Part shown: positions 1 to 64,000 of the stretch, in pieces
How the letters are laid out: each line of letters opens with the position of its first letter
How positions within the stretch are numbered: position 1 is the first letter of the stretch
Notes under the pieces: generated by a model
What the model was told of the DNA's origin: nothing
Seen by the model: only the letters and a program-made list of their open reading frames with translations
Databases searched by the model: none
DNA from: an uncultured virus (IMG/VR IMGVR_UViG_3300032135_000002)
Lineage: Duplodnaviria; Heunggongvirae; Uroviricota; Caudoviricetes
Virus record (IMG/VR): IMGVR_UViG_3300032135_000002
Reading direction: 5' to 3' (one strand)
Length of the DNA: 64,000 nt
Translations under genes and position numbers: made by a program

Positions 1-1
1 C

Positions 2-415
2 GGTATTGAATCAGTAAGCACTACGACAGAAATTGTAATATTACAAAAACATTCACTTGCAGCAGAAAGTTTAAATTCTGAGTCAACGCTTACAGAACCA
101 ACTATGTCAGCCAGTATTTATCTACTATCTGATAGCGTAGATTCTATAAGCGAAATAACAGTACCTGTACTGTCACAAGTTCACACTTTGAATACTAATG
201 GTGTAATATCTACACCAGTTAGTGACAGCGGTATATTAGAACAGCTTCACATACTAAACGCAGTCAGTATTGAAGCACGTACCGTAGCAGCGTTGTCTGG
301 TACAATCATTCCAGATTTTAAAGTAGACGTTCAGTTAAATTTAAACGTCACCAAAAAAATATTCCATAAGTTGTATGAGAGCAGAAATATAAGCACCACT
401 TTAAATATGGACTAA
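2..415 (+). CDS. C-terminal part of a tail/fibre-type virion protein (starts before the window)
   Basis: Frame is open from base 2. About 21-aa periodic repeats (QKHSL, QVHTL, QLHIL). Lies directly upstream of structural genes. Confidence 0.55.
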   Translation, partial: GIESVSTTTEIVILQKHSLAAESLNSESTLTEPTMSASIYLLSDSVDSISEITVPVLSQVHTLNTNGVISTPVSDSGILEQLHILNAVSIEARTVAALSGTIIPDFKVDVQLNLNVTKKIFHKLYESRNISTTLNMD

Positions 416-419
416 AAAA

Positions 420-746
420 ATGAGAGAAGAAACCTTACAGGTGGGATCAATCGGAGCAAAAATAGAAGTGGTGATACAGGAGTTCGATAACGATACCAAT
501 ACCGATATACCTGCAAACCTATCTTCTGCCACAACTTTAACTGTATCGTTAAAGCGTCCAGACAACACTACAGTATCAAAAGCTGGTATCTTATCCACAG
601 ATGGCTATGATGGTAAAATGTACATAATCACAGAAGTTGATGATATTAACGTAGAAGGTACGTATTACGTCCAAAGCCACGTTATATCATCTAACTGGAA
701 TGGCTATTCGTCTATCGGCAATTTTGAAGTACACGATAATCTATAG
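420..746 (+). CDS. Small Ig-like/BppU-N-like virion protein
   Basis: Pattern PANLSSATTLTVSLKRPD...DG.DGK..Y...DDINVEGTY resembles BppU N-terminal domains. Confidence 0.5.
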   Translation: MREETLQVGSIGAKIEVVIQEFDNDTNTDIPANLSSATTLTVSLKRPDNTTVSKAGILSTDGYDGKMYIITEVDDINVEGTYYVQSHVISSNWNGYSSIGNFEVHDNL

Positions 747-755
747 GGCTCAGTA

Positions 756-2726
756 ATGAATGACGAATCTAAAAAATTGAGCAAACAAGATCTTTTAAAA
801 GCTTTCAAAGCCGATATATCATCTGCCGACAGTTTGCGTCTGGAGGTTGTAGCCAGCATTGAAAAGTGGAGAAAAGAGTATAACGGAGAACCTTATGGAA
901 ATGAGCAGAAGGGAAAATCAAGCCTGGTTTCCAGGGACATAAAACGTCAGGATGAATGGCAACATGCCAGTGTAAAAGATCCTTTCGTATCTACTGCTGA
1001 CATTGTTAAATGCAACCCTGTCACTTTTGAAGATCGTGCAGCTGCTGAGCAAAATCAGATTATTCTGAATAACCAGTTTGCCAGACAGTTTCCAAGGTAC
1101 CAGTTTATAACAGACGTAATAAAGCTCCACTATTCAGAAGGCACGGTAGTAGTTAAGACAGGTTGGAATTACGAAGACGAAAAAGAAAAAGTTATGATGC
1201 CTATTATGGGACTAGTAGATGGTATTCCTCAGCAAGTAGGTGAGCAGGAAATAGAACAGATTAAAATACTGGTCAATCAGCCTGATGCAACTATTTGCCG
1301 ATTAGAAGACATCTACATTGACCCAACATGCTTCGGTGATCTGAAAAAAGCCAACTTCGTATCTCACAGATTTGAATCGGACATGAGTACCCTCCGCAAA
1401 GCAGGCAAGTACAAAAACTTGAAGAAGCTTGCCATGTCCATGTTGGAAGGTGAAAGCCCTGACTACGATCCTGAAGATGATACAGAGTTCAGATTCCAAG
1501 ACGTTGCACGTAAAAAAGTTTTGGTTTATGAATACTGGGGTGTTTACGATATTGAAAATACCGGTATTGCTGAACCTATTGTAGCAACCTGGGTTGGCGA
1601 TACACTTATCCAGCTTGAATCTAATCCAATGCCGGGTCAGGGTTTGCCTTTTCTTTTACTGAAAAACAATCCAACACCTTTTAAAATTCATGGCGAAGCC
1701 AGTGTAGAGCTTATAAGCGATAACCAGAAGATCACCACAGCCATTAAGCGTGGAATCCTGGATAACATGGCAGGTTCTAACAACGCTCAGAAGGGCGTTC
1801 GTAAAGGTGCTTTAGACACGAGAAATATGAAGCGGTTTCTTAATGGTAGTAATTTTGAGTACAACGGCGCTCAAAACGATTTTTATGAAGGAAGCTATAA
1901 CCAAATACCGAACAGCGTTTTTAGCGTTCTTGAAATGGTTAACAACGAATCTGAAAGCATGTTAGGCATTAAAGCCTTTAGTGGTGGCATTAGCGGAGCT
2001 GGCTTGGGAAGCACTGCTACATCAGCTCGGGGAGCCCTAGATGCAGTATCCGTCAGGCGTTTGGATATCGTTAGAAACATTGCTGAAAATCTAATTAAGC
2101 CATTGATGCGAAAATGGATGGAGTACAACTCTGAATTTCTAAAAGAAGAAGAAGTTGTACGAATGACTAACGATGAGTTTGTACCTATCAAACGTGATGA
2201 TTTAAAAGGTTTGGTAGATATTGAAATTGAAGTAAGCACAGCTGAGGACAATTCTGCAAAAGGCCAAGAGCTTTCTTTCTTGCTTCAAACACTTGGGCAA
2301 GGCATGGATACAGGCATGAAGAACTTACTTATGTCTCAAATTGCCAAGTTGCACAAAATGCCTGATCTTGCTAAACAGCTTGAAGAGTATCAGCCACAAC
2401 CTGATCCTTATATTGAGAAAATGAAAGAACTTGAAATGCAGAAGCTTATCTCTGAGATTGAAGAGCGTAATTCACGAGCTAGAGAAAATGCTGTAGATAT
2501 TCAAGTTAAATCAGCCAAGGCATTACTTGATCAAGCTAAAGCTGGAAACATACAATCTGATACAGATCTTAAAGATTTGGATTTTACACGTACAGCTGAC
2601 GGCAAAGTATTCCAGGAAGAAATGCAGAAAAAAGATCATGACAGAACCAGCTCTTTAGCTGGAAAACAATCTGATCGTGAATCTAAAAGAGAAATAGAAT
2701 ACGTAAAGCAGTTGACCAAGCAGTAA
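756..2726 (+). CDS. Portal protein (N4 gp59-like)
   Basis: 656 aa. Motifs GKSSLVSRDIKRQDEWQHASVKDPF, PVTFEDRAAAEQN and GIKAFSGGISG resemble N4-type portals. Position fits N4 order. Confidence 0.9.
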   Translation: MNDESKKLSKQDLLKAFKADISSADSLRLEVVASIEKWRKEYNGEPYGNEQKGKSSLVSRDIKRQDEWQHASVKDPFVSTADIVKCNPVTFEDRAAAEQNQIILNNQFARQFPRYQFITDVIKLHYSEGTVVVKTGWNYEDEKEKVMMPIMGLVDGIPQQVGEQEIEQIKILVNQPDATICRLEDIYIDPTCFGDLKKANFVSHRFESDMSTLRKAGKYKNLKKLAMSMLEGESPDYDPEDDTEFRFQDVARKKVLVYEYWGVYDIENTGIAEPIVATWVGDTLIQLESNPMPGQGLPFLLLKNNPTPFKIHGEASVELISDNQKITTAIKRGILDNMAGSNNAQKGVRKGALDTRNMKRFLNGSNFEYNGAQNDFYEGSYNQIPNSVFSVLEMVNNESESMLGIKAFSGGISGAGLGSTATSARGALDAVSVRRLDIVRNIAENLIKPLMRKWMEYNSEFLKEEEVVRMTNDEFVPIKRDDLKGLVDIEIEVSTAEDNSAKGQELSFLLQTLGQGMDTGMKNLLMSQIAKLHKMPDLAKQLEEYQPQPDPYIEKMKELEMQKLISEIEERNSRARENAVDIQVKSAKALLDQAKAGNIQSDTDLKDLDFTRTADGKVFQEEMQKKDHDRTSSLAGKQSDRESKREIEYVKQLTKQ

Positions 2727-2739
2727 TCATTGCTATAAC
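2712..2739 (+). promoter_or_regulatory. Possible sigma70-type late promoter
   Basis: TTGACC-N16-TATAAC, with TG immediately upstream of the -10 (extended -10), ahead of the scaffold/capsid genes. Confidence 0.35.
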
Positions 2740-2789
2740 ATTAAATTCGTTGAAAAACTTATAAACATTAAAATTAACAGGACTCATAA

Positions 2790-3140
2790 ATGAGCAACCA
2801 AAACGAAAGTGTAGAATTGGAAACAACTGAAATTGAACATTACGTTGATATGGGACAAGCTCTTAACCGTTTAAAAGATAACTCAGATTTTAAAAAAGTT
2901 ATTCTTGAAGGTTATTTTAAAGATAAGGCTTTAGATTCTGTAAGCCTTTTATCTATGCCTGTAATTAAAAAGCGCGGTGAGCGTGGGGATGTTATGGAAG
3001 ACTTGGTTGCTATTAGTAACCTTCAGTTCTTCTTTATGACTATTGATCAAATGCACCGTGCTGCAATAGAGCCAATCCTTAGTGACTCTGAAGAAGCTGA
3101 GCTTGCTGCTCAAGAAGCATCAGAAAATGGAGTTCACTAA
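2790..3140 (+). CDS. N4 gp58-like protein
   Basis: MGQALNRLKDNSDFKKVILEGYF motif. Lies between the portal and the gp57-like gene. Confidence 0.7.
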   Translation: MSNQNESVELETTEIEHYVDMGQALNRLKDNSDFKKVILEGYFKDKALDSVSLLSMPVIKKRGERGDVMEDLVAISNLQFFFMTIDQMHRAAIEPILSDSEEAELAAQEASENGVH

Positions 3141-4285
3141 TGGTTCAGCCAACCGTCACTGAAGAAGATGTTTTCAATGACGACAAAGATCCCATTGAAG
3201 CTATTTACGAAATTCGTCGAAATTCTAAAGACAGCACTGAAGAAAACATGGAAAGCCTGCAGGAATCCGTGCAGGAAGCCAGTGACAAAAGCGGTGTTGA
3301 AGATGAACTAGCTGACGAAATTCCGGAGCCTGGAGAATCTGAAAAAGCAGAAGAAGGCACAGTAGATAAAGAATCTTCGGATAGTGAAAAAGTTTTCGAT
3401 GACAGTAAAACGAAATCTGATTCTGACGCTGAAGGTGGTGATAAATCTGAAGATGGTGAAGCAGAAGACAAAGCCGTAAGTTCAAAAGTACGAAAGTACA
3501 GTGCTGACGGCAAAGAATACGAGTTCACTGAAGACGAAATTTTTGATCAGTTTGGAACCGTATTTGGCAAAGCGATGAATTACACTCAGAAAATGCAGAA
3601 GATCGCTCCGTATCGGAAAATGATCTCTGCAATGGAAGAGGAAGGCATCACAGAAAGCCAATTCAATACTGCAATTGATGCTCTAAAAGGCAACAAAGAC
3701 GCAATTCAAAGTTTGATGAAGACCCACAATATCGACCCACTGGATATTGACGGGGATTCTGCAACAGAAGACTACAGCCCTACCCAGTACGGAAAATCGG
3801 AATATCAGCAGAGAATTGAAGAAGTAACCAGCAAAATTAGCTCTGATCCTGAGTACGTGACAACTGTAGACGTTATTCAAAATAAGTGGGATTCGGCCTC
3901 TCGAAGTGAGTTCTCGAAAAATCCTGATATGATTTCAGGACTTCATAACGATATTAAGAGCGGCCTTTACGAAAAAGTTATGCCCGTAGCAGCAAAAATG
4001 AAAGTGCTAGATGGAAATTCCAAGTCAGACATTGAATACTACATGCTTGCAGGTCAGCAAGTTAGCCAGGCGGAAAACTCTGCAAAGAGTTCTGTCGATG
4101 AAGCTAACAGTCAGACACAAGAAATGGTGGACAAGTCTGGTCAGGCATCATCAGAAGCTCAAAGAAAACGTGCAGCTGCATCTACTCGGACACGCGCTGA
4201 TAAAAAAGGCGTTACCGATTACCTTGAAGATGACAACGATGAGCATTTCGACGATTGGTACAAAAAACTGATGTCGAAAAACTGA
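3140..4285 (+). CDS. N4 gp57-like protein (putative scaffold)
   Basis: Acidic low-complexity N-terminus, NYTQKMQKIAPYRK motif, immediately upstream of the capsid gene. Confidence 0.7.
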   Translation: MVQPTVTEEDVFNDDKDPIEAIYEIRRNSKDSTEENMESLQESVQEASDKSGVEDELADEIPEPGESEKAEEGTVDKESSDSEKVFDDSKTKSDSDAEGGDKSEDGEAEDKAVSSKVRKYSADGKEYEFTEDEIFDQFGTVFGKAMNYTQKMQKIAPYRKMISAMEEEGITESQFNTAIDALKGNKDAIQSLMKTHNIDPLDIDGDSATEDYSPTQYGKSEYQQRIEEVTSKISSDPEYVTTVDVIQNKWDSASRSEFSKNPDMISGLHNDIKSGLYEKVMPVAAKMKVLDGNSKSDIEYYMLAGQQVSQAENSAKSSVDEANSQTQEMVDKSGQASSEAQRKRAAASTRTRADKKGVTDYLEDDNDEHFDDWYKKLMSKN

Positions 4286-4296
4286 GGAATTAAACG

Positions 4297-5559
4297 ATGG
4301 CTGACAATGTTTACGGTGGACCTTCCGGTGCGAGTACGCACGGACAGAACACTATTATTCACTATTACGACAAAGCTGGTGTAAAAGCCGCTAACGCCCA
4401 GGCTGTGTACGCACAGTTTTCCGACCGACGTTCTATGCCGCTTAAGCGTGGTATGACGTACAAGGTCTCCAAATGGTTGCACATCTATGACCGTGAAGTA
4501 ACTGATGGTGACTTTGCCACCAAAGGCTACCTGACCGCCCGTAACATCGCTGATGTTTCTGAAGGTCTCACTGCCACTGATGGTACAGGCGCATCATTGA
4601 CTGAAGGCTCTGGAGCAACCAACAAACGCTCAATTAAGAAAGTAACTATCGATACTACTTTCTCTCGCTACGGTGAAATGATCGATTACACCGACGAAGT
4701 TGAAATGTTTGCTGAAGACATGGTTCAGGTTCATTACCGCGAAGAGTTGGGTAAACTGGCTAACATGCGAGCTGAAGATTTGATTCAGTTGGACATGCTG
4801 GCAACCACCACTGTTATGTACGCAGGTCTTGGTACTTCTCTGTCCACTGTTGCTGATGAAGTAACAGCGGTTGATGACACTGATGACTTCCTGGCTCAAA
4901 TCAACTACGACCTCATCCGTAAGGGTGTCCGTAAGCTGGTTCGTAACCGTGCTGAAAAGAACACAAGCATTGTCTCAGGTTCCACTAAAATTGATACTCG
5001 AACGGTCAACAAGGCGTTCTACGCCATTGTCGGTCCGGAAGTGAAGTTTGACCTGGAAAATGTTATTCGTGGAACCGTAGCTGAAAATGGTACCACTGAA
5101 TTTGCCTACGTTCCGGCGTACAAATACAGTGCTGCTACTAACCTGGCTGAAGGCGAAGTTGGCGCAATGGGTGATGTGCGCTTCATCGAGTCTGAGACTG
5201 CTGTTGTGTACCGTGGTGCTGGTGCTGCTGTACCTGTTGGATACGCTGGTAGCTTGTCTACTACTGTTCTGGATGCAACCTCTGCAGCTTCAATGAACGC
5301 CTTTACCGGAACTTCGGATTACGCCAACACTGAAGAGCGTTTTGACGTATTCCCCATCCTGTTCCCGACTAAAGGTGCTTTTGCAACTGTAGGTCTGAAA
5401 GGTCATGGCAAGATCAAGTTCAATTCTCAAGCACCATCGAAAATTGCTCTTGACAACCCATTCGGCACTGTAGGCTTCTTCAGCTACAACATGTGGTATG
5501 CAGGTATCATTCTGCGTGAAGAACGCCTCATGAAGATGATGGTAGCCGCTTCTCAGTAA
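4297..5559 (+). CDS. Major capsid protein (N4 gp56 family)
   Basis: Motifs GSTKIDTRTV, GEVGAMGDVRFI, FDVFPILF and PFGTVGFFSYNMWYAGIILREERL follow N4 gp56. Confidence 0.93.
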   Translation: MADNVYGGPSGASTHGQNTIIHYYDKAGVKAANAQAVYAQFSDRRSMPLKRGMTYKVSKWLHIYDREVTDGDFATKGYLTARNIADVSEGLTATDGTGASLTEGSGATNKRSIKKVTIDTTFSRYGEMIDYTDEVEMFAEDMVQVHYREELGKLANMRAEDLIQLDMLATTTVMYAGLGTSLSTVADEVTAVDDTDDFLAQINYDLIRKGVRKLVRNRAEKNTSIVSGSTKIDTRTVNKAFYAIVGPEVKFDLENVIRGTVAENGTTEFAYVPAYKYSAATNLAEGEVGAMGDVRFIESETAVVYRGAGAAVPVGYAGSLSTTVLDATSAASMNAFTGTSDYANTEERFDVFPILFPTKGAFATVGLKGHGKIKFNSQAPSKIALDNPFGTVGFFSYNMWYAGIILREERLMKMMVAASQ

Positions 5560-5585
5560 TTGAGCAGTAGTCTGCTACAGCAGTG

Positions 5586-5611
5586 ATGGACACCTCTTCG
5601 GGGGTGTCCAT
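5586..5611 (+). terminator. Hairpin after the capsid gene (terminator or mRNA stabiliser)
   Basis: ATGGACACCTC-TTCG-GGGGTGTCCAT with a cUUCGg loop; the U-tract is weak. Confidence 0.6.
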
Positions 5612-5643
5612 ATTAACCGTTAAACAACCTTTCAGGATTTAAT

Positions 5644-6261
5644 ATGTCTGACCGCGATGAACTGATTAAACAAGCCGAAAAACTAGGTCTGGATTTCCCA
5701 AAGAATATCCCAAGTGAAAAGCTATCCAAGTTGGTAGATGCTGCTTTGGAAGAAGGCCATGATGAAAACCAAAATTTGAATGACGACGAGCTTACAGAAG
5801 AAGAAATGAAATTTGAAGAAAGTGAAAAGGCTGCTAAAGAAAAAGCTGCTAAAGAAGAAGCTCAAGCAGTAGCAGAACTTCAAGAATCCATGAAGAAAAC
5901 TGAGATCAGCAACAGCGACCGTATGCCATCCAAAAGAATGCTAATGCGCCGAAAAATTGCAGAAGCTCGTAAAAAAGCATTCAAGACTCACATTGTCACA
6001 CTGACCAACAAAGACAGTCGTGAAAATGACGTGATGACAACCGTTCAGTTGAGCTTTGAAAACCAACATTTCGGCCTATCAAAAATTGTTCCTCTTGATG
6101 TGCCTGTAGAGCTTGAAAAGGCTCTTATTGATATCGCAGAAAGTACTCGGATTACTCTGCACAAAGACGAAATTGTTTCTGGCAAACGTACAGGAAACAA
6201 GGTTCCTGTATCTGTAAAGAAGTTTGCTATAAGCTACGCTCGTCAACAAACTGGAGAGTAA
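5644..6261 (+). CDS. N4 gp55-like protein
   Basis: N-terminal LIKQAEKLGLDFPKNIPSEKL; follows the capsid gene as in N4. Confidence 0.65.
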   Translation: MSDRDELIKQAEKLGLDFPKNIPSEKLSKLVDAALEEGHDENQNLNDDELTEEEMKFEESEKAAKEKAAKEEAQAVAELQESMKKTEISNSDRMPSKRMLMRRKIAEARKKAFKTHIVTLTNKDSRENDVMTTVQLSFENQHFGLSKIVPLDVPVELEKALIDIAESTRITLHKDEIVSGKRTGNKVPVSVKKFAISYARQQTGE

Positions 6262-6267
6262 CCGCCT

Positions 6268-6963
6268 GTGTACCTATTAGGGAAAGCTACGACGATTGAA
6301 TGGGAAATACTGGCAACAGTATCCCCTCCTATTCTTGGGGATCTTGATCTTCTAATCATTGACCCTAATGGAAGCACCTCTTATACAGAGAGTGCTATAG
6401 CTGCCCAGGACTATACGCCTCCAACGGCTAACACTAACGGTACTGTAAAATACGTCATAACGCCCTCACTGGAGGGGTTTTGGCGTATCCGTTTAGTTTC
6501 AGGAACAGCAAACCAATACACCATTCTTTCTAAGGTAGAGATGTACGTGTTTGACAACACGACCGTAACATCCCCTTATTCGGACGACATAGGCAAGCCA
6601 GCACCGTATGACATCAGCTACTACCTGCAAGGCTATGTAGTCCCTGGTGAACTCTACGGCAGCTTCGTAGCTTCGAGATCCATAAGCCTTGCTATGAATG
6701 CTCCAGGTTCCAGAGCAGTATGTGAAGATACTGCACAATTCTTTGATTTAACGCTCTCCATCAGAAAAGATAACATTGAAATTGGCACAATTGTGTTTGC
6801 TACTGAGTCTTATACAGGGGTGATAACTATAGACCCTACACTTATTGTTCCAGGTGACAAACTTCAAATATTTGTAGGCGTTGGAACAGCTGACGCACGT
6901 ATTAGAGACATAGCCGTAAACTTGGTAGGATGTTGCATAATCGTCCCTTGCACAGTGTTGTGA
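6268..6963 (+). CDS. Putative virion structural protein (Ig-like N-domain)
   Basis: Beta-rich; the N-terminal domain aligns by eye with ORF 11594..11935. Confidence 0.55.
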   Translation: MYLLGKATTIEWEILATVSPPILGDLDLLIIDPNGSTSYTESAIAAQDYTPPTANTNGTVKYVITPSLEGFWRIRLVSGTANQYTILSKVEMYVFDNTTVTSPYSDDIGKPAPYDISYYLQGYVVPGELYGSFVASRSISLAMNAPGSRAVCEDTAQFFDLTLSIRKDNIEIGTIVFATESYTGVITIDPTLIVPGDKLQIFVGVGTADARIRDIAVNLVGCCIIVPCTVL

Positions 6964-6964
6964 T

Positions 6965-7972
6965 ATGCCACTATACGTCGGAACTGCCCAAAAACGTAGA
7001 AGAGTAAAACTTCTTACTGCAGGAAAAGACACTTTTAATTTAACCAACGTGGTTGGCAACACGGTAAACATAGAAGCTATTTTAAATGACGTAACCAATC
7101 TGAGAAACGTAAAAATTGAGTGGGTACAAACTGCAGGTGAGATAACAAATCTCTCTTCTACCGATACGTTAAAAACATCTTACGTAGACGGTGACAGCAG
7201 TGACAAGACTTACAGAGTTTACTTGGATAGAGACACAAACAGAGAACAAACAGAAGACATAACTTTTTATAAAACACCTACTTCTATACAGAAAAGTGTT
7301 AACGGCGTTTCTTCAAAAATAGGCTTCATACCGCAAACAATACCAAATTTAAGATTTGAAACAGGTACAACACTTCCTCCTGTTCAAGGAATATTTATAC
7401 CAGATATAGCTATTGAGTCAGGCTACGGAATATCTTTTGATCCTACTTCTATTTCTGGTTTAGCTGGAAATGCTACAAAAATTCAATTGTGGGGAGCTGT
7501 AGGTGTAATAAGCTACGTTCATCCAGAACTTATTACAGAAGAGTTTGTTGTAGATGGTGTTATACCTACTTTTTTTGTTGTTCCTGAAGGGTCTTATAGC
7601 GTAGAAATAGAGTACGAAAATGGAAGAACCAAAAGCTACAGGTCTCCAACTATATTTATGGAGCCTGCAGGCATCTCTGTTAAAACTTCAGGCACTGATG
7701 ATGTACTGCTCATTAGCAAAAGTGGAACTTCTTTAAAAGCTTATGACTTAAAAAGATTTACCTTCGCAAAATCGGAAAGTACAACTATCTACAATATTTC
7801 TAGTGGAACTTCATTAAAAACTAATAACCTTGTACGGTACGAAAATATTAGTTTTAACTCTGATGAAGATCCTGCTTTTGACAACACAAGTTTGTTTACA
7901 AACAAATCCGGTACGGGTATTAAGTTATATAACTTGGTAAGGCTTAACCCCTCGAATGTAGGTAGCACCTAA
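6965..7972 (+). CDS. Putative virion structural protein (PKD/Ig-like)
   Basis: IEWVQTAGEITNLSS is PKD-like; short C-terminal repeats (SGTSLK..L.R). Confidence 0.5.
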   Translation: MPLYVGTAQKRRRVKLLTAGKDTFNLTNVVGNTVNIEAILNDVTNLRNVKIEWVQTAGEITNLSSTDTLKTSYVDGDSSDKTYRVYLDRDTNREQTEDITFYKTPTSIQKSVNGVSSKIGFIPQTIPNLRFETGTTLPPVQGIFIPDIAIESGYGISFDPTSISGLAGNATKIQLWGAVGVISYVHPELITEEFVVDGVIPTFFVVPEGSYSVEIEYENGRTKSYRSPTIFMEPAGISVKTSGTDDVLLISKSGTSLKAYDLKRFTFAKSESTTIYNISSGTSLKTNNLVRYENISFNSDEDPAFDNTSLFTNKSGTGIKLYNLVRLNPSNVGST

Positions 7973-10900
7973 TGAAAATGAAAGGCGACATTGTTGCAGT
8001 TTTAAGAAATATTGAAACTGGAGAAATAACAAAAACTGTTGAGTCTGAAAATCATATTCAAGATGAATTTTTAAGGTATCTTGTAGAAAATAACAGTCAA
8101 AACGATTTTTATGATGAGATTTTTATCAGTCCTGTAAATATAGGTCGTCAAACTACTGGCTGGACAGATAGAAAAATAACTCAAGCAAGGTCTGGAGTAG
8201 GTATAGTAGGAGTTCCAGCAGTAGAAAATACTGTAGATATTATTCCTAATGTTAATCTAAGACAGATAGCAAAAAGATTTGTTCCACCATCAGTAGATAC
8301 AGAAATAAACACAATAGGTGTTTGTTTAAACACAAACTATGGTGAAGCAAACTCTCCTTGTGCAGTTGTATGGTTAAGTGAAACTCTTATACAAACTCCG
8401 TTAGAAACTTTGGACGTATACTACAGGCTGCAAGCCGTTAAATCCCCAAAATTGCCAAGAGGTTCAAAAGGAATTTTAGACGTTTCTTTTAGTCCTCATG
8501 AAGAAAGGTGTATAGCCAATAGCTTAATAGATTTTTATGAAGCTACTAATATATATTGGCATTACCCAGTTAGTAACAGGGCATACCCAACACGTTCTGC
8601 GTTTAGTAAACTAAATTTTAGAGAGTTTGATACATACCAAGCCTCTAGTATGTATTGTGATGAGACTAATGCTAACAGCTATGGATCATGGAGCAGTACG
8701 TACTACAAAAGTTGGTATGGACTTACTCTTGTACCTGCAGAAAACGTAGGCTATGTTATTACTTGGATGGCTCCCCACTATTACAATTTTCTTAATCAAA
8801 GAATAAAAAGTTTAGACGGGTCTCCAGTACAAGGAATTTTTGGTCACAGAAGTACTTCTACTGGACCTTTCTACAGTCCTACAGATAGTCAGCTTGGTCT
8901 TGGATCTATAAACGTAAACGGTGATAACTGGACTGATCCTGATGTACCGGAATTTTATCAAATAGATATTGTTACTTCTGGTGTAATAGGAGTAAGCGAA
9001 TACAAATTTGTTCAGCAAAAAACATTAGGATTTAGTGGAAATAGTTTTGGGTGGGTAGGAGAAACACTTCCTTTTACCTCTCAGCTTAATTCTCACATAA
9101 CAGACGGCTTTCCTATATGCAGAGATGACTATTCAATTCCAGGACCATACTCATATCAGTTTCTTGGTGCGGGAGATAATTACGATTCTTCTGCTATGAG
9201 CGTAGCTTTCGAGTATGAACCTGGCACAACAAAAGTCATGTTTGTATGGGTAGACTCTTTTTGCATAACTGAAATTTTGACAGGTGAAACTCAAGCATTC
9301 GACAACACCAAAGTTTATGATGGAAAAGTAATTCCTACTTTCTTGCCTACTGATATTAGGCAAAGGTGTGTTACTTCTGGCAAAGAAATCTATATTGCTT
9401 GTGGTAACACAGGTCTTTATAAGTTTAACGCTGCCTTAGATACTCTTACGGTAATCGATTCTAATGTCTCTTCACTGGTTGGAACCACCGGCTGTTATGG
9501 AGTATGTGAAGGCAATGCAGGAAGAATTTGGGCATTCTTCGGACATACTACAACACCTGATATTTACTATTCAGATGATGATGGATTGACTTGGGTAGGT
9601 GCAGGTTTTAATGACGTTACTCTAACAACTACTCCTGAATTGGTAGTAGGTCTGCAGGCAGATAAAAACGCAGCAGGAGGCCAGCTGGCTGTTATTCACT
9701 ACAATGAAATTTGGAATGGTACAGACCAAGACGTTCTTCATACTTGGTGGAACCAGGCTACTGCTACCGCTACGCCTGTAGGCAGTGTACTGAGAAGAAA
9801 AGACGTATCTCAAATGCAGAATTGCCACTGGGGGTACTACTTAACTGACCACAACTACTATTTTGCAGATGCTTTAGTTTGCTCACCTAACCAAAGTCAG
9901 TGGAATTGCATAAGTGCAGGAGATCTTGACGGAAGGCCTGTTAACTACCCATTTGAAGGAGTGGGTTTTAGCAACGTTTCTGGTTCAGCCCAAAATAAAT
10001 GTTTACATACTAATTATGTAATAGATAAAGATGGAGATGACGCAATATTTTATGTTGCTAATTCAGACCAAAATGGTGGAGATCCTTCAGGATCAGGTCT
10101 TATTTCTTGTTCTATCCTAGTAAAAGCAGATCATTCAGCGGTAGAAACATGCCCTATGCCTAGTGGTCTTGGTGATGGTGAGCTGTATTTAAGAGATGGT
10201 CTATGTCTTTACAGATCGTATAATACTGATACTTGGGCATCCAATACGGATATTGTTAGAGGTATTAACCTTAACCATTGGAATATGATTTCAGTGGCTC
10301 CCAGAAGAATACAAGAAAGAGACTATTCTCTATATCCTGGAATTTGTCACTTAACACTTCCTGAATATGGTTGGGATGGCATTCAGTGGGTTAAAGGACA
10401 CCATGGAGCTAAACCTACTCATGCTGGTTTAGAAGAAATAATTGAAGGGATTACAGTAAGCTTTGATGACAAAGCTGGAGTATCACCTTTGCTCGACAGC
10501 GATCACTACACATTTACTATGGTAGATGGCGTATTTCTGGACGGCTCAACATCGTTTAATGCGGAATGGACTAGATACATAAAAGAAGTAGAGGTTGTTA
10601 CGGATATTGAATCAGCAACTCTCCCAGCAGATCTTAAAGTATCTAATGCCTTTACAACTTTTATCCCGCAAGATGATGCAGATTTTGTTGATAAATCAAA
10701 CATGAATACTGACGCTCTTGCAGGAAAGGTACTTGGAACAGGTAATGGTTTAACTGGTAACTACACCGGTCGTATAAGGTCTGCTGCTCCTGTACTCAGT
10801 GGAAGTGCAGTTTCCTTTCTTCCTAATAACACAATTTTTGGAGATTACAGTAATGTTCAGGGAGCTTTTCAGTTTACTATTTATAGCGACGGTAGATACC

Positions 10901-11562
10901 CTCAACAGTCATACATAGGGTTAAGTGACAGTAGTGTTTTAGGAACATTGCTGGACCCTGCAACAATACAGTATGCTTTTTTTACTGACAGCGAAGCTGT
11001 TGGCAGCCCTGGCGATTATCGTATGAGAGTAGCTGTTATCGAGTCTGGAATAGAAAGGGCGTTTGTTGAAGATATTCCTTACGACAACACAAATAACAGC
11101 GTATTTAGGATAATTTTGCTTAACAGCGGAATAATGGTTTATCAGTATTCTACTACTGAATCTCCTGGTTGGGTTACCTTGTATGAGTCTCCAGCAATAG
11201 GAACTGTTCCCCTGGTAGATTACTATTTTGATATGGCGTGTGTTCCAAGAAGTAATTACGGTCTTGAACTTGTGCAGTATTATTCTTTGGATGAAACCAA
11301 CCCAGACTATTACACCTATATTGGTAATGGGGTAGATACAGGAGTATTTGATCCTCTTTACCGAATAACTGATCCTGACCCGACTAAGGTTTTTATAGAC
11401 GGAGTAGAAGCGGTTAACATAGGAACTAATGATACCGATACTGCTTTACAGGCTGGTAACTACGCTTTGTTTAATACGGGTGGAGTTATAAGGTATAGTT
11501 CTGCAGATATTGGAAAAACAGTTTCCGTAGAGGCCTACGTTGTTAAAGATGAATTTTTATGA
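7972..11562 (+). CDS. Large fibre/receptor-binding-like protein with a beta-propeller region
   Basis: 1196 aa, aromatic and beta-rich, Asp-box YYSDDDGLTW, propeller-like blades. Confidence 0.55.
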   Translation: MKMKGDIVAVLRNIETGEITKTVESENHIQDEFLRYLVENNSQNDFYDEIFISPVNIGRQTTGWTDRKITQARSGVGIVGVPAVENTVDIIPNVNLRQIAKRFVPPSVDTEINTIGVCLNTNYGEANSPCAVVWLSETLIQTPLETLDVYYRLQAVKSPKLPRGSKGILDVSFSPHEERCIANSLIDFYEATNIYWHYPVSNRAYPTRSAFSKLNFREFDTYQASSMYCDETNANSYGSWSSTYYKSWYGLTLVPAENVGYVITWMAPHYYNFLNQRIKSLDGSPVQGIFGHRSTSTGPFYSPTDSQLGLGSINVNGDNWTDPDVPEFYQIDIVTSGVIGVSEYKFVQQKTLGFSGNSFGWVGETLPFTSQLNSHITDGFPICRDDYSIPGPYSYQFLGAGDNYDSSAMSVAFEYEPGTTKVMFVWVDSFCITEILTGETQAFDNTKVYDGKVIPTFLPTDIRQRCVTSGKEIYIACGNTGLYKFNAALDTLTVIDSNVSSLVGTTGCYGVCEGNAGRIWAFFGHTTTPDIYYSDDDGLTWVGAGFNDVTLTTTPELVVGLQADKNAAGGQLAVIHYNEIWNGTDQDVLHTWWNQATATATPVGSVLRRKDVSQMQNCHWGYYLTDHNYYFADALVCSPNQSQWNCISAGDLDGRPVNYPFEGVGFSNVSGSAQNKCLHTNYVIDKDGDDAIFYVANSDQNGGDPSGSGLISCSILVKADHSAVETCPMPSGLGDGELYLRDGLCLYRSYNTDTWASNTDIVRGINLNHWNMISVAPRRIQERDYSLYPGICHLTLPEYGWDGIQWVKGHHGAKPTHAGLEEIIEGITVSFDDKAGVSPLLDSDHYTFTMVDGVFLDGSTSFNAEWTRYIKEVEVVTDIESATLPADLKVSNAFTTFIPQDDADFVDKSNMNTDALAGKVLGTGNGLTGNYTGRIRSAAPVLSGSAVSFLPNNTIFGDYSNVQGAFQFTIYSDGRYPQQSYIGLSDSSVLGTLLDPATIQYAFFTDSEAVGSPGDYRMRVAVIESGIERAFVEDIPYDNTNNSVFRIILLNSGIMVYQYSTTESPGWVTLYESPAIGTVPLVDYYFDMACVPRSNYGLELVQYYSLDETNPDYYTYIGNGVDTGVFDPLYRITDPDPTKVFIDGVEAVNIGTNDTDTALQAGNYALFNTGGVIRYSSADIGKTVSVEAYVVKDEFL

Positions 11563-11593
11563 AATTTGACGTAGCTACAATGGTAAAATTATA

Positions 11594-11935
11594 ATGTTTG
11601 TAATCAACACTGAAATAGAAGTTAACTGGATACTGCCAGCAACGGTATCCGGTTACCAAAATACAGATTTTGACGTATCCATCAAAAGACCTGATGGCTC
11701 GTCTACGTACCTTGACGGTATTTTGGAGCCTGGTGGTGCAGTAAAGACGGCAGACTTTATAGCTCCTACAGATATCACGACAGGAGCTGCAACGTACCGT
11801 CTAAACCCGGATATGGTAGGAGTTTGGGTTGTTGTACTGACAATGGGAAATAAAGAGTACAACAATATTTTCTATGAGTATTTCCTTAGAGTTAGCGAAC
11901 CTGACACTCACATATACCAACAAGTGACGGTGTAA
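11594..11935 (+). CDS. Small Ig-like virion protein, paralog of the 6268 N-domain
   Basis: Shared pattern W...ATVS...D....P.GS..Y...D...PT....G...Y...P...G.W. Confidence 0.55.
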   Translation: MFVINTEIEVNWILPATVSGYQNTDFDVSIKRPDGSSTYLDGILEPGGAVKTADFIAPTDITTGAATYRLNPDMVGVWVVVLTMGNKEYNNIFYEYFLRVSEPDTHIYQQVTV

Positions 11936-11939
11936 GAAA

Positions 11940-12872
11940 ATGGCAGATATAGAACTAACCAACCTTACAGACAGCACTAACGCTGATAATGGTACAGGTG
12001 TATTTGACAAGCTTATACAGTCAATTGAACAGCATATTGAGTCTCAGTACAAAGCAGGACGTATAACAGGCAATGATTACTGGAGTGTTTATCTGGGGTC
12101 AATGCAGTCTGCTTTGTCAGAATCTGTAAAATTTCTTCTGAGTGAGCAACAGTCTGCAAAACAGGCCGAACTCATTAGTGAGCAGATACTGAGCGAGCAA
12201 AAGAAAAATGAGGCTGGCGGTCTCATTGATCTTGAAAAGAAAAAGAATCAGGAACAGATTGATCTGATTATTGCTCAAACAGCTGCCCAGTACGAAAGTA
12301 TTGATGCTTCGCGTAAAGACACAAACAGAAAAAATCTGCTGAACAGTAAGCAGGTTATAAAAATTGGTAAAGAAAGCGAATTGCTGACTACTCAAAATTC
12401 AGAGCTTCTTTTGAATGGCGTAGTAGAACGGGCATTGAAAGCAGCACAAGAAGTAGCTACTGCCAGTAATGCAATTGACAACACGAACAAAACAAACGCC
12501 GATGTAGCCTTTGTAAACGCTAAAGAATCGGATCAGATTTACGTAACAGCCAATATAAGACCTCTTGAAACTTCCAAACTGGAAGAAGAAATTGATCTTT
12601 TGCAGTCAAGGGATCTTGAGCAGCTTGCTGCTACAGTTCGTATGGATCTGGAATCGGCCAAGAAAGTTTTGTTGATCGAAGCTCAGACACTTGGATTCAA
12701 AGTAAACGGCAAGCAGAATTTGCTCAAGCAGATGTTTGAAGGTTTCGCTATCGAAACTACGACTAACGGTGCAGTCACAGCTCCAGCACCTAGTCTGAAT
12801 AGCAGTGTTTCCTTGGAAATGGTAGCTAACTCAATTTTTGATGACTTGGCACCATCGGCAGGAACTATATGA
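11940..12872 (+). CDS. N4 gp54-like virion protein
   Basis: GTGVFDKL...HIESQYKAGRITGNDY.SVYLGSMQSALSESVKFLL resembles N4 gp54; coiled-coil body. Confidence 0.75.
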   Translation: MADIELTNLTDSTNADNGTGVFDKLIQSIEQHIESQYKAGRITGNDYWSVYLGSMQSALSESVKFLLSEQQSAKQAELISEQILSEQKKNEAGGLIDLEKKKNQEQIDLIIAQTAAQYESIDASRKDTNRKNLLNSKQVIKIGKESELLTTQNSELLLNGVVERALKAAQEVATASNAIDNTNKTNADVAFVNAKESDQIYVTANIRPLETSKLEEEIDLLQSRDLEQLAATVRMDLESAKKVLLIEAQTLGFKVNGKQNLLKQMFEGFAIETTTNGAVTAPAPSLNSSVSLEMVANSIFDDLAPSAGTI

Positions 12873-13135
12873 AGACAAAAAAAGAAGTTCTCGACTTAAT
12901 TAACGAAGCAATCGAGGAAGAAAAAGGCCGTTCAGTTGGAATCGACGACATGTTTATGGATTCTGAACTGGACAGTCTGGGGGTTGTGTTAACGTTAGTA
13001 GCGTTAGAAGAAGAATTTGGTGACATGGAAGGATTTACTGAAGGTGAAGAACTACACGGAATAGAAGAACTTACTGTCAGGGACCTGGTGAAACAATGCA
13101 TATTAGCGATTTCAAGTACTTCAAAGGAACCGTAA
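12869..13135 (+). CDS. Acyl carrier protein-like
   Basis: 88 aa, very acidic. LDSLG phosphopantetheine-site motif (Ser codon 12974-12976), helix II LVALEEEFG, C-terminal TVRDLV. Confidence 0.85.
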   Translation: MKTKKEVLDLINEAIEEEKGRSVGIDDMFMDSELDSLGVVLTLVALEEEFGDMEGFTEGEELHGIEELTVRDLVKQCILAISSTSKEP

Positions 13136-13926
13136 AAGAAAACGGCTACGTAGCAATACCAGACCTGAAAAGGGACCGGCCCAGTGTCGGTCAGTTTATT
13201 AAGATGGCTGATTTAGACATCGTTTTAACCAGACCTACAGCCTTCTTGTACGTTGATGGCTTCCTGGTGTCTCAGTCAGACAACGGTATGCGAGAGCCTG
13301 TAAAAGTAAGCAAGGCTGCCATACTGAAAAGCGGTACCAGTTACATTGCCCATGAGTGGGTTCACACCTTCAAGAACAAAGAACACCTCAAGCACGTTAA
13401 TATGATAACGAGTACCTGCGCTGCTGGAGTACAAGCAATCTGGGAGGCTAGAGCACTGCTTGAAAGCGGTATGGTAGAAGAGGTGATAGTGATAGGTGCT
13501 GAAAGAACTACTGACGCTACTCTTGCCTTGTTCAGTGAGCTTAGAATACCAATCACCTGCGGAGATGGGTTTGCTTACATTCGGCTTTGTAAAGGCTATG
13601 GTATCCATAACCCCGTTTGGAAGTACACATACCAACAAAACCCTTTCCATTTCCCGAAGGAAGTCTTGGACACCTTAATACCTGAGTACCCAGTAGATTA
13701 CGTAAAACTGCACGGTACCGGCACACCGTCCAACACAGAGGGCGAATCAGGTCTGGCTGCCATAGCTACACCTATAACCTATAAGCAGGACATAGGACAC
13801 ACCCAGGGCGTTAGCGCACTCCTGGAAACGTGTATGGTTTTAGACGATCCTGAAATTGTAGGAAAAATACTTGTTACGGCAAATGGTCTTGGAGGATTTT
13901 ACGGTTCTTTCTTGGTGGTGAAATAA
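13096..13926 (+). CDS. Minimal beta-ketoacyl-ACP synthase (FabF/FabB-like thiolase fold)
   Basis: STCAAGVQAI (catalytic Cys), VIVIGAE, HGTGTPSN (His), KQDIGHTQG (Lys, His), C-terminal GLGG. Only 276 aa. Confidence 0.85.
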   Translation: MHISDFKYFKGTVKENGYVAIPDLKRDRPSVGQFIKMADLDIVLTRPTAFLYVDGFLVSQSDNGMREPVKVSKAAILKSGTSYIAHEWVHTFKNKEHLKHVNMITSTCAAGVQAIWEARALLESGMVEEVIVIGAERTTDATLALFSELRIPITCGDGFAYIRLCKGYGIHNPVWKYTYQQNPFHFPKEVLDTLIPEYPVDYVKLHGTGTPSNTEGESGLAAIATPITYKQDIGHTQGVSALLETCMVLDDPEIVGKILVTANGLGGFYGSFLVVK

Positions 13927-14414
13927 TGTTTACCACACCGGCAATAATGGGACCTGACGTAGAATTTAGAAATTGCGTTGAAGGTGACGTAGCAAGGCAT
14001 TTTCAAAAAATAAAAGAGTACATTGAACCAGAGTTTCAAGATGACCATATTAGTAAAATGAAAGATTGTGTAGAGGATGGAACAGCGTTTGTCACCAAAG
14101 GTGATGAGTGTTTTATGTACTACAAAAAAACCAAAGAAGCTTTTGCAGATGCTGTTTCAATCTACGGTAAAAACTATCCGTTGATGATGATGGCAATGAT
14201 TGCTGGAATACCAAAACATGTTCCAGAGGATAAGAAAGACACAATTTTTTTGTACCTTACTCTGCACATAGGCAAGGATATAAAAGAGTACAAAGGAATG
14301 CTTTCAAAGACAGCAATATACCGTCACAGGACTAATGGTGACAGACTACTTATACGTACTGACGATCTCATAAGAAAATTTGAAAAGCTAAGGCTTAGGA
14401 GATTGGAAAAGTGA
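13926..14414 (+). CDS. Hypothetical protein, possibly a GNAT-like acyltransferase
   Basis: 162 aa. N-terminal VEFRNCVEGDVARHF resembles GNAT beta1-alpha1. Coupled to the ketosynthase gene by TAATG. The fold call is weak. Confidence 0.35.
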   Translation: MFTTPAIMGPDVEFRNCVEGDVARHFQKIKEYIEPEFQDDHISKMKDCVEDGTAFVTKGDECFMYYKKTKEAFADAVSIYGKNYPLMMMAMIAGIPKHVPEDKKDTIFLYLTLHIGKDIKEYKGMLSKTAIYRHRTNGDRLLIRTDDLIRKFEKLRLRRLEK

Positions 14415-17182
14415 GCGCAGTAATTGACGCTATAGAAAGTGTACTAGGAGCAATCGGTGACGCAATTGAGTCTTTCGTGTCTTTTGTCTGGAACGAAATT
14501 GTACTTAGAGAATTGGGAGATGTTCTTGGGCTTTTTGGTATTGAGGATGAGACTGTAGTTACTGTATCAAAAATATCTACAAAAATGTTTGACGAAAATA
14601 CTGAAGACGTAGTAAAAGCTGCAAAAACAAGAGCAGTAATGCGGTGGCTTAAAAGTGATATTTCTTTCTGGAAGTTCGTGTATTTTGAAATGAATTTAAC
14701 CAGAGGAAAGATAAATGGGTATTACAATTTCGCAGATAAAGGTAGATACATACACGGTTTGCCTAGTATGTCTGTGCAGGGTGAAAATAAAGATGAAAGT
14801 GCTATTAAAGATGCAATAGACGTTGTTTACTCTACCAATTCTGTACTTACATACAGTTCTAACAGCTACCCAACTTCTGAAGAACACTTCAAATTCCAGC
14901 TTCAAGGCGGTACCACAAACTATAAGCCAGGTCTTAATCAGCTGACTTACGATAATGAGTGGGGAAAAACATTTAGCAACTGGGCTTGGGGCAGTGTTAC
15001 GTACCTGAGTGGATCTAATAACTATGAAATATTAATAACCAGGGTAGCTGAAAGAGCTTCGTTTTGGATAGAAGGACCATCCGAAGTAACAGAAAGCAGT
15101 ACTGTTAATCTAATTGTAAGATCTAACAGACCAGTTCCTGTAGGGGAAAGTGTAACAGTAAATTTCACCTATTCTGGAACAGTAGATTCAAGCCAGTACA
15201 CAGCACCGGCATCGGCTGTAATGGCTGGTGGTTCAAGCTCTGTATCAATAGCAGTATCAATAACAGAAGACGCAATAAGCGAGTCTTTGGGTAATATAGT
15301 AACAACCGTAGATTCGATAACAAATACGAACGGAGCTTTTGAAGATTTAGTAATCACATTAGACTCAGTAGATACTTCTGTTTACGATAACGATTCTTTG
15401 GTTTTGACTCTGGATTCTATCTACGTAAATGAGTCAGATACTACGGTGACGGTACCAATAAAGCTGACCCAGGATGTTTCCGGAGGGTTTACAGTAGATT
15501 ATACACTGCCTGAAGGAACAGCAATTGCAGGTGTTGACTACGACGGTACTGGAGGTACGTTAACTTTTGCAGGAACTGCAGGAGAAGTTCAAAACATAGT
15601 CGTACCAATGACAGCCGATGTATCAACAGGATCGAGAGAAGACTTCACAGTTGCTTTGCAAAACTGCTCAGATGTCAGCGTAGATACTTCAAGAGTGGCA
15701 ACTGTAACTATTATAGATTCTGACCCTGGTGGACCAGCTCCTGATACATCAGTTTATGTAGCAACATTTATAGAGCCACAGTTTGTGGACGAAAGAGCAA
15801 TGGTGTGTAAATACTACACCAGTGGTCAAAGTTCTACCGATTGGTACTACTGGATCTACTATTACAGCTCAAACCTGTATCCAGACATTGATCCTTTAAA
15901 TACTGTTATTAGTGAACTTGAAATGCTCCCTGTTGGCATTATAAGAAAAGACAAAGTAAACGTAGATTTTGACAAAGATGGAGAAGAATATAAGACAACA
16001 AAAAACCTTTTGAGATTGGTAGATCTAAACGTAGACGATCTTATAGCGGGTGTAGAAGCTAACCCAGATAAAGATACGGTAGATGACGCTTACGTAAATT
16101 TTGCAGTTAGCCCAAGTGATACAGGGCCAGAAGTTGCAAAACTTCTTTATCTAACGTTTTATGAAATTATAGAAGTTAGAGGTATTACCTCTAATTCTGG
16201 AAAGTACACTTCTGCCTTCAGTGAGCAAGATGTTAACAACGGAAATGTTTGGACAAATCACAGTTACGTTAAAGACATATCTGGGTCTATTGGCACCGTA
16301 GGTATTCATACACACGAAATTGCGTGGACAAGTTACGAAAACAAGCTAACTTTAAGATTTCAAAAAACGGCTATCAGCTACGATGAAATCGTAATAGAAA
16401 ACATGAACAGCATGTCGAGTATAAAGTACGACGGTTACCATAAAGCAGCGTTTAACACACTTAAAGACAGTTCATTCACAATTCCACTGTCCTGGTACGT
16501 TTATGATCAGTTAACTAATGAAGAACTGATGAAGGTTTACCAGAAAATATTTCGTGTTGATTTTTATTCGATCGAAGTAACTCACTTAGCTTGGTACGAA
16601 ACTGCGGCATTTTTCAGCTTTATAAAATTTGCTTTGATAATAGTGTCTATTGTACTTACCGCTATTACGTTCGGAGCAGCAAGTGGTTTTTACGCAGGTG
16701 TTTGGGCAGTAATTCAGCAGGTTGTTATAAGTTATGTTGTAATGGAAATTGTAGTAGAGATTGCAGCGGCTACCGGAAGTGCTGCTTTAGCAGCTGCTAT
16801 AGGACTTATAGCTGCATTTATAATGAGAGACTTTTCAGGTCTTGAGCAAGTTGGGTTCTTTACCGCTGAGGGTGTGACATCGGCTATAACTGCATACTCA
16901 GCTGGATTGGGCACAGTGTACAAAGTAGAACTTGAAGAGATGACGGCAGAAACCGAAAAACTTATGGAGGAAATGAAGGAAAAAGAAGATTACTATGAGA
17001 ATAATTCCCCAGCAAGCAATTCTATATTAGACGCATCTTTTTACGCATCATTAAGTTCTACAGAAACCATGCTGTATCAATCCAGAGACGCACAGTACGA
17101 CTATAACGCTCAATTGACAGGTGCTTATGATAGACTTGTTAAAAATTACCACAGTGCACTTTTAGACTTGGGCATACATTAA
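14411..17182 (+). CDS. N4 gp53-like tail/membrane protein with two Calx-beta domains
   Basis: Synteny with N4; Calx-beta motif TVDYTLPEGTAIAGVDY.G.GGTLTF; hydrophobic C-terminal segments; GTG start. Confidence 0.7.
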   Translation: MSAVIDAIESVLGAIGDAIESFVSFVWNEIVLRELGDVLGLFGIEDETVVTVSKISTKMFDENTEDVVKAAKTRAVMRWLKSDISFWKFVYFEMNLTRGKINGYYNFADKGRYIHGLPSMSVQGENKDESAIKDAIDVVYSTNSVLTYSSNSYPTSEEHFKFQLQGGTTNYKPGLNQLTYDNEWGKTFSNWAWGSVTYLSGSNNYEILITRVAERASFWIEGPSEVTESSTVNLIVRSNRPVPVGESVTVNFTYSGTVDSSQYTAPASAVMAGGSSSVSIAVSITEDAISESLGNIVTTVDSITNTNGAFEDLVITLDSVDTSVYDNDSLVLTLDSIYVNESDTTVTVPIKLTQDVSGGFTVDYTLPEGTAIAGVDYDGTGGTLTFAGTAGEVQNIVVPMTADVSTGSREDFTVALQNCSDVSVDTSRVATVTIIDSDPGGPAPDTSVYVATFIEPQFVDERAMVCKYYTSGQSSTDWYYWIYYYSSNLYPDIDPLNTVISELEMLPVGIIRKDKVNVDFDKDGEEYKTTKNLLRLVDLNVDDLIAGVEANPDKDTVDDAYVNFAVSPSDTGPEVAKLLYLTFYEIIEVRGITSNSGKYTSAFSEQDVNNGNVWTNHSYVKDISGSIGTVGIHTHEIAWTSYENKLTLRFQKTAISYDEIVIENMNSMSSIKYDGYHKAAFNTLKDSSFTIPLSWYVYDQLTNEELMKVYQKIFRVDFYSIEVTHLAWYETAAFFSFIKFALIIVSIVLTAITFGAASGFYAGVWAVIQQVVISYVVMEIVVEIAAATGSAALAAAIGLIAAFIMRDFSGLEQVGFFTAEGVTSAITAYSAGLGTVYKVELEEMTAETEKLMEEMKEKEDYYENNSPASNSILDASFYASLSSTETMLYQSRDAQYDYNAQLTGAYDRLVKNYHSALLDLGIH

Positions 17183-17196
17183 AAAGGTATATTAAA

Positions 17197-17667
17197 ATGG
17201 CTGAAAACGGATCTTATTATCAACCCTTTGAAGTTAACAGTGGATTGCCTTCACTGGCTAATAGGAATCAAGTTCCAGGTACAGGGATGAGTTCTTATAC
17301 AGCTTATCCATCTTTAGACGTAAGACAAAGCCTGGGTAAAGGTGGATCTGCACCAACAGCAGGAATGCCAGATCCTGCAATGGGTGGTTTAGATGTTAAC
17401 GGTGGTGGTGGTATGCCATTTTGGGGTGGTGACAGTATGATTGGTAATATGGGACAAGGCATGAACCTTATAGGTAGCGGTGTATCTCTTGTAGGTATGC
17501 TTCAAAACATGAAAGATGCACGCAAAAACAACGATATTAATCGCAAAAACATCGGTCAACAGATGTCTCAGTCAAAGGTAGCATTTGATCGCAGTGTTGC
17601 ACGCCAAGATGGAACGTCTGAAGCTATTCGTCAAAGAAATGAGCGCGTAGCTCAAATGAATCAGTAA
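17197..17667 (+). CDS. N4 gp52-like small ejection protein
   Basis: 156 aa, Gly/Met-rich with a hydrophobic stretch, no Cys; synteny. Confidence 0.55.
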   Translation: MAENGSYYQPFEVNSGLPSLANRNQVPGTGMSSYTAYPSLDVRQSLGKGGSAPTAGMPDPAMGGLDVNGGGGMPFWGGDSMIGNMGQGMNLIGSGVSLVGMLQNMKDARKNNDINRKNIGQQMSQSKVAFDRSVARQDGTSEAIRQRNERVAQMNQ

Positions 17668-17679
17668 TAGGAAACACTC

Positions 17680-19635
17680 ATGGCTGCTTACGATCTTAAT
17701 GTACAAAGACCAGCTTCATTATCGGTTCCAAATTCGCCTGGAGCTAACGACTTAGCCAGATTTTTGAGTGTGTCAGAATCTGCCAGGGCGAACCAAGAAA
17801 AAGAAAAACTTAGCCAAAATATGTTTGACTGGGAAAAAGGTGCCGGAAAACGGGCGTTAACAGCAGCAGAGTCTGAACGTGAAAGAGTTCGTCAAGAAAA
17901 TATGGCAATGGGTAAATACTCTACAGATTCTGCAAGCGGCTACCTGTCAGATGCTAAGGAAGGGTTCCGTTTAGAAGCGGATACCCTAAAACAATTTGAT
18001 ACAGCGTACCCAAATGCCACCCCAGAGCAGCGGGACGGAATGCGTCAAAGAACTAGAGAAAAAATAACACAGACTCCTGGTGCTTTTGTTGACCAAAAAA
18101 CGATGCGATTCGATCTTGAAAACCAATTTGTAAACGAGTATGGGTTGGATAGAACAAAAGCCGCATCAGAAGCTGAAAGGATTATGGCTGCCAACTTTAC
18201 AGCACCTAAAGCACCTAATGAAAATGTCATGAAAGCTTACCTTGATACAGCTCTTAATGGTGGTGTTGGGTCCATGATAGCTAAGTACAATCCTAATGGT
18301 GAAAATGGCCAAGGATCTTATGGAACAAAAGGGAGTAGCGGTTATAGGTCAGAAGCAGAATTTGTAAAAGAAGTTCAGACTGGGGTAGATTCACAATTTG
18401 AAGAAGGTTCAAGAGGTTTAAGTATTAACTTCCCTGGTTCAAATCATGAAATTTACAAAGATGAACTTAGAGCTGCAGGGTTGTTGGCACAAACCCAACA
18501 AGGTATAAAACCTCAGTATTTTAATTCTGTTGTTTTAGGCATGTCACAAAATGGAAAACTGCCTAACGGACAAGATACAAAAGATTTAAAAAACTCTAAA
18601 AGTGAACTTTTTCAAACCATAACAACTAACGCTAGGATTCTTCAAGATCAGGCTGAAGGTCGTGGTAGAAACGGACGAAATGGTGGCTTATCTTTATCTC
18701 AGTTGGGTGAAATTTCTCAAAATGACATGAATATGAGATTTGAAACCATCGGTAAAGTAGGTGAACTATACAGACAACAGGGTGGAGTTCTTACTTCTGA
18801 CGAACAGTATCAGTTAATGAACGATCCCGCATTGCTTGAAGAATTTGGATTACTTCTTCAAGAATCTGTACCGAAGCAACAAGGCGGAGGAAACCCATCA
18901 CCCGCGGCTTCTGTACCTGCTCCTGTACCGGTTCCGGAAGCTAGTGCTAATAACCCCGCTCCTGCTCCAGAAGTGACAGTAGATGACATTGAAGACCCTG
19001 ATCCTATTGCCAATGCTTTGGGTGAAGGTGGAAATAGACCTGGACAGGGTACCTCTCCTGAAAGTGGTACAAAACAAACGGGAAATTCTCTTGAAGCACA
19101 GCTTGCTGGAATGGCAACAAGCAGTGAATCAGAGTTGCTACAAAATCAAAAAATGGCTATTGAAGAACAGCTTTCAAACACTCCTTCAGGCAATGACAGT
19201 ACTAAATTGTTTGCCGAATTGAATACTATTGATGATAAACAAGATGATAACTATGTAAAAAGTACTAAAGAAAGTGTTTCATTAATGACAGCCGGATACT
19301 TAAAAAATGCGATACCAGATCAAGAGTATAGAAGCAGGGCTCAATCAATAGTTAATAGAATTAAAAGTGGGTCAGCAAGTGATAATGAAGTATTAGAGCT
19401 AAGAACTATTTTTAAAAAATTCGGCAGAGCTGATAAAACATCACAACTTATGTTGCCCGGCAACACCCCAGCACCGTCCAGACAAGAGACCGGACCCACA
19501 GGTAACGGGCTTTCGCTAGCAGAAATGTCCTATGAGCCTAACCAGTCTGAAATTTACTCACAGGCTAATGGGTCCGAGCAGATAGAACTGAACAGAAGCA
19601 TGTTGAAGAGTAATTTTCCAAATCAGTTTCTATAG
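17680..19635 (+). CDS. N4 gp51-like ejection protein
   Basis: 651 aa, no Cys, Pro/Ala linker; position before the vRNAP genes. Confidence 0.55.
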   Translation: MAAYDLNVQRPASLSVPNSPGANDLARFLSVSESARANQEKEKLSQNMFDWEKGAGKRALTAAESERERVRQENMAMGKYSTDSASGYLSDAKEGFRLEADTLKQFDTAYPNATPEQRDGMRQRTREKITQTPGAFVDQKTMRFDLENQFVNEYGLDRTKAASEAERIMAANFTAPKAPNENVMKAYLDTALNGGVGSMIAKYNPNGENGQGSYGTKGSSGYRSEAEFVKEVQTGVDSQFEEGSRGLSINFPGSNHEIYKDELRAAGLLAQTQQGIKPQYFNSVVLGMSQNGKLPNGQDTKDLKNSKSELFQTITTNARILQDQAEGRGRNGRNGGLSLSQLGEISQNDMNMRFETIGKVGELYRQQGGVLTSDEQYQLMNDPALLEEFGLLLQESVPKQQGGGNPSPAASVPAPVPVPEASANNPAPAPEVTVDDIEDPDPIANALGEGGNRPGQGTSPESGTKQTGNSLEAQLAGMATSSESELLQNQKMAIEEQLSNTPSGNDSTKLFAELNTIDDKQDDNYVKSTKESVSLMTAGYLKNAIPDQEYRSRAQSIVNRIKSGSASDNEVLELRTIFKKFGRADKTSQLMLPGNTPAPSRQETGPTGNGLSLAEMSYEPNQSEIYSQANGSEQIELNRSMLKSNFPNQFL

Positions 19636-19692
19636 GAAATGAAAAACTCAATACCTAGTATTCCTAAACGGTAAAAAATAGGTAAAGGAAAA

Positions 19693-22656
19693 ATGGCGAC
19701 GTTAGACGAGATAATGGCACAGAGGTCATCAATGAGCTTGGCTGCTCCTGTTCTTGCTCCTGTACCTAAAACAAAGCTTCAAGAAAAGAAAGACAGGCTT
19801 TTTGGAGCACCAGAAGTACCTACTATTTCAGAAGATTCAGGTAACGGCCTTGAATCTTTGATGAATGGTGGCAATTCAAACAGAACACCAGGCTTGGGTG
19901 ACCGATTTGAGTCTAGCCTTTATAAGTCTGGTGGCAGTCTTGCCGACATGGGTAAGAGCATTTCCAATTCTATGTTTGATACCCAGTTTGACGATTCAGT
20001 AGAAACAGGCTGGAGCCGCCAATCTGACCCTGAGAACCGTCAAGCATCGGCAGCTGATGAAATGGCAGGGGTAAGTTTTGATCAGCGTCAGGCTGTTAAC
20101 CAGGATCTGCAAGGTGTTATGAACACCTATGTAGAAGACGGTTTACTTCCAGCGTTTGGTAAAGCTATACCTGAAGCATTTGGTGTTATAGCGGATTCAG
20201 GCTCATCTCTTGTAGAAATGGCTGCAGGTGCACTTGCGGCTCCTATTGGTGGTGCTGGTGTAGCACTGTTGGCCAAAAAAGCCAAAAACACTTTTGACCT
20301 TATTGGTAAAATTGATGATTCTTACGACAAGGCAAAAGAATCCATCAAAGCGGTAAAATTTGCAAAAGATTTGGCAGGTACCGTAGCAAAAAAATCTACA
20401 CAGGCCAGTGTTTTAACAGCCGACCTGGTTCAACAAACCAAAGTTGAGTACGAGCAAGAAACCGGCGAAAAGATGAGCCCTCAAAGGCTTGCCGGAACAA
20501 CTGTGGCTATTTTGGCCACGTCTGCTATGCAGATTCAAAGTGTTAAAATGCTCTATTTGCCAGGATCAAAAAGTTTTGTTGGTAATACTGTAAAACAAAA
20601 ATTCACCAACGAAATGAAACAGATGTCCAAGTACCTGGATCAAGGTGCTGTTAAATCTATCGCTAAAAGAATTGGTGGTGGTTTAGGAGCAGTATTTGTA
20701 GCAGGTGGTGCAGAAGCTGTTCAGGAGTACTCTCAAACCTGGGCTCAGATTCTAAGTGTGCACATGGACCCAGAAGAAGCTGGTGGGCTTTTTGCTTCAG
20801 CGTATAAAGAGCTTAATGACCAAGACAATCAGAATGAGGCTGACGTAGCCGCTATTCTCGGCGCAGTAGCTGGTGGTGGTATCAAATCTACTCTATCAGC
20901 GCCTGGATTAGCGGTTGGTGCAGTAGCTGACGTAGCTGTAGCAACGGGTGACAAGATCGTTAAAAGCTCTTACAACGCTGCCCGTGACAGGCTAAACCCT
21001 GCAGACCAGGAAGCTGACATTGAAGAGCGTAAAAACCTACGTGCAGCAGCTCAAGAGATTCAAACAGAATCTGCAAGAAAAGTATCTGTAGTAGCTGACT
21101 CAGGAAATTTTCAAAACGTTACTGACGAAGCTGTTAAAGCTGAAATGGTTAGAGTAGCTGCAGGTAGAGATTTGTCAGATCCGAAAGTATTTGAGTCTGT
21201 GTCTAACAAACTTGTACGTTCTTATAAAAAAGACAGTGTTAACGCCCTTACTGAAGAAAAGCTTCAAAACGGTTTTATAGCAGGAAGGAAAGTTGTAAAG
21301 CGTGTAGGTGATGACTTTGCAAAAATCCTGGATCTTGCTCCAGAAGAAATTGAGGCTGTAAAAAATTACGTAGTCAGCAAAGTAGAATCTACCAAAGAGT
21401 TTGGTCAAGCCTTTGCAGATGACATTAAGAATTTTAAGTCTTCTGCAACGTTAGGCGTAGCCGAAGCAGCTGTAGATTTCATATCGGAATCCGTAGAGGA
21501 AAACACCAAAAAAGGTGTTAAGTACGCAAACAGCAAAGAGTCTGTGCAGAAACTTAAAGGTCGTTTGGAATCACTCAACTCGGTCAGTGCAGCCAGGTCT
21601 CTGGCAACATCGTTAGAAACTAACTCTCCTGACAACAGCAAAAATGCTGTCAGAGAAATTAGAAGCTGGGCTGATCAGAAAGAAAAAGATCAAAAGCGGG
21701 TAAACCTCAAAAACGATTCTGCCCTAACTTACGATAATCTTGGTGACAGCGTAAAAGAAGCCAGCCAAGCAGGGGCTACTGTAACCAACCCAAGAGCCTT
21801 GAGCATAGAACTGTCCAATGCCAGAAAAGGCAGCATAGAGGACATGGAAACTCTGCAGTCCCTGGAAAACGCTCTTGAAAACTACAAGAAAACGGATTTT
21901 AGTAAAACGGGTGAAGCTACCCTGAGTGAAACTGCCGTTAAAAACATCGCCAGAAAGCTTTCCAAGGCACGGACAGAGCTTGAATCCAGACCCGATGCGT
22001 CTGTAACAAGTAAGGTAAAAGCCGCTGCTAGTACAGTTACAGGAGCCGCTAGCAAGGCAACTGCCTGGGCTAAGCCAGCTACTGACAAACTGAAAAGTAT
22101 GGGCATTACCACAGTAGATAAGCTGATTGATCGTGTCACCAACGAAGACGTTTTTGTATCAGAAGACACTGATGTACAAAGAGCTGCAATATCAGGAATT
22201 AATAAAGTTATAAAAAATATTCTTGAAAGCGAAGAAGGTAAAAGTGGCGATAACGTAGATCAAGAAGCTTTGCTCCAATCAAAAACAGCCATAATAGTTG
22301 GAGAAGATGGAGTTTTTGCAAAAAAGACTATAAAAGGACTTTCAAAGGTTTTCAAAACAAGTAACCCAGATTACTTGATAGCTGTCATGGAAAGAATATT
22401 CCCAGCTGTAAGAGAACCTTCTTTAGAAAAGATTCTACGTGACCGTATGTCAGAAGTGCTTAAAGATTCTGCTGAGCCTAACACTGAGCCAACACGGCAA
22501 AGAAAGAAGAGTGCTAACGAATCCGACACCAACAATCAAGATGATTCTGATGTTGTTATAGAAGAAGACGGTGCTGTTTTTAGATCTGCTCCTAACATGT
22601 CTAAAGTTAATGCTAAGATGGTAGAAATTCTGGGCAACCACATTTGTAAGGTCTAA
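19693..22656 (+). CDS. Ejection protein, likely the N-terminal part of a split virion RNA polymerase
   Basis: 987 aa, Ala/Gly-rich hydrophobic segments, GGAEAVQEYSQ motif. Size matches the roughly 1000-aa N-domain of N4 vRNAP. Single Cys at residue 985. Confidence 0.65.
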   Translation: MATLDEIMAQRSSMSLAAPVLAPVPKTKLQEKKDRLFGAPEVPTISEDSGNGLESLMNGGNSNRTPGLGDRFESSLYKSGGSLADMGKSISNSMFDTQFDDSVETGWSRQSDPENRQASAADEMAGVSFDQRQAVNQDLQGVMNTYVEDGLLPAFGKAIPEAFGVIADSGSSLVEMAAGALAAPIGGAGVALLAKKAKNTFDLIGKIDDSYDKAKESIKAVKFAKDLAGTVAKKSTQASVLTADLVQQTKVEYEQETGEKMSPQRLAGTTVAILATSAMQIQSVKMLYLPGSKSFVGNTVKQKFTNEMKQMSKYLDQGAVKSIAKRIGGGLGAVFVAGGAEAVQEYSQTWAQILSVHMDPEEAGGLFASAYKELNDQDNQNEADVAAILGAVAGGGIKSTLSAPGLAVGAVADVAVATGDKIVKSSYNAARDRLNPADQEADIEERKNLRAAAQEIQTESARKVSVVADSGNFQNVTDEAVKAEMVRVAAGRDLSDPKVFESVSNKLVRSYKKDSVNALTEEKLQNGFIAGRKVVKRVGDDFAKILDLAPEEIEAVKNYVVSKVESTKEFGQAFADDIKNFKSSATLGVAEAAVDFISESVEENTKKGVKYANSKESVQKLKGRLESLNSVSAARSLATSLETNSPDNSKNAVREIRSWADQKEKDQKRVNLKNDSALTYDNLGDSVKEASQAGATVTNPRALSIELSNARKGSIEDMETLQSLENALENYKKTDFSKTGEATLSETAVKNIARKLSKARTELESRPDASVTSKVKAAASTVTGAASKATAWAKPATDKLKSMGITTVDKLIDRVTNEDVFVSEDTDVQRAAISGINKVIKNILESEEGKSGDNVDQEALLQSKTAIIVGEDGVFAKKTIKGLSKVFKTSNPDYLIAVMERIFPAVREPSLEKILRDRMSEVLKDSAEPNTEPTRQRKKSANESDTNNQDDSDVVIEEDGAVFRSAPNMSKVNAKMVEILGNHICKV

Positions 22657-22658
22657 AA

Positions 22659-25600
22659 ATGGCAAATTGCATAAGCATTGAAGATTATCTTGATACGTTG
22701 AGAGAGATTGCCCAAGAGGTAGAAATAAACCAACTTGGTGACCAAGATACTCGTGTAAACGTTTGGAACATCTCTGATACTGACGTAGCTAATATGTTAG
22801 AAAACTACCGAGTGCCTCAGTCAGTAAGTTCCCAATCTGATCGTTTAACCAGAAAATTGGAAGGCGCATTAGCCGGTATTTCACCAACTCACAAGCAAAA
22901 AGTAAAAACTCTTGTTGATAGGCTTAAAAGTAAAAGTTCTTTGGGAGAAAGCAGCGATAAATCTGCACGCTCTCAAATGGTCGCTTTGAAAGAAATTATT
23001 TCTTCTATTGCAGGTGAAGTAAATAAAGCAAGCAACATGAGAGTGCCGCTTACTGTAATAAGTCCTGGCAGTGTGCCTAACATTCCTATGGCAAGATTGG
23101 CTGCTATGATCGGTCGTAAAGTCCTGTACCAAAATGGGTACAGGTCTACCGGCTTGGGTGAAGAAAACAGCGCAGCTAAAGCTGAGCACATGTATTACCT
23201 GGTGGGCGAAAGGATTCTTGAATCTTTACAAGATGGTGGTTTTGTAAAAATTAACGAAGCTAACAGCGGTCAATCTACGCTTATTGATTACATTGATGGT
23301 GATAAAAAAAGAATGCCTCGTGGTCCTGATGCCCACACCACTAATATGAAGTCTGTAACGTTAATTCCAAAATCTCTTGACCTTTCTACAAAAGAAGGCA
23401 GTGCTGATTTAGATACGATTCTAGGCAAAACATCCGAACAATCTGATAGCGTATTTGGATCTTACCTAAAAATGATTGATGCAGTGTCTTATGTCACTGT
23501 TCCGGAAACAATCATTTTTCCAAAAACCGGATTCATGAGTTACGACCCTGACACATTCACTAAAAAAAGTTCGTACAAGGGCAATAAAGAATTATTGAAA
23601 TCGGTTAGAGAAATAGAAAGCAAACCGCTGTACATGAACAGTGACGTACATAGCTTGTTTGCCAACATTGCAAAAGAAACAGAGAATATTAGTAAAAGTG
23701 CCTCATCTTGGATAAACAATAATTTAGACGCTCTGTCACTAAGCAAGCTGTTTAACATGGAACAGAGTAATGATATTGAGTCAGATAAAGCCAGTAATAT
23801 GGGCAGAAATCTTTCTAAGTCTACGCCTATAGATGACGTAGTTGAGTACTTTTCAAAGTTTAAAGATAACCCTGCACTGTTCTTCAAAATGTTCCTGGGA
23901 CGCAATGCCAGGGCTTACATGGAGAACTCAGTACTTAACCCGCAGACTTCCAAAAGCATGAGATTTGCTATGGAAGTTGAACCCTATGCTATGGAAGTTG
24001 GATCAGACGTTTATAAGTACTACGTAGATAAGGTAGCCAGATCTACTCTGCCTAAAGGCAAAGACGGTACCGTACCTGCTCAAACACTGCTTAAAGAAGA
24101 CATGAGCAGTGAGCCTATGGGTGCTGAAATTCAAAAAGCTTTGAACGCTTACAACAAATACAGTGAAGCAAGAAGTGCTAACAGTCAGCTAACCGCTTTG
24201 AGGGCAATGAGCAATTCCGGTCTAAAATTTGAAAACTTTTCTGATCTTTTATCTTCTGTAAAAGCGATTAAAGGCATTCGTGAAAGTCTTGATTCCAAGC
24301 GGATAACGTCTACCTACATGGTATCCAGTGACGCTACCGGTTCGGGTGGTTTGTTAACACTGTTGCAAGCTATTGGTTCTACACAGGAAGAAGACATTAC
24401 CAAAGTCTTGAAAAGTTTGGGTGTGTTTAAAAGTAACGAAGAACAGGATCTCGCAGAAGTTAAAGACATATACGGCATTCTTACAAACGCTTTACAGCCG
24501 TTTTTAGATGAAGAACCGGATAGTGATGGTATCTACGAGCTTTCATTAGATCGGAAGCTTAATGAAGAAACCGTTAGGTCTGTTTTAACATCGGTCAAAG
24601 ACGATCTATTTGACGGGGATTTTCGAGAACTCTCCAAGTCACCAACGATGACATTCATCTACGACCAGTCTGAAGATGGGGCCGTAGAATCTATGGCAGA
24701 AACTTTTACTGAAAAACTTTTAGGTAAGCTCAGAAACAACAATGCTGTTAGTCCGGAGCTAATTAAACTTCTTAATGATCTTTTACCTACAAAGGTAACT
24801 ACTCAAAAAGATGTCAATGATTTGAAAAAAACCGATAAAAAGTTAAAAGCGTCACTGGAACAAGGATTTATAAATTCCGGAGTTGGTAATTTTTTGTACG
24901 ATGCTTTGGGTACGACTGTTAGAAGAAAGTATTTGGACAACCACAAATCTATGGCTAAAAGGGTATTTAACCTTATTAGCCAAAACGTAGGTGATCCACA
25001 GTTCAAAGTGATGCCTGCAGCCTGGGTAGTTGAACGGGCTGAGTCAGGTGGAAGCATTGAACCTACACTAGCAGAGTTGAGGGAATACGGCGTACCGTTG
25101 ACCAAACTTTATGATGTTGCTCGTGAGGTTGACGGTGGTGACGTTGTTTTGACCCGTGAAGACCGTCTTGCAGAAACTGTAATGAACACTTCGATGATCC
25201 ACACAGCCGATACTGCAGCTATGTTTGGAAGCCTTAAGGGGCTACCTACGAAGCACAATACCGGAGTCATAACGGTACACGATGCGTACTTCTCCAACGC
25301 CCATTTGGTCATGGAGAACGACTCAAAATACATAGCAGAGACTCTGAAAGTTGCTCAGCATTTTGATATCCAAGAGCAGGTTATGTTAGCTATTAAAGCT
25401 TTTTCAGGTAAAAAAACTGACGAAGATAAGTCTTTTGATGGTATACTTGAGTTTACCAGAAAGCGTAAAGCTACCAAACAACAGGCTCTAAAGGACAACT
25501 TTGATGCAGAAACGAATAGTGTTATTGGCGACGGAAATGGCTATCGAAATCTTGAAGTCTCAGGTGTCAAAGCAAAAGAGGCAACACCCAGAACTACAAA

Positions 25601-28600
25601 GCAAAAAATCGAAGGAACGCAAAGCACGAATAGCAGCCCGAAAGTTAGTCCAAAAAGACAGGTAAGTAACCGTGATGCTGCTACGCAGAGAGCTTTGGAA
25701 AAGCTTTCTGCTAAGTCACCTATCATTGCGGGATTCCTGAAAAGCACTAACAAGTCGGCAGTAGTTAAAGGCACAGTAGATTCTTTCCAGTCAGATACCG
25801 ACACAATCACCATTTCTGACACTGCAACCATAGCTGACATTGAACACGAAATTGTTCACAGCTACACCGTTGGCATGATCGAAAAAACGTTTGAAGCGGA
25901 TAAAAATTCTGAGTTTGTTGAACAGGTTGAACTGATAACAGGCAAAGGTAGCTTCAATCAAAATCTTCGTGACATGAAGTACATCCAGAAAGCGTTAGCT
26001 AAAATTGATGCAAGCAAGCTTTCCGGAGAAACCAAAAACCGGATTGTTTACGCCAAAAACCAGGCTAATGAAAAAACAGCTTTGGGTGAGTTTGTCTCCA
26101 TAATGAGCACTGAACCTTCAGTAGCTAAAGAGGTTTATAAGCAATTTGGATCTGGCAACACCTTAAAAGGAATTATTGGCCGAGTTGTTAAGAGCATCCA
26201 AAGGATTTTAAAAAGTCCTACAGCTGCGGATCTAAGCATGGACACAGTAGATGCTGAGATTCTGTACAGTTCTATAAACGGTCTCATCGAAGGTGGTAAG
26301 TCGATGAGGGAAAATTCTTACGAGCAAAATTTGCAACTACAAAAGGAATTTGGTGAAGACCTATATTCTGGGTCTCGGGCAGGTGACTACGTAAAAAAGT
26401 CTCGTGATTACTTCGAGCTTTTAAACAGTTCAATGGCCAGGTCTATAAATGATCCAGCGGTACGAAAAATAGGATCTTGGACAGCATCTCTGGATGGGAT
26501 TGTGCGTGACAAGTTTCCTGTCTACAGTCAGGCAGCTGACTACATGAAAGGCATCTACGATGGATCTGAGGCGCTTCAGAGCTTGGTGCACAAAATCACC
26601 AACAGCAACATCAACAACGAAACCAAAAACGAAGTTCTGTCTACGTTTTCGAGGTTGAGGGCTGAGCGTAACGACCTGGTAAGCAGAGAGCTTCGTAAGT
26701 TTAAAAAACTTACTTTTAACATGACCGAAGGCCAACTCAGAAGCTATCGTGATTTCACTCAAAAAATGGCCATACAGGATTACTTTCTGCTTGCTGAGAC
26801 CGTTACCGATATCGATGCCAAAGTAGATGAGCTAAAAGCATCTTTAAAGTCAGACGCAACTAACAAGTTAGATACCATTGTAAAAATGAACGTTGATGGT
26901 GAGATTACCAGCAAGACTTACTACAACGTCAAACAGATCATGGGTTCAGCAGGTGATAACCAAAACAACGCCAGGGCTTACGTAGCTTTGCGATCAATTC
27001 AGGAATTGGGACAAGATCGGTTCACTGAATTTTTGGGCAACACTGAGCTTTTGACGCTTATCAAAGACACTGTATTGGCTAACGAGTCTCTGACTTTTGA
27101 AGGTGGAATTAATACTTCCAAACTTCGAGACAACGGCCTGGCTGAAAATTTTGAAACTCCCATCGTGAAACGGGCAGTTCATCCTAATGATATGCGGTTT
27201 ATGGCCAAGTACGAAAAGGATGGCTGGAAGCGTTTAAAAACCTCAGGTGATGAAAACCAGCCAGTCATATTGTACAAGTCTGAAATTGATCAGACGTATC
27301 AAGAAGGTGTGTTTACAGACATTCGTACACAGACTGCAGACATACCTGTTACAGAGGCTTTCAAGTCGTTTAACAACGTGGTTAAGACAGCTGATGGAAG
27401 CTACGTCATGGTCCTGAGTGAAGACCAGAGACATAAGCTAGGGGCCAGTAAGGACCCAAGCCAGAGCCTGGTCAGAACAATGGCACATAATATGACCATG
27501 AAAGAGTCAGAAATTATCAGGAATAAGTTACTGGAGAAAGAGACCTATTGGGATTTGAAATCTAAGGATACCGACAGCTTGAAAAGGTTGGTTAAAGATC
27601 CCAGTCGAGATAACCCTTGGTTCTTGGGATCAACTAACGATTTTGATATGTCTAAGCACCCAGAGTTGCTGAAGCACTACACACCCGTTACAAAAAGTCT
27701 TTCTGACCACAATCGGTTTGATGAAAAAATTCAGTACGTCAGAAAAGACATTGGCTACTGGTTGATCGGTGCCTCAGAACGGTCTGTGGTACGTGATCCT
27801 AAACTACAGTGGGCGTTGAGAATTACCAAAAACATCGTATCCGGAATGAAGATAGGCTTGATTGCGCTGAACCCTGTCAAGATTCTTAACGACAACGTAT
27901 CGAACATCACGTACCTGGGCATCAGAGGCGTAGATCCGGTGTTCCTGCAAAGGCAGTACCGAAAAATCAGCACTGAGTTTAACGAGTACCACGGTATCCG
28001 TAACAGGTACATGGATCTGAAAGTACGAAGCTATTCAAATCCTGGTGACTATAAAGATCAGATGGATAAAATTCAGAAAGAACTTAAAAACCATCCCGCA
28101 AACGGGTTTATCGAAAGAGGGTTTTTAAATTCACTCGGATCAGAATTGATCATGAACACAGACGATCCCTCATCGGGATTCAAAAGCGATCTTGATGCTA
28201 TTCTAAAAAAGGTATTTCAAGACAATGAAGGTAAAAACAACTCAGTTGGAAGACTTCTCATTAAGAGTGCTAAGTGGAACGTAGGTTTAGAAGAACTTCT
28301 TGAAACTGTTAGTCCTGTGTTTGGACAGGTAGGGTCTACAAAAGAAGTTGAAAAATCGATCAATGAAATAGCGGATCGTTGGAAAGACATTAAAACCAAG
28401 GAAGACGCAGTAGCGTACATGCACCAGTACCTAAACAGTCCGGACAGTGAGTTTGTTAAGCTGGGCAGTCACATGACGGATCTCAGTGACGTGATGGCTA
28501 AAGAAACGCTGTACCGTCATCTGATGGGCAATGGCATGAGCGCTAAAAAAGCAGAGTTGGAGGTTATTGATTCTTTTCCTGACTACAAAGAGGCAATGCC

Positions 28601-28865
28601 GGTTAAAGTTCGTCAGTTAAGCGATGTGGGCATTCTTATGTTTCCTTCGTATTGGCTGAGGATTCAGAAAACGATTTACCGGATGATCAAAGACCGTCCG
28701 GTAAGTTTCGGGATTGAAGAAGCTATAAACGAGTTGGTTGGTTTGGAAGGTTCTTCAATAGAAGACGCGAATATCATTTCCAAATTTAATTCTCATTTGG
28801 GTATATTCCACAACCCCTGGGCAGATCCGGGAGTCGGCAACATAGTACCGACTCACGTATTCTAA
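22659..28865 (+). CDS. Virion-encapsidated single-subunit RNA polymerase (catalytic and C-terminal part)
   Basis: Motif A SDATGSG, motif B RELSKSPTMTFIY, motif C VHDAY; HEIVH zincin motif; last gene of the virion operon as in N4. Confidence 0.88.
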   Translation: MANCISIEDYLDTLREIAQEVEINQLGDQDTRVNVWNISDTDVANMLENYRVPQSVSSQSDRLTRKLEGALAGISPTHKQKVKTLVDRLKSKSSLGESSDKSARSQMVALKEIISSIAGEVNKASNMRVPLTVISPGSVPNIPMARLAAMIGRKVLYQNGYRSTGLGEENSAAKAEHMYYLVGERILESLQDGGFVKINEANSGQSTLIDYIDGDKKRMPRGPDAHTTNMKSVTLIPKSLDLSTKEGSADLDTILGKTSEQSDSVFGSYLKMIDAVSYVTVPETIIFPKTGFMSYDPDTFTKKSSYKGNKELLKSVREIESKPLYMNSDVHSLFANIAKETENISKSASSWINNNLDALSLSKLFNMEQSNDIESDKASNMGRNLSKSTPIDDVVEYFSKFKDNPALFFKMFLGRNARAYMENSVLNPQTSKSMRFAMEVEPYAMEVGSDVYKYYVDKVARSTLPKGKDGTVPAQTLLKEDMSSEPMGAEIQKALNAYNKYSEARSANSQLTALRAMSNSGLKFENFSDLLSSVKAIKGIRESLDSKRITSTYMVSSDATGSGGLLTLLQAIGSTQEEDITKVLKSLGVFKSNEEQDLAEVKDIYGILTNALQPFLDEEPDSDGIYELSLDRKLNEETVRSVLTSVKDDLFDGDFRELSKSPTMTFIYDQSEDGAVESMAETFTEKLLGKLRNNNAVSPELIKLLNDLLPTKVTTQKDVNDLKKTDKKLKASLEQGFINSGVGNFLYDALGTTVRRKYLDNHKSMAKRVFNLISQNVGDPQFKVMPAAWVVERAESGGSIEPTLAELREYGVPLTKLYDVAREVDGGDVVLTREDRLAETVMNTSMIHTADTAAMFGSLKGLPTKHNTGVITVHDAYFSNAHLVMENDSKYIAETLKVAQHFDIQEQVMLAIKAFSGKKTDEDKSFDGILEFTRKRKATKQQALKDNFDAETNSVIGDGNGYRNLEVSGVKAKEATPRTTKQKIEGTQSTNSSPKVSPKRQVSNRDAATQRALEKLSAKSPIIAGFLKSTNKSAVVKGTVDSFQSDTDTITISDTATIADIEHEIVHSYTVGMIEKTFEADKNSEFVEQVELITGKGSFNQNLRDMKYIQKALAKIDASKLSGETKNRIVYAKNQANEKTALGEFVSIMSTEPSVAKEVYKQFGSGNTLKGIIGRVVKSIQRILKSPTAADLSMDTVDAEILYSSINGLIEGGKSMRENSYEQNLQLQKEFGEDLYSGSRAGDYVKKSRDYFELLNSSMARSINDPAVRKIGSWTASLDGIVRDKFPVYSQAADYMKGIYDGSEALQSLVHKITNSNINNETKNEVLSTFSRLRAERNDLVSRELRKFKKLTFNMTEGQLRSYRDFTQKMAIQDYFLLAETVTDIDAKVDELKASLKSDATNKLDTIVKMNVDGEITSKTYYNVKQIMGSAGDNQNNARAYVALRSIQELGQDRFTEFLGNTELLTLIKDTVLANESLTFEGGINTSKLRDNGLAENFETPIVKRAVHPNDMRFMAKYEKDGWKRLKTSGDENQPVILYKSEIDQTYQEGVFTDIRTQTADIPVTEAFKSFNNVVKTADGSYVMVLSEDQRHKLGASKDPSQSLVRTMAHNMTMKESEIIRNKLLEKETYWDLKSKDTDSLKRLVKDPSRDNPWFLGSTNDFDMSKHPELLKHYTPVTKSLSDHNRFDEKIQYVRKDIGYWLIGASERSVVRDPKLQWALRITKNIVSGMKIGLIALNPVKILNDNVSNITYLGIRGVDPVFLQRQYRKISTEFNEYHGIRNRYMDLKVRSYSNPGDYKDQMDKIQKELKNHPANGFIERGFLNSLGSELIMNTDDPSSGFKSDLDAILKKVFQDNEGKNNSVGRLLIKSAKWNVGLEELLETVSPVFGQVGSTKEVEKSINEIADRWKDIKTKEDAVAYMHQYLNSPDSEFVKLGSHMTDLSDVMAKETLYRHLMGNGMSAKKAELEVIDSFPDYKEAMPVKVRQLSDVGILMFPSYWLRIQKTIYRMIKDRPVSFGIEEAINELVGLEGSSIEDANIISKFNSHLGIFHNPWADPGVGNIVPTHVF

Positions 28866-28870
28866 AGAGA

Positions 28871-29563
28871 TTACTCTTTATCAGCACCAAAACGACGCTT
28901 ACCAAAAGCGGGTTTCTTGGCTGGTTCGGAAGACGAACCGGCTGAGGAACCTGCAGGTAGACCGTCTTTACGACCACCAGCAATCCAGGCTTGAATTGTT
29001 TCAGGTGTCAGGTCGTCTTTGTACGTGACGTTATCTACGTACTTCATTTCCTTTTCAAACGATTCACCAGCATCACTTTCGTTAACGATTTCTTCAGCAG
29101 AAGCGTTATCGGATTCGCGGAAGAAGGCTTTGATGACTTTCTTTTCCTGAATCTTACCGTTATAGACGGAGTACTCCATCTGAATACGCATGAGGATAGG
29201 AATATCAGCCAGGTCTTCAAGAATGGCAGCTTCTTTCATTGCCTCTTTTTTGCCAATTGGCAATTCAACTTCAATGGGATCAGAAACTTCATCCTTACCG
29301 GCAATGATCAGCAACTGGTTAAAGACTTTTGAACCAATCTTGTTATCGCTGCCGTCGTTATTGGTGATACGCAGGTTACCGTAGATAACTTGCTTCTGAC
29401 CTTTATGTTCAAGGTACATGTCAATGGAAGTAGACCCATTTTTCGACACGCTGACAATAGGTGCCAGAATCATTACAGGGTAAACGCCTGAAGCCGTGAT
29501 GTGGTTGCTACCACCTTGTTTAACGTCTTCGGCTTTCTTGGAAGATTTGAAAAAAGATGACAT
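28871..29563 (-). CDS. Single-stranded DNA-binding protein (N4 gp45-like)
   Basis: GG..ITASGVYPVMI N-terminus, flexible C-tail; converges on vRNAP and follows an AAA gene as in N4. Confidence 0.7.
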   Translation of the reverse strand: MSSFFKSSKKAEDVKQGGSNHITASGVYPVMILAPIVSVSKNGSTSIDMYLEHKGQKQVIYGNLRITNNDGSDNKIGSKVFNQLLIIAGKDEVSDPIEVELPIGKKEAMKEAAILEDLADIPILMRIQMEYSVYNGKIQEKKVIKAFFRESDNASAEEIVNESDAGESFEKEMKYVDNVTYKDDLTPETIQAWIAGGRKDGLPAGSSAGSSSEPAKKPAFGKRRFGADKE

Positions 29564-29658
29564 ATTTTTACCTCTCAGAGATTTGGGGTGTCACCCCCTG
29601 GTTTTGGGTAATTATTTACCCTCGTTTGGTTTTTACTTTACTAATATCTAATTACTGA

Positions 29659-30324
29659 TTACAGAGACCAAGCCTTTGCTTCGTTCTGTCTTTCTCGAAG
29701 CATTACAATATGGTCTTGAAGATTAAAATCTTCAATAGGCATATTTTCAGGAAGGCTTTTTGTGGTAGTCCTTGAAGCCATTTTTGAATTTCTGAAATGA
29801 ACTATTCGGCTTTTACCTCGAAGCTCAACGAAAATAGCTTCGTCCACTTCAGACAGGATTCCACCTTTCTTGCCGTAGCTTCCACCAGCGTTTACCAGGG
29901 AGTAGCCAGAAACGTCTTCGTTATAAAGAGCGTGAGACACCAAAACAATATTGAAGTTTGGAACCATGTCACGTTCGATAAAATCGACTACTTTTTTAAT
30001 TTCCGTGTTCACCTTGCCGTATGGAAAAGACTTAACTTGCTCAAGAACATAACCTTCAATATCCAAAAGGATTTTTGAGATTGAGTCTATGGCAATGGTC
30101 TTAGGCAAAGCACCCATTTTCTTTTCGTAAGCTTCAACTTTTTCTACAATCAGGTTGATCAACTCTTCAGCTGATGTGAAATCAGGAACGTTTACGTGAG
30201 CTTGTGGAAATGGATATTGTTTACCATCCCTGGCAATTATCAACGCATCTTCAAGAGTTTGAAGAAGCGTGGTTTTACCAATGTTAGGCAAGCTTGATAC
30301 AAGTAATTTTACATTACTGGACAT
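29659..30324 (-). CDS. AAA_24/Sak4-like ATPase (N4 gp44-like)
   Basis: Walker A variant SLPNIGKTT, Walker B IAIDSIS, LVSH. Confidence 0.8.
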   Translation of the reverse strand: MSSNVKLLVSSLPNIGKTTLLQTLEDALIIARDGKQYPFPQAHVNVPDFTSAEELINLIVEKVEAYEKKMGALPKTIAIDSISKILLDIEGYVLEQVKSFPYGKVNTEIKKVVDFIERDMVPNFNIVLVSHALYNEDVSGYSLVNAGGSYGKKGGILSEVDEAIFVELRGKSRIVHFRNSKMASRTTTKSLPENMPIEDFNLQDHIVMLRERQNEAKAWSL

Positions 30325-30328
30325 TTTG

Positions 30329-30583
30329 TTAATCCCTACGTTTATTTGAATCTGAACCGGTACCTGACATGGATTTAGCTACAGAAAGGAACAGGCTAAC
30401 AAAAATACCTGCAGTGATTCCAATCAGCATTCCACCCATTGTACCGAAGAATAGTGCTGCCAATATTGCTGACACAACAATGTCAGTCTGCCAGTTAAAG
30501 CGCAGAAACTTTGGAAGTCCCATCTTTAACAGCAGAATGATAAAGCCCATAGCAGTTAGAAAACCCATTAGCAAAATTTCCAT
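30329..30583 (-). CDS. Small membrane protein
   Basis: Two or three hydrophobic helices and a charged C-terminus. Confidence 0.55.
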   Translation of the reverse strand: MEILLMGFLTAMGFIILLLKMGLPKFLRFNWQTDIVVSAILAALFFGTMGGMLIGITAGIFVSLFLSVAKSMSGTGSDSNKRRD

Positions 30584-30586
30584 AAC

Positions 30587-31381
30587 CTACTCCTGTTTGA
30601 GTCTTGGATCATGAAAAATGACATGGGCAAGCTCTGGGTATTTTTTCCAGGCTACTACTGAATCTACAGCAAGTTCCAGAAGACCAGTGATGAACTCCAA
30701 GTCTTCAGGAGCTATGACTTCCGTAATACTTGTAGCAGTTGGAGGGTAAGATTTTAACGGCTTTCCAGTTTTCTCACTGAGTCCACCATCAATGTTTCGA
30801 TTTATGTACACAAGTCGAATACGGGTTGGGTTATAACCTTTCTTAATTAGTACCCAAACGTAAACAAGAAGTTGATATTTGTAGTGAGATGGAATCGTTT
30901 TAGGAACTGTTTTAGAGTTGTAGGTCTTATAATCAACGACCATACAATCTTCTTTACATCCTTGGACAGCATCAAGAGTACCACCAGCGTAATAACCATT
31001 TTTAATTTCTGCCTGGTGCTGAGTTTCAACTTCAAAGTATTCGTTACGAAGAACGTATGTGTTAACAAGTTCTTCTGCCATTGGTACGTACTGGCTTTTA
31101 ACAATAGAGGGGTCGTATTCTTCTTTAGGTTCGTGCATTTTGATGTATTCTTCGATCATTTTCTGATCTACTTCTTCACCTTTTGCAACCATCTCAGCGC
31201 AGTAGTGAACAATTGTTCCTAATACACTTGACGTGTTGTAATCAAAAGATGAAACATCCATTACTTGCGATTGAAACCACCGATGTGGATGAGTTATAAA
31301 TTCAGCAAACCTGCTTGGGCTGAAATTCATAACAGCACCTTCAGGTACTGGTGTTCTTTTATAACTTAAAGGATTCGTCAT
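30587..31381 (-). CDS. PD-(D/E)xK exonuclease
   Basis: FSPS, LGTIVH, GTLDAV...VVDYKT, YQLLVY. Confidence 0.85.
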   Translation of the reverse strand: MTNPLSYKRTPVPEGAVMNFSPSRFAEFITHPHRWFQSQVMDVSSFDYNTSSVLGTIVHYCAEMVAKGEEVDQKMIEEYIKMHEPKEEYDPSIVKSQYVPMAEELVNTYVLRNEYFEVETQHQAEIKNGYYAGGTLDAVQGCKEDCMVVDYKTYNSKTVPKTIPSHYKYQLLVYVWVLIKKGYNPTRIRLVYINRNIDGGLSEKTGKPLKSYPPTATSITEVIAPEDLEFITGLLELAVDSVVAWKKYPELAHVIFHDPRLKQE

Positions 31382-31393
31382 TCAATTCTCCAA

Positions 31394-31651
31394 TTATCTG
31401 TTACATTTTTTATGCGATAGCTTTAGTAGAAATAGGTACCCAGGCTTATCTTCTTTTTTAGAAAAATAGTGTTCTATGGTAGCCATTTCTTCAACATCAT
31501 TTACAGGCTCTCCCATAGTTGGAAAGAGCATAGGTTTTTCACACCAGCAACATTTTTCACCGTAGAGTGTGCGAAGGATATTACGAAAACGATCTCTTCG
31601 TGACTTGCTGATATAAAGACCGTTATTTTTACGTCTTTCAGTTTTTTTCAT
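31394..31651 (-). CDS. Small HNH endonuclease
   Basis: CCWC, ATIEH, SHKKCN. Confidence 0.7.
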   Translation of the reverse strand: MKKTERRKNNGLYISKSRRDRFRNILRTLYGEKCCWCEKPMLFPTMGEPVNDVEEMATIEHYFSKKEDKPGYLFLLKLSHKKCNR

Positions 31652-33423
31652 AAGATTGCCAAAACCTCTTCTATTTGTTGGATAGAAGCATTGTTTGGAA
31701 TTTTATGAAGATCCGCCCAATTTAGTCCAATTTCACCTTCAGCTTCGTTGTGAATTTCCTCATCTTGCAAATACTGAACAGTCATCACTTCGATAAGGTT
31801 TTCATTAACCCATTTTATTATTTCAGGATCACGGTAGGTTTGCGTGTAGATACTGTCGTAGATTGTAGATTGTACCTGAACATACTTTTCCAGATTTTCC
31901 TGCTCTATGCGGTAGTTCAGTTCGTTCACAGCGATGAGTGTTAGGATGCTCCAAAACTGTACGGTTGCGTTGTGCAAGGTTCTGATATCGTTATGAGCGT
32001 TGTCTGTATAAAGACGACAACCAAGACCCAGGTGGATGTAACCGTTACTGGCAGCCGTTGGAAGAACATAGTTATCACGGTAATCAGTAATTCCTGGATA
32101 CAGAACATTGTGGTACCTATCGAAAATCTCCTGAGTTATAACACCTCCTTTGTCTACATCTGGAAATCCACCATAAGCAAGTTTGAATGTTGGAGCTTTA
32201 GATTTTTGACGAATATCTTTTATAACAGAGTTTCCTTCGTCATTTTTTTGCATAAAGGCTTTAACAAAATCAACGTTATTGTTAAATTTTCCGATAGTTT
32301 TTTCTATCTCTTCTGAATAGTATCCACACGCATTTAGAGAATGGCCATCAAGACCTTCTTTAAATACGTTGCACTTATTCACATCTCCAGAAAGATTGGA
32401 TATTACACGGTCTTCCAGTGCAGATAGATCTGCTGTGTAAATTACAAAGTCTTTCTTTGCTGTAAAGCACCGTTTCAGTGGCTTTGCGTAGATTGATTTA
32501 CTGCTGGGAGCATTAAGCAGATTTGGAGAATTTGATGTATTTCTAAACGATTTGGCACCAAACAGTTTTATTTTACCGTGAAGAACTTTATCAATAGTGA
32601 ATGTATCAAACGCTTTTATAAAATTGCTTTTTATGATGAAACTAAATGAGTTGTCGATCATAGCGTCAAGCATTTCAATTAAAACTTCATCTTTTGAATC
32701 TTTACGAAGTTCTTCAATTTGATCACGACCCCATGAAGGTTCTCCTGTGTCTTTGGAGTAAGACCTTGCAGGAATCTTCAACATCTGAAAAATCTCACAA
32801 GTTTGCTTTGAGCTGTTAGGGTTGAAGGCTTCCAGACTAACTTTCTGCTTCTTTTTCTCGTAGCGTGGCCTGTTCCAAAGCTCAAGTTTGTACTCTGCCA
32901 GGGAGCGCATAGCTTTCACTGCAGTAGTGCAATTTGCGCTTATCCGCTTATCTATGACACTGGACAAAAAAGGATCATTCAAAAAGACGTTGTATTCCTT
33001 TACGTCTTTAACAGACCACTTATTACGGACATCTTTATCACGGCCTATGGCCAGTAGATGCGTGTTGACCAACCAGGTACGGTGAGTCATGTCTGTTTCT
33101 TTGAATGGCTTTAAATAATGATCAAGGGTGCGAACAGATTTGGTAGCTTCTTCTTCATGCTCTCTCTGAGCCTTTGGCCTACGCATGGTCTCCTGGTACT
33201 TAATAACGTAAGGGTGTTTGCCTAAACGTTCGTATACAGTCTCTTGAACCTCATCAATGAGCGTTCTGAGATTTTCAACAGCTTCTGATTCAATCAATAG
33301 ACCTGTATCCACCATTTTTATCATGTCAGGGATAAAGTGGCTGGCAAAGTTATCATAGAAATAACTGGGTCCAGGATCATGGTCACAAGGAAAAGGAACA
33401 GGAAGTCTTTCAAAAGGGCGCAT
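31648..33423 (-). CDS. Family A DNA polymerase, polymerase domain
   Basis: SNSPNLLN, motif A ADLSALEDR, motif B RQKSKAPTFKLAYG (Phe at the 762-equivalent position), motif C TIYDS. Confidence 0.9.
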   Translation of the reverse strand: MRPFERLPVPFPCDHDPGPSYFYDNFASHFIPDMIKMVDTGLLIESEAVENLRTLIDEVQETVYERLGKHPYVIKYQETMRRPKAQREHEEEATKSVRTLDHYLKPFKETDMTHRTWLVNTHLLAIGRDKDVRNKWSVKDVKEYNVFLNDPFLSSVIDKRISANCTTAVKAMRSLAEYKLELWNRPRYEKKKQKVSLEAFNPNSSKQTCEIFQMLKIPARSYSKDTGEPSWGRDQIEELRKDSKDEVLIEMLDAMIDNSFSFIIKSNFIKAFDTFTIDKVLHGKIKLFGAKSFRNTSNSPNLLNAPSSKSIYAKPLKRCFTAKKDFVIYTADLSALEDRVISNLSGDVNKCNVFKEGLDGHSLNACGYYSEEIEKTIGKFNNNVDFVKAFMQKNDEGNSVIKDIRQKSKAPTFKLAYGGFPDVDKGGVITQEIFDRYHNVLYPGITDYRDNYVLPTAASNGYIHLGLGCRLYTDNAHNDIRTLHNATVQFWSILTLIAVNELNYRIEQENLEKYVQVQSTIYDSIYTQTYRDPEIIKWVNENLIEVMTVQYLQDEEIHNEAEGEIGLNWADLHKIPNNASIQQIEEVLAIL

Positions 33424-34138
33424 AACTTAAATGCTCCTGTAATTCTTCGTCGCTAAAATTTCTTTTGGTCAGTAACAAGTTTTCTTTTATGTATTTGTCC
33501 CTATATATAGCGGCATCTAATGCGGTTTTGTGGTAGCAGCTCATGATTCGTTTTTTTCCAATAGTAATCTGGCTAGTCCAAGGATTTTTCATATGAGATA
33601 TACGTTTAGGTGCAGTTACACCAACAAACCCAGAAGTATTTTTTACACCTAAAATCTTACCTGTATTAGACTCTACTCTACCTTCAACACCATTAGTTGT
33701 GTGGGGTAGTTTGTTGTCTTTTACATAAATGTCGTAAGCAATAGCAGATTCCTCAGAAGTACCGTAGAACCCAACTGTTACAGTTTTATTTTTTACACTT
33801 ATAGATGTTTCCCATTTTTCGTACATCTTATTCCAACTTACACCCCTAAAACCGGACTTGTTATGACTGTAGAGAATTCGGGTATTAGCTGACTGCACTA
33901 GCTGATTAGTCCACCTACAGTTACCAGGACGGTAATCACCATTATTATCTATTCTGTCTATTGAAGACTTATCATTATAACCGTTAGACAAAGCCCAGAT
34001 TTTAAATTCCTCATAAGAATTTTTCCACTCTTCGCACACTGCTATGTGAGAATACTCAAGTTTTCTGGTACACCTATATTTCATACCCTTCCATATGTTA
34101 TTTAAACGATTACCAGTATCACCGTGTGTCTTGTTCAT
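33410..34138 (-). CDS. HNH homing endonuclease with AP2 domains
   Basis: SIDRIDNNGDYRPGNCRW followed by two N.SGF.GV AP2-like repeats. Confidence 0.88.
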   Translation of the reverse strand: MNKTHGDTGNRLNNIWKGMKYRCTRKLEYSHIAVCEEWKNSYEEFKIWALSNGYNDKSSIDRIDNNGDYRPGNCRWTNQLVQSANTRILYSHNKSGFRGVSWNKMYEKWETSISVKNKTVTVGFYGTSEESAIAYDIYVKDNKLPHTTNGVEGRVESNTGKILGVKNTSGFVGVTAPKRISHMKNPWTSQITIGKKRIMSCYHKTALDAAIYRDKYIKENLLLTKRNFSDEELQEHLSYAPF

Positions 34139-34781
34139 TTCTATGCTCCATTATCTGTTGATAAAGTAGCATTGTAGCACATCCATCAATAGAGCAGTAT
34201 TTTAAAAATTTTGGACTTTTAGGGTTATCTGGTTCGTACTCGTCATAAAGTGACCAGGTAGGATCGTACTGACTTTTCATCAGTTCTTTAAGACCAACTT
34301 TTGCTTTCCAAATGTCTACGTGATTTATAAAACACTTGGACATCAGAGAAGTGTCTACGTAGTTTTTTGGAAAGCAACGAACACGGTTGTACATGATCTG
34401 TAAGTCAAAAAGAGCGTTATGTATTAACAGCAGCCCTTTATAATACGCAATGAACTTCCATATAAGCATTTCTGTATGGATAGTATCCGGTATCAATATT
34501 TCACTGTGGTCTTTAGAAAGACCAAAAATGAAATGGGTAGTGACTACCAACGATGGGAAACTGAGACCAGAATTTCCAGCTACCATACGATACTGCTTAA
34601 TCTGATCGATGGAGAGGTCCTGGTCCTTGTCTAAAAGCTTCTGTGCTGTACTCCTATCCTGCTTTGGGTAAACTCCTGACGTTTCAGTGTCCAGGCTCAT
34701 AACGGGCTTCTCAGCTAGTTTGTTGAGCTTCTTTTGGATGTTGTAACGAGTTGCAGTAACACAATAGCTAACTTTAATCAT
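34119..34781 (-). CDS. 3'-5' exonuclease domain of the DNA polymerase (separate ORF)
   Basis: ExoI LDTETSG, ExoII HNALFD, ExoIII YCSID. Confidence 0.85.
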   Translation of the reverse strand: MIKVSYCVTATRYNIQKKLNKLAEKPVMSLDTETSGVYPKQDRSTAQKLLDKDQDLSIDQIKQYRMVAGNSGLSFPSLVVTTHFIFGLSKDHSEILIPDTIHTEMLIWKFIAYYKGLLLIHNALFDLQIMYNRVRCFPKNYVDTSLMSKCFINHVDIWKAKVGLKELMKSQYDPTWSLYDEYEPDNPKSPKFLKYCSIDGCATMLLYQQIMEHRNEQDTR

Positions 34782-35196
34782 TATCCAGTAATCCTTTTAA
34801 GTCAGAATCAAAAAAGGTTCCTCCAATATTTAAATTTAAGAACATCTGGTCGAATATAGCGTCGTGCTCAAACAACAAAGCTGACTCAAGATAGGTAGAC
34901 GATTTACGAGTAGAGCATTGATACAAAATTTCTTTTTTTAAAATCTGCAGTCCTTCAATACCATGACTACCTTCGTATTTTGCAAAAGGTAGATCCATTA
35001 ACTCTTTACGAACGTAATTCTTACGTATCTTCAGCTGTGCTTTTGTGGGTTTTAACCTACGCACAGAACGAACGGCCCGCTTGCCGATGTATTTTTTACC
35101 ATCAACATAAGTGATCAAGTACACAATATCTGTGCACTCGGGCAAGAGGTCATCGTGATTTTCAACGATACGTTCTTTGTAAGTCCAGGCAACCAC
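34774..35196 (-). CDS. GIY-YIG endonuclease (endonuclease II-like)
   Basis: IVYLITYVDGKKYIGKR, Y.GS, YLE...LF, FLNLNI. Confidence 0.75.
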   Translation of the reverse strand: MVAWTYKERIVENHDDLLPECTDIVYLITYVDGKKYIGKRAVRSVRRLKPTKAQLKIRKNYVRKELMDLPFAKYEGSHGIEGLQILKKEILYQCSTRKSSTYLESALLFEHDAIFDQMFLNLNIGGTFFDSDLKGLLDND

Positions 35197-37400
35197 TAAC
35201 CAATTCTCCGAAGAGCGGGAATAACCAACGTCCTGTTTAGTCTATCTATGTCGAGACTGTCCACCCAGTAATCGTTGATCTCGTTAGCCAGAGTTTTTAT
35301 GTACTCTTCACCGGCACCCAAGTCGATAGCATAAGCCAGGGCTCTGTACATAAGGACAGACCGTTGGCCATTTTCTGCTTCAAACGCAAAGAAGAAAGTC
35401 TCCCTTGGATCTTGTAGCTTTGTATCTTTTTGGGTTTTAGGTAGATTGGCAGCAGGTTTAGGTTTATCCCTGATACGGATAGCAGCACGTTCTATCAGAT
35501 ATTTGGTCTGAAGTGTTTCACCTTCCATCTGTTTTAGGATAACCCGGTCTTTGTAAGACAGAAATATTTGGCTTTGTGGCAGAGAATCTATCACCAGGCC
35601 AAGTTCTTCACCAATTTCTGTTAAGAACTCTTTCCACATACGCTCATCGATATCGACAATAGAATCCAGTTCCATGATTACTCTGAACTTAAATTCATTA
35701 TCCGGATCGCTGGTTCTAGCTATGTAGTGATTGTACTGGCTTAACAGAGTGTGGGCTTCAAAATCAGTCAACATAGACTTATCGATGTCGAGTACCACAA
35801 ACTTGGTTCCGTTAATCAGATTGGCTTTATTACGTTCCCCGTTTTTGAACGCGAATGAGCTGTAGGCTGAATTTTCTTGAAGCAGTAGCTCTATCTCAGA
35901 AAATTCTGTTTCATAGAATTCGTAACCGTGACTGCAGTTTCGAGACATATAGTCTTTCATTTCTGCGTCTTTCATATCTTCCTGAAAAATTATGTAAGAA
36001 ACACCAACAGTGCTGGTTTTTATTATCTCCTTGTATTTGATGCCACCATCAGTAGGTGTGTAAGAACCGCTCTCATCGTAGCTGTTTGCCATTGTGCAAA
36101 TTTCTTCAACTTTGGATTTTGATGAACCAGTTCCTCCTATATAAGACAACTTTCTAAGTTCGTGAAGTGACAGAAAAAATTCACCATCTTCAGACTTAAA
36201 CTTACACATATCTGTAAGTTGTTCATACGGCTCTTTAACAAGTTCTTGCTCAAAATCAGCCATATCACTAGACAAAGATTCTACGGTGTTGATAGCACAC
36301 GCATAAGTCTTTTCATTGATCTCTTCGTCATTCTGAAGAATTGCATAGCTACCGGCTAGTTTTAGTGCAAGCCATTGCTTGTGCTTTCGGCTCAGTTTGG
36401 ATATCGGGTATTTGTTAGTCATACCATCAGAGATGATATTGTTCAGCTCCAGGTAAACATCAAAAAGCTTATTAGCATCTTCAGAAACTTCCAGAGGCGT
36501 ATTGTTTGTTTTATCTACTAAGCCTGATGTGTATTCATTGAGTGATGCTTGAGCCTTCAGAACCCGCTCACGCTCTTTTTCCTTCATGGCGTACAGTTCA
36601 TCTATTGAAGTGATTACCAGTGGTACAGGCTGTTCTGGAGTGAATGTGAAGATGCTTCTTCGGGCAAGCTGCGTGTTGAACACTAACTTAAACCGGTTCT
36701 TAATCTCGTTATTGAACAGTATTGCTTCCTGAGATCCAAAAAACAGGGCGTTTACAGGTAACCCTTTAACATCGCTTGTCTGATTTTCGTTAGATTTAAC
36801 AATTTTTGGAGGTATGTTACCCAGGTCGTATGCCACAGCAACGGTTTTTATGATGTCAGTCATTGAACCGTTATTCTGAAGCTCTGAACCTATCTCAGAA
36901 GACATTATGGAACCGGCACCGAGAGGGTTGGACGCTATATCTGCGAAATGGTGTATCAATCCCTCTACAGTGCCAAGACCCGTCTGTAATGGTTTTGGAG
37001 AATGGTAATACTTTTGCCAATCTTCCTTTTTTTCACCTTCCAGAATTGCCATGTTCTCAGCTTTGGTTCTGGCATACTCTTTGCGAACACTCTCCAGTTG
37101 TTCATATGCATCAGACATTGATTTGCGGATAGTGTTGAGTGACTTATCCTTAGACGTTCCAGAAGCACTCAGAGCAAACACAATAGCGTTTGTGGGTACC
37201 AGTGTTCCGTCATACAGCTGAATTGGTTTACGCAAATGTGAGCTAAAAGTTATAAGCTCACTCAACGTAATGGCCAATTTCAATTTGAAAGGTATGTCAC
37301 CAGAGATGGTGTCAATACCCTTCTTGACAATATGCGGGATCACATCAACTGATGAAGTCCGATCCGACACATACTGTTCAAGGAGAGCTTTGGTTTCCAT
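35196..37400 (-). CDS. DNA primase/ATPase (N4 gp43-like)
   Basis: VPTNAIVFALSASGTSKD P-loop-like motif, SEIGSEL, C-terminal VVLDID primase-like motif; size near N4 gp43. Confidence 0.75.
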   Translation of the reverse strand: METKALLEQYVSDRTSSVDVIPHIVKKGIDTISGDIPFKLKLAITLSELITFSSHLRKPIQLYDGTLVPTNAIVFALSASGTSKDKSLNTIRKSMSDAYEQLESVRKEYARTKAENMAILEGEKKEDWQKYYHSPKPLQTGLGTVEGLIHHFADIASNPLGAGSIMSSEIGSELQNNGSMTDIIKTVAVAYDLGNIPPKIVKSNENQTSDVKGLPVNALFFGSQEAILFNNEIKNRFKLVFNTQLARRSIFTFTPEQPVPLVITSIDELYAMKEKERERVLKAQASLNEYTSGLVDKTNNTPLEVSEDANKLFDVYLELNNIISDGMTNKYPISKLSRKHKQWLALKLAGSYAILQNDEEINEKTYACAINTVESLSSDMADFEQELVKEPYEQLTDMCKFKSEDGEFFLSLHELRKLSYIGGTGSSKSKVEEICTMANSYDESGSYTPTDGGIKYKEIIKTSTVGVSYIIFQEDMKDAEMKDYMSRNCSHGYEFYETEFSEIELLLQENSAYSSFAFKNGERNKANLINGTKFVVLDIDKSMLTDFEAHTLLSQYNHYIARTSDPDNEFKFRVIMELDSIVDIDERMWKEFLTEIGEELGLVIDSLPQSQIFLSYKDRVILKQMEGETLQTKYLIERAAIRIRDKPKPAANLPKTQKDTKLQDPRETFFFAFEAENGQRSVLMYRALAYAIDLGAGEEYIKTLANEINDYWVDSLDIDRLNRTLVIPALRRIG

Positions 37401-38219
37401 TTATGCACCTATTTCGTTAACAACGTCTTCGTAAAACTGGATTTCATCAAATTCAAAACCGACGTTCATGGCTTTGGGTAGCTGTACAGCATTGCCATAA
37501 CCACTGGACAATTTTGATTCAAAAACAGTTTCCAGAATTGCAAAGTAAAATTTACGGAGAAGTCGGTCGTTAATTACAGACGACATCACTGATACAGACT
37601 TTGGGTCTTTGTGAGAAAACAGCGGTATTGATGAAAAAAAGTTACCAACATCATCGTGAGCACAGTTACTGATTGGTAAAACCAAAGTAACTTTAACGAA
37701 AATATGACGACGTTCTAATTCTTCAACAGTTGCCAACAGCTTAGCAACGTTTTTACGTACATCGCTATTGTCTACATTACACGGGTAGCTGATATTTACG
37801 TAAAGCTCGTAAAAGAAGTCTACGTACTGTTTAGAGGGAGTCATAACACAGTCAGGCTCACCAGAAACATACTTACCTACATCAACATCTACCTGGGTAC
37901 CGTCTGTGGTGTATCGGAAGTTTTCGTACACTTCTTCAGTGAGCAGTCCACGCTTCAGGAGATTTGAACGTACCAGGTTGCGGATAGATTCCTGCTCTTC
38001 TTCAAGAAAATCTGTTTTTCCTTTAAGAAGCATTTCGAGCGATTCTGCGTAAGTCATTCCACACTGGGTATCAGCACGCTGTGTAATTTTTCCGACTTCG
38101 TGTTTGAAGTGTTCAATATTTCGGAAAGGTAGAAAGTGGCACTTTCCAATAATATTTTTCCAGTCTTTTGGAAAAATATCATGCAGCGGTAAAGCCATAT
38201 CAGTATTTTTAATTGTCAT
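37401..38219 (-). CDS. Partner of the AAA ATPase (vWA-like)
   Basis: VDVGKYVSGEPDCVM and LYVNISY patterns; adjacent to a MoxR-like ATPase. Confidence 0.5.
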   Translation of the reverse strand: MTIKNTDMALPLHDIFPKDWKNIIGKCHFLPFRNIEHFKHEVGKITQRADTQCGMTYAESLEMLLKGKTDFLEEEQESIRNLVRSNLLKRGLLTEEVYENFRYTTDGTQVDVDVGKYVSGEPDCVMTPSKQYVDFFYELYVNISYPCNVDNSDVRKNVAKLLATVEELERRHIFVKVTLVLPISNCAHDDVGNFFSSIPLFSHKDPKSVSVMSSVINDRLLRKFYFAILETVFESKLSSGYGNAVQLPKAMNVGFEFDEIQFYEDVVNEIGA

Positions 38220-38241
38220 TTCAATTTCCTATACCATTAGT

Positions 38242-39006
38242 TTATTGAACGTCAAGCAGTTCAGATAAATCGTAAACTGTTACACATTCAGACTGGTTTA
38301 TAAATTTAGGCATTGAACTCAAAGCAGTTTCAAATTCTTGAAGAACGCCAGGGTTATCCCCTATTATCCTCTCAAAGAATCCTTCTGTCAGATCCAACTG
38401 TTTTCTTTTGTAATATCTTAGGCTATCCCTCATTGACACTGATGTAGAGGAATTATTTTTCTTCAAAATTTCCCGTAAAGCAGAAATTCTTAATACAGTA
38501 TCTGTATCGACTAAAGACTTCTCCAGGTCAAGGTCAAGTGGAATTAGAACAATGTCGAAGCGGTCAAGAGTAGCAGCATCTAGCTTAGAACGCCCGACAT
38601 AGTGACGATGTTCGTCTTGAGGATTGGCTGTAGCTACCATCCTAAAATCTTCGTGTATCTGAACAACACCAGTAGGAAACGATATATACCCGTTTTCTAT
38701 TGTGTTCAAAGACAATATTACGTTTGAGTCAGAAGCATCAATTTCATCAATCAAAAACAGCCCACCACAAGTAGCAGCTTTGTAGAGCTGAGACTCGATG
38801 TAAGTACCGTTTACACTTATGAACCCCAGTAGATGTGACAATGTGGTTTGACGTGTCATTGATAAGCTATAGAAATCAAGTTTCAAAGATTTAGCAACAG
38901 CCATAGCTATTGTTGTTTTACCGCTACCTGCAGGGCCTATAAGCATTGTTGCAATGCCTGCAGATACAAGTTTTTGAATTTCTGCTTTTTTAAAGTGCTC
39001 AGTCAT
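38242..39006 (-). CDS. MoxR/CbbQ-like AAA+ ATPase
   Basis: GPAGSGKT, FLIDEID, ATAN, LDAATLDRF. Confidence 0.85.
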   Translation of the reverse strand: MTEHFKKAEIQKLVSAGIATMLIGPAGSGKTTIAMAVAKSLKLDFYSLSMTRQTTLSHLLGFISVNGTYIESQLYKAATCGGLFLIDEIDASDSNVILSLNTIENGYISFPTGVVQIHEDFRMVATANPQDEHRHYVGRSKLDAATLDRFDIVLIPLDLDLEKSLVDTDTVLRISALREILKKNNSSTSVSMRDSLRYYKRKQLDLTEGFFERIIGDNPGVLQEFETALSSMPKFINQSECVTVYDLSELLDVQ

Positions 39007-39626
39007 CAGAAAGGAACTCCAGTATCTTCTTTACTTTTTGGTAGAACGTGTTTCATGAATTTATAAGTTTTATCAGGATTGGGATTTATCAATGATAGAT
39101 AAAGAACTTTGCTTACAAGTTGATCTTCAGATTCTACGAAAATTTCAATGTCTGGATTTTTTTCATCCAGAATTATAAATTCTTTTATATTCTCCTTAAC
39201 ACTCTGGTAGTTTTTTAAATATGCTTCGTAATCAATTTTAAAGTATTCAGAATTTTTTCCAAGCATAGAAACAACAAGGATGAATCCTAAAATATCTGGG
39301 TAACTATAACCATTGTATTTATCTTCATCTTGAGTCAACTGTTGCAAACTCATACTGTATTCAAGAAGGTTAAAAGCTTCTAAGTCACTGCTGAATACGT
39401 TTTCATTATAATGATTAGCAATTGCTTGGTACAAAGCACCTGTATCCATTTTTTCAGATTGAGAATTTACATACTCACGAACAGTTTTAATTCCGTGCTT
39501 ACCAACTGCATGAAATACGTTTAAGAAGATAATACTGTTAACACCCTTACTTCTGGTAAGCATTGTTTGGTAGATGCTTAGTAAAGGAGATTTCTCAACA
39601 ATAAAAGGTAAGAATTTATTTGACAT
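39006..39626 (-). CDS. Hypothetical protein
   Basis: 206 aa ORF with a GGAG RBS, coupled to the AAA gene. Confidence 0.6.
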   Translation of the reverse strand: MSNKFLPFIVEKSPLLSIYQTMLTRSKGVNSIIFLNVFHAVGKHGIKTVREYVNSQSEKMDTGALYQAIANHYNENVFSSDLEAFNLLEYSMSLQQLTQDEDKYNGYSYPDILGFILVVSMLGKNSEYFKIDYEAYLKNYQSVKENIKEFIILDEKNPDIEIFVESEDQLVSKVLYLSLINPNPDKTYKFMKHVLPKSKEDTGVPF

Positions 39627-39804
39627 AATTACTTCTCCAAATTTTATTTATAATTTTAAAGTGGTTTAAACTCATCTGAAAAAGAGCGGCCTACCCGCCT
39701 TACTGTGCCTGTACTGGGATTACAGCAAATAAGTGTGGAGTCACTTTGCACTGGCCGGTTATGTTTTTTCATGCCCACGCTCTTTCAGATAAATTTACAG
39801 AGCT

Positions 39805-39835
39805 AAAAAAGCCCCTCTAAAAAAGGGGCTTTTCT
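39805..39835. terminator. Bidirectional intrinsic terminator
   Basis: AAAAAAGCCCCT-loop-AGGGGCTTTT. Confidence 0.75.
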
Positions 39836-39857
39836 ATTTACACTTTATACTGAGTTT

Positions 39858-40202
39858 TTACAGGTACTCGAACTTGGTACCGGAAGAAACGTTAACCAGG
39901 ACAGGATTTGTAGCGATAAGCTCTTCAACACGACGGTTAGGGTTAACACCCTGGCCTTGCTCAACAGCCTCACAAGCCCTGACTTTGATTTTTGCTACTT
40001 CGTTACGAACAAACGTCAGCTTTGCATCGTCTTCGAGATTGCTGAAACGCATTTCACCGTAAGTAGTGTTCACAAGCGGATCTTTAATTTCAGCATCTTC
40101 GTTGCCGTAAGACTCACGAGCTTTTGCTGCCAGTTCAGCAACAGAAGCAATTTTTTCTTCATCAGAAGTTTTTTCGTTTGACAAGATTTTAGTAATTGAC
40201 AT
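39858..40202 (-). CDS. Hypothetical protein
   Basis: 114 aa ORF followed by a terminator. Confidence 0.65.
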   Translation of the reverse strand: MSITKILSNEKTSDEEKIASVAELAAKARESYGNEDAEIKDPLVNTTYGEMRFSNLEDDAKLTFVRNEVAKIKVRACEAVEQGQGVNPNRRVEELIATNPVLVNVSSGTKFEYL

Positions 40203-40263
40203 AGTTGGTATTCCATTTTATTTATCACACTGAGTTTTTAAGTTATAAGGTGTGTGAGTTACC

Positions 40264-41664
40264 TTAAACCCTAAGAGCCCTCGCTGAGAGCAAATTTTTA
40301 CCAGCCCTTGAGCACGCTACGTAGTAGCATCGGTAAGCTACAAGGTCTTCTTGATTTTGGATTCCACCGTTCTCCCGTATGGACTCTATCTTAACGTTTA
40401 GGTCATCACCAATTTCAACGGTCTCAAATTCTAGTCCTTTGGAGGTGAATACTGTAGCGATAGTATAGTTTAAGTCTACAGGAGATTCTTTGGCTTTTTT
40501 GTAAAGATCGAACAAATTGATGTTTTTACGCTGAAAGCTTAGAAGCAACCTTATCGCACTTTGCACCTCAAAATCATCAACGTTTTCTAGCAGATACATC
40601 ATGTAACTCTGACCTTTCTCCCTTTTTTTGACGTAGTTTTTATACTCGTCTGCTAAAAATCCATATTTTTTCTGATAAGGAACTTTTCCAGCTGCAGCTG
40701 AGGCAACAGCCATAGGAGCGGCAAAGATTTCAGAGATCTTACGCAGTAGATGAAATCCTTTATTTTTATCAATCCTGTTTTGGATCTCACTGACAATAAG
40801 AGCGTTAGTCATTGTGCAGTAAAGAAATTTACCGTTAGCTACTGGGTCGTCTGTACCCACAAAATTGAAATCTTCAGATACGTCTTTACGCATGAAGTTT
40901 TGAATACTTTGAGCAATTATTTCACTACATCTCCATGAGTGGGTTAGATACAGAACAGGCTCATCAGCCAATTCTTCAAAACCGTTAACCAAGTTAAGGA
41001 AGTGGTAGATAGCCTGATTGGTTTCACCCAGACCAATTTTTTTGGCAGCTGGTATGAGTTTGAATATCTCAAGAGCAACAGCAGTAGTGTCATTGATTTC
41101 ATCAAGTATGACCAAATCATAATCACAATTAGCAGTGCCTTCTACCAGCATTAGGTGAAAGAACTTGAGCATAAAGTTAAACGTCGGTGGCAGTTCATCA
41201 TTCACCATTTTTTCAACGTATTTTATGCACAAATCGATTTTAGTATTACGAGCAGGATCTTCTTCTGGAATGTGATCTTCAAAGAACTGGTACATGTCTA
41301 CTGATCTAGAAACGTAAAACATGTCTATAGCAGTAATAATTTCAAACTTGAAAGGGTAGGAAATATTCTCTTCAATACACGTGTAAGTCAGGTCGCTAAT
41401 TTTCTGGGTAGGTTTAACGTGCTTGTAAGCAAGAGCGTGAAAGGTTTTACACTCCATGTTAGTGCCATGAAATCTACTGGTACCCTCTTCTACAATTGCT
41501 TTGTTAAAAGCGGTGTACAGTCCCTTACGAGGGTCCAGTAGATTGGCAATATGCTTTGCTATGAAAGTCTTACCAGTACCGGCACCTGCATGAACAAGCA
41601 GTATTCCGTCTTTAGCTTCAACATGATCAATGATATCGCCCTGTTCAGGGGTAAATTTTAGCAT
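40264..41664 (-). CDS. SF1 (UvrD/Rep-like) DNA helicase
   Basis: AGAGTGKT, TFHALA, ILDEIND, GETNQAIY, LTHSWR, SKGLEF, YVACSRA. Confidence 0.88.
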   Translation of the reverse strand: MLKFTPEQGDIIDHVEAKDGILLVHAGAGTGKTFIAKHIANLLDPRKGLYTAFNKAIVEEGTSRFHGTNMECKTFHALAYKHVKPTQKISDLTYTCIEENISYPFKFEIITAIDMFYVSRSVDMYQFFEDHIPEEDPARNTKIDLCIKYVEKMVNDELPPTFNFMLKFFHLMLVEGTANCDYDLVILDEINDTTAVALEIFKLIPAAKKIGLGETNQAIYHFLNLVNGFEELADEPVLYLTHSWRCSEIIAQSIQNFMRKDVSEDFNFVGTDDPVANGKFLYCTMTNALIVSEIQNRIDKNKGFHLLRKISEIFAAPMAVASAAAGKVPYQKKYGFLADEYKNYVKKREKGQSYMMYLLENVDDFEVQSAIRLLLSFQRKNINLFDLYKKAKESPVDLNYTIATVFTSKGLEFETVEIGDDLNVKIESIRENGGIQNQEDLVAYRCYYVACSRAGKNLLSARALRV

Positions 41665-42586
41665 TCAGGTTTCTACCTTCAGCCGGTAAAGTACTTCGAC
41701 TGCTTTATTTGTTTGGGGTTTGCTACGACATGAAATTCCAAATCTCCTGAGCGTGCACCAAGTACATACTCAACAGTTTGTGTCATAGGATTTATTCGTA
41801 GGCTTTCTACACACAAGTACAGGTCTTTTTTACCATTAAAATAGGTAACGTACTTCCCCTCTGAAAACTCGATCTTTTCAGTAGGTACTCCAACCTTGTT
41901 GTAGTTGCTGATGCTTATTTTAGTTCTTCGGCTCATCTGGTTTCTCCGATTTTGAGCTATTCCAAAATTCTTGAGCACTTTGAACAGTATCTCGGTAGTC
42001 AGAAAAAATACCACCACCTTCAGATTCATAATTGCAGTTAGTACAAATTACAAATGCAAAGTATTCAACAACGTCTTTAACATTGTAATTAACAGCAACT
42101 GCCAGGTATTTATCTGATAAGCAATCACTGCAGAATCTTAAAGAGATTGTAGGAACTGTACTGGATATTGAATGAACAATATTTTCATCATTTGCGTTCT
42201 TCACGCTTCTTCTCCTTAAACTCACGAGTTTTACGACGACGAAACATAACAAGTTTGTAGCACAAGTAAAATATGGCTATAGACATAAAAATATCAAAAA
42301 TCATAATTTTACTCCTTAAACCTATATCTAAATATTTCAATGTTTTTTTGGACATGCCTGCAATAATCAGAAGCACCTCTATCAAAAGCACTCCAATGAA
42401 CAACTGATGAAAGTTTATCTTCAACATATTTAAGAGCTTCATGGAAAAACATGTCTTTAAATATAGACTCAGCCCATTTAAGTCCTTCAAACCACTGTTT
42501 GTTTCGTTTCATGAAAACCTCTAATTGATAGCTGTCTCGGTAGATGTAAGGCATCAACCTTACACCCACCACTTTCCATAGAAACA

Positions 42587-42970
42587 TTAACTTTCCATTG
42601 CCACCATTCGACCGCTGTAGTGATACGCCTTCTCTGAGTTACGTAGCAAAGTATCTCCAGGTTTTCCATTACCAATACGCAACTGCCCCTTACGCCAAAG
42701 TGCTTTAAAAGCTTCACCTTCTTGGAACGTCATTTGGAACAGCTCAATTAAGTCTTCACATTCAGCCTTGTAAGGATCAAGACGCTTTGGATTATCCACT
42801 GTAGCTACCCAGTAAGTGTTATCACCACCGGATGACTGCTCTACAGGTGCAGCAAATGTTACAACATCTTTTTTTGCTGCTGGACGACCACGTTTTTTTG
42901 CGGGTGGACGACCACGACGAGGACGAGGAACAACTGTATCGGTTTTAGTGTTTGCTGTTTCTTTTTTCAA
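42587..42970 (-). CDS. AT-hook-containing phage protein (DUF3310-like C-domain)
   Basis: RRGRPPAKKRGRP followed by ECEDLIE...GEAFKALWR. Confidence 0.55.
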   Translation of the reverse strand: MKKETANTKTDTVVPRPRRGRPPAKKRGRPAAKKDVVTFAAPVEQSSGGDNTYWVATVDNPKRLDPYKAECEDLIELFQMTFQEGEAFKALWRKGQLRIGNGKPGDTLLRNSEKAYHYSGRMVAMES

Positions 42971-43211
42971 AATATTTCTCCGTTATGATTAAAGCATTTT
43001 TAAATGCTATGGTTTTACTTGTTGATAAAATCAACAACAATATTTAGAGCAGCTCGAAGTTTATGAACTGTTTCTAAATCTTCAGATTTGAAAACAATAC
43101 TGAATGAATTTCCACCCTGGCTAAAAAGTTTTACAGTAGAAATTCTTTGTTCACCGCAAGGTGTTACATTGTTAATAAGATCAACACTTACGGTATCTTC
43201 AATTGTTATAT

Positions 43212-43574
43212 TCATTGTTTGTTTCCTACGGAGAATGAATTCCAGTAAATCCTGTTCCATGTTAAAAGATCATGAAAATCTGGAGAGAAAACACCATCAA
43301 TATCTGAGTGTTTCATCATGAAGCATCCAGGATATTGAAACTTAATATTTTTCCATACAAGTAAACGGGAATACCCAGCACGGAATGAATTTGGAATTTT
43401 AAACTCACCGCTTCCACGAGTTGCGGTATTCCAACGAATACGTTCAGTAATCATGCTTATGCTTTTACGACATATACCAGCGGCATGAAGTTCCTCAGCA
43501 AACCGTAGATACTCTTGGTAGATGTGAGGGTTTTGATTGTGATACGTTAAAAAATCACTTTGAGCTTTTAACAT
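43212..43574 (-). CDS. Conserved phage hypothetical protein
   Basis: H..NPHIY..., ERIRW, FKIPN...YSR pattern familiar from phage proteins; GGAG RBS. Confidence 0.55.
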   Translation of the reverse strand: MLKAQSDFLTYHNQNPHIYQEYLRFAEELHAAGICRKSISMITERIRWNTATRGSGEFKIPNSFRAGYSRLLVWKNIKFQYPGCFMMKHSDIDGVFSPDFHDLLTWNRIYWNSFSVGNKQ

Positions 43575-43899
43575 AAATTAATCTCCATTTAAATTTGATG
43601 ACTCCCTGACAGCTAAGTAGGTATGAGCTACAAAGCTGTCAGGAAGGTCAGGTAGAATAGCGTACCAGGCTGGCAGCATTTAACGATTGCCCAAATCGGG
43701 AAAGCGATTCCTGCGGAGCTATAAGTTTTATGAAGTAAAAAACCTAGTCGTAGAAAAGACTGAGCGTATGGCTGCTTCAAGCCTCCTGTCTTTAACTCAG
43801 GCATAAGGACTCCCTATTCGCCTCTTTCTGGTTTCAGTTCCCAGGCAGCGAACTTCCTGTTTTCTTTATCAGGCTTCTTTAAAGAAACCAAAAAACTTT

Positions 43900-44475
43900 T
43901 TACTTCCAATCTTTATTATCGATTTGAGCAGCAACTTGATCAATTGTGATCTGCTTTACTGGTTTGTTGGGTATCCAATCATTAGGAACATTGTTTCCAT
44001 TGATAGGGTCAACAGGTTTGCCATGCAGTTTACGATGGGCCAAATAATACCAGCGTGCACCAGTTCCAATACGAAGCATACGATCCAGCCACTCAAGGTT
44101 TAGCTCGTGCAAAGGACAATGCCCGATCATGACAGCACGGTGCCCTCTAACCAATGACTGAGACACTCTGACAGCAACGTACACGTTTTCTCTACGGTGG
44201 TAGATACTTATGCGAAGACCGATGACACCGGTATCCAACGCTTTACGAGGACCGTGAAACCCTGGCTCTCTAAAAGTGTGCTTGGGTCTACGTTCCTGTA
44301 AATTGATCCAGGCTTCCCGCAGACTCCGGGTGTATTGCTGCTTGTTGTTGACAGTGACCCGCCACGAGCCGTTGACGTGAGAGATTCCCCAAGGGAGATA
44401 CAATACACAGCCGTTAACAACAGTTTTACGACGAAAATGATTAGGTTCAGTGAAGTCTGGGGTCATTTCACTCAT
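43900..44475 (-). CDS. Hypothetical protein
   Basis: Long ORF; probable start MSEMTP overlaps the HNH stop. Confidence 0.5.
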   Translation of the reverse strand: MSEMTPDFTEPNHFRRKTVVNGCVLYLPWGISHVNGSWRVTVNNKQQYTRSLREAWINLQERRPKHTFREPGFHGPRKALDTGVIGLRISIYHRRENVYVAVRVSQSLVRGHRAVMIGHCPLHELNLEWLDRMLRIGTGARWYYLAHRKLHGKPVDPINGNNVPNDWIPNKPVKQITIDQVAAQIDNKDWK

Positions 44476-44749
44476 GGTGGTATTGCCACAGTACAGCGTT
44501 GCATTTAGCGTGTACAGCACCGATGGTCAGTCCAGTTTCATGACTGTGGTGAAGATGCACAGGGTTGTTAAAGAAACCTCTTGGAAACAGGTTATGGTTT
44601 ATTTTCTTATTAGCAATTTTAGGGCTTGCTCCACCTTTGAGAGTAAATCCACAGTGACAGCATTTTTCTTTCTGTTCTTCTGCGTACTGCAATCGTGCTT
44701 TTTTACGAATTGAGTGATGTGCTTTGGCGTATTCGATTGGAAGTTGCAT
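44468..44749 (-). CDS. Endonuclease VII/HNH-like protein
   Basis: CCHC...VHLHHSHETGLTIGAVHAKCN. Confidence 0.75.
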   Translation of the reverse strand: MQLPIEYAKAHHSIRKKARLQYAEEQKEKCCHCGFTLKGGASPKIANKKINHNLFPRGFFNNPVHLHHSHETGLTIGAVHAKCNAVLWQYHHE

Positions 44750-44902
44750 AAGCTAACTCTCAGTCAGGAAGTTTTTTTTTGTTAAAGCCAATGGCTCCAC
44801 ACACGTAACCCATGAAGGCATAGGCTACGAGGTCTGTTAAACCTTGCGATTCCATCAACATACCCAGGGTCATGAACAGCACAAAGGAAATGAAGATCAT
44901 GA

Positions 44903-47900
44903 TTATTCACCTTTTACTTTTGCAATAAGAAACTTTGTTTCAAGGTAAGCTTTGCTTCCCATATAATTTTGATCTTCTTCAATGAGGTAGCTATGAAGCT
45001 CAACTACTTTTGTATAAAGATCTGGAGCGGCTGCGATTAAGTTGGAAACAAAGCTGTTCCCCTCCACGTATAGCGCAGCTAGCATGATATTTCCGGAACA
45101 CACCTCATACTCCAAAACACCGTGATCCGTGTTTATAACTTCAAAGGGGCTTTTACGAACAGACCACGGCCCTCCGCACCAACTTGTGTCACTCATTCAA
45201 TATCCTCACGAATGGGTTCAGGGAAGTCTGCGTACCAGATACCTACAGCGTTTCCATTCAGGTCATAGATATTTCCTGATTCTTCACCGGTATCAATTTT
45301 AGCGGCTACTAGCCGTAGGATTCTAGCTGTCTCCATTGAAGGTGACCCAGCAAATGCCGCATTGTCCATGTTCATTATATTCAGTTCAAAAGACATGCTC
45401 GTTGCTCCTTATAAAGTATTAAACAGTTCGTGTAATTCTTACACCGTCTGGTTCTTGTTTTGCTGTGAACTTCTTACCTACTTTTGCACCATATTTTGCT
45501 GCAGCTGCTCGAATCCTGCTTGATACAGTAGATTTAACACCTGGATCAAACATCGATTGGCCAATAGCCATACCAGAGAAGTCATACTTTCTAGGGTTTT
45601 CTTGAACACTGATTTTTTTCATCAGAACCGTACCTGAAAACTCAAGCATCATTATTACTCCCTGTCGGCATCATCTGTGGCTTGTCGAAAATCTTTAATT
45701 TCTTGCTTATCAGCTGCTGTGCGAAAATCCTTAACCTGTCCCTTACAGTGCTGAACAGCCATTTTAATTCCAGCTATTTCACCTTCAGAAAGATCAAAAG
45801 AAGAACGAAGCAAATGAATGTCGCGCATACATTGTTCCATAACGTCAGCCTTCTTCTGCATAAGCCATGCAGACGACGAGTTGTTAGCCAAGGCGCTACC
45901 CATACGGCACAGTGAACCGTAGTTTTCTTCTGTGTTAGCGTCCGCTTGGATAATGTCAGTGGCGTCTTGCAAGGCCGTCACAAGCTCAGCCACTCGCGCC
46001 CGAAGCCTTTCAATTTCTGCTTTTGCATCCACAAAAACAGAATAGGGATTGTCTTCAATTTGTGGGAAGTAGTCTGCTGCATGTTGCAATCTGTCGGTAA
46101 TTTTGTCGGTAATATCGATCATCATTCCTGCTCCTGCTTTACCCATAGATCACGGACTTTGTAACCAGCATCAATAGTGTTGATTTTATGGTCTTTAGCC
46201 CATCCTCCGGTGTGCCATTCACCATCTTGGTAAAATTGCCACACTCCTGAAGGAACCATGTTTTTAGATTCAAGTTCAGCTACTTGTGCTTTTAAAGAAT
46301 CACGCTCGTGACGATACAGACTGGAAATTTGAGCTTCTAATTCCATTAATCGATTAAGCCTTTTAATTTCTTTTTCAAGAGGCTCAATGTCGCACTCAGC
46401 GCACGGGAGAACATTGCCGTGTTCACATAGCATTACTTTTACCCCCCCCCCTTTTTTTTTTCAAAAGTCTAACAATTGCATCCAAAGTGTCAGAAACCAC
46501 AACCGTACTTTTCAATTTCACTAAACCCTGCAATCCACGTACACGCTGAACCTCTGAAAAAACCTTGTGTCCATCATATAAAATTTCTGGAATTTGTGAT
46601 TCGGCTGCAGCTAGTCTCGATGTTAAACTCTGCTTTTCCAACAAATCATCTGAACACTTAACTCCTGCCCAGTTACGTAAAAAGTTAAGTTCTTCTTGAA
46701 GCTTATCAATATGAATGTCACGATGCGCCAACTCGGCGGCAATGTCTGATTTTGAGCGCAAGTCCTCTTCTGTCATTGCGTGAACATGTTCTGAGTAAAA
46801 GTTTCCCTGCTCAATAATGTCGCGTTCTGCGTATAGCTTTTTCATGATTCTTGCTCCTACTGTAACAATTTCTCTATGCGGTTTTGGTACTCGGTTTGGC
46901 AAGCTTTTTTGGCTTCTTCAACGTTAGAGTAAGCATTTAAAAATCCACCCCAGGGTGTATCATCTACTGTTGGACAGGAATCTTCTTTCCAACCCTTCCA
47001 GGTAATCTGAAATTGACCAAACGGAGTTTCTCCAATAACATGGTCATACTGGATTTCATCATTTGACTGCTTGTGATTTGACCATTTGATATGAGCTACC
47101 GGCACCACGGCGCTGGCCTTAAGTTCAGCCACTCGCGCCTGGAGCCTGTCAATTTCTTCATACGGATCGCAGAATTTTCCCGACACAACATCCTGGATTG
47201 TTTTCCACGTGTGCTCATAATTTAGCCAGTCTTTCTCTACCACCACACAGTCCGTGCACGCTACTTGATAGGTTGACAGTAGATCGCAAAGCGCTGTGTC
47301 CTGGTCTTCGGTCAGGTTCTTCTGCTTTATTACGTAGTACCTTGCCTCTCTTTTAAAGTCACTCATCGCCAATTACCTCCTGCTTTGGTGGGGCTGGCAT
47401 GTGGGTCCAAAGTAGCGGTACCATCTTCCCCGTTTGGTAACTATCAGCGCCCTCTAGCCATGCCGAATTTAACCAAACATCGCCATAGCCGGTAGTGAAG
47501 CACTCACGTACGCCTGCGTGGTTGCTACTGTCAATCCATTCCGGGTGGTAGCCTACAACGGGTTGATAGTGCGCCGGCGGGTTGCTGTGTGGGTTAAACC
47601 ACTCCGGCACCACAGCGCTTGGTTGTTGTGACTTAGGAGTACAAGCTACTGCAACGGCAAGCTCATGCCTTATTCTTTGACGATCTGACCACATACACCA
47701 TTCTGCTAAATACAGATCTTGATCCGGTTCAGGGGATAAGTCTGGAACAATTCGATTAATAAGATCAATCCATTGTTCTGTAACTTCAGAACTGACATCT
47801 GGTATCTGAGCTTCTTGCCAATCACATGCTTCCTGCCAAATATTCCAAGCGTCCTGCGTTACTGGGTATAAATACTCCCCGTCCTCTGATTCTGGGCATC

Positions 47901-49081
47901 TCATTGTCAAGTTAAGCCCTAAGAGTGCTGCTGCATCTTCAAACGCTTCTCTGTTTTCAGTCACTGTTGTTTTCCTTTTCCAAACGTTCAAAAAGTACAT
48001 CAGCCCAATTAATAGCAATTTCGGAAACTAAGTCACTTCCTGCTGTTATGTCTGGGTCTGCAGCCATTCCTGCCATTATTTTTATAATTGCAAATTCACG
48101 TTTTGAAAGTCCTTCATAGCCATTTCCACGTTCGCATCGATCTATTTGTTCTTCTGTCAACGGAAATGCTGGAGCATCTGAATTACGCATTTTATTTAGT
48201 CCCTAACTCAGTTTTTAAGAACTCGATAAGTTCTTTCACAGATGCTCTTTCAATGATGACAGCACCAGTTGCTATGTCTGGGTCATGATGGTCTGCTGTG
48301 ATATTAAGATCACCAAATTCACTGAAGGATGCGTAAGCACCATCACCCAGGTAGATTGATTTATTGCTCATCAGGGCATTCCCCCTTGTAAGGTGGCCAG
48401 CCATACTCACCTTTTGTGTCGTGGTAGATCTGCACCATCTCGCAGTACAGGCTTGGTTCTGGTTCTGGTTCTGGGATAAAAGCGACTATTAAAATTAGTA
48501 TTCCGACAGCAAAGAGAGGCATGAGATTCCCTATTCTTCATTCTCAAAATTTATGTAGCTCCAACCACGTTCAACCATAACGTCTTCCAGTGCATCTGTG
48601 TCTGCTTCACCGACTTCACCAGGAGTGAATATGGCTATGGCATAACCCAGGTCACGCAGTTTTCTAATGGCTTCATCTTGTACTCGGGTCATAGTTAATT
48701 CCTTATACAACGTTAGTAGATTTGAGTGGGGTGATCCACCAATCACAACCTGTATTATTTAGGTACTTATCTGCCCAATCATTAGCAACTTCTGCATCAT
48801 TAAATGGACCATATAACATGACACCATCAATAGGGTTTCCTGCAACTACAATAAACATAATTTGTTCCTTATAAGTAGCTGGCAACAGTAGCTGCCATAC
48901 GAATGCCTTCGGGTGTAATGGGAGCCATGTACGCAAGTGAGTCTTTGGGATACAGAGTCACAAAATGACTGCGTGTATCAAAGCCACGTTCTTGCATAGC
49001 GTTTACCCAGTCCTGTGGCAGTGCTGAGTCAAACGTGACACCAGGGTAAGTCTGTTCTGCGAGTTCATAAACGGTGGGCAT
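44903..49081 (-). other. Cluster of small overlapping hypothetical genes (about 60-220 aa)
   Basis: Tightly packed - strand ORFs with RBSs; no confident functions. Confidence 0.6.
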
Positions 49082-49390
49082 ATTAATCTCCTAACTGGGC
49101 TTCCAGTTCTTTGATTTTTTTGTTCAGAACTGTGTTTTTTTCCCACGCTTCTAATAGTTTGCTTTCTGCTTTATTCAGTTCATGTGTTTGAGCACGTATT
49201 CCACGAACTGCATTTCTCAGTTCTGCATCAGACCCCGACAGTTAAACGATGCTGTAGCCCCATAAACAGGTAATTTGTTGTTCAGCACATTTGAGAGTGG
49301 TCGGCCCCAGGTAAGTTTGGGAACTCTCTACACAGAAATTTAGGGGAGTGTAGTCCCACTATATCCAACCACTCTCAGATGCGTTGAACG

Positions 49391-49428
49391 AAAAAAGCCC
49401 CTAAGAATTATCCAAGGGGCTTTTATTT
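49391..49428. terminator. Bidirectional intrinsic terminator
   Basis: AAAAAAGCCCCT-loop-AGGGGCTTTT, the same stem as at 39805. Confidence 0.75.
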
Positions 49429-49909
49429 CTTAATCATTCTCTATTTTTTATGAGCCAGTGCTTTACCAGACAAGCCCCAGAAGCTTGCGGTTTACAGTTC
49501 CGGCGAACCCTTTTTTCTGTTCAGTGAACAGGCTCTCTATAATCCAAGGCACTGGCATAGCTTGGATATACCGGAGAATCAGCATCAATAGATACACAAC
49601 TTCTCCTTATTGCTGGTTTACTTTACCACTATAAAAACAAATAAGTATACAAAAGTTTTTAAGCAGCTAAGTTGTAATTCTCAGGTTTGGTAGGTGGTTT
49701 TGGTGGTGTCTGTTGAGGGAACTTGTCATAAAATGCTTTGTATTCTTCGGCAACTTTAATGGCCCTAGCTTCTGTGTGACACTTACGAATGCTTCCGTAA
49801 GGTCCAGACACTTCCCACCGATTGGTTGGAACCAAGTCTGCCCACCGATGACCGCTTATACGACTAAACCGTGGCACAGCTTTAGTTACTTGTTGCACAA
49901 ATACTTTTC

Positions 49910-50374
49910 TCATGACCTTTTTACCATCTGACCTTTAGGCATTTCTGATGGTAGAAGAGTAGGAACTCCAATACTGTTTAGAAAGGCAACACCGGTCATA
50001 TCATCGTGTTTTTCTTTGTACAGAATAAGCTTCAAACCTAAGCCATGAAGCGCTTTGGCACATTCAAAACAAGGTGCACGAGAGACAAACAGAATAGATC
50101 CTTCTGTGGGTACACCCTGGCGTGTCATCTTATCTATGGCGTTACGCTCAGCGTGCAATGTAGTGGGTAAAGTTTTACCAGCTAGATCTTCACAAACATT
50201 AGGCAAACCTGGAGGTGACCCGTTCCAGCCTACCGATAACATACCTGTAGGCGTGACAATTAGAGCACCTACTTGGTGCCTATTACAGTACGACTGTGAA
50301 GCAGCCGAATGTACAATTTCCCAGTACAGTGGGTAGAACTTGTCTGAATGGGGATTTAGTTGATGTGCTCCCAT
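49910..50374 (-). CDS. dCMP deaminase
   Basis: VGALIV, GWNG, HAERNAI, PCFEC. Confidence 0.9.
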   Translation of the reverse strand: MGAHQLNPHSDKFYPLYWEIVHSAASQSYCNRHQVGALIVTPTGMLSVGWNGSPPGLPNVCEDLAGKTLPTTLHAERNAIDKMTRQGVPTEGSILFVSRAPCFECAKALHGLGLKLILYKEKHDDMTGVAFLNSIGVPTLLPSEMPKGQMVKRS

Positions 50375-50958
50375 TGAAATCCTCCTGTTTTATGTTTTCT
50401 GCCATTACATACATTACTAATGGCACTGCGTCTTAGTCCGTTCTGTCGTGCAGCTTCACTAACGTTGAAATATTCAGCTACTACTTGTCCGTCTAGTGTT
50501 AGTTGCCTACACCGACGGGTTCTTGGTGTAGGTTTACCATGAAAAACCTCAAACGAGTTTCGTTCATGGTTTTCTTGCCAGGTCACTAGTCTGATGTTAG
50601 ATAATGAGTATCCAAGATTCTCATTAAGTCTATCCACACTAGGTCGTTTCTCTAGTGAATAATGTGATAGTGCCCAAGCATTCATAAGACTTACTAAATT
50701 GTTGGACTCAGCCCATAGAAGTAATTCACCAGTAGTGTATGTAGGTAAACTATGGCCACGGCGTTTGCTGTTATTGATCTGGTTCGTGTACACAGCAGAA
50801 GCCCAACCTTTTGGTGTGGTGAACCATTGCTTACGGTAGAGGCTTGTACAGGATTTGCATTTTGAAGCGCATCCCTGTGTTTTCCTTTTATCATGTGGAA
50901 ACTCATCTACGGGTTTAGAAGTACTACACGTATTGCAGGTTTTATATGAGTTCATCAT
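50356..50958 (-). CDS. HNH-type homing endonuclease with a NUMOD1 HTH
   Basis: CxxC pairs, PSVDRLN..GYSLSNIRLVTWQEN, C-terminal YFNVSEAAR...ISNVCNG; GGAGG RBS before 50958. Confidence 0.8.
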   Translation of the reverse strand: MMNSYKTCNTCSTSKPVDEFPHDKRKTQGCASKCKSCTSLYRKQWFTTPKGWASAVYTNQINNSKRRGHSLPTYTTGELLLWAESNNLVSLMNAWALSHYSLEKRPSVDRLNENLGYSLSNIRLVTWQENHERNSFEVFHGKPTPRTRRCRQLTLDGQVVAEYFNVSEAARQNGLRRSAISNVCNGRKHKTGGFQWEHIN

Positions 50959-51185
50959 GTTACCTCCGTAAACCAGTATGTTTTGATACCACGGCACCAA
51001 GCCAGGGTATAGAACACAGCCAATACAAAAATGCCCCACTGCTCAGCGGAATAGGTTGCGTAGAACCAGAAAGGCTGACTACACAATCCAAGTATAGGAG
51101 CAAACTTTCGTTGTTTAACGTTAGTGGATTGTGAGAACCAAATGGCGGTTAGGCCAAACACTGCAATAGCTGCTTGAGTGATCAT
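50955..51185 (-). CDS. Small membrane protein
   Basis: Three hydrophobic segments, GLCSQPFW. Confidence 0.55.
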   Translation of the reverse strand: MITQAAIAVFGLTAIWFSQSTNVKQRKFAPILGLCSQPFWFYATYSAEQWGIFVLAVFYTLAWCRGIKTYWFTEVT

Positions 51186-54100
51186 GCTGATTTCCTTTCA
51201 ATTGCTTCATCTAAGCGACGTTCTAACTCTAATGGCCAGATTTCTTTTAGTGCCTGATCCATTCCGCGTCCAAATACGGTGGTACTAGAAAAGCCACCAC
51301 CGGTAAGTGTGTTAAAAGATAATTTACGGGTTCCCCAGGCACTCCAGGCAAATTCTCTGCCTTTCTGATACTCATGTTCATCTTTCTCTACGCGGTGCTC
51401 TTCGCGTCGAGATTTTAATCGCACATAGAGATTGATAGCCAAGGGACGAATTAGTAGCTGGTAAACAATGAGTCCAATTAAAGTCCCGATGAATCCAGGT
51501 AAGAAATTAAGTAAGTTCATTATTTGTCAGCCCTTCTCCAGCCAGCAGCAATGATGTGCCTTGCTACTTCTTCGGCAGACCCTCTTGCCCGAACCAAAGT
51601 TGACAATTCTTCTATCTCCAGCTCTGCTTGGCTGTGGATTGGCCGGAAACATTCAGCGTGTCGGCATCCATCATAGGCCCCATAAGGATAATCATCACCG
51701 GCAGCAAACACTGCAGCGCCGTAAAAGTGAGCGACGATTTTAACAACGCACCAAGGATCTCCAGATTGAGTCTGAATTTCACACTCACACCCAACAGGAG
51801 GCAGGCCAATGCCATCCCATTCCGTTGTAGCTGATTGTGTCGGGGCTTTCTTAGCTAGATCCCATAGATCGCCAGCTATCCAGCCAAGCCTTTCAGAAAG
51901 ATCTTCGTCGTTCTGATAAGTGCAGCCAAGGTTGTGAGCCTGATTTCCAATCTCGCCGATACTAGCAGCCAGGCAGTCGTCTGGCATCAGTTTTGGTTCG
52001 ACTGGTTTAGTGGGTCGTTGTAGCATCTGGTTAAGGTTTAACTCCCCTCGCATTAGACTTCTTGATTTTTTCCAGCTTTTGCGGTAATTTGACCAAAATT
52101 TTCCTTTTTTGTACCACATACTTGGTGTTAATACGCATTCATATAAATGAGTTGCTTTTTCTGGGGCCACTTCATCCCAGTAATCCGCGTCAATCTTCAA
52201 CCGCTCAATATCAATAGTCATATCACCAATTCCCATCAGAAGTGTCGGCTTTGCCAAATGTACATGGACCGCACATACCCGTTACAGGAACGATTGGGGT
52301 TTGACCACATAGATCACAATGTCCTTTCCAGTCTGGTTCACAGCTGTCCGGATTTGGATCTACTTCTTTTTTAGCATGACCCATAGATAAGGATTGGTAA
52401 AATCGTTCAGCAATAGCGTCATACTTTAATACTTGTTCTCTTATCAAATTTAAATCTTTTGGGTGAGTAACTGTCTTTGAATGGTTATCAAGAAAGCCTT
52501 TTGCTTCGGCAATAGCTGTTATAAGAAGTTTTTTATCATCTTTTGATAGTTTCATGAGTCTTCCAGCTTATACATTTGTTCTTCTTTAATACCAAACGAT
52601 CCAGAAGCGATATTGTTACGTCGCTCAATCGATTTTTTTGAATACCTGGGCATTACTTTTTTTGCGTTGTAGTACTCTTTTCTTGACTGACGAATTTCTG
52701 CATTTTGTTTGTGAGACAAACTTACTATCAGAGTTTTTTCTCCAATCCAAATCGTAGATTGAGACAATTTGTATTTGTCGGCCAGGGTAACTAAGGAACG
52801 TTCACGCAAATAGGCCAGTAGATAGTTGCGTTTCTTAATATCTTTATTTAGCCTTTTCAGCTTAGCTATTTTCCTATTCTTTCTAACCGTTAAGCTGTTA
52901 ACGCTCATAATTCATTCGCTATGTCAGCAGCTGCAAAAGCTGTGCGCCAACTCATCCAATTACGAATAGCTTCTTTAGAGCTGAGTGGATAATACTTCAA
53001 CGCTTCTTTTTGAAGTTTCTTAACAGGTTTTTTAGGATCAATAAGCATAAGCTCTGCTAACCAGGCAAGACGTCTGTGGTAATCCACGTCAACGCTCATG
53101 ACCTTTCCAAACGCTTTTCTTTTTTGAGTTTGCGTTTGAGATTTGCTTTTGCAATATTTTCAGAATCTCTGTATTCAGAGTTTTTACTTTTACGCTTGGA
53201 GTGTTTAATTTCTTGGGCTACTTCAAGAGCAAGTTCATTTGCAATAGCGTTTAACAACTGCTGTTTGTTCATTACAATCTACCTTTTGTGCTTTTTTTCG
53301 TGGATGTAACTACTGCAAGTTTTTACGTGAACACACAACGGATTGGAATCGTGAAACCTGGCACCACAACCTATGCAAAAGTAATAAGGTTCAGGAACTT
53401 TTTTAGCAGTTCGGTACATAGACCTTGGGTAGTTAACCACTTTCAGCTCCTGGTAATCGTAGCTTCAAAAAACATGTGACGCATTTCTTCGTCTTCTGCA
53501 GACTCATCAAATGGTGTCTGAGTGTGGAGCGGGTTTTGCATATTGTCATGCAACCACTTAGCTTCTTCTGCAGTAAGGGTCAAAACAATACCTGTAACTG
53601 TTTTAGTTTCCAAAATTTATACCTCTATTTTTTACCAAAAGTACTGAGGTAGTTCCTCTTCTTTCGGTGCATCAGAATCAAATTTGACCCACGAATAGTT
53701 TTTGGCACGAAAATAGCCCAAAACATAAGAAAGATTTGGGGGTAAATCAAGATTGAATGACGTACTAACAAGATATCCTGCAGGCAATGAACAGCCTTTC
53801 ACACCGTTAAACTTAAACCAATCAGGTAGGTAGTCATTCTCAGTTAGCGTTAGATGGCCTGTAGATGTTACTGCAACAAACTGCTGTTCCTGTGCCATGT
53901 GTGATCTACCTTCTGTTCAGATTACTATGTTGTTCAGGGCAACCATCGGTCACCCAGGCATTATCACATAGCTTCCAGAGCCGCCAGCAGCTCGTTCTCA
54001 CTGGCTACTTCAGGAAACGCATCCTGATACTCAGCTTCCAGCTGTTCGGTCGGTGTGAGTGCACTGAAATCGATCAGTGACTGAATGTACCATTGCTGGC

Positions 54101-54281
54101 CGTCAATCAATTTTTCAACCGGTACACCATCCTTGTCAGCTTTGGTTTCAGACAAAGAAATAACCAGGTCCCTGCGGGCATCATTATCCATTGCTGGGTT
54201 GATACCAAGACGGGCAATAGCCCCTTTTTTACCTTTGGCACGCTTAAAAGCGATAGCCAAGACATGTTGATTACGGTCCAT
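51182..54281 (-). other. Cluster of early/middle hypothetical genes
   Basis: Contiguous - strand ORFs, including 51520..52257 with WDG.GLPPVG.ECE. Confidence 0.55.
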
Positions 54282-54517
54282 AAAGACCTCTTAAGTTGTG
54301 GTTAAAATAGCAACATTGCCATTCTTCAGAATTTCGAGCGTATGCGAGCATAAGACATGTCGAATCAAGGCAGAGGTTTGGTGTTAGGTGGGTTTCTCTG
54401 CCGAGGTTTCAATAGGCTTTGAGACAGGCGACTGGCAGCTCTGAGACAGAACTGTTGCCAGTGTTAGCTTGGCTTGAGCCTACTGAGTGATCTCAGCAGT
54501 ATAGGTGTCTATACCAA

Positions 54518-56554
54518 TTATGCAATCAGGAAATTAACGGATTGCATAACTTTATTCTGAGCATTGCCAACGATTAGTTGAGGTGCGTCAACACCCAGAA
54601 CACTGGCAATCTGATCAAGTGCAGTCTGGTACAAATTCTCCTGTTGAAGAATGTGAAAGGTACCCTGAAGGTTGCTAACCACAAAGTCGAACATGTCAGG
54701 ACTGACCATGTAATCATCGTGCTTGAGTAGGAATACCTCACCAGCAGCCAGGAGAGCTGTGACAAGCCTACGCAACGTGTAAGCATCCAAGCCGTGAGTA
54801 ATGTTAGCAAACAGACCACGACGCTTGGTGTTGACACCAAGGCTGGAGTCATACGCATTACGACCGTCAGAATCCACAGCCAATGGCATGGTCTGTACCA
54901 AGTTGTAAGCATGGTAGCTGCTACCCTTCTTACGAGTAGAGACCGCATACACCTTAAACGGTGTGTGTTCCATAACGGATTCGTGCTGTGCTTTCTCTCC
55001 GTCAGGAAGCGTCCAAGTGAGTTTGTTAACGTAATTGTTAACAGCGTTGTAGCCAAATTTGGCTATCTCTTCAATGTTGTTAACCTCGTGGCCATACGCC
55101 TCAACGTTGTGTTCCATGACCGCCTTTTCGGTCACATCGTCCGGATTAGGAACGTAGAATTTAAGCTTCTCAGCAATCGTGAAGACACTGCTGCCGTGAA
55201 GCAATGGAGTGTGGATATCCTTAATCTGAATACGACTAAGAACACCATCAACCTGGTGAGCTTTACCAAACTGCATGTGGCTATCCATGACATCCTTAGA
55301 ACCCATGCAGTTAGCACCATCAAGCATCTTAGGTGCACGAAAGCTGTTACCAGCCATGATCAAACCAGAGTTGGTCAAATCCTTACCGAACAAGTATGGG
55401 CAAGGAATGCCCTCTCTTGTCATATAAATGGCTTCAGCACATTTGTTAAGCAAAATACGCTCACCAAACTCAGCTTCAGCAGCACGATACTTACCTTCGT
55501 TACCGGTAAACGGCACGTCAGGAGTTTTAACTGCAAACGGATCTGCAGAAATAGCAGAGTACAAGTCATCATCCGTAAACATGGCACATGCCTGGTCTAC
55601 TGACATCTTTCCATGAAGAGTGGTCATGATGATGTGCTTAATATGATCAATAGCAGAGTTATCCAATAACTTGGGCCCTGCACGATCAATAGCCAAGGTT
55701 TCCCACAACTTACCTTGTGGACGTGCACCAATGAGAACATTGGCACTGTAATACAGACGTAACCTGGAATCCGGATACGCTGTAAGGCTGAAGTCACCAC
55801 GAGCTTTCAGCTCATTCCACGCATTTTTGTACGTGTTGAAGAACCGATAATACTTCTTATCAGTGCTTTCATTCTTTGACGGAGCATTGTATGCCCCTGT
55901 GAGACTGTAGCCATGAAGCAACAAAGCCTCATCGAAATGACCACTTATAGTAAATCTCATCTTAGACATATCTGACAATATGCCTTTCAAGAGTTTACCA
56001 ACACGAAAGCCATTACTCGTATGAGTAACATTAGCTGTGCCAGGCTCTACAGAGTAACCGCCTAGCAAATCTACCCTGGCATCAGACGATCCTAATAGGA
56101 TGTAAGTCAGTGTCTTAGGCTTAGGATCGTAAACGATCCGTGAACTGGTTTTGAGTATCCCGGCATCGATAAACACTTCAATCAGAATACCCGCCAGTAT
56201 GTAGCTGGCTTGCTTTCTGGTGAAGTTATTGAACTTACGACGATCATCAAAATAGCCTTTTGGGAAAGGTAGCTTGATAGCCAACTTACCCAAGACTGTT
56301 TCAATGTTCAGCTCCCTATGGGAAGCGTGAAGATGGTTAAGAAACTTACCCAGGACACTACTGTTCTTGGACAGGTAATCCTGCTCATAGACCAGCTGGT
56401 GCATCGGTAAGGTGATACCGTCAGTCATCTTCGACTGACACTTTTTGAACTCAACTTGAAGGTCTGTAAGGTCAACATTTTCAACAGAGATACGGTGAAT
56501 GTTCTCACCAAGATCTTTGGTAGTTGCGTCTTGCTTAGCAGTTTTAACAGCCAT
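54518..56554 (-). CDS. Single-subunit T7-like RNA polymerase (N4 RNAP II counterpart, not split)
   Basis: DSRLRLY, motif A KDLTNSG, motif B R...K.......HG, NITHGLDA, motif C KHDD. Start at 56554 has an AAGGA RBS (678 aa). Confidence 0.85.
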   Translation of the reverse strand: MAVKTAKQDATTKDLGENIHRISVENVDLTDLQVEFKKCQSKMTDGITLPMHQLVYEQDYLSKNSSVLGKFLNHLHASHRELNIETVLGKLAIKLPFPKGYFDDRRKFNNFTRKQASYILAGILIEVFIDAGILKTSSRIVYDPKPKTLTYILLGSSDARVDLLGGYSVEPGTANVTHTSNGFRVGKLLKGILSDMSKMRFTISGHFDEALLLHGYSLTGAYNAPSKNESTDKKYYRFFNTYKNAWNELKARGDFSLTAYPDSRLRLYYSANVLIGARPQGKLWETLAIDRAGPKLLDNSAIDHIKHIIMTTLHGKMSVDQACAMFTDDDLYSAISADPFAVKTPDVPFTGNEGKYRAAEAEFGERILLNKCAEAIYMTREGIPCPYLFGKDLTNSGLIMAGNSFRAPKMLDGANCMGSKDVMDSHMQFGKAHQVDGVLSRIQIKDIHTPLLHGSSVFTIAEKLKFYVPNPDDVTEKAVMEHNVEAYGHEVNNIEEIAKFGYNAVNNYVNKLTWTLPDGEKAQHESVMEHTPFKVYAVSTRKKGSSYHAYNLVQTMPLAVDSDGRNAYDSSLGVNTKRRGLFANITHGLDAYTLRRLVTALLAAGEVFLLKHDDYMVSPDMFDFVVSNLQGTFHILQQENLYQTALDQIASVLGVDAPQLIVGNAQNKVMQSVNFLIA

Positions 56555-56668
56555 GATAACTTCCTTTTTAAGTTGATTGATGTACGACATGCACATCTCA
56601 ATGCTCTCCGATGTGGAAAGCATTGATGATGCCCTCAGCTGGTAGACCCAGATCTAAGGGCAGTCGTA

Positions 56669-56743
56669 TTACTGCTGAGCTTGTACAAACAGATACAGCT
56701 CAGTGAAGGAGTAGTAGATACCGCCTTTATAAAGAATATTCAT
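56669..56743 (-). CDS. 24-aa small ORF (MNILYKGGIYYSFTELYLFVQAQQ)
   Basis: GGAG RBS; lies between the ribozyme and the RNAP gene. Confidence 0.45.
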   Translation of the reverse strand: MNILYKGGIYYSFTELYLFVQAQQ

Positions 56744-56773
56744 AGTATTCTCCGTAATTCAGTTAGTTGACCT

Positions 56774-56830
56774 GGCTCATCAGTGCAGAGAGATCAGTCT
56801 CTACAGACAGGACCGAAGCCCTGTTTCGCC
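56774..56830 (-). ncRNA. Hammerhead ribozyme, type II
   Basis: GGC GAAA CAGGGC UUCG GUCCUG UC UGUAGAGA CUGAUC UCUCUGCA CUGAUGA GCC: complete core with three stems. Confidence 0.9.
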
Positions 56831-57095
56831 TTAAGATACAACTGGCAATACGCTGTTAAGCAGCTCTATTGCTGTGTAAGCAAGAGCTATTGCGTAGACC
56901 ATGTACATGATGAACATTTTCATAGTTGTTTCTCCGCATAGTTTGACTATGCATTAGTGGGTGAAAGGCATTGCTTGGGTGCATGTAGTACACATGCGTA
57001 TCCAAACAACACCCTGTATTACGTATGCCTATAATGTATTCAGATGAATACAAGTGTGGGAATTAAGGCGATTTTCCCTACCTCAGCCTGTCTCC

Positions 57096-57428
57096 TTACG
57101 CTACGGATTTAGCCTCTGGCTTGGCCTCTTCTGCGTCATCGAACATGTCCATGAGGTTGTCCATCAGTGAGGACATAGACTCACGAGTTTCCTCGTAGGT
57201 CTTGGGTGTGTTGTCCAAGGCGTAGCCTAGTCCAACGTTTAGGCTCTCAATGGTGATGCTGGTGAAGCGCATGGTTAGCGCAGTGGTACGCATGGCTGCC
57301 ACACTGGTGGCATTGAGCACACGCACTGAGTCAGTGCTGAGTAAGCTGAAGTCAGCGGCCCATGCTTGTGCTGCTGGGCTAGTGGTGAAGGCTGTGTAGC
57401 TTTGCTTGGTTGAGTTGATGATGTTCAT
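57096..57428 (-). CDS. Hypothetical early protein
   Basis: First gene of the leftward unit; AAAGGT RBS. Confidence 0.6.
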   Translation of the reverse strand: MNIINSTKQSYTAFTTSPAAQAWAADFSLLSTDSVRVLNATSVAAMRTTALTMRFTSITIESLNVGLGYALDNTPKTYEETRESMSSLMDNLMDMFDDAEEAKPEAKSVA

Positions 57429-57552
57429 AGTAATTTACCTTTGGTTTAAATGGGTCCCTCTGCAGGAGTGCGGGGGGTTACCCGGTTACATAGGGCTGAC
57501 ACCCTATATACTGCTCCTGCACAACCATAAAAAAATTACTATGGAAAATGGG

Positions 57553-57582
57553 TTTACGTAAACTGATTAAGGGGGGTATAAT
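57553..57582 (+). promoter_or_regulatory. Possible sigma70 promoter
   Basis: TTTACG-N18-TATAAT upstream of a strong AGGAGG RBS. Confidence 0.45.
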
Positions 57583-57608
57583 CATTGCTTAATTAGCAGG
57601 AGGTTCTT

Positions 57609-58208
57609 ATGTTTAAGATGGTAGAGTCAGGAAAAGCGTCAATAGCTCAAAGAGGTTTAGTTTACGGTGTAGGAGTTAATGACGCGTGGTATCAAGTAAC
57701 TATTAGAGTTTCTGGGGTTAAGTACAGGTGCCCTTACTACCACAGCTGGACGAGAATGTTGGAAAGGTGTTACTCAGAAAAGAGGGCGGTAACAAACCCT
57801 TCCTACAATGATTGCACAGTAGCTGATGAGTGGTTGATTTTTAGCAACTTTAGGTCGTGGATGGTTAGGCAGAACTGGAAAGGTATGGAATTGGATAAAG
57901 ATATAAAAGTTCCAAGAAGCAGAATTTATTCAAAGGATACGTGCATGTTCGTAACGAAAACAGAAAACGCAGCTTACAAAGGTTGCAGGGCTAAGGTTAT
58001 TAAAGAAAATAAGGCCAGGGCACCACAGGCAGGTGTGGAAACTTTTGTTAATGGTGTTGGTTACATCTCTGCAGGTGCTGCAGCCAAGTTTATACACGAA
58101 GACTCCGGTAGATCGAATGTAAAAGACATTAGTCGCAGAATAAGAAAGTTTTTAGCCGACTCCGAAAATGAGATGTGCAGTATTTATGGAAAATATGAAG
58201 TGTCGTAA
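57609..58208 (+). CDS. HNH homing endonuclease
   Basis: VYGVGVND, W..MLERCY, EWL.FSNF, LDKDI...IYS..TC.FV...N. Confidence 0.85.
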   Translation: MFKMVESGKASIAQRGLVYGVGVNDAWYQVTIRVSGVKYRCPYYHSWTRMLERCYSEKRAVTNPSYNDCTVADEWLIFSNFRSWMVRQNWKGMELDKDIKVPRSRIYSKDTCMFVTKTENAAYKGCRAKVIKENKARAPQAGVETFVNGVGYISAGAAAKFIHEDSGRSNVKDISRRIRKFLADSENEMCSIYGKYEVS

Positions 58209-58374
58209 TTCTGCCACTGTATCAAATTTAAAAAATTGCAATGGGTTTTTAGTATGTTTTTATATACTGCTTCCTCTGTATCAAATTTTAATTTTCTCTA
58301 CGGAAATTTGGTATATTTTTCTATACTGTGCTAGAGTTCAGTTTCGATTAACAAACAAAGGTAGAGGAAAGGGT

Positions 58375-58896
58375 ATGTCACACAAAATGACTAACACGTA
58401 TTTGGGTACAAAATTGGTTACGTTGCTGCCGATGAACAGGGCTGAGTACAATGTTTATCGAGGGTGGGAACTGCCGGTAGATGAGGATGGATCGGATTAC
58501 GGGTATCTGGTTGAAAACATGGATGGTGGCAAGGCTAACGATTCCAGGCATAAGGGGTACATTAGCTGGTCTCCGAAAGACGCTGCGGATTCAAGCTATC
58601 GCTCAGTAGATGGGATGACATTTGGAATGGCGATTGAGGCTGCTAAGTTGGGTCATAAGATTGCTCGTGAAGGGTGGAATGGTAAGGGTATGTGGGTAAT
58701 TTATAACCCAGGTAGCTCGGGCCATACGTTTGCAATGTACGATGGGTCCGTATACAAAAATCATGGTGTAGATGAGTGTGAGATCCTTCCGCACTTTGAT
58801 ATGTATACCGTTAATGCTTACGGTCGGCGGGCTATGGCCCCAGGGTGGGCGGCAAGTCAAACGGATTTATTAAGCTGTGACTGGTTGATAGTGTAA
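58375..58896 (+). CDS. DUF2829 protein (Tad2-like anti-Thoeris sponge candidate)
   Basis: MTFGMAIEAAK.G.KIAREGWNGKGMW ... GW.ASQTDLL..DW, with an N-terminal GYLVE...YISWSPK extension. Start at 58375 follows AGAGGAAAGG. Confidence 0.75.
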   Translation: MSHKMTNTYLGTKLVTLLPMNRAEYNVYRGWELPVDEDGSDYGYLVENMDGGKANDSRHKGYISWSPKDAADSSYRSVDGMTFGMAIEAAKLGHKIAREGWNGKGMWVIYNPGSSGHTFAMYDGSVYKNHGVDECEILPHFDMYTVNAYGRRAMAPGWAASQTDLLSCDWLIV

Positions 58897-58951
58897 CACT
58901 TCCTTGATACTATCCAACCTTCTGGTGACATATCAATAGAAGGTTGGATTT

Positions 58952-59533
58952 ATGAATAGTAATGAAATAGAGATAGTAGTTAATAACACAACCTTAAAGT
59001 GGTACAGAGAAAAAGGTTATGAAATACCAACCCATAAAAGGCAGCTGTGGGCTAATAAAAACGGAGAACGTCTTAAAAACGGTACCAAAGAAGCAGTCGC
59101 CAAAAGTACAAAAATAGTAGTAAAAATTAACGATTTACCACCGGCTTCAAGTACGTACATAAAACGTGTTTGTACGTCGTGTAAAAATGAGTTTGGTACT
59201 TCTTACTACTCATGGGTTAAAAAGGAGCAATCAGACCGATGCACTGATTGTGCAAAGAAAAAAATTAAAGGTGATGGTTCTCACTGCTACTGGGTTGGAG
59301 TGCTGATAACTAATAACAAAGACGCTATATGTGACATATCAGGAGAAAAAGATAAAAGGTTTTTAGTACTTCACCACCTAGATTCACGGGCTGCTGGTGG
59401 GAGGAACACCTTAGATAATTATGTAGTTTTATCTGCAAATTACCATTTAGCTTTTCATAACTGGATTGGTGGAATGCAGGTTCGGTGCAAAAAAGAACAG
59501 TATTACGAGTTTAAAAAACAGGAACTTTTATAA
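58952..59533 (+). CDS. HNH endonuclease
   Basis: CxxC pairs, LVLHHLD...NTLDNYVVL...H..FH. Confidence 0.8.
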   Translation: MNSNEIEIVVNNTTLKWYREKGYEIPTHKRQLWANKNGERLKNGTKEAVAKSTKIVVKINDLPPASSTYIKRVCTSCKNEFGTSYYSWVKKEQSDRCTDCAKKKIKGDGSHCYWVGVLITNNKDAICDISGEKDKRFLVLHHLDSRAAGGRNTLDNYVVLSANYHLAFHNWIGGMQVRCKKEQYYEFKKQELL

Positions 59534-59543
59534 TCAGTGTCTG

Positions 59544-59582
59544 CAGACGGATATGATTGCCGAAGATTGGTGCCTTGCGTAA
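59544..59582 (+). pseudogene. Orphaned 3' end of the DUF2829 gene
   Basis: Translates QTDMIAEDWCLA*, paralleling QTDLLSCDWLIV* at the end of 58375..58896. Confidence 0.75.
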
Positions 59583-59719
59583 TCAGATGCGAGACAAGGC
59601 CCGCTTGTAAGGTTGAGCGTCAGCGAAACCGTACAAGGTCTCCCCTTGGGAGACAGGGCTTTGTCGAGGTCAAGTTTTGAAATTGCCCAATTCTGGGTAA
59701 ACAACTGGAGTTAGAAATT

Positions 59720-59896
59720 ATGAGTGAAGTAACTAAAATCGATGCAAGAACAGCTGTAGAAACTATTATCAGTCGTGCAGAAAAAAGTAAGAATCCTGAT
59801 GAGGCGGTGAAGTTTTCTCAAGCTGCCTGCAACACTGCGAATGCTTTTAGAATCTTATTCGACATGGATCTCTATAAAGATACACCTACAACTTGA
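59720..59896 (+). CDS. 58-aa hypothetical protein
   Basis: MSEVTKIDARTAVETIISRAEKS...; GGAG RBS. Confidence 0.55.
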   Translation: MSEVTKIDARTAVETIISRAEKSKNPDEAVKFSQAACNTANAFRILFDMDLYKDTPTT

Positions 59897-60081
59897 TACG
59901 TGAAAATTAGATTCGCAAAATTTATTTTCAATAGCCCCACTTCAATCTTCGTGCACTTCGATTTCTGTGTGGCTATCTCAAATAAACTTTACCCATCTAT
60001 TTTTCAACTGTTTGCAGCTATGTGCCAGCGGTTAGCTTGGCCCCCCAAGATAAGATATAAGGGGAGCCTTTCCTGAAATTG

Positions 60082-60094
60082 TAAGTGATTGATT
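60082..60094 (-). promoter_or_regulatory. IHF consensus site
   Basis: AATCAATCACTTA matches WATCAANNNNTTR. Confidence 0.55.
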
Positions 60095-60128
60095 TACAAG
60101 GGTTCAGAGTAGATAAAAACGGGTAGTT

Positions 60129-60224
60129 TGTACCACCCACAGGGTCACTTTGTACCGCCCAGAGGGTACAAACTCGACTTTCTGTACCTTGTGCGTGGTA
60201 CACTTGTACCGCCAGTGGGGTACA
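60129..60224. repeat. Four TGTACC-N8-GGTACA palindromes
   Basis: Copies start at 60129 (right arm GGTCAC), 60151, 60183 and 60205. Confidence 0.85.
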
Positions 60225-60254
60225 AAGGCCCACAATAGCCTTTCAAGGATTTGT

Positions 60255-60686
60255 ATGGATGAGCTTCAAGAAAGCCGATTTCAGATAGTAGACAGAAACA
60301 CCGGCGAGGAAGTTAACGATGAGGATTTTCTAAGAGATTACTTTGGAAGGGCCAGAAGTGAGCAGAAGAGAGGATTTGAAATAACGTATCCATACAAAAT
60401 GCTCAAATTCATGCTTGCAGCAGACAGCCCTAGAATGAGAGTGCTGGCCTACCTGCTAGAAGTTAAGACGAGTCAGAATCTAATAGTCGGTACTGTAAGA
60501 TCGTTATCCACAGATTCTGGAATACCGAAGAATACGGTACACGCAGTTATGAAGAGACTTCAGAGTGACGAACTTCTTGTAATGGTGAACCAAGGGGTGT
60601 ATTTGCTAAATCCAGATGTGATGGTTTATGGCGGTAACAATGCTTGGCGTACCAAGGACATTTGGACGAAGCATTTTAAAAAGTGA
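60255..60686 (+). CDS. RepL-like winged-helix protein
   Basis: RVLAYLL...NLIVGT...LS...G....TV...MK.L....L.....GVYLLNPD; start at 60255 follows AAGGA. Confidence 0.65.
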   Translation: MDELQESRFQIVDRNTGEEVNDEDFLRDYFGRARSEQKRGFEITYPYKMLKFMLAADSPRMRVLAYLLEVKTSQNLIVGTVRSLSTDSGIPKNTVHAVMKRLQSDELLVMVNQGVYLLNPDVMVYGGNNAWRTKDIWTKHFKK

Positions 60687-60696
60687 GGATAGTGAT

Positions 60697-60909
60697 ATGG
60701 ACTACAAACGTGAATGTGCAGTTATTAACCTGCTTCGTCAGATAAAAGGACGTATTGGCGAAGAAGCCGAATACGACTATGAAGCTATGGAAATTGTTCA
60801 TAAAATTGACCGTATCATTGTCGGAAAGCCACCACAAAAAAATTATAACCAGATAAACGATGTTTTAAATAAGGTACTCGTAGATAATAAATTTGCGAAG
60901 ACTCAGTAA
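60697..60909 (+). CDS. Hypothetical protein
   Basis: GAGG RBS, 70 aa. Confidence 0.5.
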   Translation: MDYKRECAVINLLRQIKGRIGEEAEYDYEAMEIVHKIDRIIVGKPPQKNYNQINDVLNKVLVDNKFAKTQ

Positions 60910-60953
60910 ACTGAAGTAGACTAATTTCAAATTTACAACCGAGAATAATTGGT

Positions 60954-61190
60954 ATGGCACTGCACCCTCTTGAAGAATACTTAATGACATCTGAATCCAA
61001 GGCAGTAGCTGTGCTGTTGTGGATTCTAAAGAACAAAGACGAATCGGGACACATTCACGCCACGTTAGATACGGTAGCTAAAGAGTGTGAAGTAACGAAA
61101 GTTACGGTTAATCGGGTTTTTCAAAAACTGTATGCTGGTGGTTTTATGAAAAAAATCCGTAATGGGAAATACGTCGTTTACAAAATCTGA
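60954..61190 (+). CDS. Second RepL-like winged-helix protein
   Basis: VLLWIL...ATLDTVAKECEVTKVTVNRVFQKL...GF.KK..NG.Y. Confidence 0.6.
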   Translation: MALHPLEEYLMTSESKAVAVLLWILKNKDESGHIHATLDTVAKECEVTKVTVNRVFQKLYAGGFMKKIRNGKYVVYKI

Positions 61191-61393
61191 TGGAGAAAAT
61201 CATGAGCAGCGATATCTTAAAATACTTTGAATACGCTCATCTTCCTGAAAAACTGCAGGTAGTAAGTAAACCGTTTCACGACCTGGCACACAAAATGGAG
61301 GAAGACCTTGATGGGTGTCCAGAGAAATCGGCAGGGCTTCGTAAAATCCTGGAAGCCAAAGATTGCTGTGTTCGTGCTGCGTTGAATCCGTAG
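61190..61393 (+). CDS. Small helical-hairpin phage protein (possible Acb2/Tad1-like sponge)
   Basis: FEYAHLP..LQ.VSKPF...PEKSAGLRK.LEAKDC.VRA. Confidence 0.5.
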   Translation: MEKIMSSDILKYFEYAHLPEKLQVVSKPFHDLAHKMEEDLDGCPEKSAGLRKILEAKDCCVRAALNP

Positions 61394-61396
61394 TAG

Positions 61397-61810
61397 ATGG
61401 CATTCTTCAAACGGACGGATAAAGAACGGGTGTACGTCATTAAAATCGTACTCCCCGATGATACCGTGGTGCACAAGATCGGAATGACAAATACCCCACG
61501 TTCTGCTGATAGGATGATGGAGATTTTGCGTTCTTGGTTTATGGCTTATCGGTTTGTTCCGTACACGGAACTGCGTCTGGATATGGAATGCAGAGATGCT
61601 TACAAACTTGAACAGTACATTCACAAGATTCTAAGCAATAACAGATTTGAGCCAGATCTGAAGGTAGATGGCGGAACAGAGATGTTTGTAGGCATTAACG
61701 AATTGAGAGTAATACAATTCTTAAAAGCGTATGGAAACAGCTCGTTTATAGATCCACCAAAGCTGAGCAAACAAGAATTTGGCACGATAAACCGACTCTT
61801 AACCCAGTAG
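61397..61810 (+). CDS. GIY-YIG/T5orf172-like protein
   Basis: VYVI...HKIGMT...R, LEQYIH, GGTEMF. Confidence 0.7.
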   Translation: MAFFKRTDKERVYVIKIVLPDDTVVHKIGMTNTPRSADRMMEILRSWFMAYRFVPYTELRLDMECRDAYKLEQYIHKILSNNRFEPDLKVDGGTEMFVGINELRVIQFLKAYGNSSFIDPPKLSKQEFGTINRLLTQ

Positions 61811-61823
61811 ATTCAGGGACACC

Positions 61824-62528
61824 ATGAAAGAATTATCAAAAGAACTTGTTATGTCACAGCTGCCAAAAAAACAGCAGTTGATGGTGTCGGATGGAGACAT
61901 TGAAGAAATAAACAAACTTGCTACAAATCCGGATTACGGTCCAGAGTTTCTTCAGACATACATGGATCATCTGATTGTATTAAAAGACAATCTCAAAAAT
62001 AGTCATACCCAGTACATAAGTGCCATCAAGTTTTTCAGTCTTGTTGAGAGCGGTAACAACCTACGGGAAGCTTATATAAAAACGTTTCCTGAACGGTGGG
62101 AAGAAAGAAGCCGTCGTAGCGATGATCCGGATGCAGTCATAAATGCCGAAGCCAGCAGGTTTAATAAAACCCGGTTGGTAAATGACGTTCGCAGAATGTC
62201 AGCTATACCCATCCAGCTTATCCATCGACACATACTGCATGAAGCCATTCTTTCACAAGCCCACCTTATGCGTACTTCAAGATCCGACATGGTAAGGCAG
62301 AAGGCAGGCGCAACGCTGATCTCAGAGCTGAAGCCTACGGAAGATCAGACCATCAATATCAACGTAGATGATGGGTCCAAGTCCGTGATACAGGAGCTTA
62401 GAGAGGCTACTGAGAAGCTCGCTGCAGCAGAGCGTAGATCCGTAGATGCCGGAGTTCCCATGAGGGATATCGCAAATTCCAACATCATAGAAGCGGAATT
62501 TAGCAGCAGTAGCAGGGATGACGATTAA
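61824..62528 (+). CDS. N4 gp69-like protein (putative small terminase)
   Basis: Y.SAIKF.S...G...AY.KTFPER and S..VRQKA motifs; directly before the large terminase. Confidence 0.65.
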   Translation: MKELSKELVMSQLPKKQQLMVSDGDIEEINKLATNPDYGPEFLQTYMDHLIVLKDNLKNSHTQYISAIKFFSLVESGNNLREAYIKTFPERWEERSRRSDDPDAVINAEASRFNKTRLVNDVRRMSAIPIQLIHRHILHEAILSQAHLMRTSRSDMVRQKAGATLISELKPTEDQTININVDDGSKSVIQELREATEKLAAAERRSVDAGVPMRDIANSNIIEAEFSSSSRDDD

Positions 62529-64000
62529 TGGATTTGGATAAACAGCTAAATTTAGTAGATTATGGATTCTTTGACACAGATTACCGTCCAACACAATTTG
62601 CTTTAGAATTTATCGCTTTTGTTAAGCTGGTTAATGGTTCCATGGGGGAAGAAAACAAATCTCCTATTATCCATTACGACATGCTAGATCAGCTATCGGA
62701 AGAACGGCCAGGCGCAGCTTCGAGGTTTCTTCAAAACCTGTACGTGTCTTTTCGTGGATCAGCTAAGACAACGGCTTTGCACGAGTACATGTACCTGTAC
62801 CTGGCAACCTATGGCGGTATTAAAGGCATAGGTCCTATAAACGTAGCCATGTACATAAGTGACACTATGGAGAACGGTGTGAAGTCCATGAGGAATAACT
62901 TGGAGTTCCGGTGGAACAACAGCGAGTTTCTTCAGAAGTACGTGCCGTATACCAGATTTACAGATGTTAGGTGGGAGTTTAAGAACGCTGACGGTAAGAG
63001 GCTGACGGTTCGTGGTTTTGGTGCTACTACGGGTGTTCGTGGTTTTAAAGAATACGGTGAGCGTCCGACGTGGTGCGGTATGGACGATTTGATGTCTGAC
63101 AAAAATGCCGAGTCAGCAACTATTATTCGTGACATAAAAAACATTGTGTATAAAGCTGCACGTCAGGCAATGCACCCTAAGAAGCGTATTGTTATATGGA
63201 CGGGCACACCCTTCAACAAATCAGATCCGTTCTATGAAGCTGCCAGCAGCAATGCTTGGAACGTTCGTGTGTACCCTATTTGTGAAAAATTCCCGTGCAC
63301 TAAACAAGAATTTAAAGGTGCTTGGGAAGATCGATTCCCTTACTCCTTTGTCAAAAACGAGTATTACTCATTGTTGGAGAGTGGTGAAATCAGCTCTTTC
63401 AACCAGGAGCTTATGTTGAGAATCACAAGCGAAGAAAGCAGGCTGGTTACGGACAGTGATCTGGTTTGGTACAACAGAGATCTGGTTGTTAAAAATCGTT
63501 CAAAGTTTAACTTCTATATTACTACTGACTTTGCCACATCTGATGGAAAGAAGAGTGACTACAGCGTGTGTGGTGTTTGGGCTTACACTAACAATGGTGA
63601 ATGGCTCCTAGTAGATGGGTTTTGTAAGCGACAGCTGATGGATAAAAACATTGACCAGCTATTTAGGTACGTTTCTGTATACCGTCCTTTAAGCGTCGGT
63701 ATTGAGATTAACGGTCAGCAGAAAGGTTTTATACAGTGGATAAAAGGAGAAATGATAACCCGTAACATATTCTTTAACTTTGCAAAACAGGGCAACATTG
63801 AAGGTATTCGTCGTACTGCTAAAAAAATAGTGTCTTTTAAATTGTTTGTACCTCAGATCAAAGCTAAGAAAGTTTGGTTACCAATAGAGATGAAAAAAGA
63901 TCCTTTGCTGGTAGAAATTGTGGAAGAGCTGACGTTTGCAACTGAAGAAGGCTTCCAATCTAAAAATGACGATGCTGGTGATATGATGTCCATGTTGACA
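62528..64000 (+). CDS. Terminase large subunit (N4 gp68-like), truncated by the window edge
   Basis: Not in the ORF track. Reads MDLDKQLN...FALEFIAFVKLVNG..GEENKSP..HY, FRGSAKTT, GMDDL, TGTPFN, TTDFATS. Confidence 0.9.
   Translation, partial: MDLDKQLNLVDYGFFDTDYRPTQFALEFIAFVKLVNGSMGEENKSPIIHYDMLDQLSEERPGAASRFLQNLYVSFRGSAKTTALHEYMYLYLATYGGIKGIGPINVAMYISDTMENGVKSMRNNLEFRWNNSEFLQKYVPYTRFTDVRWEFKNADGKRLTVRGFGATTGVRGFKEYGERPTWCGMDDLMSDKNAESATIIRDIKNIVYKAARQAMHPKKRIVIWTGTPFNKSDPFYEAASSNAWNVRVYPICEKFPCTKQEFKGAWEDRFPYSFVKNEYYSLLESGEISSFNQELMLRITSEESRLVTDSDLVWYNRDLVVKNRSKFNFYITTDFATSDGKKSDYSVCGVWAYTNNGEWLLVDGFCKRQLMDKNIDQLFRYVSVYRPLSVGIEINGQQKGFIQWIKGEMITRNIFFNFAKQGNIEGIRRTAKKIVSFKLFVPQIKAKKVWLPIEMKKDPLLVEIVEELTFATEEGFQSKNDDAGDMMSMLT

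Follow-up and report, generated by a model that had tools for sequence, protein, structure and literature searches.

A cassette of three genes, encoding an acyl carrier protein (ACP), a ketosynthase (KS) and a protein of predicted GNAT fold, lies between the tail-tube and tail-plug genes of a marine N4-like phage, and suggests that the phage acylates its own tail tip. Our preferred reading, to which we give a probability of roughly 0.45, is that the cassette is a module which transfers an acyl chain from acyl-ACP to the N-terminal segment of the tail plug, at the tip of the tail, and so lipidates it. A more specific claim, that this would be the first known virus-encoded protein-lipidation machinery, in which a dedicated GNAT fatty-acylates the N-terminus of the single-copy tail plug using a phage carrier-bound donor, so that a tail with a lipid tip engages the outer membrane of the host, we put forward tentatively and regard as somewhat unlikely in its entirety.

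The cassette is coupled to the tail-plug gene

The window analysed here is a stretch of 64,000 nucleotides from an uncultured virus (IMG/VR record IMGVR_UViG_3300032135_000002), in which the cassette and its neighbours are arranged as follows.

11940..12872, + strand: gp54-like tail-tube protein, 310 aa, directly 5' of the ACP gene
12869..13135, + strand: acyl carrier protein (ACP), 88 aa, candidate phosphopantetheine serine S36
13096..13926, + strand: minimal KAS I/II-type ketosynthase (KS), 276 aa, with C108, H206, K230 and H235
13926..14414, + strand: predicted GNAT-fold protein, 162 aa, new sequence family
14411..17182, + strand: gp53-like tail-plug protein, 923 aa, GTG start, directly 3' of the GNAT gene
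Within the gp53-like protein, + strand: N-terminal motif at about residues 1-32 (profile), Calx-beta domain at 333-438 (Pfam), hydrophobic block at 729-811 (hydropathy)

The gp54-like and ACP genes meet in an ATGA overlap, the ACP and KS genes overlap by 40 nt, the KS gene joins the third ORF at TAATG, and the third ORF overlaps the gp53-like gene at GTGA; the three cassette ORFs (12869-14414) are thus translationally chained to one another and to the tail-plug gene. These coordinates and overlaps agree with those given in an earlier note on this DNA, made from the sequence alone.

Both flanking genes are related to tail genes of N4. The gp54-like protein matches phrog_2050, a 'virion structural protein' (E 3.1e-29, PHROGs profiles), and in tblastn it matched 411 phage records, N4 gp54 among them. 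The gp53-like protein matches phrog_2220 (E 3.5e-33, PHROGs profiles) and contains a Calx-beta match (E 1.3e-13, Pfam), and its gene, the cassette apart, follows the gp54 homolog directly, which is the place of gp53 in N4. According to the accessible text of a study of the N4 tail, gp54 is the tail tube and gp53 the tail plug, and the genes of this region give rise to virion or ejected proteins (PMC13434306). The downstream gene product, which the earlier note had taken for a membrane-associated tail protein, is therefore better described as a homolog of the N4 tail plug. At the gp54/gp53 junction of N4 itself the ACP, KS and GNAT genes are absent, as that note had held. A Pfam scan (E <= 1e-3) of the 72 other window ORFs detected no PPTase, FabD, ligase, reductase or dehydratase, which bears out its remark that the window lacks a reductase, a dehydratase and a PPTase; nor was a PPTase match present in the nearest record (G001), which is a fragment and therefore carries little weight.

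The ACP and the ketosynthase retain their key residues

From its sequence, we identify the product of the 88-aa ORF as a type II acyl carrier protein in which the predicted phosphopantetheine serine is intact. A D-S-[L/F] motif is invariant in all 26 aligned homologs (75-98 aa), and in the window protein it comprises D35 and S36, which line up with the D-S-L-G of ACPs such as NodF. Among the many solved carrier proteins matched by the family profile, NodF scores best (E 2.8e-5). Single sequences are less readily recognised: the window ACP alone falls under the Pfam PP-binding (PF00550) cut-off (18.9 vs 20.8 bits), PP-binding matches at E <= 0.1 occur in only five of the 26 family members, and PHROGs gave no match. 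The protein is acidic, with a pI of 4.15 (4.05-4.47 across the 26).

The KS, according to its sequence and predicted structure, is a trimmed, decarboxylating ketosynthase that is predicted to be catalytically complete. C108, H206, K230 and H235 are invariant in 39/39 family members, the Lys lying five residues ahead of the second His. In solved KAS II chains, which the family profile matches at E 4e-5, they correspond to the Cys and to the motifs H-G-T-G-T and K-x-x-x-G-H. The AF2 model (pLDDT 93.5) is matched by Foldseek with probability 1.0 to FAS, FabF/FabB and type II PKS ketosynthases, and VIA-align superposes it on ketosynthases of about 400 residues with Z 24.6-26.4 and rmsd 2.4-4.0 A. 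As these alignments cover 257-272 of the 276 KS residues and span the partner chain from about position 4 to about position 420, the modelled enzyme keeps the whole two-half thiolase core. It thus shares with FabF/FabB and type II PKS ketosynthases the core fold, the Cys-His-His triad and the Lys, but is some 125-140 residues shorter (276 vs 390-421 aa) and only 13-21% identical to them. We take the short length to be real, because the family members aligned over 93% or more of the query have lengths of 263-289 aa. In Pfam, the window KS reaches 16.4 for Ketoacyl-synt_C against a cut-off of 20.8, and the N-domain is unmatched. Members of the family came only from viral and metagenomic sequence; when 185,579 prokaryote species genomes were scanned for its pattern, the sole match was weak and partial, and no relative of the KS was recovered. 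Both identifications had been proposed in the earlier note, an ACP with an intact serine and a 276-aa FabF/B-like enzyme with Cys-His-His and Lys, and both hold.

The third ORF encodes a predicted GNAT without a CoA motif

The predicted structure of the 162-aa ORF (AF2, pLDDT 95.4) has a GNAT fold by two structural aligners. All Foldseek matches listed are GNAT-superfamily entries (best E 1.4e-3, probability 0.89-1.00, TM 0.4-0.54), and among the VIA-align matches listed, in which GNAT-superfamily chains dominate, 48 chains have Z >= 8 (top Z 9.7), with 124-149 residues aligned (about 130 of the 162). The earlier note had thought a GNAT possible and had proposed the Foldseek comparison, and this identity holds as well. 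Sequence methods give no such signal: among 110 family members there was no consistent Pfam match (Acetyltransf_1 in one, E 0.056) and no HlyC family among the 25 listed of the 29 Pfam families matched, the family profile found no match among PDB sequences (best E 0.43, unrelated), and PHROGs likewise gave none. TAAT chains are absent from the best 50 structural matches of the model. The best ESM atlas score of the window protein (0.87) is uninformative on the fold.

The family comprises 210 representatives at E <= 1e-3, all of about 160 aa, in which M45, A54, Y65 (99%) and H114 (93%) are near-invariant and H25 is conserved at 74%. GNATs bind the pyrophosphate of CoA through a Q/R-x-x-G-x-G/A motif between strand 4 and helix 3. 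No motif of this type is present in the corresponding segment, from strand 4 (73-80) to helix 3 (85-97), where only G76 reaches 60% conservation. This GNAT, which lacks the CoA motif, probably takes acyl-ACP as its donor; a GNAT fold does not by itself establish activity, donor or substrate. The family is basic (median pI 8.5) and the ACP family acidic (pI 4.05-4.47), an observation that we count, with the missing motif, in favour of our preferred reading. The predicted complex between the GNAT and residues 1-70 of the plug scored 0.00 against a mark of 0.32, and counts neither way.

Recurrence and co-divergence of the cassette

We compared 32 viral loci anchored on the KS, a set in which the window's own contig and some near-duplicates are counted. 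In these loci the cassette is flanked by gp54-like and gp53-like genes; the ACP gene lies upstream of the KS in 30/30 loci having upstream sequence, and the GNAT profile matches in 23 of the 30 having downstream sequence. Anchoring on the tail plug instead gave 25 loci, of which 20 have upstream sequence, and the trio is present in 17 of these. The same gene order recurs in viral contigs with KS identity down to 29%, and in a non-N4 57-kb phage. The earlier note had named absence of linkage between homologous cassettes and structural genes as evidence that would count against it; linkage was found in both sets of loci. Furthermore, across 14 loci the divergence of the cassette proteins follows that of the plug (Mantel, GNAT-gp53 r 0.91, KS-gp53 r 0.87, all p <= 0.001). 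The cassette has been inherited together with the tail-plug gene across deep divergence. It is absent from 13 sampled cultured Schitoviridae.

Two cultured Alteromonas phages, vB_AmeP_PT11-V19 and vB_AmeP-R22Y (PT11-V19 and R22Y below), carry the ACP and GNAT genes at the same junction without a KS, and R22Y gp30 belongs to the ACP family of the window (L034, E 4e-27). Hence we regard ACP plus GNAT as the core of the module; the KS, which the earlier note had counted in the same module, is not part of that core.

Beyond the N4-like phages, MW202545 combines a D-S-L ORF, a KS and a small ORF (p146). At 314 aa, its KS scores above both Pfam cut-offs and is recognised by the family HMM (1.2e-20), and the next protein resembles the plug HMM in residues 1-42 only. 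Comparison of the GNAT family with p146 by hhalign gave a probability of 0.15-0.21%, and with the small ORFs of distant loci one of 2.3%, showing no homology in either case. For the third gene of another locus outside the N4-like phages (L027), the model in the atlas itself is that of a GNAT (TM 0.73-0.78). From their sequences, homology among the third genes of different lineages is not demonstrable.

An N-terminal motif of the tail plug accompanies the cassette

The earlier note had suggested the N-terminus of the downstream protein as a possible site of acylation. A 32-residue motif at this N-terminus scores above 5 bits in 9/12 held-out cassette carriers and in 0/15 non-carriers, a comparison in which the N4-like test cases are confounded by relatedness. 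In ten of the 12 held-out carriers it beats at least 299 of 300 shuffles of the same sequence. The motif co-occurs with the cassette even in lineages in which the rest of the downstream protein is non-homologous. Two loci (L015 and L030) are without it. The highest motif score of all (35 bits) is found in L066, yet the ACP-like ORF of that locus has no serine, and neither a KS nor a GNAT was detected there; the motif can therefore persist without a working carrier.

We also considered an N-terminal Gly as a mark of cassette carriers. The plug begins with M-G or M-S in 22/22 carriers (M-S in ten of them). However, 12 of the 13 Schitoviridae gp53 homologs without the cassette likewise start with M-G, 11 of them where annotated and one at an internal M-G, and Gly, being family-wide in such homologs, is not diagnostic and was rejected as a marker. 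The motif that tracks the cassette lends support to an involvement of the plug N-terminus.

A possible mechanism

A module of this kind would be expressed late, together with the tail genes. The phage ACP would be primed by a host PPTase, which we invoke because the window encodes none and for which the earlier note had named AcpS, and malonylated by host FabD. Where a KS is present, its Cys108 would take an acyl chain from the host pool and condense it with malonyl-ACP, so that a single step would leave the phage carrier with a 3-oxoacyl chain; loading in this way would explain why neither a reductase nor a dehydratase is needed. In phages without the KS, the ACP would need to be loaded directly by host fatty-acid synthesis. 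The GNAT would then dock the acidic acyl-ACP and pass the chain to an amine in the conserved segment at the N-terminus of the plug. The simplest target would be the alpha-amine of Gly2 or Ser2 once Met has been removed, while a lysine, as in HlyC, is the alternative. The lipidated, amphipathic N-terminus may then aid engagement with, or insertion into, the outer membrane when the tail opens.

Alternative explanations

Several other functions could be served by the same proteins. The ACP, with or without the KS, might supply a chain that the GNAT loads onto a non-protein amine (an amino acid, SAM, an LPS or peptidoglycan sugar amine, or a lipid head group), the product serving as a signal or acting during lysis or entry. 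Such acylation has precedents in LuxI, the N-acyl amino acid synthases and NodF/NodE/NodA, and NodF is the solved protein that the ACP profile matches best (E 2.8e-5). LuxI and FeeM are GNAT-like enzymes that use acyl-ACP and act on small molecules, and the accessible parts of the literature confirm that enzymes of this description exist. We nevertheless consider such a role unlikely, given that the cassette occupies a fixed position between the tail-tube and tail-plug genes, is coupled in translation to the latter and diverges along with it, that the plug motif co-occurs with it across unrelated lineages, and that no export, tailoring or release genes were seen among the 72 other window ORFs (Pfam, E <= 1e-3). 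Alternatively, ACP and KS, which are core components of FAS, may be auxiliary metabolic genes that boost or redirect host fatty-acid synthesis during infection, and the accessible text on R22Y annotates its ACP in this manner, for host fatty-acid metabolism (PMC11705849). We are sceptical, and rate this as quite improbable. Only a single type of FAS enzyme is present, and it is dispensable (R22Y, PT11-V19); the conserved partner is a GNAT and no FAS enzyme; the position in the tail operon is fixed over deep divergence; and the 13 sampled cultured Schitoviridae do without the cassette. Moreover, the KS family is absent from the prokaryote genomes scanned, bar the one weak partial match, and is therefore no recently captured host gene.

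GNAT, ACP and KS are also parts of polyketide loading-plus-first-module sets, in which case the GNAT might decarboxylate malonyl-ACP to acetyl-ACP, as in CurA/GphF, and the KS extend this to acetoacetyl-ACP, with no protein being acylated. The GNAT-like decarboxylase of GphF (6mfc) is among the structural matches, but its Z of 8.0 is no better than that of dozens of ordinary acetyltransferases among the same matches listed, and in MadA, according to the accessible text, the GNAT domain is not the decarboxylase (PMC8666670). Given that an ACP and GNAT without a KS would yield acetyl-ACP only, that the Pfam scan of the 72 other window ORFs (E <= 1e-3) detected no downstream processing or release enzyme, and that the link with the tail plug is left unexplained, we hold this scheme to be highly improbable. 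Finally, the ACP-like and GNAT-like proteins may have no catalytic role and, their ancestral folds retained, act as chaperones of tail assembly or as internal virion proteins. The serine-less ACP-like ORF beside a plug with an intact motif in L066 speaks for this, and N4 genes in the region encode virion or ejected proteins, in the accessible text of the N4 study (PMC13434306). The invariance of the ACP D-S (26/26) and of the KS Cys, His, His and Lys (39/39) argues for selection on chemistry, and the GNAT is conserved at Y65 (99%) and H114 (93%), so that we think a non-catalytic role very unlikely. Our preferred reading remains acyl transfer from the phage ACP to the N-terminal segment of the plug.

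Comparison with known acylation systems

The gene of an HlyC-type activator adjoins its target gene. The RTX toxin-activating acyltransferases (HlyC/CyaC/ApxIC) resemble the proposed module in moving a fatty acyl group from acyl-ACP to a membrane-active protein, and are described, in the accessible text, as small, GNAT-like enzymes without GNAT sequence similarity or CoA-binding elements, with acyl-ACP as donor (PMC8339906). Unlike the phage cassette, which has its own ACP, they use the ACP of the host and have no dedicated ACP or KS, and they acylate a secreted toxin at internal lysines, whereas the context here is a tail. In NodF/NodE/NodA, an ACP, a KAS II-type KS and a small N-acyltransferase act together while the host FAS does the remaining steps. 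The likeness lies in the dedicated ACP and KS and in the movement of a chain from ACP to an amine by an N-acyltransferase; the differences are that NodA is not a GNAT, that NodE is full length (about 400 aa), that the acceptor is a chito-oligosaccharide, and that the system is cellular where the phage cassette is viral.

N-myristoyltransferase (NMT), a GNAT-fold enzyme of the host, acylates an N-terminal Gly after removal of Met, and in myristoylated capsid proteins such as picornavirus VP4 and reovirus mu1 it is the lipidated peptide that engages the target membrane. The M-G or M-S plug N-termini of all 22 carriers recall these penetration proteins. NMT consists, however, of two tandem GNAT domains (about 400 aa), uses myristoyl-CoA as donor and is strict for N-terminal Gly, whereas the phage has a single, virus-encoded 162-aa domain with its own carrier, and Ser occupies position 2 in 10/22 of the downstream proteins.

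Phage ACPs have been labelled auxiliary metabolic genes, both in R22Y (gp30, of the window's ACP family) and in Rhodobacteraceae prophages. In a literature search, neither the cassette nor an acylated ejection protein of a phage was found described, and the only part of the cassette found in print is the R22Y gp30 ACP (PMC11705849); in the accessible main text of that paper 'acetyltransferase' occurs 0 times, and in the accessible passages the ACP is not tied to its neighbouring gene or to the tail-tube/tail-plug junction. Likewise, 'acyl' and 'myristoyl' each occur 0 times in the accessible main text of the N4 tail study (PMC13434306).

If our reading is correct, covalent lipidation, by a conserved, phage-specific ACP-(KS)-GNAT module tied to the tail plug, would join the means by which phages enter their hosts. 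The more specific claim of a lipid-tipped tail would make the system convergent with the penetration peptides that non-enveloped eukaryotic viruses have myristoylated by NMT. The breach of the outer membrane by short-tailed phages is only now being resolved structurally. The minimal ketosynthase of 276 aa, the GNAT that lacks a CoA motif and the phage ACP would each represent a new enzyme family, and the published label of such ACPs as auxiliary metabolic genes would be corrected. Overall, the observation made in the earlier note is confirmed, and its interpretation is supported in part, in the identities of the proteins and their linkage to structural genes, though not in the place given to the KS. 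Because two cultured Alteromonas phages carry the ACP and GNAT core, acylation of the plug is directly testable.

With regard to regulation and occurrence of the stretch, the numbers of promoter sites (27 vs 36.6 expected from shuffles) and terminators (12 vs 12.6) give no signal. No RNA run is listed among the sequencing runs that contain the stretch; it is present, whole or in part, in 20 DNA sequencing runs, 13 of which may be its source; the 20 carry the labels brine, aquatic and marine.

Organisation of the cassette and its flanking genes

The window covers most of the genome of an N4-like (Schitoviridae-type) phage, with a portal of the SU10 type (Pfam E 1.4e-134). Between its gp54-like and gp53-like genes sit the cassette ORFs, which encode a carrier protein (ACP), a ketosynthase (KS) and a third protein:

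11940-12872, +, gp54-like protein, 310 aa (PHROG 2050 match)
12869-13135, +, ACP
13096-13926, +, KS
13926-14414, +, third protein, GNAT fold
14411-17182, +, gp53-like protein, 923 aa (PHROG 2220 match)

These ORFs are chained just as an earlier note had described, by an ATGA overlap, a 40-nt overlap, a TAATG junction and a GTGA overlap. By tblastn the 310-aa protein matches 411 phage records, N4 gp54 among them, and the 923-aa gene occupies the position of gp53 in N4 and 12 other cultured Schitoviridae. In N4, according to PMC13434306, gp54 is the tail tube (12 copies) and gp53 the single-copy tail plug, whose residues 29-56 and 670-716 form a hydrophobic knot corking the tube. The plug homolog of the window also carries a Calx-beta domain (residues 333-438, Pfam E 1.3e-13). 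DNA near-identical to window positions 11900-15000 occurs across 16 studies (2011-2024), in 20 public DNA runs labelled brine, aquatic or marine; 13 of these runs possibly represent the source sample.

The three cassette proteins

The 88-aa ACP scores 18.9 bits against the Pfam PP-binding cut-off of 20.8, and so falls below threshold. Each of 26 ACP homologs taken from related loci keeps the D-S-[L/F] motif and has a very low pI (4.05-4.47). Compared with solved carrier proteins, the family profile matches NodF best (E 2.8e-5) and, after it, type II ACPs and D-alanyl carrier proteins, with its serine aligned onto their D-S-L-G site.

With the 276-aa KS as query, 217 of 1556 candidates are family members at E ≤ 1e-3, all of them from metagenomes or viral contigs (up to 74.6 kb); the matches listed with at least 93% query coverage are 263-289 aa long. 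A pattern scan of one genome per species from 185,579 prokaryote species gave a single weak partial match only, and tblastn against 50,697 GenBank phage records gave one partial match. C108, H206, K230, H235 and N263 are invariant in 39 aligned members, and the profile places the conserved residues on the Cys, H-G-T-G-T and K-x-x-x-G-H motifs of solved KAS II (best E 4e-5). The AF2 model (pLDDT 93.5) matches FAS, FabF/FabB and type II PKS ketosynthases with Foldseek probability 1.0. Because on realignment (Z 24.6-26.4) 257-272 of its 276 residues span the full length of ∼400-residue chains, the modelled KS is a complete thiolase-fold core lacking ∼125-140 peripheral residues.

The third protein has no family in Pfam or PHROG; its profile search returned 210 representatives at E ≤ 1e-3, each about 160 aa. 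Foldseek with the AF2 model (pLDDT 95.4, 110-sequence alignment) gave a GNAT-superfamily protein in every match listed (best E 1.4e-3, probability 0.89-1.00, TM 0.4-0.54). An independent all-against-all aligner scored 48 chains at Z 8 or above, with a maximum of 9.7 and 124-149 aligned residues; almost every one of its 50 listed matches belongs to the GNAT superfamily, and many are protein N-terminal acetyltransferases. The fold, which the note had put forward as possibly GNAT from sequence alone, is a GNAT by both aligners. No CoA-type glycine motif is conserved after strand 4 in this family. Members are mostly basic (median pI 8.5), and Y65, M45, A54 and H114 are the most conserved positions.

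Linkage to tail genes

In a KS-anchored scan of 32 viral loci, among them the contig of the window itself and some that are near-duplicates, the cassette is flanked by gp54-like and gp53-like genes; the ACP is present in 30/30 loci with upstream sequence and the GNAT family in 23/30 with downstream sequence. Anchoring on the plug instead (25 loci), we found the trio in 17 of 20 loci whose upstream sequence was present, and none of it in L069 and L073. The neighbourhood search suggested earlier, for ACP-KS pairs beside gp53/gp54 homologs, was therefore positive with either anchor. None of the three genes occurs in 13 cultured Schitoviridae or phage AD45-P2. The cultured Alteromonas phages PT11-V19 and R22Y, the only GenBank phages matched by tblastn with the GNAT, have ACP and GNAT at the same junction, KS being absent. 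Since these two keep the pair without KS, the core is ACP plus GNAT, and KS is an add-on. Locus-to-locus distances of the KS, the GNAT and the plug correlate strongly (r 0.87-0.91, p ≤ 0.001, 14 loci), which indicates long co-inheritance. One locus of the plug-anchored scan (L066:3371-4001) resembles a decayed cassette with the plug N-terminal motif still intact: the D-S serine is gone from its ACP-like ORF (76 aa, HMM E 6.9e-6), and the 139-aa ORF that follows has no GNAT HMM match.

Beyond N4-like phages, four loci (L025, L027, L029 and L030; KS identity 29-42%) have ACP, KS and a small ORF upstream of an M-G-starting protein with hydrophobic segments, in which no gp53 homology is detectable. 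The L027 small ORF is a GNAT by its ESM atlas model (TM 0.73-0.78); profile comparison of such ORFs with the window GNAT family was not significant. In the 57-kb phage MW202545, a cassette-like order follows two tail genes:

first ORF, D-S-L motif
second, KS, 314 aa, passing Pfam thresholds (family HMM 1.2e-20)
third, 146 aa, no fold assigned
fourth, 639 aa, plug HMM match confined to residues 1-42

The plug N-terminus and the role of the cassette

A 32-residue N-terminal profile trained on 15 cassette-plus plugs scored >5 bits in 9/12 held-out cassette-plus proteins, including 4/5 from non-N4 lineages, the N4-like test cases being confounded by relatedness, and in 0/15 cassette-minus plugs (maximum 1.6). 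Ten of the 12 held-out N-termini outscored at least 299 of 300 of their own shuffles. An M-G start is also found in 12/13 cassette-less gp53 homologs, typically followed by L-F-S and lysines; the N-terminal Gly is family-wide among gp53 homologs, which counts against a simple reading of the motif, as do its retention in L066 without a functional carrier and its absence from L015 and L030. M-G-L-F-S followed by lysines is conserved in 8 of the 13 sampled cassette-less homologs (L035-L048, e.g. L035:6718). This N-terminus resembles the eukaryotic N-myristoylation consensus; we know of no bacterial enzyme using one like it.

Among the window ORFs scanned with Pfam there is no PPTase, malonyl transferase, ligase, reductase or dehydratase; therefore host enzymes must prime, and at least partly load, the ACP. 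Our leading reading, at a probability of roughly 0.45, is that the GNAT, depending on acyl-ACP, transfers the chain to the N-terminal segment of the plug; in this reading the KS would, by a single condensation, shift a host-made chain to the phage carrier. The nearest known systems are NodF/NodE/NodA and the HlyC-type toxin-activating acyltransferases, whose GNAT-like fold lacks CoA elements and whose donor is acyl-ACP (PMC8339906); the cassette proteins belong to neither family.

That the chain is instead put on a small molecule or envelope component seems to us unlikely, though it is the strongest of the alternatives. We are more doubtful of an auxiliary metabolic role, the label given to the R22Y ACP in PMC11705849; our literature search returned no description of the cassette, that ACP being the sole part found in print. 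Non-catalytic roles appear slightly less probable again, and a polyketide-style initiation set we consider the least probable.

Other features

Depositors labelled L048:8611-10035 (Klebsiella phage KpCHEMY26), at the gp51 position, 'acyl-CoA reductase (LuxC domain)', a lipid-related annotation within the ejection cassette of a phage without ACP-KS-GNAT. The N4 virion RNA polymerase is one ∼3500-aa protein; at its position the window (19693-28865, +) has 987-aa and 2068-aa ORFs, neither with a Pfam match; possibly the vRNAP here is split or has been shortened. The vRNAP of R22Y is reported as 2,083 aa (PMC11705849). The family-A DNA polymerase (31648-35196, −) appears split:

31648-33423, −, polymerase ORF, one piece
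33410-34138, −, AP2-domain ORF, between the pieces
34119-34781, −, 3'-5' exonuclease ORF, the other piece
34774-35196, −, GIY-YIG SegE-like ORF, beyond the exonuclease ORF

Elsewhere in the window are:

38242-39006, −, AAA_5 ATPase, similar to the R22Y gene reported as a 'CobS' AMG
49910-50374, −, dCMP deaminase
58168-58896, +, 242-aa protein with a C-terminal Tad2-like domain (Thoeris anti-defence 2; Pfam E 4.8e-21)

Follow-up and report, generated by a model that had tools for sequence, protein, structure and literature searches.

The window, by which the whole stretch of 64,000 nucleotides analysed here is meant, encodes a virion RNA polymerase (vRNAP) in two pieces, preceded by three genes for putative virion and ejection proteins (Table 1). 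The order of the 923-, 156-, 651- and 987- plus 2068-aa proteins parallels that of gp53, gp52, gp51 and gp50 in coliphage N4. The 923-aa protein was found to match phrog_2220 (E 3.5e-33) and the Pfam family Calx-beta (E 1.3e-13); the 156-aa protein has no match in Pfam and PHROGs, and the 651-aa protein shows no significant BLASTP similarity to gp51. The Pfam scans were evaluated at E<=1e-4 or E<=0.01, and the segment 11940-14414 was searched against PHROGs only. The best explanation is that the window contains the ejection operon of a podophage distantly related to N4.

Table 1. Features of the ejection operon and of the split vRNAP locus (coordinates are those of the window).
Feature	Coordinates	Strand	Description
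923-aa virion protein	14411..17182	+	position of N4 gp53; Calx-beta domain, 2 Cys
156-aa protein	17197..17667	+	Cys-free; position of ejection protein N4 gp52 (150 aa), by synteny and size only
651-aa protein	17680..19635	+	Cys-free; position of ejection protein N4 gp51 (644 aa), by synteny and size only
N piece of the vRNAP	19693..22656	+	987 aa, 105.6 kDa; ends NHICKV, then stop; putative counterpart of the gp50 N-terminal domain and linker; sole Cys is C985
TGT codon of Cys985	22645..22647	+	2 residues before the N-piece C-terminus
Junction	22647..22658	+	SD-like TAAGG (22647-22651), TAA stop (22654-22656), AA spacer
C piece of the vRNAP	22659..28865	+	2068 aa, 231.1 kDa; starts MANC
TGC codon of Cys4, C piece	22668..22670	+	fully conserved in alignments A1 and A2
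RNAP domain of the C piece	22659..25679	+	residues 1-1007; counterpart of N4 mini-vRNAP
C-terminal domain (CTD) of the C piece	25692..28865	+	residues 1012-2068; counterpart of the gp50 CTD

The two ORFs lie in different frames, and only the dinucleotide AA separates the TAA stop of the N piece from the ATG of the C piece at 22659-22661. A check of the ORFs returned the coordinates, lengths, terminal sequences, 2-nt gap and TAAGG motif as the first-pass annotation had given them. As the spacer sits in a run of five A's, which is a typical site of indels, the locus might represent a single gene broken by an assembly error, with two cysteines lying nearby by luck. The contigs across the junction, where the annotation had proposed to check the reads, speak against this artefact. 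Contigs of the three runs X2, X8 and X14 are identical at the junction, X2 and X8 being possibly the source of the window DNA, and a contig of run X15, in which two of the five A's are missing so that TAA directly abuts ATG, retains stop and start and is thus still split. Because the contigs of three runs agree and the X15 variant keeps both signals, the split is real and not an assembly indel. The same split is found in relatives down to about 30% identity, and the explanation by artefact or chance is regarded as refuted, with virtually no probability left to it. The junction DNA itself gave no match in 50,697 phage records.

The C piece carries the polymerase motifs T/DxxGR (R415), A (D558), B (R656/K660/Y668) and C (D875), in contexts that match N4 gp50 at 1421, 1556, 1663-1675 and 1948; the contexts were read off the sequences, and the motif names and the mini-vRNAP numbering follow common usage. 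Comparison of the C piece with the gp50 family by hhalign (alignment A1 against alignment A4, the latter consisting of N4 gp50 and three fused relatives) gave a probability of 100% and E 5.9e-74 over 1843 columns, with query residues 103-2062 placed on template positions 1177-3530, reaching the end of gp50. The CTD matches phrog_2206, virion RNA polymerase (E 6.7e-34), and the profile from alignment A2 weakly matched motif B of T7 RNAP among PDB sequences (E 0.012) and did not reach N4 mini-vRNAP. Pairwise BLASTP against N4 gp50, gp51 and gp52 yielded just a marginal C-terminal match (E 0.014), phmmer found no match of the C piece among PDB sequences, and in Pfam neither piece matched anything above threshold. 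N4 gp50 is 3500 aa long and has 0 Cys, and an offset of 997 accounts for the positions of its motifs, in agreement with the description in the first-pass annotation of a single Cys-free chain of about 3500 aa, with mini-vRNAP starting near residue 998, and with its assignment of the RNAP motifs to the 2068-aa ORF. By sequence comparison, the RNAP and C-terminal domains of N4 gp50 are homologous to the C piece, whose start coincides with that of mini-vRNAP.

For the N piece, no significant match to N4 gp50 was obtained by BLASTP, and hhalign of alignment A3 against alignment A4 returned a probability of 0.5%; it has probably diverged too far for a match with the gp50 N-terminal domain. In two fused relatives, the N-terminal part is recognized by an HMM of the N family (E 6e-19 for P0131, E 1e-26 for P0158). 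In the ESM Atlas, the N piece retrieved unnamed viral clusters only, with structure rows at TM <=0.21 and a poor Atlas model (pTM 0.31, pLDDT 0.49). Because the catalytic motifs of the C piece stand at nearly the same distances from the N-terminus (415/558/656-668) as in mini-vRNAP (424/559/666-678), the break would fall in the linker between the N-terminal domain and the RNAP domain, for which residues 907-1006 are given in N4 (PMC13434306). The three-domain plan with flexible linkers described for N4 gp50 (PMC13434306) is probably shared by the window vRNAP, and both occupy the same place in the ejection operon.

A scripted count found exactly one cysteine in each piece, C985 and C4, and none in the remainder of the 3055 aa or in the 156- and 651-aa proteins, which is what had been counted by eye. 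The other predicted proteins of the window contain 206 Cys in 15,907 residues (1.3%), so that about 40 would be expected in 3055 aa. The Poisson probability of two or fewer is 5e-15 at this rate and 7e-7 at the lower rate of the structural block (0.64%). Given one cysteine per protein, the probability that both lie so near to the facing ends is 6e-6 for the window alone, which also argues against the lucky placement that the artefact explanation calls for. Because of these probabilities, the scarcity and the placement of cysteine are more than chance. Avoidance of cysteine as such is known from the Schitoviridae, where N4 gp50 and gp71 of Pseudomonas phage DEV are single-chain vRNAPs; for gp71 homologs a cysteine content of 0.00075% was reported, compared to 0.865% in proteomes (PMC11445570). 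In contrast to the uninterrupted, Cys-free N4 and DEV chains, the window vRNAP has a gene break in place of the linker and one cysteine on each side of it.

Both terminal cysteines are conserved in split homologs. Each of the 14 distinct junctions examined pairs an upstream protein with one cysteine 0-5 residues before its C-terminus and a downstream protein with one at position 3-6; the terminal cysteine is kept in 10/10 strong homologs of the C piece, a marginal 11th match having no Cys, and in 12/12 homologs of the N piece. The alignment of 19 N-piece sequences has 7 invariant columns, of which C985 is the only one at the tail, and C4 and I5 are the only invariant residues at the head of the C piece. 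The junctions include those of the closest cultured relatives, the Alteromonas phages vB_AmeP_PT11-V19 and vB_AmeP-R22Y, which encode the same two pieces with the terminal Cys pair and share about 35% identity across the whole C piece. In PT11-V19 the upstream piece is annotated as 'hypothetical protein', and in the accessible text of the R22Y paper the vRNAP is given as 2083 aa and cysteine is mentioned 0 times (PMC11705849).

The survey was extended to the 150 best of 218 profile hits, and among these an N-terminal cysteine is present in 111/112 proteins whose chain begins with the RNAP domain and in 0/29 that are fused there. Likewise, 34/38 of the proteins that end after the RNAP domain possess a C-terminal cysteine, as against 0/88 that are fused at this site. 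Within the same 150 best hits, the 12 fully fused chains contain 0 Cys in 35,355 residues, and internal cysteines amount to 5 in 273,184 residues. The exceptions are P0140, with an N-terminal break and no Cys, and P0078, P0081, P0101 and P0105, with a C-terminal break and no C-terminal Cys. Because P0140, P0078, P0081 and P0105 are single leaves next to fused relatives on the tree, cut gene calls are suggested for these four. P0101, P0186, P0195 and P0212 are exceptions without explanation. In distant relatives, the rule of cysteines at the facing ends is obeyed at nearly all gene breaks of this kind. No paper that states a terminal-Cys rule for virion RNA polymerases was found in the literature.

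The rule extends to a second site of breakage. In record G002 the vRNAP is encoded in three pieces; the RNAP domain of the window C piece aligns with a separate RNAP piece of 1003 aa that has exactly two cysteines, C3 and C1000, and its CTD with a separate CTD piece of 1280 aa that has one, C6. In L014, a near relative of G002, RNAP and CTD are fused via a Cys-free linker. Among separate CTD pieces, the sole cysteine is found at position 6-10 in 19/27 and no cysteine is present in 8/27. In AltAD45-P1, one of the Alteromonas phages AltAD45-P1 to P4 for which a split vRNAP was described (Garcia-Heredia 2013), the break lies at this other linker, RNAP/CTD, in contrast to NTD/RNAP in the window. 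By our own translation, its 2481-aa piece has its sole cysteine 2 residues from the end and its 1409-aa piece at position 4, so that the facing ends are marked as in the window. The authors took cysteine as a sign that the piece is not injected, and its terminal, paired placement goes unremarked in the accessible text (PMC3821669). On a tree of 127 RNAP domains, the state of the C-terminal junction changes at least 12 times and that of the N-terminal junction at least 3 times, with sister contrasts in P0014/P0017, P0141/P0153 and P0117+P0097/P0144. The Cys pair thus recurs at breaks of independent origin and is absent from fused chains.

Terminal cysteines in close succession could also result from recoding, i.e., a hop between the Cys codons, a frameshift or read-through of the stop would yield one chain, in which the two cysteines are one residue and the split is only apparent. 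In line with this, the Cys codons are just 14-35 nt apart in the 14 junctions, and in 2/14 the Cys codon stands directly before the stop, as the take-off codon does at the take-off site of T4 gene 60. However, the Cys codons of a pair are identical in just 6/14 junctions, all 14 downstream ORFs offer an ATG 2-5 codons ahead of the cysteine, and the RNAP and CTD pieces of G002 with their matching cysteines are encoded 6.5 kb apart with six genes between them; on these three grounds a programmed bypass of the T4 gene 60 type, which uses matching take-off and landing codons of one mRNA and gives the second part no start of its own, was rejected. A split intein or trans-splicing was rejected as well, since the N-intein of a split intein comprises about 100 aa with Cys as its first residue and the C-intein ends in His-Asn before Cys, and here just 0-5 residues follow the first cysteine and 2-5 precede the second. 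For separated vRNAP ORFs in general, Zheng et al. (2023) suggested read-through and concatenated them (PMC10654107). Against recoding in any form, 5/14 starts share nucleotides with the preceding stop codon (ATGA or TAATG), like those of translationally coupled genes, frame offsets of 0, 1 and 2 are all found, the X15 variant alters the offset in this very phage, and no slippery heptamer is present at 22645-22656. In addition, both AltAD45 polypeptides, of 270 and 175 kDa, were seen on virion gels and the stop was confirmed by PCR resequencing (PMC3821669), and the structure of another phage, A4, contains two chains joined through sulfur (PMC12002296). Recoding is therefore considered very improbable.

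The sole cysteines at the facing ends and the rule kept at almost every break are the reasons why a head-to-tail disulfide is the most likely explanation, and we think it quite probable that N and C pieces are joined end to end into one thread for packaging and injection. The two pieces would be translated separately and packaged together, and C985 and C4 would form an interchain disulfide in the virion. The N piece would be the N-terminal (envelope or ejection) domain, with the break in the flexible linker before the polymerase domain. The bond would restore an almost linear chain of about 337 kDa, its side stubs being just 2 and 3 residues long, and this chain could thread through the tail like the single-chain N4 enzyme, and the exclusion of all other cysteines would prevent wrong cross-links. 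That the bond is then reduced when the thread enters the cytoplasm, so that the polymerase separates from the N piece, is more speculative and has in our estimate somewhat less than an even chance.

A precedent was described in cyanopodophage A4 (Anabaena phage A-4L), where cryo-EM of the packaged pre-ejectosome showed Cys1715 of gp27 disulfide-bonded to Cys5 of gp26 and the gp27 C-terminal helix docked against gp26 (PNAS 2025, PMC12002296). According to the A-4L record, neither protein has another cysteine; they are 1717 and 1114 aa long and encoded next to each other, so that, like in the window (C985 of 987 and C4), two consecutive large internal ejection proteins carry their only cysteines at the facing ends. 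The HMMs of the N and C families detected no similarity to A-4L gp25-gp29 (best E 0.19) and the record of this 41.7-kb phage annotates no RNA polymerase; because its proteins lack detectable sequence similarity to those of the window (E>0.1), the precedent is an analogy. In its accessible text, the A4 paper describes one bond and no general rule (PMC12002296).

The disulfide stapling of the halves proposed by the first-pass annotation is thus supported, and the strongest support comes from evidence which that annotation had not foreseen, i.e., the Cys pairs at second breaks, the absence of cysteine when the chains are fused and the cryo-EM precedent; for the present lineage we infer the bond itself. 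It speaks against a disulfide that virions assemble in a reducing cytoplasm and that no thiol oxidase was found in the Pfam scans of the window. A thioredoxin gene was likewise not found there. In AltAD45 virions the two polypeptides run as separate bands, which would count against linkage if the gel was non-reducing (PMC3821669).

The terminal cysteines may alternatively not be bonded to each other and instead contribute to a metal site, serve for thioester or acyl attachment, or bind a third partner such as the portal, the capsid or a host protein. The sequence does not show which atom the sulfur binds, and an acyl carrier protein is annotated in a relative (PMC11705849). However, a third partner does not predict that cysteines occur in matched pairs at facing ends and never at outer ends or in fused chains, conserved His/Cys neighbours that could complete a metal site are lacking, and the single solved example, A4, is a disulfide (PMC12002296). 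For acyl attachment, the first-pass annotation had offered S-acylation or ligation tied to an ACP/KS module as an option. This is not supported, as no acyl-carrier, ketosynthase or acyltransferase Pfam family was detected in the scanned window ORFs of >=50 aa and the rule holds across very different gene contents. We regard this group of alternatives as improbable.

Slightly less probable still is that the disulfide is made during infection by periplasmic Dsb enzymes of the host and locks the ejectosome outside the cytoplasm. The DEV paper relates the avoidance of cysteine by ejection proteins to their passage through the disulfide-catalysing periplasm (PMC11445570), and a deliberate Cys pair could exploit this chemistry. 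However, the A4 bond is already present in the packaged pre-ejectosome, before ejection (PMC12002296), free pieces that leave the capsid separately would need to find each other, and stubs of <=6 residues suit a thread that is already joined.

In N4-like phages, a polymerase of about 380 kDa has to get through a tail channel of about 35 Å, and as a way of doing so a beads-on-a-string thread is proposed in the N4 structural paper (PMC13434306). Breaks mended by Cys pairs at the tips, with other cysteines excluded, are what is expected if the protein exits the capsid as a continuous unbranched chain. The terminal-Cys rule thereby offers another reading of the AltAD45 view that cysteine means that a piece is not injected (PMC3821669) and of the survey in which split vRNAP genes were put down to gene-calling errors or read-through (PMC10654107), and with it split virion polymerases in metagenomes can be annotated from a simple sequence feature. 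In its broadest form, which we advance tentatively and consider rather unlikely, the terminal Cys pair would be a portable clasp of many origins that permits gene cuts at any linker and yet delivery as one thread, and maybe a redox timer that frees the polymerase from an envelope-spanning N piece in the reducing cytoplasm. If the end-to-end disulfide and its reduction are true, a phage would here release an injected enzyme by a redox trigger, and there would be direct evidence for ejection of the polymerase as a linear chain in fixed order.

The virion RNA polymerase (vRNAP) of the phage is split into an upstream N piece and a downstream C piece, as the first-pass annotation had proposed and as ORF coordinates and junction sequence bear out. 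The two ORFs lie in different frames and meet at ...ATT TGT AAG GTC TAA AA ATG GCA AAT TGC..., and as the C-piece frame is open from 22650 onward only, the C piece has no alternative upstream start. The cysteines, previously counted by eye, were confirmed by script: the N piece contains exactly one (C985, codon TGT, 22645-22647), the C piece exactly one (C4, codon TGC, 22668-22670), and the two putative ejection proteins encoded upstream of the N piece (156 and 651 aa) contain none. Across the window's other predicted proteins there are 206 Cys in 15,907 residues, a rate that predicts about 40 for a length of 3055 aa (Poisson P(<=2) = 5e-15; 7e-7 if the lower Cys rate of the structural block is used instead). 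With a single Cys in each protein, such end positions have a chance of 6e-6. Amid the structural proteins, which are mostly Cys-free (portal 3; 3140-4285, 4297-5559 and 6965-7972 0 each), a 1196-aa protein without Pfam match contains 19 Cys and is possibly a fibre or spike on the outside of the virion.

The window gene order of 923, 156, 651 and 987+2068 aa parallels N4 gp53, gp52 (150 aa), gp51 (644 aa) and gp50 (3500 aa). Against phrog_2206 'virion RNA polymerase' the C piece scores E 6.7e-34, and its family profile, compared with a profile of N4 gp50 and three fused relatives, aligned with 100% probability (E 5.9e-74, 1843 columns) over C-piece residues 103-2062 and template columns 1177-3530, i.e., RNAP domain and C-terminal domain (CTD) to the very end. 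No Pfam match was found for the window C piece at E<=0.01; among 62 relatives, five (P0191, P0197, P0203, P0206, P0211) have a precomputed match to PF00940, the phage-type RNA polymerase family. Read beside N4 gp50, with N4 positions counted from residue 998, the motifs are T/DxxGR at R415 (N4 424), A at D558 (559), B at R656/K660/Y668 (666/670/678) and C at D875 (951); the start of the C piece therefore corresponds to the point at which mini-vRNAP starts. According to the N4 structural paper, the modelled RNAP begins at residue 1007/1008, residues 907-1006 form a low-complexity linker leading to an N-terminal domain (NTD) that was not resolved, and a second linker at 2102-2123 lies ahead of the CTD (PMC13434306). 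The N piece ends in a hydrophilic low-complexity stretch similar to the N4 linker, followed by a short conserved tail. No significant similarity of the N piece to N4 gp50 was found; its family HMM matches two fused relatives in their N-terminal parts, namely P0131 (2761 aa, E 6e-19) and P0158 (E 1e-26), and by position and these matches it is read as the putative counterpart of the gp50 NTD.

Elsewhere in the window, a family A DNA polymerase is apparently in pieces, which looks like a gene split through homing-endonuclease insertion, and a Tad2-like protein and several proteins of the early and replication region are encoded.

Features of the window and of the three-gene polymerase record G002
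Feature	Position	Strand	Remark
N piece	19693..22656	+	ORF, 987 aa
C piece	22659..28865	+	ORF, 2068 aa
1196-aa protein	7972-11562	+	19 Cys
Family A DNA polymerase, apparent pieces	31648-35196	-	
Polymerase ORF	31648-33423	-	family A DNA polymerase
AP2-domain ORF	33410-34138	-	separates exonuclease and polymerase ORFs
3'-5' exonuclease ORF	34119-34781	-	
segE-like GIY-YIG endonuclease ORF	34774-35196	-	precedes exonuclease ORF
dCMP deaminase domain protein	49910-50374		early and replication region
Tad2-like (Thoeris anti-defence 2) domain protein	58168-58896	+	242 aa, E 4.8e-21
RepL-like domain protein	60150-60686		early and replication region
T5orf172 domain protein	61397-61810		early and replication region
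Six inserted genes, L034 (G002:C1)	25369-31886		94-751 aa, most with several Cys; between RNAP and CTD pieces

Contigs from four public sequencing runs were compared over 22300-23000. Those of X2 and X8, both runs possibly the source of the window DNA, span the junction unbroken and without difference, and one X14 contig (22300-22736) covers it without difference. One X15 contig, from a different study, has three A's instead of five in the A-run 22655-22659, with TAA abutting ATG; stop and start are both retained and the frame offset alone is altered. Together with the split being seen in every relative found, this refutes an assembly indel, a concern raised in the first-pass annotation. The runs containing the stretch are labelled brine metagenomes (many studies) and one aquatic metagenome, and the closest cultured relatives of the phage have Alteromonas hosts.

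The first-pass annotation called for testing whether both terminal Cys are conserved in homologs, and at the two-piece junctions compared they are. A word-based search with the C piece returned 11 proteins, ten of which (31-100% identity, 2058-2073 aa) have exactly one Cys each at position 3-6, the eleventh being a marginal match (E 1.8e-6, 14% coverage) with 0 Cys. An IMG/VR scan gave 28 loci, of which 17 reach the junction and 11 end inside the C gene; five duplicates were left out (L006 = L005, L013 = window, L020 = L019, L024 and L025 = L023). In all 14 distinct two-piece junctions, which include the window and two cultured Alteromonas phages, PT11-V19 and R22Y, a single Cys lies 0-5 residues from the end of the upstream protein (911-1089 aa) and another at position 3-6 of the downstream protein (1884-2135 aa), whose ORF starts with ATG in each case. 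Frame offsets 0, 1 and 2 are all represented, stop and start overlap in five junctions, and the same Cys codon is used on both sides in six. In 12/12 N-piece homologs the only Cys is found 2 residues from the end; C985 is among only seven invariant columns in an alignment of 19 N pieces, and the C-piece head has C4 and I5 as invariant positions.

An RNAP-domain profile (13 sequences) searched against 1.84 billion representatives gave 218 matches at E<=0.001, the best 150 of which were classified by the location of the RNAP domain in the protein. Among these 150, and with nine proteins beginning inside the RNAP domain excluded from the N counts, 111 of 112 proteins starting at the RNAP domain (N-break) have a Cys within the first 10 residues, the sole exception being P0140, and none of 29 with the NTD attached has one at that end. 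Likewise, 34 of 38 ending just after the RNAP domain (C-break) have a Cys within the last 10 residues (18/22 RNAP-only and 16/16 NTD+RNAP proteins; exceptions P0078, P0081, P0101 and P0105), and none of 88 with the CTD attached has one there. Internal Cys number only 5 in 273,184 residues, and the 35,355 residues of the 12 fully fused chains contain none. In a FastTree phylogeny of 127 RNAP domains (950 columns, rooted at the midpoint), parsimony required at least 3 changes of N-junction and at least 12 of C-junction state (label-shuffle means 27 and 34). Supported sister contrasts of broken, Cys-tipped with fused, Cys-free proteins are P0014/P0017, P0141/P0153 and P0117+P0097/P0144. Of the five exceptions, P0140, P0078, P0081 and P0105 each stand as a lone leaf next to fused relatives, which suggests that they are cut gene calls and not true breaks.

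At L018 in record G002, the seventeenth junction-reaching locus, the polymerase is encoded in three genes. The sole Cys of the N piece lies 2 residues before its end, the RNAP piece (1003 aa) has exactly two, C3 and C1000, and the CTD piece (1280 aa) one, C6. The CTD gene lies about 6.5 kb beyond the RNAP gene, with six unrelated genes between; their products are the Cys-rich proteins here, comparable to the 19-Cys protein of the window. Tails (...MVEILGNHICKV and ...MVEQLKVCLAN) and heads (MANCIS and MALKGCIT) appear similar at both junction types, a likeness that hints at a reusable clasp module. In the near relative L014, RNAP and CTD form one chain; its residues 1-955 align with the RNAP piece of G002 (58% identity) and residues 1050-1883 with the CTD piece of G002 (67% identity), and a low-complexity, Cys-free linker joins the two parts. 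Searching with the CTD piece of G002 yielded another 57 proteins: the 30 long ones (>=1836 aa, RNAP + CTD) all have their sole Cys at position 3-7, and 19 of 27 short CTD proteins at position 6-10. Of the eight Cys-free ones, four begin mid-domain at the first residue (P0185, P0188, P0218, P0222) and P0228 is labelled partial and has no start Met; P0186, P0195 and P0212 remain unexplained exceptions. Alteromonas phage AltAD45-P1 is broken at the RNAP/CTD linker alone; each piece has one Cys, which lies 2 residues from the end in the 2481-aa piece and at position 4 in the 1409-aa piece. Zheng et al. (2023) explained separated ORFs by read-through or by errors in gene calling, and concatenated them (PMC10654107). 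That both ORFs are recoded into one chain is extremely improbable, as across the 14 junctions the ATG is conserved at variable frame offsets and the Cys codons are unmatched in eight, the paired G002 pieces are far apart, and AltAD45 virion gels are reported to show two polypeptides, with the stop PCR-verified (PMC3821669).

The terminal Cys are paired one per facing end and are absent at outer ends and in fused chains, and the pair recurs at independent breaks, one of them between non-adjacent genes. This pattern fits with a bond that would join the two facing ends, the disulfide initially proposed, whose reduction in the cytoplasm might free the polymerase. Other thiol chemistry, such as S-acylation or ligation, is unlikely, since it does not predict strict Cys pairing; the ACP/KS module to which the first-pass annotation tied that alternative was not found among the predicted ORFs of the window scanned against Pfam. 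For a disulfide bond, cyanopodophage A4 offers a precedent: published cryo-EM has gp27 Cys1715 bonded with gp26 Cys5 (PMC12002296), and the A-4L record has no other Cys in the two neighbouring proteins concerned, of 1717 and 1114 aa. As in the window, a single Cys lies near each facing end of adjacent genes' products; the A4 proteins, however, have no detectable similarity to those of the window, and the precedent is thus one of chemistry and not of shared ancestry.

Split vRNAP genes have been reported before, and the AltAD45 paper took Cys as a sign that a piece is not injected (PMC3821669). The R22Y paper names a 2083-aa protein vRNAP and never mentions cysteine (PMC11705849), and in the literature searched no statement of a terminal-Cys rule for virion RNA polymerases was found. 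Schitoviridae ejection proteins are described as avoiding Cys (0.00075% in gp71 homologs versus 0.865% in proteomes), which was ascribed to passage through the periplasm (PMC11445570). A bond between the terminal Cys would rebuild a linear chain with side stubs of only 0-5 residues each, and such a chain would suit the beads-on-a-string threading proposed for N4 (PMC13434306).
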